Origin: Ylistrum balloti
Taxonomy: Eukaryota
DNA length: 64,000 nt
Assembly: GCF_031769215.1 (NCBI RefSeq)
Contig: NW_026782462.1
Coordinates: 1 to 64,000 of the forward strand
Direction of reading: 5' to 3'
The notes under the pieces are model-generated. The model did no database searches, was not told the DNA's origin, and worked only from the letters and a program-made list of their open reading frames with translations. Shown here in pieces: positions 1 to 64,000 of this stretch. The first letter of the stretch is position 1. Every line of letters begins with the position of its first letter. The translations under genes and the position numbers were made by a program.

Positions 1-3000
1 AGCACAACCGGATATTGTAGAAGCTAATTCATCACATGAACTTACAATAGAATTTATAAACCCGGGAAAAGTGTCACCACAGATTTTCAAGATTTACTTT
101 AATGTAACCGACCAGGAAATATTTATGGTATGTAATTTCTTATGATGGTCTGTTTATCCTACAATGGAGCATCGGACAATTTTGTAGTGGGGGAGATGCT
201 GTATAACTGAAAATATTTGCAAGAATCGAAAAATCAAACAAATGTTCAATGTCTTAGTTAATTGTCGATTAGACACTTTTTGGCATCAATTGTCTGTACT
301 AAAAGAATGGTGATGATCGATAATTAAAGTATTTATAACTGTTTAAAGAGCTTTCATTCCCGAAGAACAATTTTGACGTTCATCTTTGTCGGGTAGTAAT
401 GTTTAAACCGATAATTCTGACGAGTTAAATTGGTCCAGCAAAACCTAAAACTTGTTTCCAGAATTTTCTTTATGTATAAACATAGGTACCAATCATTAAA
501 TCATTGTTGACTCCTTTGCTGAATGTTTTAGACACAACCATCTTTAGACTTTGATATGAACATTTTGCTGCACGAGAAATGTCGCTCCATCACCTTCACC
601 ACTGATGTTGTATTCATTCTAATTACTGAGAGGGATCGATCTTACGGTCGTCTATCTGTCGAATTGCCAACAGGATCTTCATTTGCCATGTGTAGCTTTG
701 AATTAACAAAAGATTACAATATTTTCGGTAGATTTCATGAAAATATTACGAGGTAAGAACAAGCATAAAATCTTAAGATATTTTCTCTGTAAGAAAATGT
801 GACAATTGTAATGAAATGAATCCTTCATATTAATAAAAAAAAGATTTTTTAGAAAGAAGGTGTTTGAAAGCTTTCATAGTTTTTCAATCTTAGTTTAATC
901 AAATAAATATGTTTTTTCTTAATTCTATCGGTGTATTGAAAGGATAAGTTATGTAGAAAAACAGATTGATTGTAGGAAATCATGGGCCACTGAAGAGAAA
1001 GAGAAAATGTTTTTCAATTTTTTCAATTTTTGTTTTGAGTTGATGTTGTTTTTTTTATTTGTGTGTGTTTTTTGGTTTTTAATTTTTGGTTTTTTTTTTC
1101 TTCTTTTGTATGACCACTAGAGAGCTAGTCTCACTTTTAATAGTTTGAAATGATTGAAATTGGATTATAGTGAACTACATTCATTACTTAATATCAGTGT
1201 AAAAATGACTTTCTTAATGTTTGAAAGTATTCAGCGCGATGTTTTGATTTACTAAAAATAAACGCGTGGTTAAAACAGAAAGAAAACAGTATTAATCATC
1301 AATTGCTCCTTTGGTCTGGTTTACCAGAAAGTCTTTCGTCTGTCCTGCTAACACTTCACAGATTTTGCATTAGATATATGGCGTTTATTTTTAAAATAAC
1401 ACAAACAGTCCAATCTGATATAAGAAATATGATGTTTAGGATATTAATGGTTATTATTCGGAGAGACTAAAAAAAACAGGATCACTGGCAATGAGTATAT
1501 AAAGCAATGATCGTTTGGGAAAATTCTTCATTGACTGTAAAGTTTTATCTTTATCTATTTATAGAAAAAAAATAATGATACTGATTGTTTAGTATAGAAG
1601 TATTCTAATCACATAATAATGAAACATTACTAGACCTATTTCACCCCCAAGTGAAGATAAGTTTGATGTTGGTGATATAAGAGTTGTCTATCAGTATATG
1701 ACGTATTGCAAGGAAATGGTTATAATGGAACATGGCCTTGAATATCGAATTAACTGCGACATGTTAACACCATAGGTTGGGGATTCAGGATTGTTGCTAT
1801 CCAAAATGCAAAATTCACAATGGGATATTGAAATCATCATCCTTATCACACAGCTTGGTGGAAATATCTGTACTGTTTGTATTACCATCCTACGGACAAG
1901 TTGGGTTTTCTGTACCATTTTTTAATCACATGACTCATTTTTTTCTAAACATGTTTGACGTAGAATGGTATAGAGTTATTGACTTTTTCAGGCTAATCTA
2001 GAGGTTAGTGAACTAGAAAAGGGTGATATTCCCAAGGTGAAAATAGTCTTTCTGTGGTCAAAAAACATTGCATTATCATAAAAAAGTCGTTAACTGCTTT
2101 AATATATTCCACGGCATTAAAGACGATGAAGGTTATCGATCTGAACTGATCACTAGGAAATAACCAGTTTCATGTTAACATTTCATTTTGTCGAAACCTG
2201 TTGGAGATAGGACCGATTACAGCAGAGGATTTTTTCCTTTAACAATATTAGATATTGATATATGTTTGAAAAAAGGATACAATTAGACAAAACATTATTA
2301 ATGATATTTAATATCATTATAAAAACGTGCAGCCCAAAATACTTTCCAGACTAAGAGTAGAAAGGTGGATAGGGTCATAGTTTTTTTCGAGGTAGTAATT
2401 GTTATTCTCAAAGTAACTCAACATCTTTCTTTTTCGATCATAATCATGCCTATCTTTCAACTTACTTATTTTCTTTTAACAGACGCAGTGATGGGATGAT
2501 TGAGAAAGTCCTTGTCGATATTTCACCGTTGTCAAATGTGAATCTTCGTGATTACAGTGACAAAATTAAGATGGACATACGTTTAACTTATATCGACAAT
2601 GATATTAACAACATTCAAACGTCGTCGTTCAAACCCAGGATTATCAGCAACAACGTATCGATCTGGACTGAAGAACTGACAATACCAAAACCAACAATCG
2701 TAAGTAGAAATAAAATTAAGTAAATAGTCAATGGAAATATACACAATATCAATATTGTTTTTCAATGTTGTTATGAAAATATATCAAATATATAGTTATA
2801 TACTTACACGATCTAACTGGTTGCATTGACGAACTAATTGTAAAAAAAGTATATATATAAATGAAATAACAAAGGACAGAGTAATGAATAGTACATTTCA
2901 ATTATATACAGTAGAGACAAATTTGGAACTAAACTGAAACTTATAGAAGAAAATATCTAATTTGGTCGAAAACACGTATACGTAGATTATTTTCGCATGG

Positions 3001-6000
3001 ATGATGTTTTCATTATTTCATGTGACATTAACCTGGTCATGAAAATTTGATCCGTGTCATAATAGGAAATATGTTACTTAAACAGCAAGAAAATACAAAC
3101 ATGTCAATATTATCGTACTCGTATATAATTTCAATTACACGCAGATTACTCAGTACATAGAAAATCATACCAGCAGTTCCGAACGATTCAGCACATGCCA
3201 TGTAAACCTTGGTCATATACACAGGGGCATTTTCGGCAATCATTGTTTACTGGAATGGATAAAATGATACATGCAATTATGTTACAGGATGCTTACGTTA
3301 GAAATATATAACGTCATAATTACTATGATACTTGGAGGAGCTTAACTAATGCATTTAAGCTTGACATCGAGAGCAATATTGTTGTGGAAAAGGATCTTTG
3401 GATGCACATTGTGTTGACGTTATCTTTGACGAGTTGGCCATCGCGACACGCTCGATCATGTCAACTCGTCCCGAAGGTGATGTGCGACGATGCGTTACAA
3501 TATTGAGTGTAGTTTGCACCCGATAATACCTGAGAATAGACGTGTTTTCCACGCTCTCGGTGTGATTGCAAACTATATCATACAGACCTGTTCTGTACTA
3601 CATATTTACGCATCATTCTCCTTATATTTATATACCCTTACAACAATATTCACCACAATAAGATATCATCTTCTAACAAGATGGCGAAGTCGCCATTTGC
3701 ACTATTCGTGAATAAATGTGGAGTTTGAGATTATTTAAAGTTAAATTGATAAAGGTTTGCAAATCAAATTTCGTGCAATCATAGATGAACGTTATAATAT
3801 CCATTAGGTGTGTTTAGATATAACTAATTACAATGATATCTCGTACAAGATTGTCTTTTACCAATGGATTCCAATATATATCCGTTCTGTTTTTGTATGG
3901 ATGCTTTATAGTTTTGAGGTTGGCTTCTTTTCTTGCCAGGAATACCATCCCGATTTTAAAGTTCTGAAAGCAATTGTGAAGGTTGCTGATGTTGACCCTC
4001 AGAGCATATGGTACCACTATAGTCTGTTTGGTAGCTACTACCATCGAGAGGCATTACTAGTAAGTTTTTGGTTTACTACAGTAAGGAGTCTGTTGAATAC
4101 TGACCGATGGAACGATATTGAAAGTATTAAATTAGAACCGATTAACAAACATACTCCATTCCTTTTAAATACTTTATATATATTACAATTGGCACATAGT
4201 TTTCTTTATGTTAAATAACGTAAGTTTCTTGTGATTTCCCTCTGATTATCAGAATCTGATTTCGTCAATATTTGTTCCTTGTTCTCCCTCATTATTGGTG
4301 TATGTTCCACTTGATAGTTTGAATGTCTAACAAATTTAGGCTTTATATGTATGTGCCAGGAGCTAAACTATTTTCAAACGTCAAAATCTGGGTTTAAAAA
4401 TGTAGTCACAATTTTTTTCCGATGAGATCATTCTGACGACCGTAAAACTCAACCGTAATCTTTATCAGTCTGCTTCATTCTAAACTATATGTTCTGAGCT
4501 TGTATTTCAGTAACTGACATCTTGTACGGAAATCACGATATTATGAATAAACTTTTGAATATCCAACTATTTGCTATCAAATACTAAAGGTGGGGAATGA
4601 AGGTATGTTGTTGTCAAGAAAGGGACGATTCAGCATTTAATCATTGTTCATATTGTGATGTTTATAATTCTTATATAGACGAGGGAGGTATATATTGATC
4701 ATATGAAATCTGAATAATTGTAATCCTGAAGCACGCTAAGCCATTATTCATTGCGAATGTGGAGCTAGACTCAGGGATACATGATCAATTATTATTGGGA
4801 CATATTGATTCCACGAAAAATGACTGAATATTTCATAATATATCAAAAAGGAGATGAAAACGAATTATTTATTATAAAGAAAATTACTTGTAAGCAATGC
4901 TGTGTTAAAATAAATGGACTTCGTAAATACACGTGTTTATTTCATGCAGTGGGAGAACGACAGTAACGTGTATGTGTTAGAATCTCCAAAGATTATAGCT
5001 TACTTCTATTTCTCGACCACTCCTTGTACTATGATTTGCAATTTGACAGCTGTATGGGACCCGCGTAAGTATATCTTTATATGGTAATTTCAGATTCAAT
5101 CAACTCAAAGATGAAACCAGAAAAAATATATAGTAGCTTACAATAACATGTTTTCAATAAAATTAACGAAATCGTCACATCTAAAACGCATTTCTTGGTG
5201 ATAAATATCATTTGCTTCAACGTAACTTCACTCAATTCTATTTGGATATGATTATTCTACGTAATTCAATACATATTTTATATTTTATTACCACGATTTT
5301 AATTTACGTTGATGATGATTGTTCAATGTAATACTTCTTGGTTTCCTTGGATGATAATCATTCAATATAATTCCATTTGTACCTACTTTTCATTGATACT
5401 TCAGTTTCAATTTTATTTCATGTTCGAGGATGACAGTTCAAGTGATTCTTTTAAATTTCTTTGATGTTCACCAATCAAAAAGACTCCATAGATAATTTTT
5501 TAAAGTAATTTCTACCGTTATTATCAAGATGGTGTAACATTATTCCAGATAGTTTAATTTGAATGTATGTGTTTCTGCAATGACTGCGATTGGGTGTTTT
5601 GTTTTGTAGTTACCTTTGACCTTGATCTTCAATGACTACGTATCCATGTATAATTTCAATTTTCATGCCTACACTTTTGACTGCATTCTTATTTCACATG
5701 AGATAGACGTCCATAATTCATGCATGATTCTGTTAAAAATACAAAGAAAATACCAGAACACATTCACACGAACTAGTTGATAACTTTGCCATGATTTCAA
5801 AGAAAAATGTTCAGTTTGAAAAAAAATTAAAAATCGATATTCCAATCAGTTATATACCCTACAATTTAGCATGACATTAAAAATGTAGATATTTGTGCAA
5901 TGCGTATAGTAGCAATTGAAAATACGTGTCGGCGAAATACGCAAAATTCGGAAAGATAAATTCTTCACCGACAAATGAAGAGTGTTAAGAATTAAATAAA

Positions 6001-7093
6001 AAGCATACCATTCTATTTCAGTAAAAATATATCAAAGTAATAAAAGACGACAATAACACGTTGCTGAGAATTATATATATTCTAGAATTCGTTAGGTTTT
6101 AGGTTGAAATCCATACTTATGTTTCCTATGTATTTTTACAGTGAAACACCATATTACCGTAATGAAAGATGACAACAACAGATTGTTAAAAATGCTACCT
6201 TATGCCCTGGACCAGGACTTGAACACTTGCTTTGATTTGCCAGTGCCGGGGAATTCACCCCCTATGTTGTGGCTGATTATTAAAGATTTGAGTCTGTTCA
6301 ATGTGACGTCACGGAAATTTGTAGTTCACGTGACTGGTGAAAACATAGAGTGTGCTCGAGTGGGACAAAAAACCTTACATGTAAGTTATAATTATGTAAA
6401 TTTAGCATGTATATGTGCAGACATTCACGTTGGCAGCATTGACTCAGAATATTTTACTGATACTGAAACTAGCACTGAGGTGATTAATCAGTGAAGTGTG
6501 AATAATATTAGAAAGGTAGATTGTTTAATATTGATTAGGAAAAGAAACTGTTGATAAAGAGGTCGTAGTGTTCGTGAATAAGAGTTCACATTATAGATAA
6601 GAGTCATGTCACGAAATGAATTTCAGGTATTTTTCAGACTTTATTGTTAAAATACTATTAAAGTTTTAGGCATTATAAAGGTCAGGAGGGGATCTTAGAA
6701 TTTTTCGTCTTTAAAGCTGTATCAAACTGTTCTGACCTTGTTTCGAGAACAGTTGATGGCGCATTAACCACATTTTCCGAGCAATGGAGCATAATACAAA
6801 AACATTATCATTTTAAGATTTGTATATTTGTTTGTCGAAGTAATGTTCTATGTATAGCAATTGTTTTTCAGGTTGGAACATCAGTACCTTCTAAAAATGA
6901 CAAATGCAGCACCGAATCGGATATCGTATTCTGTAGGATGTTGTCACAAAGTTCCAATTCTGCAGTTCCTCAATGTGACTTTGAATGTGTATGTAAAGAT
7001 TTACAGAAATGTTCAAATATTCATGTTCTAATGCAGAGCGCCAACAAGGATGTCTGGAAGTTATGTGAACTTACCATAACTGATGTGTTATAG
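1..7093 (+). CDS. Paralog copy 1 (5'-partial) of an uncharacterised secreted multi-domain protein; exons 6 (part) to 12
   Basis: Exons 1-127, 532-752, 2483-2699, 3808-4059, 4950-5064, 6142-6380, 6872-7093 (TAG at 7091-7093). All internal junctions are AG/GT with compatible phases (0,2,0,0,1,0) and no stops. Every exon is conserved in copies 2 and 3. Confidence 0.8.
1715..1905 (-). mobile_element. Penelope-like element remnant (end of RT / HTH region) in intron 7 of copy 1
   Basis: Frameshifted translation KLCDKDDDFN-PIVNFAF-LDSNNPESPTYGVNMSQLIRYSRPCS resembles the PLE motif KLYDKRDDFNFPIVNFPFLDSNIP..PAYGVYISQLIRY (recalled, not searched). Confidence 0.7.
4420..4660 (-). mobile_element. Second Penelope-like remnant in intron 9 of copy 1 (orthologous remnants at ~25880-26060 + and ~52740-52935 +)
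   Basis: Reads FLDNNIPSFPTF...YSKVYS*YRDFRTRCQLLKYKL...FYGRQNDLI. The copy-3 ORF 52765..53007 reads YSKAYSQYRDFCARCHLLKDKL..KFYGRQNDLI. Both match the PLE post-RT region. Confidence 0.65.
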
Positions 7094-7402
7094 ACAAGAA
7101 TGTCTAGAGGATATGTAAATAGACTATATTTGATATGTTATGGACAATGATGTCTAGAGGTTATGTAAACAGCCTATTTCATGTGTTATAGACAACGAAG
7201 TCTGGAGATTATGTAAACAGATTATATATTATGTGTTATGGACAATGATGTCTAGAGGTTATGTAAACAGACAGATTATATATATTATGTGCTATAGACA
7301 ATGATGTCTGGAGGTTATTTGAATAAACTTTATTTGATGTGTAATAGACAATGATGTTTTGAGGTTATGTAAACAGACTATATTTGATGTGTTATACACA
7401 AG
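7049..7402 (+). repeat. 50-bp minisatellite (~7 units) beginning inside the last coding exon of copy 1
   Basis: Units resemble gatgtctggaggttatgtaaayagactatattatgtgttatagacaat at ~50-bp spacing. The first unit encodes DVWKLCELTITDVL*. Confidence 0.9.
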
Positions 7403-10050
7403 GATACACAAAGATTTATAGCTCTGTTGCTTATCCAATACATTAATGTTACATAGGTAACTCGCTCCTTTTCTTTATGTAGATAATAAAATTTTTGCTG
7501 AAGTCGGTGATTTATGTGTAGAATATATAGGTTTCATTTTAAGTATAGAATATTCTTTTCTATTTTTTCCCCAAAATTGAAATACATATGATATTGGAAT
7601 AGTTTGATATTACTAGACTAGTCTATTAGATATTTTATCATTTTACTCAAGAAATCTGTGTCTGTAGTTGTGTATTTTGACATACGCTATGTAATAAACT
7701 GAATACAGGGTAAAAATGTCATCTAATTTGATGGTGTAGCTAGGATTTATTTAATGACTTTACAAAGTAAAGTATAATAGATATAATAAAGTATAATAAT
7801 AATACCAGGTTCTTGTATACCTATTAAAAGCAAAGGCGGGTTTACAGTCATTTCCATGGTATCGGGTCATTTGCCGGAGGGAGCATACACTGTGAGCTGG
7901 ATCTTTTGGTTATTGAGAAACGGTTGAGATATTTTAACACATTTGACCCTTGTAACTTTGAATCTGAGTCATGTCTTTCATTGGAACAATTTTGTTAGCA
8001 CGCTACAGGCCTGTTATCAGCACCCTGACGCTTTTAGTTATTTAGAAGTCGAGAATATTTTCGTATGATTGATCTCAGTAACCTTGAAAGGGGGCAAGTG
8101 CATTTACTTGAACAAACTGAATAGCTATTCCCCTCAACCTACTGTGTAAACAATATCAGTAGCCTTGACATATTTGCTGATCAAATTTGAGATTTTTGAC
8201 AAGGAAACCTGATACAAGATTGGAACAATTATAATCCGAAGCGTGCAATACGATATAAAGTGCCAAACGTCAAAATATTCAGACCGACCTCCGAGGAATT
8301 CTTCAGTTCAAAACTTATTTCACCCTGTAAAAGACTAAGCCTTCTGAATAGTATATTAGTTTCCACAGTGTTAATTAACATTTATAACTGAACACTACAT
8401 GAACTCCTACATTCGTTTCATATCTCGATAGATTAACAAATAATCCGGTCCATGGACGAGTATTAAAATCGCCACTTATAGCTTAACAGCCACAGCTGCT
8501 AGGTGACGCTTTGTCAGGAAATTAACCCAAAATAAGGGAAGAATGATAAGTGATTACTTCAAAACGTTGGATAGTGTACACATCGTAAGGACAATATATT
8601 CGATAAAATGTTTCATGTGTAAGTTGGCGACCTCCAACGAAAGACTTTTCGGGAATATATATATATATTTATTACTTGCAGTGCATGCATATCTACATGA
8701 ATACTACCTTCAACAAGTACAGATTTATTAATATTGATATTAATGGCCGGTTCCTTATCCTGTAATATTTAAGACCAGATATGATAGGCTCATTTTTGTT
8801 ATACCTGGAACTGGGCAGCTGAATCGGCCAAAAGCGTACCAGATCAGTGCTGACTAGACCAGTCAGCTCAAGTCAGCTAAAATCAGATCACGTCGATTAT
8901 GACTGGACTAGAGCAGCCCTAATAAGTCAAATTCAGACCAGATCAGTCCTGACTGAATCGGAGCGGCTCAAATGAGGCAAAATTATATTAGACTTTGTTT
9001 CGATTAAAATACTGCCACATTTGCTAACGGGTTGAATAAAGGTTCCATGCATTAACAAGAAGCAATACATATCTAGCAATAGATGGAGTGTATGCTGTGT
9101 AACGAACGGACGAAAATTAAAAAACGCTCAAATCCAGATGACAGATAAAAATTATTTTTATCTATATATATATATATATTTACGTGACCATATTAGTTAA
9201 TTTAGCTAAATAATAAACAAGAAATTCATTAACAACAGAAAATGTCTTACACCTTATTCACAGAAAACTATATCATTTACCTGTCTTAACGTAAGAGAAA
9301 AACAAGTCTCGCTGGATTTCCAGAATAAGATTTATCCGTTTCGCAGATATATATCAGTCGCTGTTTTATTCAACATCAAATGTCGCAAAAAGAAAAGTTT
9401 TCAGTTTTTAAAAAAAAAGCAGCCTGATTGGAACCTGTAAGACTTTAAAGAGGTTTCAGAAGAAAAAAAATCCAGCTCACGCAATGGCGATACGTTAGTC
9501 TTATAATATAGTCCTGGAGATACACAAACACCAACAGGTCTGGACTTGTAGTAAGAGAGTGAGTGTTGAGATTTCAGAAAGAAAAAAAGGGATCACACAG
9601 AGTAAGGATGAGTGAAGAGATTTCAGAACAAGTGATGATACAGAAGAGGTGTAGGTAAGGATTATCAAGATGGCGATCGGACTAACCAGTCGAGCGTAAG
9701 TCAGCTCAAGTAAATTTGGTCCAATACTAGGGAAAATGTTGTGACATATTTTATACCAGAATGTGTGTAAAGGAACAGTGATTAACATGTGATAAACCAT
9801 AACAAAATTCAAGACGTATTTTGGAGACATTTACGGAAAATTTTATTTTTCTTATGTCAGTATATATTACTATATTGATGAGTATTGTTCAGTTGGGACA
9901 AACACATGTGCTATAAATAGCTGTGTTATACATGGACTTATACATTCCTTTGTTGTTATCGGTTTTTACCCGTGGACAGGTAAGCGTGCAATACCTGCTC
10001 TGTATTAGCTCGTGTCTAGTGTCCAGTGACTATTGCGTGAAAAGTCGTTA

Positions 10051-10929
10051 ATGAGTGGTGTACGGACCAGAATGACCAGTAATTCTAAGTCATCACAGGC
10101 TATGCACCCACGCTGTTCAGATGCTGGAGAAGATGTTTCTTTAAAATTTGTGCAAAAAGAACTTAAAAATATGCGGGAGGAAATGAAGATACTACACACG
10201 CTGGCAAGATCAGAGGAAATTGAAGTGATAGTGGGCAGTGCACTAAAAAAATTTAAAGATGAGATTTTAACAGAAACAAAAAACTTAGTCGAAAATAGAG
10301 TGAGGGAGGCCGAGGAAAAGGTGGATGGTTGTCTCATGGAATTTGACTTGTTAAAAGAACAGATAAAATAAAAAGACGAAGAAATTGAAAATCTTAAAAA
10401 TGTGGTTAAATTGACACAGTGTAACACAAACTACAGCCAACAGTATAGCCGGAAATGCAATATACGATTGATGGGGATGAAAGAGGTTACTGATGAGACA
10501 GCAGATAACCTGAGAGATAGATTTATACAGACATGTAAGGAAGCAACAAAGGATGAGGAGGCCAGGGATAGAGTAAACATCAACAAAAGGGACATTGTAG
10601 CTATACACAGACTCCCGTCCAGGGCAAAACCTCGACCATTGATCGTCAAATTTCACAACAACGAAGTGAAGAGTACATGCATGAGAAGGAAAATAACCAT
10701 CAAGGAAAAATGTGGGTTGAAGATGTAAGACGACATCAAGAAAGACAACCTAGACCTTATACAAAGACTGAACGGACACAGAGACATTGAATATGCATGG
10801 TACTACAATTGTGCTATATACGGAAAATGTAAGACCACAGAGATGAAGGTACGCTTCGATCTTTTCGACGACATTAAAGAAGTGGTCAGACAACACGTTA
10901 TGGATGTGGAGAACGCTAAAAGAAAATAG
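10051..10929 (+). pseudogene. LINE ORF1 (coiled coil + RRM-like nucleic-acid chaperone) with two in-frame TAA stops
   Basis: One frame across ORFs 10033..10371 and 10402..10728, continuing to TAG at 10927-10929. Motifs QQYSRKCNIRLMG, IHRLP..RPLIVKF and AWYYNCAIYG are typical of invertebrate L1/Tx1 ORF1. Confidence 0.75.
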
Positions 10930-11199
10930 AGAGAGACACTCATACATATAACAATGTAAGTAAGTTAACTTTTTGTAAAGCCGTTTCTGTGTTTGTACCA
11001 GTTTTTATCTAGTATATGTCAACTTTCGTGGCTTAAGATAATTTTCTTTTCTCTCAGTGAAAACGACGATATAGTTCTAGTTGCAGTAAAAGTGAAACTG
11101 TAATATGATAAGTAATTACACTATTGTATATGCTATTTGTATACTGCATGATAATGACATTTTGCAAGTACAGATATAAGGCAGATATATGTATCTATT

Positions 11200-11700
11200 C
11201 ATTACCATTTTCATTGTTCATTAAAATCTAGCAAGAGGAGGTGACCAATGCGACATACAGTTGTTATATTATATTGCAATTGTCAAATATCAAATATCAT
11301 TCTATAGTAAGTAAATAAGTATATAGATCCTTTCACGATCCCGATGAGCTCGGCAAGGTACTTTGCCAGCAAAAATCCGGTTTGGTGAAGACTTGTACTT
11401 GTCATTAAATGATATACAATAGATACATGTAGTAAAAGAAAATGTGCAACATAGAAAAGAGTATGTCCTCTTTATCAAAACACAAATCAACTGTTGGAAG
11501 ATTTTATGTTTTTCTTTATTATGATAGTGTGCAGTGAAAGTTATTATATACATATATATGAAACTGTTATATAATAAGTCTTACTTTAAAATTTCAACAC
11601 AAAATTTAATATATATATATATATATATAAAACCATATGTATATGACTCTTGTGTCATAGGTATCACTATATATATACAGATATCTCTAATTTGTTCATA
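11200..11700 (-). mobile_element. Heavily deleted second CR1-derived fragment, locally similar to 11985-13540
   Basis: Shared blocks: cattaaaatctagcaagaggaggt (~11218 and ~12005), gcaacatagaaaaga, aaaacacaaatcaactg, ttaaaatttcaaca, gtcatagg..atcactatatatata. Confidence 0.55.
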
Positions 11701-12029
11701 TGATAATAAGTTTATTTTGCAAGTACAGACCCTCTACACCAGACTCCAACCATGTATACACAAATATATACATTTGAATACAATGTTCATAAATATGTGT
11801 TTCCACATCTCATCAATAAATGTTAGTTAGATTATCATAATTGTTATATTGCGTTTGTTTTATCGGTTTGTACAAGCAACATATAAGCTTTATAATTATA
11901 AACAAGTTATATGTTTATCCAGTCTATTTTTAAAAGATAATATGATACTATATCAGGTAAATTGTTCCATACATTATTCATCTCTTACCATTTTCCATCC
12001 TGTTCATTAAAATCTAGCAAGAGGAGGTA

Positions 12030-14330
12030 GGAGTTGCTTAGTTGATCTTCTTGCAATCCTTCATTTTGTAAGGCGACCAAACAGAACTGGCAAAGTCCAA
12101 ATGAGATAATGACTATATCAGTTGAATGTCTGTTTGTTCATGTATATTAGTTCTCCTAAGCATGGCGAACATGGAATTGGCCTTGTTTACTTTTTCACTT
12201 AAATGATCTTCAAATGTGAGCAATGTCTTTTTCTTTATTTGTTTGTATTAATTCCTGGTTGTTGATTTATATCATCCATAGTTCCAATAGTAATGTATGT
12301 GCAAAAGCCAAATAAGTCTTTTTAGAATAGATCCTAGAAACATACGAATTGACGAGTCCGGTAGATAGAGCTGGCAATCCTTGTATATTTAGTCCATTCT
12401 GAAGCAAGTTAAATCCGGTTGAAGCTATTGATCCAGTTTAAAATTTGGTTTGAGATTTGTATGCCTTGTAATAGTCTATTAATATATACATTTATCCAAA
12501 ATACAAGCATCTGCAATGAAATAGATCTCCCTGCCAAGAATCCAAATTGTTGTGGTGTGAACATATCATTCTGTCTCATATAGCTTACAATATGATCTCT
12601 TACCAGTGTTTCCATCGTTTTACAAATAATTGAAGTGAGGCTAACTGCCTATAGTTACCAGCCTTGCTTTTATCGCCTTTTTTGTATATGGCCGTTATTT
12701 AACCTTGTTGAAGAGATTGGTTAAATAATAAATACGAGGCTATATGAAGAAATACACTCGTGGGTGTAGGTTTAAAAGCAGTACTTTCAATTTTATTATG
12801 TCTTGCAACATAGAAAAGATGATATACTTTAGTTTTTGATTTTGACTTTATATATCCAGATTGCCTTTGGATTCTCTTTGGCCTTTAAAACACAAATCAA
12901 CTGCCCTTCTATATTCCTTTTGAACTAGGGGGTCTTTGTTTGCTATTGCTTTTTTTGCAAGTGAATGCTTCCTTTTTATGATATCCTGTGTTGCATTGTC
13001 TAGGTACAACGGTCTTTGTGGGTATGTGTTTGCTTTCTATATCCTTGATCATGTTATAAAAGATATCCCAGTTCTCATCAATTGGGTTCGTGTTCAAGAG
13101 TGCAGCATTCCAATCAGTATTTCTGATGTCCTCATTTATCGCTCCAAGCTTTGTTATATATACATATATATGCAACTTTATGTTTTCCTCAGGCATGTTG
13201 GAATAAAAACTTGTATTCTTTTGTTTCAGTGCTGTCTCCTTTGCTGTTGTATAGTTGATATCGGGGTAATTAAAATCTCCCATAGATATATAAGGTTGTT
13301 GCCTCCCCAAAAAGATGCATAACTGGTTGTTTTCATCCACTATCTGATCTATATATTCCGAGCAACAGCTTATCCTTGTTGTTTATTTAAAATTTCAACA
13401 AATAAGTTTTCATATATATATATATCAATGTTCTTGCCAAGGGTATAATATCCATGTATGAATCTACTCCGATTATATGACTGATCTATTCTTATATTGA
13501 TATTAGTTGTCATAGGCAATATCACTATATATATATACAGAGTTGTCTTTTGCCTGCCACAATTTCTTCTCCTGTTCTATCCGTTATAGGTAGAAATGTT
13601 CCTAAAAATTTTCTTTTTGTATTCCACATCCTTGAATGTGACGAGCAATGGTCGCTTCAAGTCTGTTTTTCCCCTTCTTTTTGTTTGTATTTTCCTAGTC
13701 TGATTAGTTTCTGGATACATTTCTCTTCCTCATCTGGTATATTACACTCCTGAAGAATTTCTAATACAATGTATCGTTTGAGTCCAATTTCAATTATTTG
13801 ACTCTCTTTGTTTTCTTTCATTTATCTCTGTAACAAGAGTTGATATTTGTCCTTGTTCTGAGGGGTTACACTCTCTCCCTTGCTTGCTAATCGAAAGACT
13901 TTTTTCATCACATTTAGGAGCGAGATTCTTTTGTCATAATCTTCCATGAAAGATTTGCACCTCTCCTCTATTTCAACATCCGTGGCTATGATATAAGCAT
14001 GACAGAACCACATAAAATCCGAGTGTTCTTTATCCGACTTCTGGAGAAATTAATAGGCATTACCTTCGCATTTGCGTCTCGGAAATTAGTAACTCATTAC
14101 ATTCCATCCATCAAATCGTTTGTGTTCTGCTGGGGATTCGATTTTGACCCTTTCGTCGCCCTTGCGGACTGTCTTCTTACTCGCCATCTTGTTTGTTTAC
14201 GTTACGGCTAGCTTGACTACCAGCCGACATATTTCAATTTCCCCACTTTAAAAGACAGCTTCTATTCTGATTATAAGTCGTACAGGTATTACAGACAACC
14301 TGTAGAACTTAATGAATCAATAAGTGACGT
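12030..14330 (-). mobile_element. Degenerate CR1-clade LINE nested antisense between ORF1 and ORF2 of the L1/Tx1 element
   Basis: Minus-strand fragments: ORF1-like (~13550-14190, LIRLGK), APE MGDFNYPDIN, linker AKENPKAIWIYIKSK, RT QQFGFLAGRS and HLDFASSVWSPY. Boundaries are approximate. Confidence 0.75.
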
Positions 14331-15554
14331 TAGTCTATTACATAGGGACGTTAAACACATCCGTTCAGCATGAGAACAATGTCCGTCGCCATTGACACCG
14401 GAACCGGAAGCTTACATCACACTGTTTTTATTTTTTTTTCTCAGATTAAGAATAAAAAATACTATATCGTATACGAAAATAATAAGATCAAAATTTTCAA
14501 AATTACTAGGCCCTAGGCTTAAAAGAAACTTTGGCCATTTCATGGTGTTGTGTAATACATCTATAGTCCGATGTGTCGGAAATTAGTGTAACGTTATGAA
14601 CTTCCGGTGAAAATCCACGAGTCGCGCCGATAATATGGTCAACTTTTTAAGTTTTCATCGGAGGAAGTGCATTAAAGTTAAATCAGTAGCGTAATGGGTT
14701 AAAACAGATCTTTTATATAAAATATTGTCTATGTTATGATTGAAATACTGTTAAGTATTGATCGAAATCAAATACTAGGCCTATTTACACTGAGGTACTC
14801 TGCAGCTTGCTACCGGTCACAGATACTCGTCCAGAGGCAGACAATGATAGCCTTTTCAGTATCAAAGCAAAATAACGTAATTTTCAAAATTACATTCTGA
14901 TGAAAAAGCAATATCACGTAATTTTATCATATATGCAAAACATTTTTGTAACACTCAATAGTCACCTTACGTGAATATATATACTACACTAGGTCTACGG
15001 TTAGTACGCTATGGGTTTGTCAATTACAGTATGCTGCTTTTAAAGGGCCCGCTTTTAAATACGCTTCAGAAGCTCAATTTTAACCTACAAGTAGATCTAC
15101 ATACAGAAAAAATGAACAAATAACTGTTGACTTCACATGTAAGAGTCTCGAATCAGGAATATAAGTGGCTTTTATTTATTTATTTTTTTAGTATAATATC
15201 GCGATTAATTGAAATTGACCTATCCCTGCAAACCAAAAGAAGATATATATACAGTAGATGAATGTATATGTATATATATATATATACATACATATGTCAA
15301 AGACCAGTTATCAAGATGTTTTTTTTTCTTTTTTGCATAAAGCGATCTGATCATCCTGTCATGAAATTGATTTGTGTATTTATACAGGTTATATGTTCAA
15401 TGTTGTTTTTAATGTAATATGTGTATACTTGCATTATCACCACATATTCAGTTTACATGCCAATATGTGCCCAGAACATTTTTATTTGGACTAGGTTTCT
15501 TCAGGGAATTATTCCAAGAGGCTAATCAATTAAGCTGTTAGTAACTAAGGTATA

Positions 15555-18500
15555 GATGATTTACAAATAATGTCTCTAAATGTCAGGGGACTCCATTCAA
15601 ATAAAAAAAGAGAATAGACTTATTTAATTGGATTAAAAAAGAAAAATGTTACTGTTGTATTCCTACAGGAAACACATAGCTGTGTAGAAATTGAGACTAA
15701 ATGGGAAGATGAGTGGGGAGGAAAAGGAATACTTAGTCACTGTAGTACATCAAGTGAAGGGGTTGCGATATTTTTTGGAAACAAAGTTGAAACTAATATA
15801 CATAGTAGAGAGTTAGATCCAAACGGTAGATACATTATATTAGATGTTACAATTAATGGAGCTAGAATCACTTTAGCAAACTTATATGGACCTAATAATG
15901 ATGTTCCTGATTTCTTTGAAAATATCTTTAGAAAAGTCAGGTTAATCTCAAACACAAAAATTGTAATAGGAGGGGATTGGAATGTAACACAAGACAAAAA
16001 ACAAGATACTGACAATATTATTCAAGATAATCATAGATTTTCTAGAGAGTGTATCATAAGAAATATGGAAGATTTAGACTTCATTGATATTTGGAGAGTT
16101 CTCAATCCTGAAAAAAGAAAATTCACATGGCGCAGAAAAAACCCAATCAAACAAAGTCGTTTAGACTATTTTATTATCTCACAAGATGTTTTTAGTACAG
16201 TTACAGATGCCAAAATATCACCAGGCTATAAGACGGATCATTCATGTATATCTGAAAATTTATTGGAAATTTAACACTGCTTTATTAAAAGATAAAACTT
16301 AGGTTAATTTGGTAAATCAATGTATAAAAGACACTGTTAATGAATATAGGATTTCTGGGGACTCAGAAACATTAGAAAATGTTGAACTACGAATAAAGGA
16401 TCAAATGATGTTTGAAATAATTAAAATGAAAATTAGAAGCCTAACAATTGAATACTCTATTAAAGCAGCAAAAGAAAGAAAAAGAAGGGAAAACATTATT
16501 ACAGAAAATATAAAGAAATTAGAAAAGTTAATGAAGAGTCAGCCTTCCAATGAAGTATATGAACAATTAGAGGAAGAAAATAAACTATTATCAGAGGAAA
16601 GAGAAAAGAAAATTGAAGGAATTATGCTTAGGTCAAAGGTTACATGGTACGAAAAGGGTGAAAAATGCTCAGATTTCTTTTGTGGTCTTGAAAAGCAAAA
16701 TTTTGTTAATAAAACGATTAATGAGCTTATCAACGAAAAGGGTGAACATTTAACAAACATAACAGAAATATTAGAGGAAGAAAGACAATTTTATAAAACA
16801 CTTTATACAACACAAAAATATTGTGATAATGAGTCTCCACTATTTAACCATGGAAAAATGATAAGTCAGATAGAAAAAGAAAGTTGTGAAGGTCTTATTA
16901 CAATTAATGAATGTAGTAAAGTTCTTCAAGATATGAGTAATAGAAAAAGTCCTGGATCAGATGGGTTTCCAGCAGAATTTTTAAAGTTTTTTCTGGAAGG
17001 ATATGAAATACTTTATATGTAAATCAATAAATTATGCTTATAATAATGGATCACTATCAGACTTTTAATGTCAAGGAATAATAAGTTGTATCCCGAAAGA
17101 ATCAAAAGATAGAAGATTAATAAAAAAAAAATTGGAGACCTCTGACTCTATTAAATACTGATTATAAGATAGCTTCTGCAGTAATAGCAAACAGAATAAA
17201 GAAAGTACTACCATCAATTATCAGTGATACACAGAAAGGCTTTATGAAAGACAGATTTATTGGTGAAAATACAAGGTTAGTCTATGATATAATGCATGAT
17301 TTAGAGGAAAGAAATATGTCTGGTTTATTACTATTGGTAGACTTTGAAAAAGCCTTTGATTCTTTGGAATGGAAATTTATACAAAAATCTTTGCAATCTT
17401 TTAACTTTGGTCAGTCTTTGCTCAAATGGATACGTTTATTATATTATAATGCAAAAAGTAGAATAATTAACAATGGATATTTTTCTTCATTCTTTGAGAT
17501 ACAGCGTGGTTGTAGACAAGGGGACCCGATATCGCCATACTTACTTTTAATTGGGATAGAAATTTTGGCCATACAGCTAAAAAAAATCAAAATATTAAAG
17601 GAGTGAAAATAAATGTTAAAGAATATATGTTAGGTCAATATGCTGATGATGCCTTTCTATTTCTAGATGGCTCTCCTAGGTCATTATCAAGTGCAATAAC
17701 TGATTTCAATATTTTCTATGAAGTTTCTGGACTCAAATTAAACATTGAAAAATGTTGATTAATATGGGTTGGTAATAAAATGTATTCTGATGAGATTATA
17801 TGTCCAGAATACCAGTTCAACTGGTCATCCCAAGATTTCAAGTTACTTGGAATACGGTTTTCCTTGGACCTGTCACATATGATTGAGTTGAATTGTAAAG
17901 AAAAACTTTCCAAAATACGTAAACTTCTGGGAATGTGGGCCAGAAGAAATCTTACACTTTTAGGGAAAGTTACTGTTATTAAAACATTAGCCCTTCCTCT
18001 ACTCATACATCTATTCTATTCTCTCCCAAATCCTAGCAAACAGATGATTAGTGAAATAAATTCAGTGTTTTTCAGATTCATTTGGGGACACAAGCCAGAA
18101 AAAATTAAGAGAAATACAATGATTTTAGACTATGAAGAAGGAGGATTAAAGATGGTACATATTGAAAGTTTTATGAAATATTTAAAAATTAAATGGATTA
18201 AAAGGTTATATGAAGGGACAGGAGATTGGCAATCTTTAGCCAAATCCAACTACAGTAAATATGGAATGGACAGAATGTGGAACCTGGATAAGGAAAAAGT
18301 AGAAGAAATATCAGATAATATAAAGAATCCCTTTTGGAGAGATGTTGTTTTAGCATAGAATGAGTATAAAGATGATAACATTGACCCAAATGCATTTGTT
18401 AATGGTGACCTTTTAAATCATATTCCTCTAAATTTATTTAAGTAATTTAAATCATATGAGACAAATGGGGTCAAAACAGTAAAGGATTTAGTGGATGAAA

Positions 18501-19195
18501 ATTTACAATTTTTATCATTCAGTGTAATGAAAGATAAATTTAGGAACATTAATTTTTTGCAGTATTTTTCACTGACTAATAAAATACCAAGGAATAAATT
18601 AAATCGATTAAGACAAGAACAGGTCACCTTGGAAAACATCAACTATTTACAGCAATTAATAGAAAAAAGAGATTTTAAATGTGTCTATAAATCACTACTA
18701 GTAGTGAAAAACAAACATTAAGAGAAAGAAGAGAAATGGAATAGAAAATTAAATAAAAACTTAAGTGAATATGTTGATTGGAAATGTATTCATTTAAACA
18801 GTTTCAAAATGATAATGGATACAAATTTACAAAATCTCCAGTTTAGAATAATTTATAGAATTTTAACAACAAATAGTTTTCTTCACAAAATAAATGTGGT
18901 AGACAGTGATTTGTGTACCTTTAGTTTTAGTAATAACGGATTAATAATTAATCAATTAAATATTGAAGATATTTTACTCTTCTGCAAACAAGGTCCAGCT
19001 ATTATCAATTACTTGATATTGATTATAAAGAATCATATTTATTACTGTCGTTTTAGAAAAATACTACCATCTTTTACTGGTGTTAAAAACTGTATTAAGA
19101 AAATAAACCTAATTGAAAAAAATGTGGCAGACACTAATAAGGGACTGCTTAAATTTAATCAAAAATGGAATACCCTGAACAATTTATGTAATTAG
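15555..19195 (+). pseudogene. L1/Tx1 ORF2 (APE endonuclease + reverse transcriptase + zf-RVT-like C-terminus), frameshifted
   Basis: APE motifs SLNVRGL, LQETHS, NLYGPN, GGDWN, SRLDYF, TDHS. RT motifs KSPGSDG, DFEKAFDS, RGCRQGDPISP, QYADD. C-terminal LQFRIIYRILTT...CTF. Confidence 0.92.
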
Positions 19196-19814
19196 TTTTT
19201 CTCATATAAGCTGGAAATTTCCCCAGATGAACCATAATATCAAGTCCTTCAATTGCACATGTTGGTAAAACAGAAATGTCATACATAATTTTTGGTAGGA
19301 TTTTTAGGTAAAATGAAATGTTAACATATATGATATTGTCTAAAGTACATAATCAGGTAATTGGTAGGTGTGTATGTAAACTTGTTTGTTATTGTCTGAT
19401 GTATTTGTATGTAACGAGAAATTATTGTGTGTATATGTAAACGTGTATGCTGCAGAGTGTATTGTTTATTTGTGTATATGAACTAATTAGAAATTTATAT
19501 GAACTAATTAAGTAGTATATTATAAAAAAAATGTCCTTTTTTATTGTTTGAGTAGATGTATTTCTTCATATTTGTGGATGTGTGACTTTTGGATGAAAGG
19601 GAGACGAATGTATGTGATGTGTAATGTAGTTTATATAAAAGGAATGGAATGGAGATATAAAAGGAATGGAATGGAGATAGTAGTAAAGTTTATGGTTTGT
19701 TTATATTGTCAGTGTGAATGGCAAGTGTGACGAGTGAGAGCCCTCCTGTGTGGGGACATGTGTTGTAATGTTAATGTTTATTTTGTCAATAAAAAAAAAG
19801 AAAAATTGGTGTAA

Positions 19815-20580
19815 GTGATGAGATGTCAGAAAGACAAGTGATAATACAAGGTTGAGTGATGAGATGTCAGAAAGACAAGTGATAATACAAGGTTGAGTGA
19901 TGAGATGTCAGAAAGACAAGTGATAATACAAGGTTGAGTGATGAGATGTCAGAAAGACAAGTGATAATACAAGGTTGACAAGTGATAATACAAGGTTGAG
20001 TGATGAGATGTCAGAAAGACAAGTGATAATACAAGGTTGAGTGATGAGATTATAGAAAGACAAGTGATAATACAAGGTTGAGTGATGAGATGTCAGAAAG
20101 ACAAGTGATAATACAAGGTTGAGTGATGAGATGTCAGAAAGACAAGTGATAATACAAGGTTGAGTGATGAGATGTCAGAAAGAAAGATAATACAAGGTTG
20201 AGTGATGATAATAATACAAGGTTGAGTGATGAGATGTCAGAAAGACAAGTGATAATACAAGGTTGAGTGATGAGATGTCAGAAAGACAAGTGATAATACA
20301 AGGTTGAGTGATGAGATGTCAGAAAGACAAGTGATAATACAAGGTTGAGTGATGAGATGTCAGAAAGACAAGTGATAATACAAGGTTGAGTGATGAGATG
20401 TCAGAAAGACAAGTGAATCAGAAAACTACATTAACAAGTTACAAGTATGATTACAAATATGAAAATTGGATGGCAAAACAAGTGATAATACAAGGTTGAG
20501 TGATGAGGTCAGAAAACTGATAATATCAGATTCCAAGTGATAATACAAGGTTGAGTGATGAGATGTCAGAAAGACAAGTG
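19815..20580 (+). repeat. 41-bp minisatellite (~13 full near-identical units plus partials) directly after the LINE tail
   Basis: Unit gtgatgagatgtcagaaagacaagtgataatacaaggttga in head-to-tail copies without unique spacers. Confidence 0.95.
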
Positions 20581-20774
20581 AATCGAAACTCATTAACAAG
20601 TTACAAGTATGATTACAAATATGAAAATTGGATAGGGAACTCTCCTCTCATCCAAATAATGTGCGAAATATAGAACGTTTGGTAGAATGAAGAAGACAAC
20701 GCCTTCCTGATTTACGTTTTAGATGAACCGTAAGAATTTCAACCGGCAATAATTACAACCGTTATAGTATTGGT

Positions 20775-20895
20775 ATCTTTGTAAATTACAGATAGGTATA
20801 TCTGCGTAAGTTACAGATGGGTATATCTACGTAAGTTTTAGATAGGTATACCTACGATAGTTGCAGATAGGTGTCTCTTTTTAAGATACAGATAA
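20775..20895 (-). repeat. Short (~4-5 unit) inverted paralog of the 25-bp minisatellite at 38189-38715
   Basis: acagataggtatatctrcgtaagtt units; the flank ggtatctttgtaaattacag matches the reverse complement of ~38705-38730. Confidence 0.8.
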
Positions 20896-20989
20896 GTATA
20901 CTTTTGAATATAAAACATAAACAGATATATAATTTACATCTAACACTATCTACATTTTACAAGTACATATGTCCTATAACTTTAGGATA

Positions 20990-21672
20990 AACAATGACAT
21001 TTTTTTTATATATCACTGGTAGCTGCAGAGTTCGAATAGAGAATACGGATTTTAGCATTTTCTTTGTATATTACAAATTTTATTTTCTAATTATTCTATT
21101 TTCCTAGAGAAAATAAAGTAATTATATATACATCTACCGTGAAAATAATATTTACTGTGAAAACCAAAGCCTATAACATGAATACCGTGAACAATATATC
21201 ATTGTTACCTTAATTGGTATGTTACCCCGAGAAAACAACCCTGAAAGAAAACCTCAGTAATAATAACGCAGAAAATAATACAGGCCCATTGATTTCAATG
21301 GTATCATAATGTGTTGAAGGTAGAAAATAGTTCGCAAGGCCCATTTAACTCAGTATTAACATAACGTGTTGAACAAAGGAAATAGTTCACAACGCCCATT
21401 TAACTCGGCAGTATAACAACAATACACACAGAATTTTAGACATGAAGTTGTATACACATTGTACCAAATACATAACTTCCAGTACGTAGAAAAACGCATT
21501 GAAATGTTTTGGATTACCCTTAATCATTAAAGAGAGAAGGACGAGGGGGGAAGTGATATGTTAATTCATAGCTTCAGAATATGACGGTGGTTGTTCAGAT
21601 TGGACAGTTTTGATAGCGTCATCATATGATGGCCTAGATAAAGGAAAATCAGTAAATGAATGGTTTGGTTCT
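20990..21672. repeat. Inverted paralog of ~37515-38170 (intergenic flank segment)
   Basis: Colinear reverse-complement match, e.g. cccttaatcattaaagagaga, catttaactc doublet, gatagcgtcatca. Confidence 0.9.
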
Positions 21673-22864
21673 TCCGCATGGTGATCAGAATTGCCTGACT
21701 GTCGTCCAACTCTTATCAAAGTTTCAAGCGTCACTCATACCACAGTAGTTTTATACTGATATTGTTTACACAGTAGGTTTAGGGGAATAGCTATTCAGTT
21801 TGTTCAAGTAAATGAACTTGCCCCCTTTCAAGGTTACTGAGATCAATCATACGAAAATATTCTCGACTTCTAAATAACTAAAAGCGTCAGGGTGCTGATA
21901 ACAGGCCTGTAGCGTGCTAACAAATTTGTTCTAATGAAAGACATGACACAGATTCAAAGTTACAAGGGTCAAATGTGTTAAAATATCTCAACCGTTTCTC
22001 AATAACCAAAAGATCCAGCTCACAGTGTATGCTCCCTCCGGCAAATGACCCGATACCATGGAAATGACTGTAAACCTGCCTTTGCTTTTAACTAGGTATA
22101 TAAGAACCTGGTATTATTATTATACTTTATTATACCTATTATACTTTACTTTTTAAAGTCATTAAATAAATCCTTGCTATACCATCAAATTAGATGAAAT
22201 TTTACCCTGTATTCAGTTTATTACATAGCGTTGTCTTTATAGAGTGACGTTTGTATGTTGTATTAAAATCAGAAAGTATCGAATACTTTTCAGATTGAGC
22301 TAAAATGCCGACTGGTTGGGTGATCAAAGCCGAGGGACTTTGACCGATTCTATTAGAAGATGGGAAAACATCTGCGAGCTGGGAATGAGCATATACCACA
22401 ACGGATAAATCTACGGTAGTCGTATGTTTAGTATTGGTATAACACAAGATTGAAAGTAATGAATAAGAATACAAATCCTTGACATCAAGTTTATTGGAAT
22501 ATATAGGATCTATAAATTACATACAATCCTCGTCAAAAAGCAAGACAATCATTGGTAAAAATATACAGTATATGAAGATATATGTCAAAATACACAACTA
22601 CAGACACAGATTTCTTGAGTAAAATGATAAAATATCTAATATACTAGTCTAGGAATATTAAACTAATCCAATATCTGATGTATTACAATCTAGGGAAAAA
22701 ATAGAAAAGAATATTCTATACTTAAAATGAAACCTATATATTCTACACATAAATCACCGACTTCAGCAAAAATTTTATTATCTACATAAAGAAAAGGAGC
22801 GAGTTACCTATGTAACATTAATGTATTGGATAAGCATTAGAGCTATAAATATTGAGTATCCTTG

Positions 22865-23459
22865 TGCATAACACATCAAATATAGTCTGTTTACATAACT
22901 TCCAGACGTTCTTGTCTATAACACATACTATATATTTTGTTTACATAACCTCCAGACATCATTGTCTATAACACATAATATATAATCTGTTTACATAATC
23001 CCAGACATCAATGTCTATAACACATCAAATATAGAAAGTTTACATAACCTCCAGACATCATTGTCTATAACACATAATTTATAGTCTATTTACATAACCT
23101 CCAGACATCATTGTCTATAACACATCAATTATAGAATGTTTACATAACCTCCAGACATCATTGTCTATAACACATAATATATGTTCTATTTACATAACCT
23201 CCAGACATCAATGTCTATAACGCATCAAATAGATTCTATTTATATAACCTCCAGACATCAGTGTCTATAACACATAATATATAGTCTGTTTACATAACCT
23301 CCAGACATCATTGTCTATAACTAATCAAATTTAAAATATTTACATAACCTCTAGACATCATTGTCCATAACATATCAAATATAGTCTATTTACATAACCT
23401 CTAGACATTCTTGTCTATAACACATCAGTGATGGTAAGTTCACATAACTTCCAGACATC
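22865..23459 (-). repeat. 50-bp minisatellite (~12 units) overlapping the stop codon of copy 2
   Basis: tacataacctccagacatc recurs every ~50 bp (23041, 23091, 23141...). Confidence 0.92.
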
Positions 23460-26400
23460 CTTGTTGGCGCTCTGCATTAGAACATGAATATTTGAACATT
23501 TCTGTAAATCTTTACATACACATTCAAAGTCACATTGAGGAACTGCAGAATTGGAACTTTGTGACAACATCCTACAGAATACGATATCCGATTCGGTGCT
23601 GCATTTGTCATTTTTAGAAGGTACTGATGTTCCAACCTGAAAAACAATTGCTATACATAGAACATTACTTCGACAAACAAATATACAAATCTTAAAATGA
23701 TAATGTTTTTGTATTATGCTCCATTGCTCGGAAAATGTGGTTAATGCGCCATCAACTGTTCTCGAAACAAGGTCAGAACAGTTTGATACAGCTTTAAAGA
23801 CGAAAAATTCTAAGATCCCCTCCTGACCTTTATAATGCCTAAAACTTTAATAGTATTTTAACAATAAAGTCTGAAAAATACCTGAAATTCATTTCGTGAC
23901 ATGACTCTTATCTATAATGTGAACTCTTATTCACGAACACTACGACCTCTTTATCAACAGTTTCTTTTCCTAATCAATATTAAACAATCTACCTTTCTAA
24001 TATAATTCACACTTCACTGATTAATCACCTCAGTGCTAGTTTCAGTATCAGTAAAATATTCTGAGTCAATGCTGCCAACGTGAATGTCTGCACATATACA
24101 TGCTAAATTTACATAATTATAACTTACATGTAAGGTTTTTTGTCCCACTCGAGCACACTCTATGTTTTCACCAGTCACGTGAACTACAAATTTCCGTGAC
24201 GTCACATTGAACAGAATCAAATCTTTAATAATCATCCACAACATAGGTGGTGAATTCCCCGGCACTGGCAAATCAAAGCAAGTGTTCAAGTCCTGGTCCA
24301 GGGCATAAGGTAGCATTTTTAACAATCTGTTGTTGTCATCTTTCATTACGGTAATATGGTGTTTCACTGTAAAAAATACATAGGAAACATAAGTATGGAT
24401 TTCAACCTAAAACCTAACGAATTCTAGAATATATATAATTCTCAGCAACGTGTTATTGTCGTATTACTTTGATATATTTTTACTGAAATAGAATGGTATG
24501 CTTTTTATTTAATTCTTAACACTCTTCATCTGTCGGTGAAGAATTTATCTTTCCGAATTTTGCGTAACTCGCCGACACGTATTTTCAATTGCTACTATAC
24601 GCATTGCACAGATATCTTCATTTCTTCATGTCATGCTAAATTGTAGGGTATATAACTGATTGGAATATTGATTTTTATTTTTTTTTTCAAACTGTGAACA
24701 TTTTTCTTTGAAATTATGGCAAAGTTATCAACTAGTTCGTGTGAATGTGTTCTGGTATTTTCTTTGTATTTCTAACAGAAACATGCATGAATTATGGACG
24801 TCTATCTCATGTGAAATAAGAATGCAGTCAAAAGTGTAGGCATGAAAATTGAAATTATACATGGATACGTAGTCATTGAAGATCAAGGTCAAAGGTAACT
24901 ACAAAACTCTTCGATTCATCATGATCAAGGTAAACTATATCAATCGCAGTCATTGCAGAAACACATACATTCAAATTAAACTATCTGGAATAACGTTACA
25001 CCATCTTGATAATAACGGTAGAAATTACTTTAAAAAATTATCTATGGAGTCTTTTTGATTGGTGAACATCAAAGAAATTTAAAAGAATCACTTGAACTGT
25101 CATCCTCGAACATGAAATAAAATTGAAACTGAAGTATCAATGAAAAGTAGGTACAAATGGAATTATGTTGAATGATTATCATCCAAGGAAACCAAGAAGT
25201 ATTACATTGAACAATCATCATCAACGTAAATTAAAATCGTGGTAATAAAATATAAAATATGTATTGAATTACGTAGAATAATCATACCCAAATAGAATTG
25301 AGTGAAGTTACGTTGAGCAAATGATATTTATCACCAAGAAATGCGTTTTAAATGTGACGATTTCGTCAATTTTATTGAAAACATGTTATTGCAAGCTACC
25401 ATACATTTTTTTCTGGTTTCATCTTTGAGTTGATTGAATCTGAAATTACCATATAAAGATATACTTACGCGGGTCCCATACAGCTTTCAAATTGCAAATC
25501 ACAGTACAAGGAGTGGTCGAGAAATAGAAGTAAGCTATAATCTTTGGAGATTCTAACACATACACGTTACTGTCGTTCTTCCACTGTATGAAATAAACAC
25601 GTGTATTTACGAAGTCCATTTATTTCAACACAGCATTGCTTACAAATCATTTTCTTTATAATAAATATTTCGTTTCCACATCTTCTTTTATTAATAGATT
25701 ATGAAATATTCAGTCATTTTTCGTGGAATCAATATGTCCCAATATAGTCGACAATTTATCATGTATCCCTGGTCTAGCTCCACATTCGCAATGAATAATG
25801 ACTTATCGTGCTTCAGGATTACAATAATTCAGATTTCATATGATCAATATATACCTCCGTCGTTTATATTAGAATTATAAACATCACAATATGAACAATG
25901 ATTAAATGCTGAATCATCCCTTTCTTGACAACAACATACCTTCATTCCCCACCTTTAGTATTTGATATAGCAAATAATTGGCTCAGAATATATGGTTTTG
26001 AATGAAGCAGACTGATGAAGTTTACGGTTGAGTTTTACGGTCGTCAGAATGATCTCATTTGAAAAAAAAAATGTTTCTTGTGACTACATTTTTAAACCCA
26101 GATTTTGACGTTTGAAAATAGTTTAGCTCCTGGCACATACATATAAAGCCTAAATTTGTTAGACATTCAAACTATCAAGTGGAACATACACCAATAATGA
26201 GGGAGAACAAGGAACAAATATTGACGAAATCAGATTCTGATAATCAGAGGGAAATCACAAGAAACTTACGTTATTTAACATAAAGAAAACTATGTGCCAA
26301 TTGTAATATATATAAAGTATTTAAAAGGAATGGAGTATGTTTGTTAATCGGTTCTAATTTAATACTTTCAATATCGTTCCATCGGTCAGTATTCAACAGA

Positions 26401-29400
26401 CTCCTTACTGTAGTAAACCAAAAACTTACTAGTAATGCCTCTCGATGGTAGTAGCTACCAAACAGACTATAGTGGTACCATATGCTCTGAGGGTCAACAT
26501 CAGCAACCTTCACAATTGCTTTCAGAACTTTAAAATCGGGATGGTATTCCTGGCAAGAAAAGAAGCCAACCTCAAAACTATAAAGCATCCATACAAAAAC
26601 AGAACGGATATATATTGGAATCCATTGGTAAAAGACAATCTTGTACGAGATATCATTGTAATTAGTTATATCTAAACACACCTAATGGATATTATAACGT
26701 TCATCTATGATTGCACGAAATTTCATTTGCAAACCTTTATCAATTTAACTTTAAATAATCTCAAACTCCACATTTATTCAGAATAGTGCAAATGGCGACT
26801 TCGCCATCTTGTTAGAACATGATATCTTATTGTGGTGAATATTGTTGTATGGGTATATAAATATAAGGAGAATGATGTGTAAATATGTAGTACAGAACAG
26901 GTCTGTATGATATAGTTTGCAATCACACGGAGAGCGTGGAAAACACGTCTATTCTCAGGTGTTATCGGGTGCAAACTACACTCAATATTGTAACGCATCG
27001 TCGCACATAACCTTCGGGACGAGTTGACATGATCGAGCGTGTCGCGATGGCCAACTCGTCAAAGATAACGTCAACACAATGTGCATCCAAAGATCCTTTT
27101 CCACAACAATATTGCTCTCGATGTCAAGCTTAAATGCATTAGTTAAGCTCCTCCAAGTATCATAGTAATTATGACGTTATATATTTCTAACGTAAGCATC
27201 CTGTAACATAATTGCATGTATCATTTTATCCATTCCAGTAAACAATGATTGCCGAAAATGCCCCTGTGTATATGACCAAGGTTTACATGGCATGTGCTGA
27301 ATCGTTCGGAACTGCTGGTATGATTTTCTATGAACTGAGTAATCTCCGTGTAATTGAAATTATATACGAGTACGATAATATTGACATGTTTGTATTTTCT
27401 TGCTGTTTAAGTAACATATTTCCTGTTATGACACGGATCAAATTTTCATGACCAGGTTAATGTCACATGAAATAATGAAAACATCATCCATGCGAAAATA
27501 ATCTACGTATACGTGTTTTCGACCAAATTAGATATTTTCTTCTATAAGTTTCAGTTTAGTTCCAAATTTGTCTCTACTGTATATAATTGAAATGTACTAT
27601 TCATTACTCTGTCCTTTGTTATTTCATTTATATATATACTTTTTTTACAATTAGTTCGTCAATGCAACCAGTTAGATCGTGTAAGTATATAACTATATAT
27701 TTGATATATTTTCATAACAACATTGAAAAACAATATTGATATTGTGTATATTTCCATTGACTATTTACTTAATTTTATTTCTACTTACGATTGTTGGTTT
27801 TGGTATTGTCAGTTCTTCAGTCCAGATCGATACGTTGTTGCTGATAATCCTGGGTTTGAACGACGACGTTTGAATGTTGTTAATATCATTGTCGATATAA
27901 GTTAAACGTATGTCCATCTTAATTTTGTCACTATTATCATGAAGATTCACATTTGACAACGGTGAAATATCGACAAGGACTTTCTCAATCATCCCATCAC
28001 TGCGTCTGTTAAAAGAAAATAAGTAAGTTGAAAGATAGGCATGATTATGATCGAAAAAGAAAGATGTTGAGTTACTTTGAGAATAACAATTACTACCTCG
28101 AAAAAAACTATGACCCAATCCACCTTTCTACTCTTAGTCTGGAAAGTATTTTGGGCTGCACGTTTTTATAATGATATTAAATATCATTAATAATGTTTTG
28201 TCTAATTGTATCCTTTTTTCAAACATATATCAATATCTAATATTGTTAAAGGAAAAAATCCTCTGCTGTAATCGGTCCTATCTCCAACAGGTTTCGACAA
28301 AATGAAATGTTAACATGAAACTGGTTATTTCCTAGTGATCAGTTCAGATCGATAACCTTCATCGTCTTTAATGCCGTGGAATATATAAAAGCAGTTAACG
28401 ACTTTTTTATGATAATGCAATGTTTTGTTGACCACAGAAAGACTATTTTCACCTTGGGAATATCATCCTTTTCTAGTTCACTAACCTCTAGATTAGCCTG
28501 AAAAAGTCAATAACTCTATACCATTCTACGTCAAACATGTTTAGAAAAAAATGAGTCATGTGATTAAAAAATGGTACAGAAAACCCAACTTGTCCGTAGG
28601 ATGGTAATACAAACAGTACAGATATTTCCACCAAGCTGTGTGATAAGGATGATGATTTCAATATCCCATTGTGAATTTTGCATTTTGGATAGCAACAATC
28701 CTGAATCCCCAACCTATGGTGTTAACATGTCGCAGTTAATTCGATATTCAAGGCCATGTTCCATTATAACCATTTCCTTGCAATACGTCATATACTGATA
28801 GACAACTCTTATATCACCAACATCAAACTTATCTTCACTTGGGGGTGAAATAGGTCTAGTAATGTTTCATTATTATGTGATTAGAATACTTCTATACTAA
28901 ACAATCAGTATCATTATTTTTTTTCTATAAATAGATAAAGATAAAACTTTACAGTCAATGAAGAATTTTCCCAAACGATCATTGCTTTATATACTCATTG
29001 CCAGTGATCCTGTTTTTTTCAGTCTCTCCGAATAATAACCATTAATATCCTAAACATCATATTTCTTATATCAGATTGGACTGTTTGTGTTATTTTAAAA
29101 ATAAACGCCATATATCTAATGCAAAATCTGTGAAGTGTTAGCAGGACAGACGAAAGACTTTCTGGTAAACCAGACCAAAGGAGCATTGATGATTAATACT
29201 GTTTTCTTTCTGTTTTAACTACGCGTTTATTTTTATTAAATCAAAACATCGCGCTGAATACTTTCAAACATTAAGAAAGTCATTTTTACACTGATATTAA
29301 GTAATGAATGTAGTTCACTATAATCCAATTTCAGTCATTTCAAACTATTAAAAGTGAGACTAGCTCTCTAGTGGTCATACAAAAGAAGAAGAAAAAAAAA

Positions 29401-32400
29401 TTAAAAACCAAAAAACACACACAAAAATTAAAAAAACAACATCAACTCAAAACAAAAATTGAAAAAATTGAAAAACATTTTCTCTTTCTCTTCAGTGGCC
29501 CATGATTTTCTACAATCAATCTGTTTTTCTACGTTACTTATCCTTTCAATACACCGATAGAATTAAGAAAAAGCATATTTATTTGATTAAAATAAGATTG
29601 AAAAACTATGAAAGCTTTCAAACACCTTCTTTCTAACAAATTTTTTTTTTTATTAATATGAAGGATTCATTTCATTACAATTGTCACATTTTCTTACAGA
29701 GAAAATATCTTAAGATTTTATGCTTGTTCTTACCTCGTAATATTTTCATGAAATCTACCGAAAATATTGTAATCTTTTCTTAATTCAAAGCTACACATGG
29801 CAAATGAAGATCCTGTTGGCAATTCGACAGATAGACGACCGTAAGATCGATCCCTCTTAGTAATTAGAGTGAATGCAACATCAGTGGTGAAGGTGATGGA
29901 GCGACATTTCTCGTGCAGCAAAATGTTCATATCAAGGTTTAAAGATGGTGGTGTCTAAAACATTCAGCAAAGGAGTCAACAATGATTTAATGATTGGTAC
30001 CTATGTTTATAATTCTGGAAACAAGTTTTAGGTTTTGCTGGACCAATTTAACTCGTCAGAATTATCGGTTTAAACATTACTACCCGACAAAGATGAACGT
30101 CAAAATTGTTCTTCGGGAATGAAAGCTCTTTAAACAGTTATAAATACTTTAATTATCGATCATCACCATTCTTTTAGTACAGACAATTGATGCCAAAAGT
30201 GTCTAATCGACAATTAACTAAGACATTGAACATTTGTTTGATTTTTCGATTCTTGCAAATATTTTCAGTTATACAGCATCTCCCCCACTACAAAATTGTC
30301 CGATGCTCCATTGTAGGATAAACAGACCATCATAAGAAATTACATACCATAAATATTTCCTGGTCGGTTACATTAAAGTAAATCTTGAATATCTGTGGTG
30401 ACACTTTTCCCGGGTTTATAAATTCTATTGTAAGTTCATGTGATGAATTAGCTTCTACAATATGCGGTTGTGCTATAACCCATAATTCAAAACCAAACTT
30501 TCCGTCAACGGATGTTATTTTGTTATTGATAGGTATGTTAGCAAGTAACGCACTCGTTGTATCGGGTATTTTCGATTCTCTCAGCTTTGAGACACATGGA
30601 ATGTTTCCACCAATGTCGTCAATAGTTCTGACTGCTGCCATGACCATTCCGTCCCCGCCTGGTCCATCGTACCGCCTTGTAGAACAATATAGTACAAATA
30701 ATCCAGCAGTAAGTGGTGGTACTGTCCAGGTCAATGTCACCCTACCTTTACCACCTTTTGGCAATAACTGCGATATTTGGCTCGTCGTAGCGTTTATCCC
30801 TTCAACCTGCAAATGAGACATTTTACCATGCATTTTCGGATTACTGGAAAGCAGAAATTCATGTTCAGCAATAAAAATGATGAGAGAGAGATCCATATGA
30901 ATTATCAACTTTTTGTTTCGGTGATTTTTTATCACCGATCACCGTTTATCAGTCTTGCTAACTGATAATCTTACAAGATCAATACTAAACTGGTGAAAAG
31001 TAAAAAAAAAAAAAATGACAATCTGACAATGAATTTCTACATCCTCATTTATAAACTTACAGCTATTCTTTCGGTTGCGTTGAAATGTTTTGTTGTTTTT
31101 GCGACCGACAAGAAATCCACTTCTAAAGATATGTTCAGGGGGTAAGTCTCTCCAAGAGTCACGCCATTGGTCAGTAGTAAGATAACTTTGAAATCGATGT
31201 TATCGGCAGTAGATGATGAAGTGTTTGCGTCAACAAATCCTGTATTGAAGACAAGTTTCCCGGCATAATTAATGAAATGCATATTAACGCGAAAAAGTCC
31301 AGTAAAATTAGTATATATAGCCAAAGAACAACTATCCTGTTCGTGATGGAAATCGACATTATTTAATGTCAGGTGAGAACTAATTGATGTTTAAGAAATA
31401 TCTTGAATTTCGTTTGAAATAGTCTTATCTTAAAGTTGATGAATTACAACGTATAGCTATCATAAAAGATACATAATCATGAAATACACATTAAATAACG
31501 TTATTGAACTTCTGTCAGATTTTTGCACCCGTTTTGCTATATTAGTATACTGTACAGTTCTCTGATTACCTTTGTTCGGCACGTAACCGAAGTCTATAAC
31601 TCGAGTATCTGGACCTTTACCACAGAAACCATCAGAAGGTAAAATATCCGCACTAGTAGGTATGATGTCTTTGTAGTGCTCTCCAACAGACTGTATAGAT
31701 ATCGAAGCAATCCTAAGAAACTTGGTTGGGCTTCTTAGCACTAGTTTGTATGTTGATAAAGGATTCCTAAACGACGTCTTTAGATAGAATACTTTCAAAC
31801 TACTTTCTGAAAAACCTCCTATGTTCGGAATGTCTGTCGACAAGTTGGACTTAATTGTTGATTTCTGCAATTAACGGAAACATTGTAATATATGTGATTT
31901 GTTTTGATATGGTAACAGTTTGAAGGGAAAAGAAACAAAGAAAAATAATAATTATTGATATTTAAAAATCCGAAAAAGAGGAAAAGGACAGAATCGAATA
32001 GTGTATGACTTTTAATGTGGTAAAAGAAACAAAGTAAGAATAATGAAATTCAGTTACAAAGAAATTAATTTTTTTTTCAAATGTCCTTTTTGTTTCATGA
32101 TGTTAGGTACGGAGATCTTATCAAATTAGTAACTATGTCTCAATGTGCCGCATTGATATACAACAATCCGGTTTTTGCTACCAAAAAAAGGCAAAAGCGC
32201 TTCTCAATTATCAGTAAACATTAGAAAATAAGAAACCAGATGATATAGATAGAATAACAAAAGGGTCACAGAAGATATAAATGCATCTGAACTTACATGA
32301 ACAGGTCTCAACACAAGGACAGAAGACACTGCTATTGATGCCTTTTCTAAACTGAGAGTTGCGTTTACAGTTCGCGTAGAATTTTCAGAGATGCCATCAA

Positions 32401-34346
32401 TGTTAGCCATGAGGTATTCTACAGCTACTTTCATAAGGCAGAAGGTACATTTGTCTCCAGCATCTTCGTCAGAAGTAGTTGTGACATGTGTAGACATGGA
32501 AAGATCTGTAGTATTATCGAAGTATGTCGTGTTGTTCGAATCGGCAAGAAGTGAAGATATAGTGGATACATTACTTGTGACAGTAGGTACAGAGTTGAAG
32601 GTTGAATTAACGGTGATGGTCAAATTGGAAGTAACGGAGTTAGGGACTTCAAAAGTGATTGGTAACTCAGTAGTAATATCTAGCAATTTCCGAGTACCTT
32701 TGCAGTCAATGTTTCCGAAATGATATGTAGCCTCGATAGGAAAACGTGCAAGCTGGAACGAAAATAATAGTATGCCTTATTTACGCCCTATGGATAATGC
32801 TAGAGTGAACAAAGGACGTATTCATGTTAAGGGCATGCTAAGGTATACTGGTGTAGGAACTATCATGAAATCAAAATCAGACATTGTAGGAAATGTAGAT
32901 TTTATTCAAAATGCTAGATAAAAAGCGTCAACCTAAAGAATCTGCGAGACATTTTCCGCGTTGAAAACCAAATTTTGCATATACTCTTATTGTTATGTCG
33001 TCTGTAATTAAACAGAATTGATACTCTTTGTCAACCCAAGAAGGTATTACACTCTATACCTGCTCTTTTGGTATACACATTTGGTATAGCAACCATTCCA
33101 TAATCACTTACCCCCCTTCTTGGTCTCTTGATCACAGTCGGTTTAAATATTCCTTTTGCCAGATTTAAAGAATCGTCATGAGAATCCAGGTAAACATCTG
33201 ATATCATCACCGACGTGTCGGGGGGTGTCACGAGATGGATGAACGCGTTTTCTGTAAGTCCATGTGGAATATACAAATCATGAACAAGCGTTTTTATTCT
33301 TCCCGGATAAATATATCTGTCTGTGTCTTCAATGCATATTTTGTATTGTGAACAATTCCTAACAGCAGTGGTTTCACATGTTTTCGAGATAGTATCTGGA
33401 AATCCTGTGGAAAAACAAGAACGACACTCTTTGCTTTGGCAGAACTCATGTAATGATATTTCACTTTCATGTTTTAACTTCTTTTGTAGACATGTACCTA
33501 AATGGTGTTCTGAAATTATCTGATATATGAAAATAAAGAAATTTATAGTATTAGGGAACTAGTGCACCTTACGTCTAGAATTTGACTTTTTTTTCTCGAT
33601 ATTGAATATTCTTCAATCGCCTTCTAAGCCTGCAAAATTTAGGCCCTTTACGTCACTGACGAATCTTAGAAGACAAAACATCCATATGTTGCAGTTTAGT
33701 TCATTATTTGACTCTACTGTACCTAATTCTATATTGGTATTAAAAACGTGCTATTACTAATATATCTTGAACAATCTTCTGCTTTACTTCATCATCACAC
33801 CATACATCCAGTCTCTCTTCAAATACGATTAACAATATTCAAATAAAGAACGGCACCTCTGAATCCAAATGTAAGTTGTAATTCTGATTAAGGACCCCTG
33901 GATAATTCTGATAAGCTTCGTCGGTTTATCGGTGATTATAATCAATGAGAATAAGACTATCTGTATTTCACGCTTATGAATCATATGCTGTGACTTATTT
34001 GATTCTGATCGCAGAACTGAAAATTCTCTATCTTTTTCTTTAACGTTGGAGACTCTCAAATAGCTGGGAATTACGTTTCTTTTAAATTTTTTGGTAATTT
34101 TTAATGAACAGTTTAATTAGTGAGATAAATCTGAATGAACCATTATACTTTAATCTGAAAACATATTTGTGACCTAGTTCACAAATGTTTATTAAACCTT
34201 GTCATTATTCAGTCCAACGCTAGAATAAAACGAACATGTGATGGTGATGTTTGCTTGAAGGAGAAATGCATTATTCTTATTTGGAGTCACTTACCTTGAA
34301 CGTTGCAAGCCAATATAATAAATATTCCAATGAAATGCAGAAACAT
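23415..34346 (-). CDS. Paralog copy 2, complete 12-exon gene, 999-aa predicted secreted protein (signal peptide, beta-sandwich-like repeats, Cys-rich C-terminal module)
   Basis: Exons (minus): 34346-34295, 33404-33112, 32752-32297, 31864-31570, 31239-31061, 30806-30348, 29954-29734, 28005-27789, 26681-26430, 25583-25469, 24366-24128, 23636-23415. They sum to 3000 nt, one open frame, canonical splice sites. N-terminus MFLHFIGIFIILACNVQG looks like a signal peptide; C-terminus is WKLCELTITDVL*. Confidence 0.82.
28570..28790 (+). mobile_element. Penelope-like element remnant in intron 7 of copy 2 (mirror of 1715-1905)
   Basis: Same degenerate SQLIRYSRPCS-containing translation as in the left arm. 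Confidence 0.7.
33650..33692 (+). pseudogene. Decayed paralog of the hammerhead ribozyme in intron 1 of copy 2
   Basis: acgtca-CTGACGA-ATC(ttagaa)GAC-AAA-AC(atcc)AT-A-tgttgc at the orthologous position. G10.1, G12 and G16.2 are replaced by A. Confidence 0.6.
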
Positions 34347-35696
34347 GATAAAGTTACTTAAATATCCAGTTAAATACTTGTTCCGTCTTTTCATATCATA
34401 TCACTTCTCTGTTGTTGTTACAATCATATATGTATAATAGTGTTCCTTACCGCAACTGAATTTTAAAGGTACTCGCTAACACGTCAAATGCGTATTCAAC
34501 CAATCATATCTCTTGTTTCTAATTACTTAGTTGGCATGTCCGCTCAGCTATTTAATTTAAAAAATTGACTGTGAGGGCTGCATATCACGACACAAGGAAT
34601 CAGTTAAAAAGAGAGAAATAAAATGCAAATGGGTATCAAAAGAAAAACCATATGATTTAAATATTTATCAAGAAATTCTAAAAACAAATGTTAAAAAAAT
34701 GTCATGTATATCAGTCTTAATTAAATATTTTATGAGTACCCATATACGAAACTCAAAAACATGGAATACCTAGCTAATAGTAGACTGAATTTTTCATATC
34801 CATGTTGGTGATATCCTCTCTGAAGCACTCAACATGGACAACATGAGTATTGAAGAAATGTAAAATTGATGTCGAGTTATGCAATCTTGAAAATGTTTGG
34901 ACGGTGATGATGAAGGGTTTCGCCAGGATTTTTGCTTTGTTCAATTCTGTTGATCATGAAAGGCGTCCCGATATCATGTTCCGGAACCTTTTTTTGACAG
35001 TCAGTTCGGTAGAGTACGAAATTAAATGAGGTGACCGGACACGTTGTACATGTGACTCAAAAGTGTTACTTCGAATGACTATGTAATGATTTGTAACATA
35101 TGAGTTTAAATTAAGATGATATGTTGTTATTTTTCTTGTTGCTTTGTTACTTTGATATAATGTATGTATGATTAGTTTATACTTATATTGATTTTGATAG
35201 AGTTTATATTAGGTTCTTCAAATGCAAACAAAAGCCAATATGTTTAACATTTTCAGCAATATCCATGGTGCAATGTACATACAATAGACAGTGCTGATTT
35301 TTCTGGTATATTTGTACAGTACATTGGTAAGTTTTGCACTGTGACCAACAACCCATATCTTGTATTATCCATGATATTACACTTCAAAGTTGGTCCAACA
35401 AGCAATTCTGACATATTTCATTAACCAATAAAGTGAGCAAAACCATTTTCCCGAAGTCTGATTTTGGTAGACTTTTTTTACCTGTAATGAACATTTCGTC
35501 AGAAGAAGTTAAAATGTAACTTAATGTTAACATACACAGCCATCACCCACAAATAGTACAAAGGGACACAATGTAAGGTTAGCACATTTTTTTAATTTTC
35601 AAATCTGAAGTCGGAATATGTGTCAGTTCCCTGTGTGCATTTAATTATTACATCTTTGGTAAGTGTGTCATCAAAACTGTTACTGTATAATCTATC

Positions 35697-37380
35697 TCGA
35701 CCATCCTTGGTTTGACAACAGACAACATACACATGTACTCCACTGTCACCTTCGTGAAAATAAGAAACGTTATAGTGATGGTGAGAACTTTACACTTTGT
35801 GTGATCAAGAGCTGTAGATCACGAAGGTTGCATAGGAGAAAAGGACATGTCATTCAAAATTGAAATTGCCACAGTTGCATGGCGCTCCATGCAGTCTTTA
35901 ACAGACAATTGATTAATCGTTACTTCTAACTTATTCATTTAATGTGACTGTCTTTTCACTTGGAGACAAAATCGTGACAGTTTTAGTTTTCGCAGACGCA
36001 TAAAACAAAGGGTAGTAACGAAAATATTGCTAAGACAAGCAAAGACAACAGTCGCACGGAAGCAAACAAACAAAACCAAAGAAAAAAAGAAAAGAAAAGG
36101 TCGATATCAGATCAATTGTAATGGACAGAGTAGTTTTATTTTAATTGTTTTAGTCCATTTCAAATACGTGTTAAGCTCAAAACTTTATTTTGACGCCCAC
36201 TTCGCTATGATTAGTTAATGTTGATGACTATTGGACTATAAAAATTATACTTTTGTTCAGAATGTCATTTTTATATGAAATTGACCCTACATAATTGCAT
36301 TATCATTACAGATAATGTCAACCGACCTTACTATGTATATCCCACGAAACAGATGAATACCTTTCCAAACAACGTTTGACCGCTGTTCAATCTTCAATAT
36401 ATATTATGGCATACCTTGCACATCAAAATTAAGTGACATTCAAAGGTATTGGGTACAATCGAGGTCACACCGCCAGTTTCCACGTGACATTATATGTCAT
36501 CTAATTAAATACACTTTATTGTAGAATGACGTCACTATGTAGTGTTTAGAAGCTATAGGTTCTACTTAATTTATTAATAGTTTGATGTTGTTTAATTGAT
36601 TTGCAAATTGGGTAAATGTCTTTGCCAAATAGTCAAATGAATGATAGTTAACTAAAACAGGTTGCATTGATATGGCCGTTTATCAGTTTTAAAGGCAATT
36701 TTAACTAGTATGAATGAAATAACTATACAGCCAAGCGTCACTTTGTGTGCATAGAGTACAAAACAGTTTGGATTGCTCATTAGGCTATGACATATATGAC
36801 TTCTATAAATGTCACATCAGTACAGTTCGATAGTTAAAATAAGTTATTTATCTTATCTTTATTCAGCAACAACAACTATTATTTAGGTGATTGTATTTAT
36901 TGAGTGTTTGTGTTCTTGGACGGCTGCAACCTGTTCTGTAAATGTGTAGAAATGATGCCAACGTTATAGTTAATTCGAAGCACGGTATTTTTGTTTTTAC
37001 TAAATGTCATATTCAAAAACATTTTTTTGATGATGCCACATTACCATTTTAACAAACAATATTAACATTTCCATTAGACATAGTTGTTCTACAGTTGTAA
37101 GGAATTGTGTACTCTGGGTAAATGTATTCATGAAAACAATGAAGAATAAAGTGTGTTATGTGGACCATTAAAATCTCATTCTTATTTTGATAATTCATGC
37201 TGTAAATTGTTTGTATCATGATTTTGTTGACTGATGAACTGTAAAGCCAAAAGTAAAAAAAAAACTAAATTGATATCAATGTAATATAAGATATCAATAT
37301 TGAAATACGGAAAACATTGAGTATAAAGTAAATGGTTATCTAGAACGTACTGTCATACCCAGTCTCCCTAATTATAGCTA
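35697..37380. repeat. Direct segmental duplicate of ~43965-45630 (intergenic flank)
   Basis: Colinear blocks such as ctgtagatcacgaaggttg, cacttggaga..gacgcataaaacaaag, ttcgctatgattagtta, tgactgatgaactgtaaagccaaaa, atctagaacgta. Confidence 0.9.
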
Positions 37381-38188
37381 GCTATATACATCTGTATCAT
37401 GATGATAGATACATACATACATCTGTATAATAATGATAGATATTTATATACATCTGTATAATGATAGATAGCTCTATACATCTGTACAATAATATATAGC
37501 AATATACATTTATACCAAGAACAAAACCATTTATTTACCTATTTTTCTTGATCTCCGCCATCACATGATGACGCTATCAAAACCGCCCCACCTGAACAGC
37601 CATCGTCATATTATGGAGCCGTGAATTAACATATCACTTCTCCCCCCTCCTCCTTCTCTCTTTAATGATTAAGGGTAATCCAAAACATTTCAATGCGTTT
37701 TTTACGTATTGGAAGTGATGTATCTGGTACAATGTGTATACAACTTCTAAAATTCTGTGTGTATTGTTGTTATACTACCGAGTTAAATGGGCGTTGTGAA
37801 CTATTTCCTTTGTTCAACACATTATGTTAATACTGAGTTAAATGGGCGTTGTGAGCTATTTCCTTTGTTCAATTCATTACGTCATTTTTTACCTTCAACA
37901 CATTATGATACCATTGAAATCAATGGGCCTGTATTATTTTCTGCGTTCAACATATATTGTTACTGAGGTTTTCTTTCAGGGTTGTTTTCTCGGGGTAACA
38001 TACCAATTAATGTAACAATGATATATTGTTCACGGTATTCATGTTATAGGCTTTGGTTTTCATTGTAAATATTATTTCCACGGTAGATGTATATTTTATT
38101 ATTTTATTTTGTCTATGGAAATAGAATAACTAGAAAATAAAATTTGAAATATACAAAAAAAAGTGCTAAAATCCCAATTATCTATTTG

Positions 38189-38715
38189 AACCCTGCAGAT
38201 AACCTATCTGTTACTTAAGTAGATAAACCTATCTGTAACTTTCGTAGGTATACCTATCTGTAACTTACGTAGATATACCTATCTGTTACTTAAGTAGATA
38301 AACCTATCTGTAACTTACGTAGATATACATATCTGTAACTTACGTAGGTATACCTATCTGTAACTTACGTAGATATACATATCTGTTACTTATGTATATA
38401 TACATATCTGTAGCTTACGTAGATATACTTATCTGTAACTTACGTATATATACATATCTGTAGCTTACGTAGATATACCTATCTAAAACTTACGTAGATA
38501 TACATATCTGTAACTTACGTAGGTATACCTATCTGTAACTTACGTAGATATACATATCTGTTACTTATGTATATATACATATCTGTAGCTTACGTAGATA
38601 TACTTATCTGTAACTTACGTATATATACATATCTGTAGCTTACGTAGATATACCTATCTAAAACTTACGTAGATATACATATCTGTAACTTACGTAGATA
38701 TACCTTTCTGTAATT
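38189..38715 (+). repeat. 25-bp minisatellite (~21 units) with a 175-bp higher-order duplication
   Basis: Unit atctgtaacttacgtagatatacct; the variant atctaaaact recurs at 38481 and 38656. Confidence 0.93.
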
Positions 38716-39390
38716 TACAAAGATACCAATGCTAAAAAACAAAAAAGCAAACAAACAAAATATATAGTATATAATAAGCAAACCACCTATATTACCTTTG
38801 TCAGGTACATTGAATAGGGATGCAATGAAGGTCATATGCTAGACTGTGGTATTTAATATTACATATTTACAGCACAAACGTTTGCGTTTATCGCACTTAG
38901 TATGTTTGTATAATACATGCACATAACCGATGTTGTGAATATGAGTTTAGAACACCACATGTCGTTCCGAAATCACATCACTTAACCCTGTATGATCACT
39001 TGTCTTCCTGAAATTTCATTACTTACACTTCTGTTTCTGTTTTGAAATCCCTTTACTCACCTTTTCTCTGTGTGATCACTTGTCTTCCTGAAATCTCACC
39101 ACTCTCTTACTACAAGTCCAGACCTGTTGGTGTTTGTATGTCTCCATGACTACATTATAAGACTGAAGTGCCACTATTGCGTCTGATTTATCTTTTTTAG
39201 CTGCCCTGGTCCAGTTATAACAAATCTGAGCTTATCATGTCTGGTCTGTTCACATAAGCTTAGCTTAATGAATATTTATGCAAGTATTATATTATAATAT
39301 ACTGTCCACTAATATTGATAAATCTGTACTCGCTGAAGGTAATACAAATGTAGATCTGTATTTACTAAAGGTAATAAAGGGAAGTACATA

Positions 39391-40842
39391 TGTAAATGAG
39401 TGAAAACAAAATGACGTTTGCGCAATATTAGAAAATGGTAATGTTTTACATTACAAAACACAAGGGGGTTACCAAAATCATTCAAGCGTGAAAGTCTGTA
39501 TTAGCGAAAGAGCTGCACGAGGTTTTCTGCGACTAACTTGTATCTTCGCTTGAATTTCATAAACATTCAAACTGACAACTGTTCCTTAGGACTTAGAAAT
39601 CACCGAATCTTGCTATCTACTTTATCATTATGCCCCGGCTGTCACAAGTACAGAGAAAAAGGGCTGTAGGCATGATCCAGGCTGGGGAGTCTCGCCGTCG
39701 AGTTGCACGGCATTTTGGTTGCAGTGTTAAGACAATTATCCAGTTGGTAAGTCGTTTAAACCAAACTGGGTCAACATCCGATCGTCCCCGAAGCGGCCGA
39801 CCCCGTAAAACGACCGCCAGGGATGACCGTCGTATACGATGGATACACTTGCGCAATCGATTCGTAACCGCAGTAGAGACTACAAGGACATTCTTTGGGC
39901 GTCGTGTGTCTCCCCAAACAGTCCGTAACAGGTTGAGGGCCTACCAATTGAAAGCGTGGCGTCCTTACACTGGACCCAATTTGTTGCGACGTCACCGTAA
40001 TAATCGGCGTAACTGGACCCGTGTTCACCATCGTTGGGCCTTACGACAATGGAACAGTATTCTGTTTTCTGATGAGTCCAGGTTTTGTCTGCAACACGGT
40101 GACGGAATTCGCAGAGTGTGGAGGCGACGAGGGGAGCATTTTGCGAACTGATGCGTCGCAGAACGGGACCGCTTTGGTGGCGGAAGTGTAATGGTTTGGG
40201 GTGGTATTTGTGGGGGGACTCGTACCAGGCTTGTGTTAAATGGCAATTTAACCGGCATTCGATATCGGGACTAAATTTTAAGACCAGTGGTTCTGCCATT
40301 CTTAAGACGCCATGGCGTTGGCGCCATTTTTCAACAGGATAACGCACAAGCGCACACCAGTCGCGTCAGCAGAACTTTCTTGCAGCAGAATAACGTACAG
40401 GTGTTAGATTGGCCATCTAAATCACCTGATTTGTCACCGATTGAGCATGTCTGGGACGTTCTTGGGCGACACGTGAGAGAACGTCAAAATCAGCCGTCAA
40501 ACTTGCAGGAGCTGGCCCAAGCCTTGATTGCTGAATGGAACAACATCTCTCCTCGAATTATCCGCCGGTTTACGAGTTCCATGCGACGACGCTGCAATGA
40601 TGTTTACTTCGCAAACGGTGGCCATTCCCGTTACTAATGGAGTTACCTTTGAAATTGACCCCAACGTCCTTTACAGTCGAATAAAATCAACTGAACGCAA
40701 AGTTTTCTTAATGAACCATGACTGCAGTTTTATCAGAATTGATCAATTACTTTATTCGTATTTGATTGGTAAGGATTTATGAAGGGGTTAATCAATTAAT
40801 CACAGAATAAAGTAGTGTTACCTTTTCTTTTGATGTTTAGTA
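39391..40842 (+). mobile_element. Tc1 (DD34E) DNA transposon, inactivated
   Basis: Contains the transposase pseudogene. Boundaries come from the paralogous empty site at ~46360-46400. TA lies at both ends. The right end resembles a Tc1 TIR; no matching left TIR was seen. Confidence 0.85.
39630..40637 (+). pseudogene. Tc1-family transposase (335 codons) with two in-frame stops (TGA 40149, TAA 40272)
   Basis: Paired-like HTH with RSGRPRKT, then LFSDESRF, VMVWGGI, FQQDNA and WPSKSPDLSPIEHVW; 34 residues separate the second D and the E. Confidence 0.95.
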
Positions 40843-42368
40843 TATATCCCCTGAAAGTCTTTCGTCGGAGGTCGCCCAAGTTACACCTGGAAATTTCATC
40901 GAATATATTGCCCTTACGTTGTGTTCAATATCCAACATTTGAAAGTAATCACTTATCATTCTTCCATGTTTTTTGGGTTTTTATTTCCTGTCAACATGCC
41001 ACCTAAAGGCCAAAGGAGAAAATGCTTCTGACCGTAACGCTATGAGTCCATGAACTGGATTATATGTTAATATATCGAGCTATGAAACGGATGTAGTGGT
41101 TCATGTAGTGTGAAGTTAACAATGTCCATGAATACTTGTAAAATAATATACCAGTCAGAATACTTAGACTTTTTAAAGAATGAAATAAGGTTCGAACAGG
41201 AAATTTCCTCGGAGGTCGGTCTGAATATTTTGATGTTTGACACTTTATATTGTATTGCATTGTTCAGATTATAATTGTTCCGGGGTTGTATAAGGTTTAC
41301 TTCCCAAAAACCTCAAATTTGTTCTAATGAATAACATTGACTTAATTTCAAGATCACATGGGTCAATTTACTGAAACCTTCTAACAACTTCCCAACAGGG
41401 AAAAGGTCAAAGCTTCTGATTTTTTACGAAGGAGGTTGATATGAAGAGCTATCCAGTTTGTTCAAGTTAATGAACTTGCCCTCTTTCAAGGTAACAGAGT
41501 TCTATCATATGAAAAATTCTCGAATTCTCAATAACCAAAGCGTCAGGATGCTGATAACAGGCCTGTAGCATGCTATCAAATTTGTTCTAATCAATGACAT
41601 GATTTAAATTCAAAGTCACAAGGGTCAAATGTGTTACAATATCTAAACGGCTTCTCAATAACCAGAACACCCAGCTCACAGTGGATGCTCCCTCCGGCAA
41701 AAGACCCTATAACCATGGAAATGACTGAGAACCCGCCTTTCCTTAAACATAGGTATATAAGTATCTGGAAATATCATTATCAATTGATAAAAAAATGAAA
41801 GGAAAAACCCTTAACACCAGAAATATGAAATATTGGAATTGTTTCAATTTATAATATCTTCCATGCTTGCGTGATGTACACCAGATAACCCCAACCCATC
41901 TTTAAGTAGGCTTATTTTCATACAAACTTTGCCCCGATCGTTGGTAAGATTAAACGCATATCTACAATTAAATCTTCTACATATGAAGCATTAAATAATT
42001 TTTGAATATAATACCAGATATGATGTCTTCATAACTGAGATGTAGGTTAGTATCGATATTTCGTAGACATACTTTATTCTCATTATACACGTTCTCACAC
42101 GCTTTCTGGGGATTTGAATTATGTAGGATGTGGCAATGAACCGATACATCATATCGTTGTCGACGGCGCCTGCTATGCGCGACAAACTTGATAACAATAT
42201 CCGATTGTTGCATATTTAGACCGAAAAAAAGAGATTGCGCCATCGTATTACATAGTTTGCATGTGAATGGACGGTACTGTGCTTCATTCTATCCAATTCT
42301 TTAAATGAAACTAGCAGCTTAAATAACATTACGATATATTTCTATTGGTTACGTTAGCAGCGAACAAA
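40843..42368. repeat. Direct segmental duplicate of ~46390-47880; partly also an inverted paralog of 7800-8660
   Basis: Colinear blocks ccctgaaagtctttc, ctatgagtccatgaactggattata, gaagagctatccagtttgttcaag, accatggaaatgactg, gcatatttagaccgaaaaaaa, gttagcagcgaa. Confidence 0.9.
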
Positions 42369-43555
42369 TAGTGCAGCAGATAAGGGAAAGTATCTTTCAA
42401 AATGTGATACAAGCACCAAACTTGGCACAAATACTCCTTAGGGGTTACTTTTTTGAAAAACTACGCTGGCCACCTGAAATTCAAAATGGCTACCATTTTT
42501 CAAGATGGCGGCCATTTTGGCATATAAATTGTCTATTTTGCCATAGAATCTCACTACAGTAACTGATTTAGTTGATCGTTGTGTTAAAAAGTAGGTTTTC
42601 AAGTATAAGGAATCCAAAAGTATAACTCTAAGATCTATTTGGAGCTTCTTTCTACCATTTCTATCCCAAAAGAGTGAAAAATTAACAGGAAACGCGGCTT
42701 TTGCAATGATATGAAACAACTTTTTATTAAGATTGACGTATTTATATCTAAAAAATGTATATCCAGTTATTCTGCATATTTCAGGAAACTAACTGTATAT
42801 ATTTTAGCCAGAACAGATCTCCAAATATCATTTCAATGTCCAATCCAACTGCAGAGTCAAACTTGTCCACGGCTATAATTTTGTTAATAATGTCTTAATG
42901 TCTATACATCTTGTTTGTCTTTCTATTGTCGTTTTGATTGGAATTCAGATGAGTTGAATTGGGCCTAATCCTCACATCTGCAGCTACATAATGCCGTACA
43001 AGTTAGACCGAAGCGGTAGCATTTGCATCTTCCTATGCGGCATTCTGACTTGCACCCACACTTGGTCAGCTGTTGACAACTCTCTGCAATAGGAGGAAGT
43101 GTTGTCCAGAAAACCTGCCACAGATCATCCTTCTTTATCCAGCCCCAGTCTGCAGGCCTTTGTGTTTCTGGTTGGCGCAGTGTTGACTGACTCCATATGC
43201 AACCTGCCTCAAAAGCTGCACGTTTGGCATGCTGGAGCAGTGCTGCTCGAGTTGGGGGAATGGCTTCGTAAGGTCTCTGCTTTCTAGCAAACATATCTAG
43301 CCTGGCGTTATCTACACCTGCAGCTGTACTGGACCTGTCATACATCGTCACCACAAACTTTTCCAGGGTCTCCATATCATCATCATCAACTTTTGGTGGG
43401 TACTGGCTAAGTTTTGTAAAGACATCAGAAGCTTCGGGACATACATTCCAGGTTTGCCATGCTGACTTCTTTCCTTTACCACGGAATCCTGATACAACAT
43501 CACAGCCTGTAAAAGCATGGAAGAAGAGAATTCCTTTGCTTTTCTTAGGGCTAAA
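42369..43555 (-). mobile_element. Academ (AcademX-type) DNA transposon, one terminus plus the C-terminal coding part
   Basis: Terminus begins TAG (tagtgcagcagataaggg). The open frame 43555-42965 (197 codons) has an XPG/H3TH-like motif FHAFTGCDVVSGFRGKGKKSAW, then IPPTRAALLQH, and a terminal Cys8 cluster CGCKSECRIGRCKCYRFGLTCTALCSC. This architecture is described for Academ transposases. Confidence 0.75.
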
Positions 43556-43589
43556 ATAAGAGTGTATAAAAAGGTCTAGGTTGGTAAAT

Positions 43590-43745
43590 TGGAGATGAAT
43601 TTTTTACAGTGAAATTTAAAAGTTGATAAGGTTCCACATTGTCTGATATTTTCTGGAAGCTGATTCCACAAAGTTGGTCCAGTATATAGGAAGGAATTTC
43701 TAAACTTTTCAGTTTTGTGTTTAGGTATGATATTACCAGCTTTGC
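43590..43745 (-). mobile_element. 3' end fragment of an L2/CR1-group LINE
   Basis: Translates PKHKTEKFRNSFLYTGPTLWNQLPENIRQCGTLSTFK, the usual C-terminal motif of L2/CR1 ORF2. Confidence 0.7.
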
Positions 43746-44351
43746 TGCCCTAGTTTGTCATTACTGTGTACATGGACACAAGCACATTACAGCCCAAGTA
43801 GTTTGGACACAGTTTGTTAGCTACTTTATACATTGGTATACATTCATTATCTATAACAGGATTAAAATATTTCATTCTGACATACAGTCCTCATTCTTTA
43901 CACAATAAAGCCAATAAACCATTTTCTTTTGTATGTAGCATGTCATAAAAACATTTTCTTTTCTTGACCATGTTGGTTAGACAACATACATATGTATGTA
44001 CTTCACCGTTACTGTATACTTTGACCAAAATAAGAAACATTATGTGATGTAAAAATAAGAAACTACTATGAACATATGCAAAAAAATGAACTGTACACTT
44101 AATGTGATCAATAACTGTAGATCACGAAGGTTGTAAAAGAGAAAAGGACATGTCATTTAAAATTGAAATTGTGTAGCATGGCGCTCCATGCAACCTTTAA
44201 CAGACAATTGATCAAATCATTACTTATAACTTATTCTTTTAATATGAATATGTATTCACTTGGAGAAAAGACGCAGACGCATAAAACAAAGAGTAGCAAC
44301 GAAAGTTTTGCTAAGACAAGCAAAGTCAACAGTCGCACGGAAGCAGACAAA

Positions 44352-44360
44352 CAAAAAAAG

Positions 44361-44397
<37 letters not shown>
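44352..44397 (+). repeat. Long poly(A) run
   Basis: About 45 nt of nearly pure A; the paralogous site at ~36065-36100 is an interrupted A-rich tract. Confidence 0.9.
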
Positions 44398-44398
<1 letters not shown>

Positions 44399-45644
44399 TA
44401 AATTGTAACGTACAGAGTAATTTGATTTCAAATCCGAGTTATACGCAATTTTTGACGCCTACTTCGCTATGATTAGTTATGGTTGATGACTATTGGACTA
44501 TAAAAAGTATACTTCTGTTCATAACGACATTTTTATATAAAACTGACCCCACATAATTTCATTATCATTTTTATATTAAACTGTCCCCACATAATTTCAT
44601 GACCATTTTTATATAAAACTGATCACACATAATTTCATTATCATTGATATACTGGTCCAGTACAGGTCTATACTATTTACTTTATTTATCTTATATCTAT
44701 ATAAAACTGAAAAGGCGTAACACAAGGTAAACTGATTTCTAACTTCTCAATTCCTTGGGGATTAAACAAAAAAACTTTGATATTTATCACGAATTTTCTG
44801 GTGTGATTTCATATCAGACCACCGTTCAGTATATTCTTCTATTCTTCTACAGACAAGGTACCTTTGTGTGCAAAGAGAACAAAACAGTTTGGATTTGCTC
44901 GTTAGACCTTTGTGACTTCTATAAATGTCGCACCAGTACGGTTCGATAGTTTAAATAAGTTTTGATATTGTCTTTATTCAGCAATAACAACAATTTTAAG
45001 TTTTAATGTTTTATTTGTTTGTATATCGTTTATCAACAAGTATGACAATTTACCGACAGCCTCCGTGTGTATGTTCGGTGAGTGTATGTGTTGAGTGCTT
45101 GTGTTTTTGGAAGGCTGCAACGTGTTCTGTAAGCGTGCGGAAATGATGCTAACGTTATAATTAATTCGAAGCACTGTATTTTTTATTTTACTAAATGTCA
45201 TCATCAAAAACATCTTGTTAATGATGTCACATTATCATCTTAGTAAACTGAATTAACATTTCCATTTGACATTGATGTTCTACAGTACTTGGTTCTAGAA
45301 TGCATATAGACATCTAATGAAAAAGGTACATTGTGATTATATAATGATTAAATAATTGAGTAAAATCTATAAGGAATTGTGTACTCTGGGTAAATGTATT
45401 TAAAATTGAGAATAAAGTGTATTATGCGGATAATTAAAATATCATTCTCATTTTGATAAGTCATACTGTAAATTGTTTTATCATGATTTTGTTGACTGAT
45501 GAACTGTAAAGCCAAAAATAATAAAAGAACTTAATTGATATCAGTGTAATATAAGATATCAATATTGAAATACAGAAAACATGGAGTATAAAGTAAATGT
45601 TTATCTAGAACGTATTGTCATACCCAGTCCTTCATATTGAAAGC

Positions 45645-46200
45645 CGGCTATATACATCTGTATAATAATGATTGATAGTTATATATACACCTGTATAATA
45701 ATGATTGATAGCTATGTATACATCTGTCTAATAATGACAGATAGTTATATATACATGATTGATGTTATATATAATGATTGATAGTTATATATACATCTGT
45801 CTAATAATGACAGATAGTTATATATATATCTGTATAATAATGACTGATAGTTATATATACATCTGTATAATGATATATATGACAGTATAATATGTTATAT
45901 ATACATCTATATAATAATGATATGATAGTCTAATTATATATATATCTGTATAATAATGACATATAGTTATATACAGATAATTATATACATACATCTGTAT
46001 AATAATGATTGATAGTTATATATACATCTGTATAATAATGATTATAGTTATATATATATATCTGTATAATAATGACAGATAGTTATATATATATCTGTAT
46101 AATAATTGATAGTTATATATACATCTGTATAATAATGACAGATAGTTATATATTGATATAGCTATATATATATATCTGTATAATAATGATTGAGCTATAT
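45645..46200 (+). repeat. ~33-bp AT-rich minisatellite (~17 units); short paralog (~4 units) at 37375-37510
   Basis: Unit catctgtataataatgattgatagttatatata. Confidence 0.9.
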
Positions 46201-49200
46201 ACATTTGAAAGTCTAATTTTGTGTCAGTTGGGCAAGTTGAGCTGCCCTGGTCCAGTCATAACCGATCTGATATGATGTGGTCAGAGTTTGACTGATTTGT
46301 GCTGCACTGGGCCAGTTATAACAAATCTGAGCTTATCATATCTGGTCTGTCCACATAAGCTGAAGGTAATAAAGGAAGGTACATTATATTCCCTGAAAGT
46401 CTTTCTTCGGAGGTCGCCCAAGTTACACGTGGAACATTTCATCAAATCTATTGCCCTTACTTTGTGTACAATATCCAACATTTCAAAGTAATTACTTATC
46501 ATTCTTCCCTGTTTTTGGATTTTTATTTCCTGTCAACATGCCACCTACCGGCAAAAGGAGAAAATGTTTGTGAATGTAACGCTATGAGTCCATGAACTGG
46601 ATTATATATTAGTATATCGAGCTATGAAACGGATGTAGGGGTTCATGTAGTGTGAAGTTATAAATGTCAATTAATACTGTGGAAACTAACATACCAGTCA
46701 GAAGACTTGGTCTTTTTTTACAGAATGAAATAAGGTTCGAGCAGGAAAATTCCTCGGAGGTTGGTCGGAATATTTTGATGTTTGGTACTTTACATTGTAT
46801 TGCATTGTCCGGATTATAATTGTTCCGGGTTTGTATAAGGTTTGTTCTAATGAATGACATTGACTGAATTTCAAGGTCACATGGGGCAAATGTATTGAAA
46901 CCTTCAAACAACTTCACAACAGCAAAAAGATCAAAGCAGGTTGATATGAAGAGCTATCCAGTTTGTTCAAGTAAATTAACTTGCCCGCTTCCAAGGTTAC
47001 AGAGATCAATCATAAGAAAATGTTCTCGACTTCTCAATAACTAAAAGCGCCAGATGATAACAGGGGTGTAGCATACTATCAAATTTGTTCTAATGAATGA
47101 CATGACTCAAATTCAAAGTCATAAGGTCAAATGTGTTACAATATCTAAACGGCTTCTCAATATCCAGAAGACTAGGTCACACTGTATGCTCCCTCTGGAA
47201 AAAGATCCGATAACCATGGAAATGACTGTGAACCCGTCTTGCTTTAAAATAGGTATATAAGAATCGGGAATTATTATTATCAATTGATAAAAAATAAAAG
47301 AAAAAACCCATAACCCCAGAAATATAAAATATTGGAATTATTTCCATTTATACTATCTTCCATGTTTGCGTAATGTACACCAGATAACCCCAATCCATCT
47401 TTAAGTATGTTTATTTTCATACCACCTTTTCCGCGATCGTTGGTAAGTTCAAACGCATATCTACAATTAAATCTTCTACATAAGAAGCATTAAATCATTT
47501 TCCATTAAATACCAGATGTGATGGCGTCATGTTTTGATGTAGGTAAGTATCGATATTTCGTAGAAATACGTTATTCTCAGTAAAAACTTTCTCACACGCT
47601 TTCTGGGGTTTTAAATTATGTAGGATGTATCAATGAACCGATACATCATATCTTCGTTGACGGCACCTGCTATGCTCGAAAAAAATCGATTATCCGATTG
47701 TTGCATATTTAGACCGAAAAAAAGATGTGACATCTTACATATTACATAGTGCGCATGTGAATGGACGGTAATGAGCGATCAGTCGTTTGCTATATTCAAT
47801 CCAATTCTTCAAATGAAACTAGCAGTTCAAATGACATTACGACATATTTCTATTGGTTATGTTAGCAGCGAAAAAATACTTTGTAAAGTCGTGAAGGAAT
47901 CGTATTTAAACGATTAAATTTTACCTTGTATTCAGTTTATTACATAACGTTGTCTGGTTTAAACAATATTTTATTTTCAGATTTTCATTCACAACATACA
48001 CATACACAAATTATAAAATTGAAAATGGATCTGGCAAAAAGATTATAAATCTTATATTAATCCATCGGATCATGGACGTCACAGCCAAATCAATGTCAAG
48101 TTTTCATTTCTATATCTTATATTGTTTATGTAGGTCATGAACTTAACCAAATTTTAAAACGATCTTATTTAGTATATAATATATCCAACTTATTAACAGT
48201 AAAAATATAGTAATTTATTAAATGCAATATCCATACTACTAATTGACATATCTAATTTAACAAAGGTAATATAACACTTCAACCGGTCGCCGAGTTCTTT
48301 CAGTGAATGACTGAAAGACTTAGGCCACAGATAGACTATGGTTTGTCACACACAATCGTAACAGTGGTGCTCGTGATTCTATTCTGCAGTTCCACCATGA
48401 TTCATTGAATGACACACGACATCCAACAACGAGCAACCACTTATTGACTCCTTAATTATTTATCAGAAATATCTACAAAAAACAAAGCGAATAACTAATT
48501 TCTTGCTTACCGATCAACCAGACATGTATACCAGACGTAAGATAGAGTGCCACCAGTGTGTTAACAATCCTCCTCTATGCAACATACACAAACGGAATAG
48601 GATGAAAATACCAGAAGAATCTTGCAGCATCCAATATATGAATGTTGGTCTGATAGCAATATTTTCATATTTTCGTTAGATCATAATAACGAATTCTTTC
48701 ATAGCCAGGTTTTCCCCACTTGCCTGTCAGCAGGAGACGTTAGCCATCAAAATCGTATGTTTAGTACTGGTATAACACAAGATTGAAAGAAACGGCTTGT
48801 AGATAAGAATACGAATCCTAGATATCAAGTTTATTGGAGTAACTAGGATCAATTACATAAAATCCTCGTCGTATCAAAAAGAAAAAAAATAGCATGTCCA
48901 TCATGTAAAACATTGGAATTAATATACAGTATAAGAAGATATATGTCAAAATACACAACTACAGATAAAGATTTCTGATGTAAAATGATAAAATATCTAA
49001 TATGCTAGACTAGGAATAACAAATTATAACAATGTCATATGTATTTCAAATTTAAACATAAAAATCGAAAAAAATCTGTACTTCAAAACATATTCTACAC
49101 ATATTATAACCGATTTCAGCAGAAATTTGATTATTAACATAAGAAAGGAACGAGTCTCCCATGTACATTAAGATACATTGAAGTATTGGGTAAGCAACAA

Positions 49201-49229
49201 AACCATACATCTCGAGACATCATTATGAA

Positions 49230-50337
49230 TAGCACATAATATACAGTCTGTTGACATAACCTCCAGACATTCTTGTCTATAACATATCAAAAACAGAATG
49301 CATACATAGCCTCCAGACACCCCTGTCTATGACACATTAGTTATGTTAAGTTCACATAACCTCCAGACACCCCCGTCTATGACACATTAGTTATGTTAAG
49401 TTCACATAACCTCCAGACACCCCTGTCTATGACACATTAGTTATGTTAAGTTCACATAACCTCCAGACATCCTTATGTATAGCACATATTATATAGTCTG
49501 TTGACATAACCTCCAGACATCCTTATGTATAGCACATAATATATAGTCTGTTGACATAACCTCCAGACATCCTTATTCACATAACCTCCAGACATCCTTG
49601 TCTATAACACATCAGTGATGGTAAGTTCACATAACATCCAGACATCCTTGTCTATATCACATCAAAAACCGAATGTTCACATAACCTCCATACATCCTTG
49701 TCTATAACACATCAAAAACAGAATGCTTACATAACCTCCAGATATTCTTGTCTATAACACATAATATACAGTCTGTTTAAAAATCTCCAGACATCCCTAT
49801 TTTTAACACATCAGTTATGTTAAGTTCACATAACCTCCAGACATACTTGTCTATAACATATCAGTTATGTTATGTTCACATAACCTCCAGACATCATTGT
49901 CTATGACACATCAGTTATGTTAAGTTCACATAACCTCCAGACATCCTTATGTATAGCACATATTATATAGTCTGTTTACATACCTCCAGACATCCTTATG
50001 TATAATAAACAGTCTGTTGACATAACCTCCAGACATCCTTGACTATAATACATTAGTTATGTTAAGTTCACATAGCCTCCAGACATCCTTGTCTATAACA
50101 TATCAGTTATGTTATGTTCACATAACCTCCAGACATCCTTGTCTATAACACAGCAGTTATGTTAAGTTCACATAACCTCCAGACATCCTTGTCTATGACA
50201 CATCAGTTATGTTATGTTCACATAACCTCCAGACATCATTGTCTATGACACATCAGTTATGTTAAGTTCACATAACCTCCAGACATCATTGTCTATAACA
50301 CATCAGTTATGTTAAGTTCACATAACCTCCAGACATC
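49230..50337 (-). repeat. 50-bp minisatellite (~23 units) overlapping the stop codon of copy 3
   Basis: Plus-strand unit ttatgttaagttcacataacctccagacatccttgtctatracacatcag with 50-bp period; two unit subtypes are present. Confidence 0.92.
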
Positions 50338-53300
50338 CTTGTTGGCGCTCTGCATAAGAACATGAACGTTTGAACATTTCTGCAAGTCTTCACATACACA
50401 TTCAAAGTCACATTGAGGAGCTGTAGAATTGGAACGTTGTGAAAACATCCTACAGATTGCGATATCCGATTCGAGGATACATTTGTCACTGTTAGAAGGT
50501 CCTGATGTTCCAACCTGAAAATAACCAAATGCTATACATAGAACATTACTTAGACAAACAAACATAAAATCTTACAATGTTAGCTTTTTTGTATTATGCT
50601 TCATTGCTTGGAAAATGTGAGTAATGCGCAATTAACTGTTCTCGAAACGAGGTAACAAAAAGATTGATTCTGAAATCCTTTAGATATGATGATAAAATGC
50701 TTTAAATACGAATACTTCTTAAATCCCCTATTGAACTTAACAATGCTCAAAGCTTTAATATTTTTTCAACAACAAAATCTGAAAGAACCTAAAATTCATT
50801 TCGTGTCATGACTTTTATCTATGATGATAAATCTCATTCAAAAACAATTGCGTTTATCAAAACTGCTAAGTTTATTTTCCTAATCGATATCAAACAATTT
50901 ACCTTTCTATTATAATTCACACTTCACTTATTAATCACCACAGTAGTAGTTTCAGTATCAATAAGTCAACGTTGGCCACTTGTAGGTTTGCGTTCTAGAC
51001 TGCACATATATATGCTAAAATTAGATAATTGAAACTTACAAGTAAGATTTTTTGTCCAACTCGAGAACACTCTATGTTTTCACCAGTCACGTGAACTACA
51101 AATTTCTGTGACATCACATTGAATAGACTCAAGTCTTTAATCATCAGCCACAACATAGAGGGGGAATTCCCCGGTGTGGGCAAATCAAAGCAAGTATTCA
51201 AGTCCTGGTCCAGTGCATATGGTATTTGTCTGTACAATCTGTTGTTGTCATCTATCATTACGGTAATATAGCGTTTCACTGAAAAAATACATAGGAAACA
51301 TAAGTATGTATTTCAACCTAAAACCTAAGGAATTCTATATTATATATTACTCTCAACAGCGTGTTATTTTCGTCTTTTATTACTGTCATATATGTTTTAA
51401 CTGAATTAGGAAGATTTTTTTCATCAAATTGTCTTTTTTTCAAACTGTGAACACTTTTCCTCAAAATCATGGCAAAGTTACTTATTCACGTAAATGTGTA
51501 CTGGTATTACTTTGTTTTTTAACTTTAAAAAAAACTATAGTTTCTAAAATCGTTTGAAATAGAAACATGCATGAATTATGGACGTCTATCTCCTTTGAAA
51601 TAAGTATGCAGTCAAAAGTGTAAGTATGAAAGAGATATTGACATTATACATGAAGACGTAGTCATTAATGATCAAGGTCAAAAGATAACTGCAAAATTCG
51701 TCGATTCATTATGATCAAGGTAAACTATTTAGAATAGCATCGAATTGCAGTCTCTCTGAAACACATACAATTATATTAAACTATCTGGAATAACTTTCAA
51801 CCATCTTTATGATAATTATACGAGATTTACTAAAAGCATCGTAGCCATCTACGAAAACGGTAGATAATAATTAAAAAAAGTAATCTATTGAATCATTTTG
51901 ATTACCAAAGAAATTTAAAGGCATCATTTGAGCTATCATCATCGAACATGAAATTACATTGAAACTTCAATATTAAAGAAAACTAGATATAAATGGAATT
52001 ATATTGAATTATCATCAAAGAAAGCCAAGTGTTATTACGTTGAACGATCATCATGAACGAACATACATGGAAAATCGTCGTATATAAAAATATATATTGA
52101 ATTACGTAGAATAATCATATTCAAATATAATTATGTGGAGTTATGTTGAAGCAAATGATATTTACTACCAAGAGATGCGTTTGAGATGTGATAGCTTTGT
52201 TGAATTGCACTGAATACAAGTTAACATTTACTTTTTTCTGGTTTCATCTTTGAGTTGTTTTTATCTGAAATTGCCATATAAAGATATACTTACGCGGTTC
52301 CCACACAGTTGTCACTTTGCAAATCACAGTGCAAGGAGTGGTCGAGAAATAGAAGTAAGCTATAATCGTTGGATGCTCTAACACATACACGTTAGTGTTT
52401 TTCTTCCACTGCATGAAATAAACACGTGTATTTAAGTCCATTTATGTTAACACAGCATTGCTTACATTGCATTTTCTTTATAATAAATATTTCGTTTTCA
52501 CCTCCTTTTTATGAATAGATTATGGAATATTCAGTCATTTTGGTGGAATCAATGTTCCAATATATTCGACAATTTATCATATATCCTTGAGTCAAGCTCC
52601 ACATTCGGAATAAATAATGGCTAATCGTCCTTCAGGATTACAATAATTCAGATTTTATATTATTGATAAGGATATAGACCTCCCTCGTTGATATTAGAAT
52701 TATAAACTTCACAACATGAACAACGATTACTGTCTGAATCATCCATTTATAGAAAACAATATACATGCATCCCCGAGCTTTGGTATTTGATATAGCAAAT
52801 AAATATTCAAAAGCTTATTCCCAGTATCGCGACTTTTGTGCAAGATGTCACTTACTGAAAGACAAGCTGACAATATATGGTTTTGAAAGAAGCATGCTGA
52901 TGAAATTTTACGGTCGTCAGAATGATCTAATTGGAATTGTTTTTCTTGTGACTACATTTTTAAACCGACTTTTGATTTTTGAAAATATTTTAGATCTTCC
53001 CACATAAATGTAAAGCCTAGATTTGTTAACGGAAACATTCAGAATATCAAATGGGATATACATCATTTATAAGGGAGAACAAGGAACAAATATTGACGAA
53101 ATTTACATCATCTAACAAAATAAAACCAGGTGCCAATTGTAATGCATAAGTATCTAAATGGAAAGGAGAGAGTTTTTGTTTATCGGTTCTAATTCAACAC
53201 TTTCAATATTGTTCTATCGGTCATTAATCACCGAGTAAACCACAAACTTACTAGTAATGCCTTTCGATGGTAGTAGCTACCATTCAGACTATAGTGGTAC

Positions 53301-56300
53301 CATAGGCTTTCTGGGTCAACATCAAAAACCTTCACAATTGCTTTCAGAACTTTGAAATCGGGATGGTATTCCTGAGAAGAAAAGTAGCAAACATCAAAAA
53401 TATAAAGCATCGATACAAAACCAGAGCGGAAATATATTGGAATCCATCGGTAACAGACAATCTTATATGAGGTGTCATCGTAATTAGATATATCTAAACA
53501 CAACTAGTGGATATTATAACGCTCAACTATGATTTCATGAAATTTGATTTGCAAAGCTTTATCAATTCAACTTTAATTAAATCTACAAAAGATCCAATAT
53601 TTTTTCAACAACTTCAAATGTCTCCTCTCACCGCGAGAAATTTTAAGCGGAAAATCACGAATAGTGCAAATGGCATAGCCATTTTAGAAGTATGCATGTA
53701 TATAAATTTGAAGTTTACATAGGCACAATGTTGGGACAACAATATAGACCCTTAGCATGACTGAAAGGCCCTATAATATAATTCAATATTGCTTTATGGT
53801 TAGATGATAGTATCTTATTGCTGTAAATTTGCTGTCGATGTCAAGTTTAAATAATCAATCAAGCTCCTCCAGATTTTATAATAATTATAATTCTAATGAA
53901 CAATAATTGTCGAAAATACCCTTGGGTATTTGACCAAGGTCGCTGAAGCAGAAAAATCTTTCGGAACATTGGTCTTACTCTCCTTGTGGTCTGGAGTCTC
54001 CGTGTAATTGAAAATAGATCGGATTACGATTGAGTTGACATGTTTGTATTTTCTTGTTGTTTTAGTTACATATTTCTTATTATGTCACGGATCAAATTTT
54101 CACGACCTGGTTAATGTTCTAGGAAATAATGAAAATATCTGATACCATTCAGGAATAGGCTGCATTCTGGGGGTTTAAATTTCAGAAGACAAGACAGTAG
54201 CGATGTCATTTTCAAGAAGAAAATGTTAGAAATAACACATAACTCCTGCTAAACACATAGCCTAAAACACAATCCAACCATTCTATCCGTGCTTGCACAA
54301 GGTATCTCTCTCTTTTCAACAACTTAAATCTATCTAAGATAATCTCAGCTCATCATAACACTTTCTACTTCAACGCAACTTTTCTTGCCGAAATCTCTCA
54401 AAACCCTTCTAAATCAGCACATGCACACAAATTATAGATATAATTATATCAAGTCGGTAAGTATGTATGAGGAAGGAATTGAGTGGAATAACAGAAAGCG
54501 ATAGACATTGGAAAAGTAATAAAGTAGCTTAGTTAATAGGGTCAAGATCAGATCAAGGTTTGATTATAATTACACCACTAACCATAGCCCGGCGGACAGT
54601 GGTCCATGTGAGGTTGTCCACAATTGCACATTAACGATCCCTCTATGGTTTTTCGAAAACATGAATGTGCGATAACGGTGGTCAGGGTTGTAGGGATACT
54701 AAGGTATTAAAAGATCTTCAAAATTATCCTAACACAAACCAGATCTATGTAGGCCCCAAACATTTTACTTTCAGCTTCTGGACATGTTTTGACTACTAGT
54801 GATAGACGTTATTAAGCCCTGGAGCTGTCTATAAAGTAGTATAATCAAATGTTCATTGCTAGAGTCGTTCCCACTGAGGGGGATGCAGGTCGCCCCATCA
54901 CGTCGCCAGAACACTGACGTTGCAGTTTAGTTCCAAATTTGTTCCAAATATCAAAATAAATATGTTATATTGATTATGTATTCAATTTACTTAATTCTGT
55001 TCCTACTCACGATTGTTGGTTTTGGAATTGCCAGTTCTCTAGCCCAGACCGATACGTTGTTGCTGAGAATCCTGGCTTTGAACGACGACGCTTGAATGTT
55101 GTTAATATCATTGTCGATATAAGTCAAACGTATAGTCATGGTAATCATGTTAGGAGCGACTCCGTCGAGATATAAAAGAGCCACATTTGTCAACGATGTA
55201 TAATCGACGAGGACTTTCTCAATCATTCCATCATTGCGTCTGTTGAAGCAAAACGCCGTAAGTTGAAAGATGTCAACTAACAGGAATGATAATGATTAAA
55301 AAGCTACAAGCAACAACGATAAAAATAGAGTTATTTTCAAAAATAATAATATCTTGGAAAAACTGTGACCCTATCAACCTTTCTACACTTAGTCAAAAAG
55401 TGTTTTTGAGCTGCATGTTCTTAAAATGATGTTTAATGAAGAGGTTTTTCTAAACCTCTCCTGGAACAGCTTCCCGATACTGGACTCGAAGTTGTTGACA
55501 AATTGCATCAGAGGATTGGTCAAGGAGTTATCAGATTTGTAACAATTATCATACTATAGTGTAGCATGTTTTGGTAAGCTGGTAAAATAATCAAATACCA
55601 TGAAAAGAGATTTTCGATGCCATAGTATTTGAAAGGTCTAGTGATGTTTCATTTACATATGATTAGAATACTGTTTTACAGGCAATACGAATCATTAAAG
55701 TTTGTTTTCGATAAATGATAAAGATAAAACGGTACAGTCTTTTAAGTATTTTCCAAAACGATCATTGCGTTATATACATAATGCGAGTGATGAAATAAAT
55801 GTACTTTCATCCTACTGGTTCAATCTCTCCGAATAATGACCATTTATAATCTAAAAACCCTATGTTTATATCAGCTTTACCTATTTGCGATATTTTAGAA
55901 ATAAAAGCCATATATCAATTCAACATCGGTAAAGTGATAGCCGGACAGACGAAAGACTTGCTGGTAAAACACTGACAAAAGGAGCAATTAACTAAATGAT
56001 AAATACTCTGATATCTTTCTGTTTTAACTCCGTATTTATTTTATTCAATCTAAACATTGAGTTGAATACTATTAAATATTAAGAAAATCGTTTTTATTAT
56101 CATATAATGAATGCTTGTTCACTATAATACTTATACAAGTAGTTGAATCTATCAAAAGTGAGACGTGTTCTCGTGGTCATACAAAAAGTCTTTGAAACTT
56201 TTTTATTCAATTATTTCTCATGTTTTAAAATGCAGAGTAGCAAAGCCTGTTGAGACTGGCGGAGTTAAACATATATCAATATTAACTTAATAATATCATA

Positions 56301-59300
56301 ATACTTACAACCATAAACAGTAATAGAGCCAAGTTATTTAGTCGTGGAAAATAAAAGTTACTTAAAATATAAATCGATACGATATAAACTTCTGGCTGAG
56401 TCACATATTTTTCTTTTATTCTTTCAATGTATTTCTAAACATTTAACCTATGAGATTTTATCATCTGTTTTTTTTTCTCAGTTCACTTAACGCAGCCCAT
56501 GCTTTTCTACAATAAGTTAGTTTTTTCTACGATTTCAATCTATCTATGAAAGAAAGGAAAAAATCCGCAATGTAAAACACCAATAGAATTAAAAAGAACA
56601 GATTTATTTGATTAAATAATTAAATTTAAAAAAAAACAACCCTTTTTAATGCTTTCTTTCTAAACACCCACCTTTATTATTAATAAGAAGGATTCATTTC
56701 ACTACAATCTGCACCTTACCTTACAGAAACATTATTTTAAGATGTAATATTATCTTCTTGTTCTTACCTGGTTATATTTTCATGAAATGTACCGAAAATG
56801 TTGTATCCTCTTGAATAAGAAAAGCGACATATGGCCAATGAAGATCCTGTTGGCAGTTCGACCAATAGACGACCGTAAGATCGATCCCAGTCAGTTACTT
56901 GATCGATGACAACATCAGTGGTGAAGGTGATAGAGCGACATTTTTTCTCGTACAGATAAATTTTCATATACTTGGATAAAGGTGGTGTCTAAAACATTCA
57001 GGCAACAATGATTAAATTATAAGGAAAGAGTGTTTTATTATATGAATAACATTCGCGTAAATATATTTAGATCTTAATGGTTTTGTGTTTTGTTACCTTG
57101 GTACTTAATTTCGCTCTGTCTGTAATGAGCTTTAATAAAGCCAAATTAAATTCCCGCAAATATTTCAGTCATGCAGTATCTTCCCTACTACAAACCTGTC
57201 CGGTGCTTCCTTGTAAGATAAACAGATCATAAGAAGAAATTACATACCACAAATATTTCCTGGTCGGTGACATTAAAATAAAACTGGAATATCTGTGGTG
57301 ATCCTTTTCCCGGGTTTAAAAATTTTAGTTTAAGTTCATGTGATGAATAAGCTTCTGCGATATCCGGCAGTACAACAACCGATACATTTAAACTAAACTT
57401 TCCATCGTCGTTTGTCGATTGGTTAGTGTAAGGTATGTAAGCCAGGTACACCGCACTGTATTCGGACATTTTCCATCGTTCAAACTCGATACATGTAAGA
57501 ATGTTTACTCCAAAGCCTGTTGTAGTATTGACTCCTGCAATGACCACACCGTCCCCACCTGATCCACCATACCGCCTTACAGAAGAATGAAGTTCATATG
57601 CTCCAAAACTAAATGGCGGTACTGTCCATGTCAATGTTACATAGCCTCTACCACTTTTTGGCAATAACGGCGATGTTTGTAACGTCGTAACGTTTATCTT
57701 TTCTAACTGCAAATGATATATTTTACCATGTATTTTCGGATTACCGGAAAGCAGAAATACATGTTAAAAATGACTGAATTGAAAAAATAATAAATTATCA
57801 ACTATTTGTTTCGATCGATTTCGATCACCGTTACCCGTACTTGTTTAGTGATAACCTTCGAAATTGTAGGAGGAAACTTTGCTAATGAACTTTTCCTAGT
57901 GTCCGACTTTTGCTCTTATCTCGCCAATTACTGTTCACTTCCTAATCCCCACATGTTTTGGAATCATGTAGTACGGAAATGTTACAGATTTTATTGGAAT
58001 TTGGTGGTTGGTCACATTTACATATATAATAATGTCTGTATCGGACTATCAACATTCTCATAACTAGTCGTCTATATTTTCAAATCGTCGGTCCTAGAAG
58101 GATAAAGCAGCAGTAAATAAAAGTTAACTATCATTTGAGAAAAGCTGTATCCAAGACTTTATTTGTATATCTAATGTTTATTCTTTTGCGTCTTTTCTAT
58201 TATTCATTGAAGGGGCCTCAACTATAGCTAATTGCAAGCATGTACGTTTCAACATCAACAACACTACTGCTATATTTTTTCTACATACTACGAGATCAAT
58301 ACTAAACTAATGAAAGGTAAAAATAAAATGACAATCTAACAATGAATTTCAACACCCTCAATTATAAACTTACATCTGTTCTTTCGGTTGCGTTGAAATA
58401 TTTTGTTGTGGTTACGACCGACATGGAATCCACTTCCAATGATATGTTCAGATGGTAAGTCTCTCCAAAAATCACAGCAGTGTTCATCATTAAGATAACT
58501 TTAAAATCGATGTTATCGGCAGTAGATGAGGAAGTGCTTATGTCATCAAATCCTGTATTGAAGATATAGATTCCTCGGCATAATTGATAAAATGCATATT
58601 AATGGGGAAAACGTCGAGTAAAAATAGTGTAGGAAGTCAAAGAACAGACAATTTCTGTTCATGATAGAAACCCACATTTTTTTTAATGTCAGATGAGAAC
58701 TAATTAATGATTTAGCAACACAATACATCTTCATTTTCGTTCGAAATGGTCTGATTTTAAAGTTAATAAATTACAATGAATAACTGTCATAAATGACTGA
58801 CCACGAACTACAGACTAAAGGAAGTTATTGGACTTTTTAAGATTTTTGCACTCGATTTACTATATTAGTATATTGCACAATGCTCTGGTTACCTTTGTTC
58901 GGCACGTAACCGAAGTCCATAACTCGAGTATCTGGACCTTCACCACAGAAATCATCCGTATAATAAACATGCCCACTAGTTGTAGGTATGATGTCTTTGA
59001 AGTGCTCTCCAACAGACTGTACAGATATCGAAGCGATCCTAAGAAATTTGGTTTGACTTCTTAGCACTAGTTTGTATGCTGATAAAGGACTTTTAAACGA
59101 AGCATTTAGATAGAATACTTTCAAACTACTTGCTGAAAAATCTCCTATGTTCGGAATGTCTGTCGAAAAGTTGAACTTAATTGTTGAATTCTGCAATTAA
59201 CGGAAACATTGTAATCTGTAATTTGTTTGATATGGTAACAGTTACAGGGGAAAAGAAACAAAGAAACAAATAATGAAATTAATTTACGAGGACTCTGGAT

Positions 59301-61208
59301 AGTTATTGAAATGTTCTCTTTGTGTAGTGATACTAAGTAAGGAGAGCTTCTCGTAGTAGTAACTATGTCTCAATGTGCCGCATTGATGTAAAACAATGCG
59401 GTTATTTCGACCAAAAAAGGGGCAAAAGGACATAATTAAATAGTTGTGAATGCTTTTCAATGATCCATAACATTAGAAAATAAGAAAGCAGAAGATATAG
59501 CTAGGATAACCAAAGTGTCACAGAACATATCTATACGTCTGAACATACATGAGCAGGTCTCAACACAAGGACAGAAGCCACTCCTATTGACATGCTTTCT
59601 GAAAGGAACGTAGCGTTTACAGTTCGCGTTGAATTTCCCGAAATGCCATCTATGTTAGCCATGAGGTATTCTACAGCTAGTTTCATGAGACAGAAGGTAC
59701 ACTTGTGGGTTGAAGTAACGGAGCTGGAACCTTCAGAAGTGATTAGTAACTCAGTAGTAATATCTAGCGATTTCCGAGTACCATTGCAGTCAATGTTTCC
59801 AAAATGATATGTAGCCTTGGTAGGAAAATGTACAGGCTGGAACGAAAATAAGAATATGACTTATTTGACTTGATTCAAACTGCTAGATAAAAAGCGTCGA
59901 CCTAAAGAGTATGTGTGACGTTTTTTTCCGCGTTGTAAACTTAATTTTGCATTTACTCTTATTTATTAAAAGCGTCGACCTAAAGAGTCTGTGTGACGTT
60001 TTTTCCGCGTTGTAAACTTAATTTTGCATTTACTCTTATATATTATGTCGTCTGTAGTCAAACAGAATTGATACTGTTGGTCAGCTCGAGCAGGAATCAC
60101 ACTCTATACCTGATCTTTTGGTATACACATTTAATAATACCTCCATAATCACTTACCCGTGCTGCTGTCTTGATCACAATTGGTTCATATATTCCTTTTG
60201 TCAGTGTTAAAGAATCGTCACGAGATTCCAGGTAAACATCTGATATTATCACCGACGTGTCGGGGGGTGTCACGAGATGGATGGAAGCGTTTTTTGTAAG
60301 TCCATGTGGAATATACAAATCATGTACAAGCGTTTTTATTCTTCCCGGATAAATATATTTGTCTGTGTCTTCAATGCATATTTTGTATTGTGAACAATTC
60401 CTAACAACAGTGGTTTCACATGTTTTCGAGACAATACCTGGAAGTCCTGTGAAAGAACAAGAACGACATTCATTGATTTGGCAGGATTCATGTAATGATA
60501 TTCCACTTTCATTTTATAACTTTTATGTCTTTTTTTCTGAAATTATCTTATATATGAAAATTACGAAATATATTATGTTATGGAGCTATTGCATCCTCAC
60601 GTCTAAATTTTGACTTTTCTTCGACCTTTTAAATTTTTTCTTAGTCGCCTTAACATCACTGACGAGTCGCAGAAGGACGAAACAGCCGTATGATGTAGAT
60701 GAACTCATTATTTTGCTTTACTGTATCTAACTCTATATCTTATATCTTATATCGGCTTTCTTTCTTCATGTTTTGTTCATCATCACATCATACATTCAGG
60801 CTCGCTTCTTTTACGATTAATAAATATACAATGAAAGAACAGCACCTCTGAATCCAAATACAAGCTGTAATCTTAATTTAGGACCTCTGAATAATTCGGA
60901 TAAGATTCGTCTGTTTATCGGTAACTATAATCAATGAAAATAAGACTAACTATATTTCACGCTTGTGAATCATTAGCTGTGACTTATTTGATTCTTAACG
61001 CAGAACTGGAAGACATGTTTGTGTAATAGTTCAAATGTCAAAAAATATATGTATCAAATATTAATATAATTCCATCCAAAGTTAGAATAAAAATAATACT
61101 GCTAGTTGGTGCTGTTTGGTTAAATGAACAATGTATTATTATTTGGAGTCACTTACCTTGAACGTTGCAAGCCAATTCTATAAAAATTCCAATGAAATGA
61201 AGAAACAT
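50293..61208 (-). CDS. Paralog copy 3, complete 12-exon gene, 947-aa predicted secreted protein, more diverged than copies 1 and 2
   Basis: Exons (minus): 61208-61157, 60446-60157, 59836-59549, 59190-58893, 58552-58374, 57706-57248, 56988-56768, 55239-55011, 53503-53252, 52408-52294, 51278-51040, 50514-50293. They sum to 2844 nt with an open frame and the same intron phases as copy 2. Length differences from copy 2 are all multiples of 3. Confidence 0.8.
54130..54450 (+). mobile_element. Decayed I-group-like LINE RT fragment in intron 8 of copy 3
   Basis: Frameshifted WGFKF-SEDKTVAMSFSRRK resembles the GFKFS..KT..VHF motif after the RT core. The segment is absent from copies 1 and 2. Confidence 0.4.
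54560..54860 (+). mobile_element. Possible degenerate SINE with a Meta-domain-like core
   Basis: gcacattaacgatccc...ttcgaaaac resembles my recollection of the MetaSINE core. The insertion is specific to copy 3. Weak match. Confidence 0.3.
59890..60040 (+). repeat. 78-bp tandem duplication in intron 2 of copy 3
   Basis: aaaagcgtcgacctaaagagt...catttactcttat occurs at 59890 and 59968; copy 2 has a single version (~32920-32990). Confidence 0.9.
60653..60696 (+). ncRNA. Minimal type I hammerhead ribozyme, antisense in intron 1 of copy 3
   Basis: ACATCA-CTGACGA-GTC(gcagaag)GAC-GAA-AC(agcc)GT-A-TGATGT. Core CUGANGA and GAAA are intact; stem I is 6 bp, stem II 3 bp, stem III 2 bp; the cleavage triplet is GUA (cut after 60690). 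Confidence 0.7.
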
Positions 61209-64000
61209 GATTAAGCTAATAAAGTATCCAGTCATATCTTGTACCGTTTTCTTATTTTATTATCACTTCTGTGTTTTTGGTACAATTATATAACGTTGGT
61301 GCGCTACTGAATTTTAAAGGTAACGTCAAATGCGCATTATACCAGTCATGTCTCCTATGCCTTACCATTTCACTGACATATCCACTTATTTGATGCATTA
61401 AATAATTAAATGTGAGGGCTACGTATCACGACACAAGTGTATGGCCAATAGGAATCAGTTAACTCATCAAAGGTAATATGCACATTAGTATCAGAAGAGA
61501 AACGATATGATTGCATTATCAATCAGGAAATTCTAAACACAAGTGTCAATAAATGATCATGTATTTCATTTCAATTCTATTTTTATGGACCCTTGCCAAT
61601 AGTAGATTGAATATTTCATATCCAGCTAAGTGATATTTATCTCTGAAACAGTTAACATAAACAACTTGAGTGCTAAAGAAATGTAAAATTGATGTCGACT
61701 AATGCAATCATGAAAAAGTTTGGACGTTGCTATTAAAGGGTTTCACCACGATTTTGGTTTTTGTTCAATTCTGTTCATCATGATCCAAATAGTACTTCCA
61801 CCTATATGGTGCTCCGTTACCAATATTGTGGCAGTCCGTTTTGGTAGAGCTGGAAATTAGATGAGGCGACCAGTCACAGGGTACATATGACGTAAGAGTG
61901 TTGCTTCGAATGACTATGTCTATATTGATATGTGAAAAGTAGTAGTGTAGTATAAAAACCTGAACAAACAAAGCTTTATATAAAACAAATTATGTGGAAT
62001 TAACATAGGATCGTAAGTTGGCGATATTCAATTGTATATGTGTTTCCATCTCCAAATATGTGTTCGTGGTTAGAAACAGAGGCTACTGTTTATGAAATTA
62101 CATGAAATATAATTTTATGGATATCATGTTAAATATTTTTTTATGATTTCTTTAGTTTCGGAATTGTCAAATTGTTTTGTAACAGAGAAATCTATACACA
62201 ATTACACGTGTTCTCAGTTACATCAACTATAACGGTTATAATTCGGGTATTCAAGAATAATGAATGAAAATATGAATTCCAGTGGCAAGTCAGTAGTAAA
62301 GTCATGTTAATCAAATTATTAAAATGATTTCGAATTTCTTCTATTCAATAGGAATGTCTTCCCCGCGCTTTCATTGGTGGTAGGGAATATATGTATAAAC
62401 AAAAACAAGTCCGAGGATTGATATTTGCATTTGTGCATAAACTTTCAGAGTACAAGAAAGCATTGCTAATACATACTTAAAAGTTATGTGTGTGTATATA
62501 GCCATTAAAATATCTGCAGCAGGCGCGTGCACTGAGTGGGCCAAGCTGTTGTACATGTCACAACAACGAACCTCACACGGTCCGTTTTGCTTATTTTGTG
62601 ATTATGATAAAACAACATCTAATACCTGTATTTAATTGTATACGTGAATACTAACCAATAGGCCTACCGTTCGTTAGTTTGTCAGTAGGTCCTATTGTTG
62701 TATACCTTATTTTCATCGAGAACGTTACATTACGTACTTGGATTGACTAAGAAATACATGGCGGGTGTTGTCGATGATGCAGCAGATATTCCCTCTTCCT
62801 TACACCAGGTTTTATTCGCCTTATATTTGTTAGGAGTCTCCGTGTGAATCCTTCGTTTGGTCATATTATTTAAGTTTGGATTATAGTAACATGCTTGTAG
62901 TTCTCTTGTTGCTCTGTTGAACATTTCGCCATTAGAAGTAATAAATGTAAACAACTATTTACATTCATAGACATTTCTCACAAATAGTACAAATGGAAAC
63001 AATGTAAGGTTAGTACAAACATTCTGATTTTGTTCTTGGCAAATCAAATCCCTTATTAACCCTATCTTCAGCACAAATTTTTCCAAATTACCCTATTGAG
63101 CTCTAATATCAAACAAGTAAGTGTGAGCATTGTTGATTGTTTCGACACTGGTAGGCCGGAAGACATAGAAATGCGTGATTTTCTCCCTCAAATAACTTTG
63201 ATAAAAACATTTTTACAATTCATAGTACCTTGCTGTTTGGTCGGCCGATAGGCCGCACATTGCTTACATCAGTTTACCATATTATATACAATAAATATAC
63301 CAATAATGAAATAGAAAACGAGTCTATAGACCAATCGCTAACACAGTTAGTTTAATAATATTCTTCTATTAATTACACATGGCTGTTTCAAGACGGCTTG
63401 TTGTGAAGATATTATTATATTTTATGTATATCATAGTGACATCTAAGGACAAAAAGATGTAGAAATATGAAAGTAAGTATTTATCTATCCGTTAAGTTAA
63501 TTTTCTTTTAATGGATTTCCTCAATCATTAGTTAGAAGAGGATTTAGATACTTCATTATGAGATCGCGGGTCCTCATTCCTAACATATTAAAGCCAGTAA
63601 TCAATTTCTGTAGTGAATATATGATATGTGATTAGGATATCAACTTTGTAAAAGTAGAACTTGGGATTAGCCTGAAGCTATTGTCAGTAGAGCCTGTAAT
63701 AAGTAACCTACCTACTGACAATTTCTTATTTACTTTGTTCCACTTTTCTTCTGTCCACTCTGGAACACGAATATTTTCCATTTTTTAGACGCCAGATGCT
63801 AACCCTTTCGTACAAAGTCACTATATAATAGATTATTAAATTTTTATTAGATGTCTGAAATTGAACTTTATTTTCTAAGGTGAGGCATATATATGTTACT
63901 GCTAGAGGCATATATATGTTACTGCTACACATGGTTTCATAGTGACTATATCTAAACACAAAGGGTAGAAGACAGGTATTGGAAATGGAATTGTTCGCGG

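What the first reader, a model, noticed from the sequence alone, without database searches (positions are those of the whole stretch)
23415..34346. Cluster of three open-frame paralogs of an unnamed ~1000-aa secreted repeat-domain protein
Seen: a 12-exon model is phase-consistent and stop-free in copies 2 and 3, and in the visible exons of copy 1. It has a signal-peptide-like start, no obvious C-terminal TM segment and many N-x-S/T sequons. Modules recur with SIQSVGEHY / DDIGGNIPC-like and DFGYVPNK..ADNIDFKV / DISPLSN..SDKIKMDI motifs. Exon 9 has ~20 aromatic residues in 84. The terminal module has 9 Cys conserved in all copies. Inference: a fast-evolving extracellular recognition, adhesive or matrix protein family expanding by tandem and inverted duplication. 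I cannot assign it to a named family. The ORF track shows only fragments, so automated annotation could miss or split it.
Basis: partly seen in the sequence, partly recalled or inferred. Interest (0 to 1): 0.75.

Follow-up and report, generated by a model that had tools for sequence, protein, structure and literature searches.

The report
Unnamed secreted beta-sandwich gene family, bivalve
The stretch holds a real, intact 12-exon gene for a secreted, all-beta, cysteine-rich protein; it belongs to a fast-evolving family of at least 16 loci in this genome, is known elsewhere only as 'uncharacterized protein' in scallops, and has no tested function.

Summary
The observation mostly holds. Copy 2 (34346-23415, minus strand) is an intact 12-exon gene of 955 codons. 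Copy 3 (61208-50293) keeps all 12 exons and every splice site. Copy 1 (1-7093, plus strand) is an inverted copy cut off by the contig start. Between copies 2 and 3, exons are 85% identical against 74% for introns. All six exon indels are in frame, and there are no stops where about 12 are expected by chance. The family has at least 16 collinear loci in this 648-Mb genome. One correction: the 'aromatic-rich 84-aa exon 9' is a 40-aa exon plus 44 intronic codons.

No exon hits Pfam or any solved structure by sequence. The only database relatives are four 'uncharacterized' scallop proteins, and my exon boundaries tile exactly onto them. A confident AlphaFold model (pLDDT 82) shows that exons 4-5 and exon 6 form two tandem Ig-like beta-sandwiches of the adhesin, pilin or macroglobulin type. 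The C-terminal 9-Cys module is the most conserved part. Its fold is unresolved, with only a weak hint of a discoidin or F-lectin-like domain. The middle exons evolve at dN/dS of about 1.

It is probably an extracellular binding or adhesion family, but no RNA data were available and the function is inferred.

The parts
34295..34346 (-). Copy 2 exon 1: ATG plus a 17-residue hydrophobic signal-like peptide; ends in phase 1
   Evidence: Donor GTAAGT. Hydropathy 1.99. 88-94% identical in copy 3 and close paralogs.
33112..33404 (-). Copy 2 exon 2 (293 nt): start of the N-terminal Cys-containing domain
   Evidence: Acceptor CCACAG, donor GTAAGT. Matches in 9 paralogs without stops. Tiles onto scallop P0002 from about residue 162.
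32297..32752 (-). Copy 2 exon 3 (456 nt): holds a Ser/Thr-rich stretch with 8 sequons; copy 3 lacks 56 of its codons
   Evidence: 168-nt in-frame gap.
31570..31864 (-). Copy 2 exon 4 (295 nt): first part of beta-sandwich domain 2 (SIQSVGEHY and DFGYVPNK motifs)
   Evidence: Homologous part of scallop P0001 (residues 1-82) is modelled as beta-sandwich at pLDDT 77-87.
31061..31239 (-). Copy 2 exon 5 (179 nt): second part of beta-sandwich domain 2 (ADNIDFKV motif)
30348..30806 (-). Copy 2 exon 6 (459 nt, 153 aa): one complete beta-sandwich domain and the most variable exon
29734..29954 (-). Copy 2 exon 7 (221 nt): first part of domain 4
   Evidence: Tiles onto P0003 at about 250-320.
27789..28005 (-). 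Copy 2 exon 8 (217 nt): second part of domain 4 (DISPLSN and SDKIKMDI motifs)
   Evidence: Tiles onto P0003 322-398.
26430..26549 (-). Copy 2 exon 9, corrected: 120 nt, 40 aa
   Evidence: Acceptor TTCTTTTCTTGCCAG, donor GTAAGT. Aligns end to end in all 13 further paralogs. Tiles onto P0003 399-438 and P0002 776-814.
26550..26681 (-).
   Evidence: Carries 1-5 stops in six diverged paralogs. All nine diverged paralogs share only 2-8 of 44 residues with copy 2. The scallop proteins leave no room for it.
25469..25583 (-). Copy 2 exon 10 (115 nt): 2 conserved Cys
24128..24366 (-). Copy 2 exon 11 (239 nt): the most conserved exon, with the invariant motif LPYALDQDLNTCFDLP; 2 of the 9 Cys
   Evidence: Donor CAT|GTAAGT is kept in copy 3. 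59-82% identical even in the diverged paralogs, where other exons are 30-60%. 27% invariant columns.
23415..23636 (-). Copy 2 exon 12 (222 nt including the stop): 7 conserved Cys, ends ...WKLCELTITDVL
   Evidence: Its last 50 nt overlap a 50-bp tandem array at 22858-23464.
50293..61208 (-). Copy 3: same 12 exons, 903 codons. E1 61208-61157, E2 60446-60157, E3 59836-59549, E4 59190-58893, E5 58552-58374, E6 57706-57248, E7 56988-56768, E8 55239-55011, E9 53371-53252, E10 52408-52294, E11 51278-51040, E12 50514-50293
   Evidence: all AG/GT kept, no internal stop, total 2712 nt. 49-88% aa identity per exon to copy 2.
1..7093 (+). Copy 1: inverted and incomplete, because the contig starts inside exon 6. 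E6 part 1-127, E7 532-752, E8 2483-2699, E9 3940-4059, E10 4950-5064, E11 6142-6380, E12 6872-7093
   Evidence: 95-98% nt identity to copy 2 including introns. Its exons are identical, bar one synonymous change, to a full copy on contig C433.

Best explanation
Shown. The region holds an intact 12-exon gene (copy 2, 955 codons) and two paralogs. They belong to a family of at least 16 loci that lie in tandem and inverted clusters in this genome. The product starts with a signal-like peptide, has no membrane segment, and carries about 20 N-glycosylation sequons and 23 Cys. It is predicted to be all-beta. Exons 4-5 and exon 6 each form an Ig-like beta-sandwich of the type seen in fibrillar adhesins, pilins, integrin alpha legs and macroglobulin domains. 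Exons 10-12 encode a strongly conserved module with 9-11 Cys.

Inferred. The protein is secreted and works as an extracellular binding or adhesion molecule. A stalk of beta-sandwich domains has loops that vary freely between paralogs (exons 6-8, dN/dS about 1). These domains are presented on a conserved, disulfide-rich C-terminal domain that does the constant job. That job could be binding a conserved, perhaps glycan, partner, or oligomerising, or anchoring to a matrix. Duplication, in-frame indels and patchy gene conversion generate the repertoire. Whether the role is immune recognition, gamete or cell adhesion, or shell or byssus matrix cannot be told from sequence.
For: Gene reality. All 11 introns are GT-AG with good consensus and consistent phases. 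Copy 3 keeps all the sites. Exons are 84.8% nt identical against 73.7% for introns. Six of six exon gaps are in frame, against 26 of 101 short intron gaps. Gap density is 2.2 per kb in exons and 17.7 per kb in introns. There are 0 stops against 12.3 expected. Old paralog pairs give dN/dS of 0.26-0.27.

Family. There are 16 exon-6 matches, 15 without stops. All exons are collinear in 13 further loci, and no match contains a stop.

Independent check of the junctions. Each exon set tiles end to end onto scallop proteins P0003 and P0002, leaving single-residue gaps only at split codons.

Secretion..

Mosaic rates. dN/dS is 1.05 for E6-E8 (CI 0.78-1.40) and 0.49-0.59 for E9-E12. Invariant columns are 27% in E11 and 22% in E12, against 7-13% elsewhere, and the nine Cys are kept.
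Against: There is no expression evidence. No RNA run holds the stretch, so the junctions rest on conservation and on the scallop gene models. Overall dN/dS of 0.84 between copies 2 and 3 is close to neutral, and no interval excludes 1, so diversifying selection is not shown. The fold matches are to a very common sandwich. No single family stands out and a shared fold shows no function. The models are of scallop homologues (about 40% identical), not of the window's own spliced product. The N-terminal domain (exons 2-3), domain 4 (exons 7-8) and the C-terminal module were modelled poorly or not at all (mean pLDDT 45.5). The signal peptide was judged by eye and hydropathy only. Part of the locus count may be assembly redundancy: C1310 and C433 carry copies 99.6-100% identical to copy 1.
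Confidence: 0.6

Rival explanations
1. The C-terminal module (exons 10/11-12) is a very divergent galactose-binding-domain-like jelly roll of the discoidin (F5/8 type C) or F-type lectin superfamily. The family would then be lectin-like: a conserved glycan-binding head on a variable beta-sandwich stalk. This refines the best explanation rather than excluding it.
For: ESM Atlas feature search of scallop P0003 residues 399-627, restricted to named clusters, listed only F5/8 type C clusters (0.85-0.87). The first structural row was also an F5/8 type C protein (TM 0.42 over 477-627). The order of motifs and predicted strands resembles the layout of F-lectin exons of this same genome: A-x-D, then T/S-C, then an aromatic pair followed by a strand, then h-x-V-x-h, then V-G-x-S, then F-C, then L-C-E-h-x-h at the end. 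hhalign picked exactly the ALDQD/AVDGN pair as its best local match.
Confidence: 0.3
2. The copies are decaying or functionless duplicates, that is young pseudogenes or neutrally drifting segmental duplications, and the open frames are a remnant.
For: dN/dS is 0.84 between copies 2 and 3 and about 1 between copies 1 and 2. Introns are also alignable at 74%. No RNA evidence was found. TE fragments lie between the copies.
Against: There are zero stops where 12.3 are expected, with a minimum of 3 in 2000 simulations. All exon indels are in frame and eight-fold rarer than in introns. All 22 splice sites are kept in copy 3. Paralogs at dS above 1 still have open, collinear exons with dN/dS of 0.26. 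Scallops keep homologues.
Confidence: 0.07
3. It is a protein carried by a transposable element or virus, which would explain the many dispersed copies.
For: There are many copies on several contigs. A reverse-transcriptase fragment and a Tc1-like HTH lie in the intergenic stretches.
Against: No exon hits any transposase, RT, integrase or capsid family. The unit has 11 spliceosomal introns at conserved positions and a signal peptide. The copies lie in local tandem or inverted clusters with diverged introns, not as dispersed near-identical insertions. The TE fragments lie outside the gene.
Confidence: 0.02

Closest known systems
Argopecten irradians 'uncharacterized proteins' XP_069108351.1, XP_069120411.1 and XP_069142736.1, and Mizuhopecten yessoensis LOC110467119 (P0003, P0002, P0001, P0014)
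   Same: True homologues. The exon-6 profile hits them at E 8e-37 to 7e-31. P0014 matches P0003 at 1.5e-106. All window exons tile collinearly onto them, the nine C-terminal Cys are kept, and none has a Pfam domain.
   Different: They are 30-50% identical. All four database models are partial (307-849 aa against 955), and P0002 starts with the C-terminal module of an upstream tandem copy. None has a name, function or paper.
Tandem Ig-like beta-sandwich stalks of bacterial fibrillar adhesins and pilins (PrgB, AgI/II C-domains, RrgB, BcpA, EbpB, CfaB), integrin alpha thigh/calf domains, and macroglobulin domains of C3, C4, C5 and alpha-2-macroglobulin
   Different: Sequence identity is 7-14% and there is no profile hit. 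No one family stands above the others. Isopeptide bonds, thioester, sortase or usher signals were not examined, and none is evident. This is an animal gene with introns. The resemblance is in how it may work, not in membership.
F-type lectin / discoidin (F5/8 type C, PF00754 / PF22633) domain proteins. From my own knowledge, not tested here, these include fucolectins and oyster sperm bindin.
   Same: A possible likeness of the C-terminal module in motif order, strand order and language-model features. Like bindin, this is a bivalve multigene or variable secreted protein.
   Different: Pfam, profile-profile and fold searches all fail to confirm it. The His of the sugar-binding C-x-H-T motif is absent. 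The module has nine Cys in its own pattern.
Lineage-specific, diversified secreted recognition families of invertebrates, such as mollusc FREPs and expanded C1q or lectin families (general knowledge)
   Same: Tandem clusters, rapid amino-acid change concentrated in one region, a conserved scaffold elsewhere, and in-frame indels.
   Different: No fibrinogen, C1q, C-type lectin or Ig-superfamily sequence signature. No evidence of immune expression.

Membership tests
Scallop 'uncharacterized protein' family (XP_069108351.1 and relatives) | Significant sequence similarity over several domains, in the same order | tested here: met
   hmmsearch of the exon-6 profile gave E 8e-37, 3e-31 and 7e-31. 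Exon sets 5-12 tile onto P0003 residues 37-627 and sets 2-10 onto P0002 162-844 without overlap.
Scallop 'uncharacterized protein' family (XP_069108351.1 and relatives) | Nine-Cys C-terminal module with the L-P-x-x-L-D motif and an L-C-E-L ending | tested here: met
   Cys are kept in 11-13 of 12-13 paralogs. The same nine Cys and motifs are seen in the P0003 sequence.
F5/8 type C / F-type lectin (PF00754, PF22633) | Match to the Pfam profile | tested here: not met
   No hit at E up to 1 on the exon ORFs, nor at E up to 10 on 42 members including exons 10-12 of 13 paralogs. None of the 58 PF22633 genome hits lies in a family locus.
F5/8 type C / F-type lectin (PF00754, PF22633) | Profile-profile similarity to bona fide domains | tested here: not met
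   hhalign of the exon-11 alignment against 11 F-lectin exons of the same genome gave E 0.34, probability 0.2%, over 13 columns. Only the first half of the domain could be compared.
F5/8 type C / F-type lectin (PF00754, PF22633) | Eight-stranded jelly-roll fold | tested here: inconclusive
F5/8 type C / F-type lectin (PF00754, PF22633) | Sugar-binding His in the C-x-H-T motif (as in this genome's F-lectin exons) | tested here: not met
   The F-lectin exons read SC-x-HT. All 13 paralogs read TCFDLP or TCMDLP at the putatively equivalent place. The equivalence rests on an unsupported alignment.
Ig-like beta-sandwich adhesin, pilin or MG-type domains (structural class, not one family) | Greek-key beta-sandwich of 100-150 residues, arranged in tandem | tested here: met
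Ig-like beta-sandwich adhesin, pilin or MG-type domains (structural class, not one family) | Family-specific features (isopeptide bonds, thioester, donor-strand exchange) | not tested
   No coordinates were available for inspection, and no sequence hit to any of these families.
Transposable-element protein | Transposase, RT, integrase or capsid domain within the coding exons | tested here: not met
   The RVT_1 and HTH_Tnp hits lie at 17244-17603 and 39630-40148, outside the genes.

The most novel reading that the evidence does not exclude
This is a previously undescribed family, restricted to scallop-like bivalves, of diversified secreted receptors. A hypervariable loop region in the exon-6 beta-sandwich is kept diverse against gene conversion, and it sits on a new, conserved nine-Cys domain. 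The family would serve self/non-self or gamete recognition, and its domains would deserve new family definitions.
Probability: 0.25. Interest if true: 0.6.

Novelty: new variant of a known kind. Interest (0 to 1): 0.4.

Why it matters
Bivalve genomes are full of lineage-specific expanded gene families whose products are thought to underlie immunity, adhesion and shell formation. Most of these families are unnamed and badly annotated. This report gives a clean exon model, a family census, a domain outline and a map of conserved against variable parts. That makes the family testable through expression, localisation and glycan or partner binding. It also shows that the existing scallop gene models are truncated or fused. 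The matter is of moderate interest. The fold is common, the function is unknown, and such expansions are expected in molluscs.

Tried and rejected
(1) Joined product. All searches were made exon by exon by reference, or on database homologues. Length and phase were obtained by counting.

(2) One alignment of all exon fragments on P0003 (A2). MAFFT misplaced exons 5, 7, 9 and 12, so A2 was not used for folding. Local emulation picked fragment sets that align correctly, giving A3, A4 and A5.

(3) AF2 of P0003 with A3. Mean pLDDT was 45.5, so it was usable only for 520-610. Its fold searches were uninformative.

(4) Word-based protein searches. With P0003, P0002 and the C-terminal region of P0003 they found only one further protein.

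(5) PDB sequence search with profiles A3 and A4 found nothing.

(8) Literature search for LOC110467119 found 0 papers.

(9) Internal repeat at the sequence level. hhalign between exon profiles gave a best E of 0.009 (E5 against the end of E6) and 0.05 (E4 against the middle of E6). These are collinear but weak. MAFFT also drags exon 5 onto the end of exon 6.

(10) Exon-6 tree. It is star-like. The scallop proteins do not form a clade, but the support is poor.


Full report
WHAT IS THERE

The window is AT-rich eukaryotic DNA (31-35% GC). It is the first 64 kb of contig C605 of a 648.5-Mb assembly in 1372 contigs. A six-frame self-comparison shows three related units:
- Copy 2 lies on the minus strand at 34346-23415.
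- Copy 3 lies on the minus strand at about 61208-50293. Its exons are 49-88% identical to copy 2 at the protein level.
- Copy 1 lies on the plus strand at 1-7093. It is inverted, 95-98% identical to copy 2 at the nucleotide level including introns, and cut inside exon 6 by the contig start.

GENE MODEL

Reading the sequence and scoring in-frame GT/AG pairs gave a 12-exon model of copy 2:
- E1 34346-34295
- E2 33404-33112
- E3 32752-32297
- E4 31864-31570
- E5 31239-31061
- E6 30806-30348
- E7 29954-29734
- E8 28005-27789
- E9 26549-26430
- E10 25583-25469
- E11 24366-24128
- E12 23636-23415

The exons sum to 2868 nt, or 955 codons plus a stop, with no internal stop. Ten of the 11 donors read GTAAGT, GTAAGA or GTATGT, and every acceptor is a YAG after a pyrimidine-rich tract. 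Lengths and phases were counted, and every search was made exon by exon by reference or on database homologues.

Mapping the boundaries onto copy 3 shows all 12 exons, every AG and GT kept, and exon lengths that differ only by multiples of 3 (3, 168, 3 and 12 nt). The total is 2712 nt with no internal stop. Copy 1 has E6 (part) to E12 with all sites kept.

IS IT MORE THAN CHANCE, AND IS IT CODING?

Three measures between copies 2 and 3 say yes:
- Exons are 84.8% identical and introns 73.7%.
- Exons have 6 gaps, all multiples of 3, at 2.2 per kb. Introns have 118 gaps at 17.7 per kb, and only 26 of the 101 short ones are multiples of 3.
- Placing the observed 398 substitutions at random on the coding exons creates 12.3 stops on average and never fewer than 3 in 2000 trials. 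None is observed in either copy.

Over long times the constraint is plain. Paralog pairs with dS of about 1.5 have dN/dS of 0.26-0.27.

THE FAMILY IS LARGER THAN THREE

A search of the whole assembly with exon 6 finds 16 places, 15 of them open. I fetched 15.5 kb around 13 of them. In every one the exons of my model match in the same order and strand, and no match contains a stop. Identities range from 30-60% (C4, C885a-c, C6a-c, C639, C814b) to 93-100% (C433, C1310a/b).

The loci sit in clusters: three on C885, three on C6, two head-to-head on C814, two on C1310 and three in the window. Tandem and inverted duplication are therefore both real.

Some of the near-identical loci may be assembly redundancy. 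The exons of copy 1 equal those of C433 except for one synonymous change. The 4 kb beyond copy 1 are 100% identical to two places on the 48.8-kb contig C1310.

CORRECTION OF EXON 9

The 44 upstream codons (26681-26550) are open only in the close copies. Six diverged paralogs carry 1-5 stops there, and all nine diverged paralogs share only 2-8 of 44 residues with copy 2. A YAG acceptor ends exactly at the short exon's start in nearly all loci. The short exon aligns end to end in all paralogs. The aromatic richness is a translated polypyrimidine tract, and the product is 955 aa, not about 1000.

RELATIVES ELSEWHERE

No exon hits Pfam at E up to 1. A profile of exon 6 from nine paralogs (A1) was run against 1.84 billion representative proteins. 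It gave only three strong hits (E 8e-37 to 7e-31). The rest, at E 3e-7 and weaker, were unrelated: the two I checked are fn3- or Ig-rich proteins. The three are Argopecten irradians 'uncharacterized proteins'. A word-based search added Mizuhopecten yessoensis LOC110467119. None has a Pfam domain or appears in the paper library.

When each exon set is aligned alone to the scallop proteins, the exons tile without overlap. On P0003:
- E5 ends at 89
- E6 covers 90-245
- E7 ends at 320
- E8 covers 322-398
- E9 covers 399-438
- E10 covers 439-476
- E11 covers 478-556
- E12 covers 557-627

The single missing residues fall at the split codons. The same pattern holds on P0002. This is an independent check of the junctions, since no RNA run was found.

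The scallop models themselves are partial.

An exon-6 tree is star-like, and the scallop proteins do not group together, although support is weak. This suggests several lineages are old and others recent (copy 2 with C433, copy 3 with C814a, C6a with C6b).

WHAT THE PROTEIN LOOKS LIKE

Exon 1 encodes M-F-L-H-F-I-G-I-F-I-I-L-A-C-N-V-Q, which is the most hydrophobic 17-19 residues of the protein (1.99). No later window exceeds 1.4. There are 20 sequons and 23 Cys. Secretion is inferred from this; no predictor was available.

Exon 3 carries a Ser/Thr-rich stretch with 8 sequons. Copy 3 lacks 56 of its codons.

For structure I could not fold the spliced product. Instead I folded scallop homologues, using the window's and the paralogs' exon translations as alignment rows. 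MAFFT misplaces mixed fragments, so I chose sets that align correctly.

P0001 (307 aa, equivalent to most of E4, plus E5 and E6) gave a good model, with mean pLDDT 81.7 and pTM 0.74. It has two consecutive beta-sandwiches, residues 1-139 and 142-295. Each has three strands, a long Cys-bearing loop, then four strands.

Exons 4-5 and exon 6 are two like domains. Profile-profile hits between them are collinear but weak (E5 against the end of E6, E 0.009; E4 against the middle of E6, E 0.05). MAFFT spontaneously lays exon 5 on the end of exon 6.

THE C-TERMINAL MODULE

Exons 11 and 12 are the most conserved part. They have 27% and 22% invariant columns against 7-13% elsewhere, and are 44-82% identical even in the diverged paralogs. 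The motif L-P-Y-A-L-D-Q-D-L-N-T-C-F-D-L-P is nearly invariant. Two more conserved Cys lie in exon 10.

The AF2 model of P0003 was poor overall (pLDDT 45.5). It was fair only for 520-610, where it shows six strands. Fold searches gave nothing specific.

By eye, the order of motifs recalls F-type lectin or discoidin domains. A language-model feature search of P0003 399-627, restricted to named clusters, listed only F5/8 type C clusters, but at 0.85-0.87, below the tool's trust level. Its first structural row was also such a protein, at TM 0.42.

Direct tests failed:
- No Pfam hit even at E 10 in 42 sequences.
- None of the genome's 58 PF22633 hits lies in a family locus.
- hhalign of exon 11 against 11 genuine F-lectin exons of this genome gave E 0.34, although it aligned ALDQD with AVDGN.
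- The His of their C-x-H-T motif is absent.

I therefore keep this as a lead, at about 0.3, and do not file it as a membership.

RATES

Between copies 2 and 3, dN/dS is 0.84 overall. By block it is 0.76 for E2-E5, 1.05 for E6-E8 (CI 0.78-1.40) and 0.59 for E9-E12 (CI 0.35-0.99). The two other recent pairs behave alike.

Exon 6 is the fastest, with dN 0.34. Its codons 58-115 have both dN (0.62) and dS (0.51) raised. Exon 2 of copy 2 and C814a is almost identical (dS 0.02), although their other exons are 74-82% identical. This mosaic points to patchy gene conversion. A variable core either escapes it or has been imported from a more distant paralog.

Fast evolution is shown. Positive selection is not.

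MOST LIKELY WORKING

The following is inferred. The protein is a secreted, glycosylated rod of about five beta-rich domains:
- the N-terminal Cys domain with an optional mucin-like insert (E2-E3)
- two or three Ig-like sandwiches (E4-E5, E6, E7-E8)
- a conserved disulfide-rich C-terminal domain (E9/10-E12)

The constant C-terminal domain would bind a constant partner, oligomerise or anchor the protein. The variable sandwich loops would differ between paralogs and give a repertoire of binding surfaces. Immune recognition, gamete or cell adhesion, and matrix roles are all open.

RIVALS

Neutral decay is contradicted by the frame, indel and splice-site statistics. A transposon protein is contradicted by the intron-rich, signal-bearing, domain-free-of-TE structure; the RT and Tc1-like fragments lie between the genes.

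LIMITS

- No RNA evidence.
- The structures are of homologues, not of the window's own product.
- Domains 1 and 4 and the C-terminal module are not confidently modelled.
- The species is not known to me.
- The locus count may include haplotigs.

Noticed in passing
window 22858-23464 (also 49211-50342 and 7044-7405): A 50-bp tandem array starts inside the last 50 nt of exon 12 and runs downstream of each copy, with different lengths in the three copies. It was seen as ladders of offset blastn matches. The same repeat follows family members on C433, C1310, C814, C639 and C394.
   Followed up: partly
window 17244-17603 (+) and 16309-17019 (+): There is an ORF with a reverse-transcriptase hit (RVT_1, E 9.5e-13) and a neighbouring ORF between copies 1 and 2. 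This is probably a decayed retroelement in the 16-kb spacer between the tail-to-tail genes.
   Followed up: partly
window 39630-40148 (+): An ORF has helix-turn-helix and Tc3-type transposase DNA-binding hits (HTH_28 at 1.7e-7, HTH_Tnp_Tc3_2 at 3e-7). It lies in the GC-richer stretch (38-40% GC at 40-44 kb) between copies 2 and 3 and looks like a Tc1/mariner-like remnant.
   Followed up: partly
window 7200-11257; G000:C1310:1361-5416 and 31551-35591; G000:C394:137075-142063: The flank of copy 1 is 100% identical to two places 30.2 kb apart on the 48.8-kb contig C1310, and 95% identical to C394. The left end of this contig is likely part of a tandem array of units of about 30 kb that the assembly holds several times, as haplotigs or an unresolved repeat.
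   Followed up: partly
copy 2 exon 2 (33404-33112) against L029:2486-2761: Exon 2 of copy 2 and of paralog C814a is 95% identical (dN 0.02, dS 0.02), while the other exons of the same pair are 55-92% identical. This is a sign of recent gene conversion or recombination at the 5' end.
   Followed up: partly
copy 2 exon 6 codons 58-115 (about 30635-30462): Both dN (0.62) and dS (0.51) between copies 2 and 3 are two to three times those of the flanking parts of the same exon. The segment seems to have an older or a different origin than its surroundings.
   Followed up: partly
G000, e.g. L041-L052 (C704, C937, C476, C546, C589, C143, C129); also C433:549113-549319: The genome holds at least 58 exon-level hits to the F-type lectin-like profile PF22633, several in tandem (C546 has three at spacings of 9.6 kb). 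One lies 55 kb from the family copy on C433. This is a large F-lectin repertoire, unrelated by sequence to the family studied.
   Followed up: no
scallop protein P0002 (XP_069120411.1), residues 1-88: This database model begins with the second half of the family's C-terminal module and then runs into the N-terminal domain of the next gene. It looks like a fused prediction across two tandem copies.
   Followed up: partly
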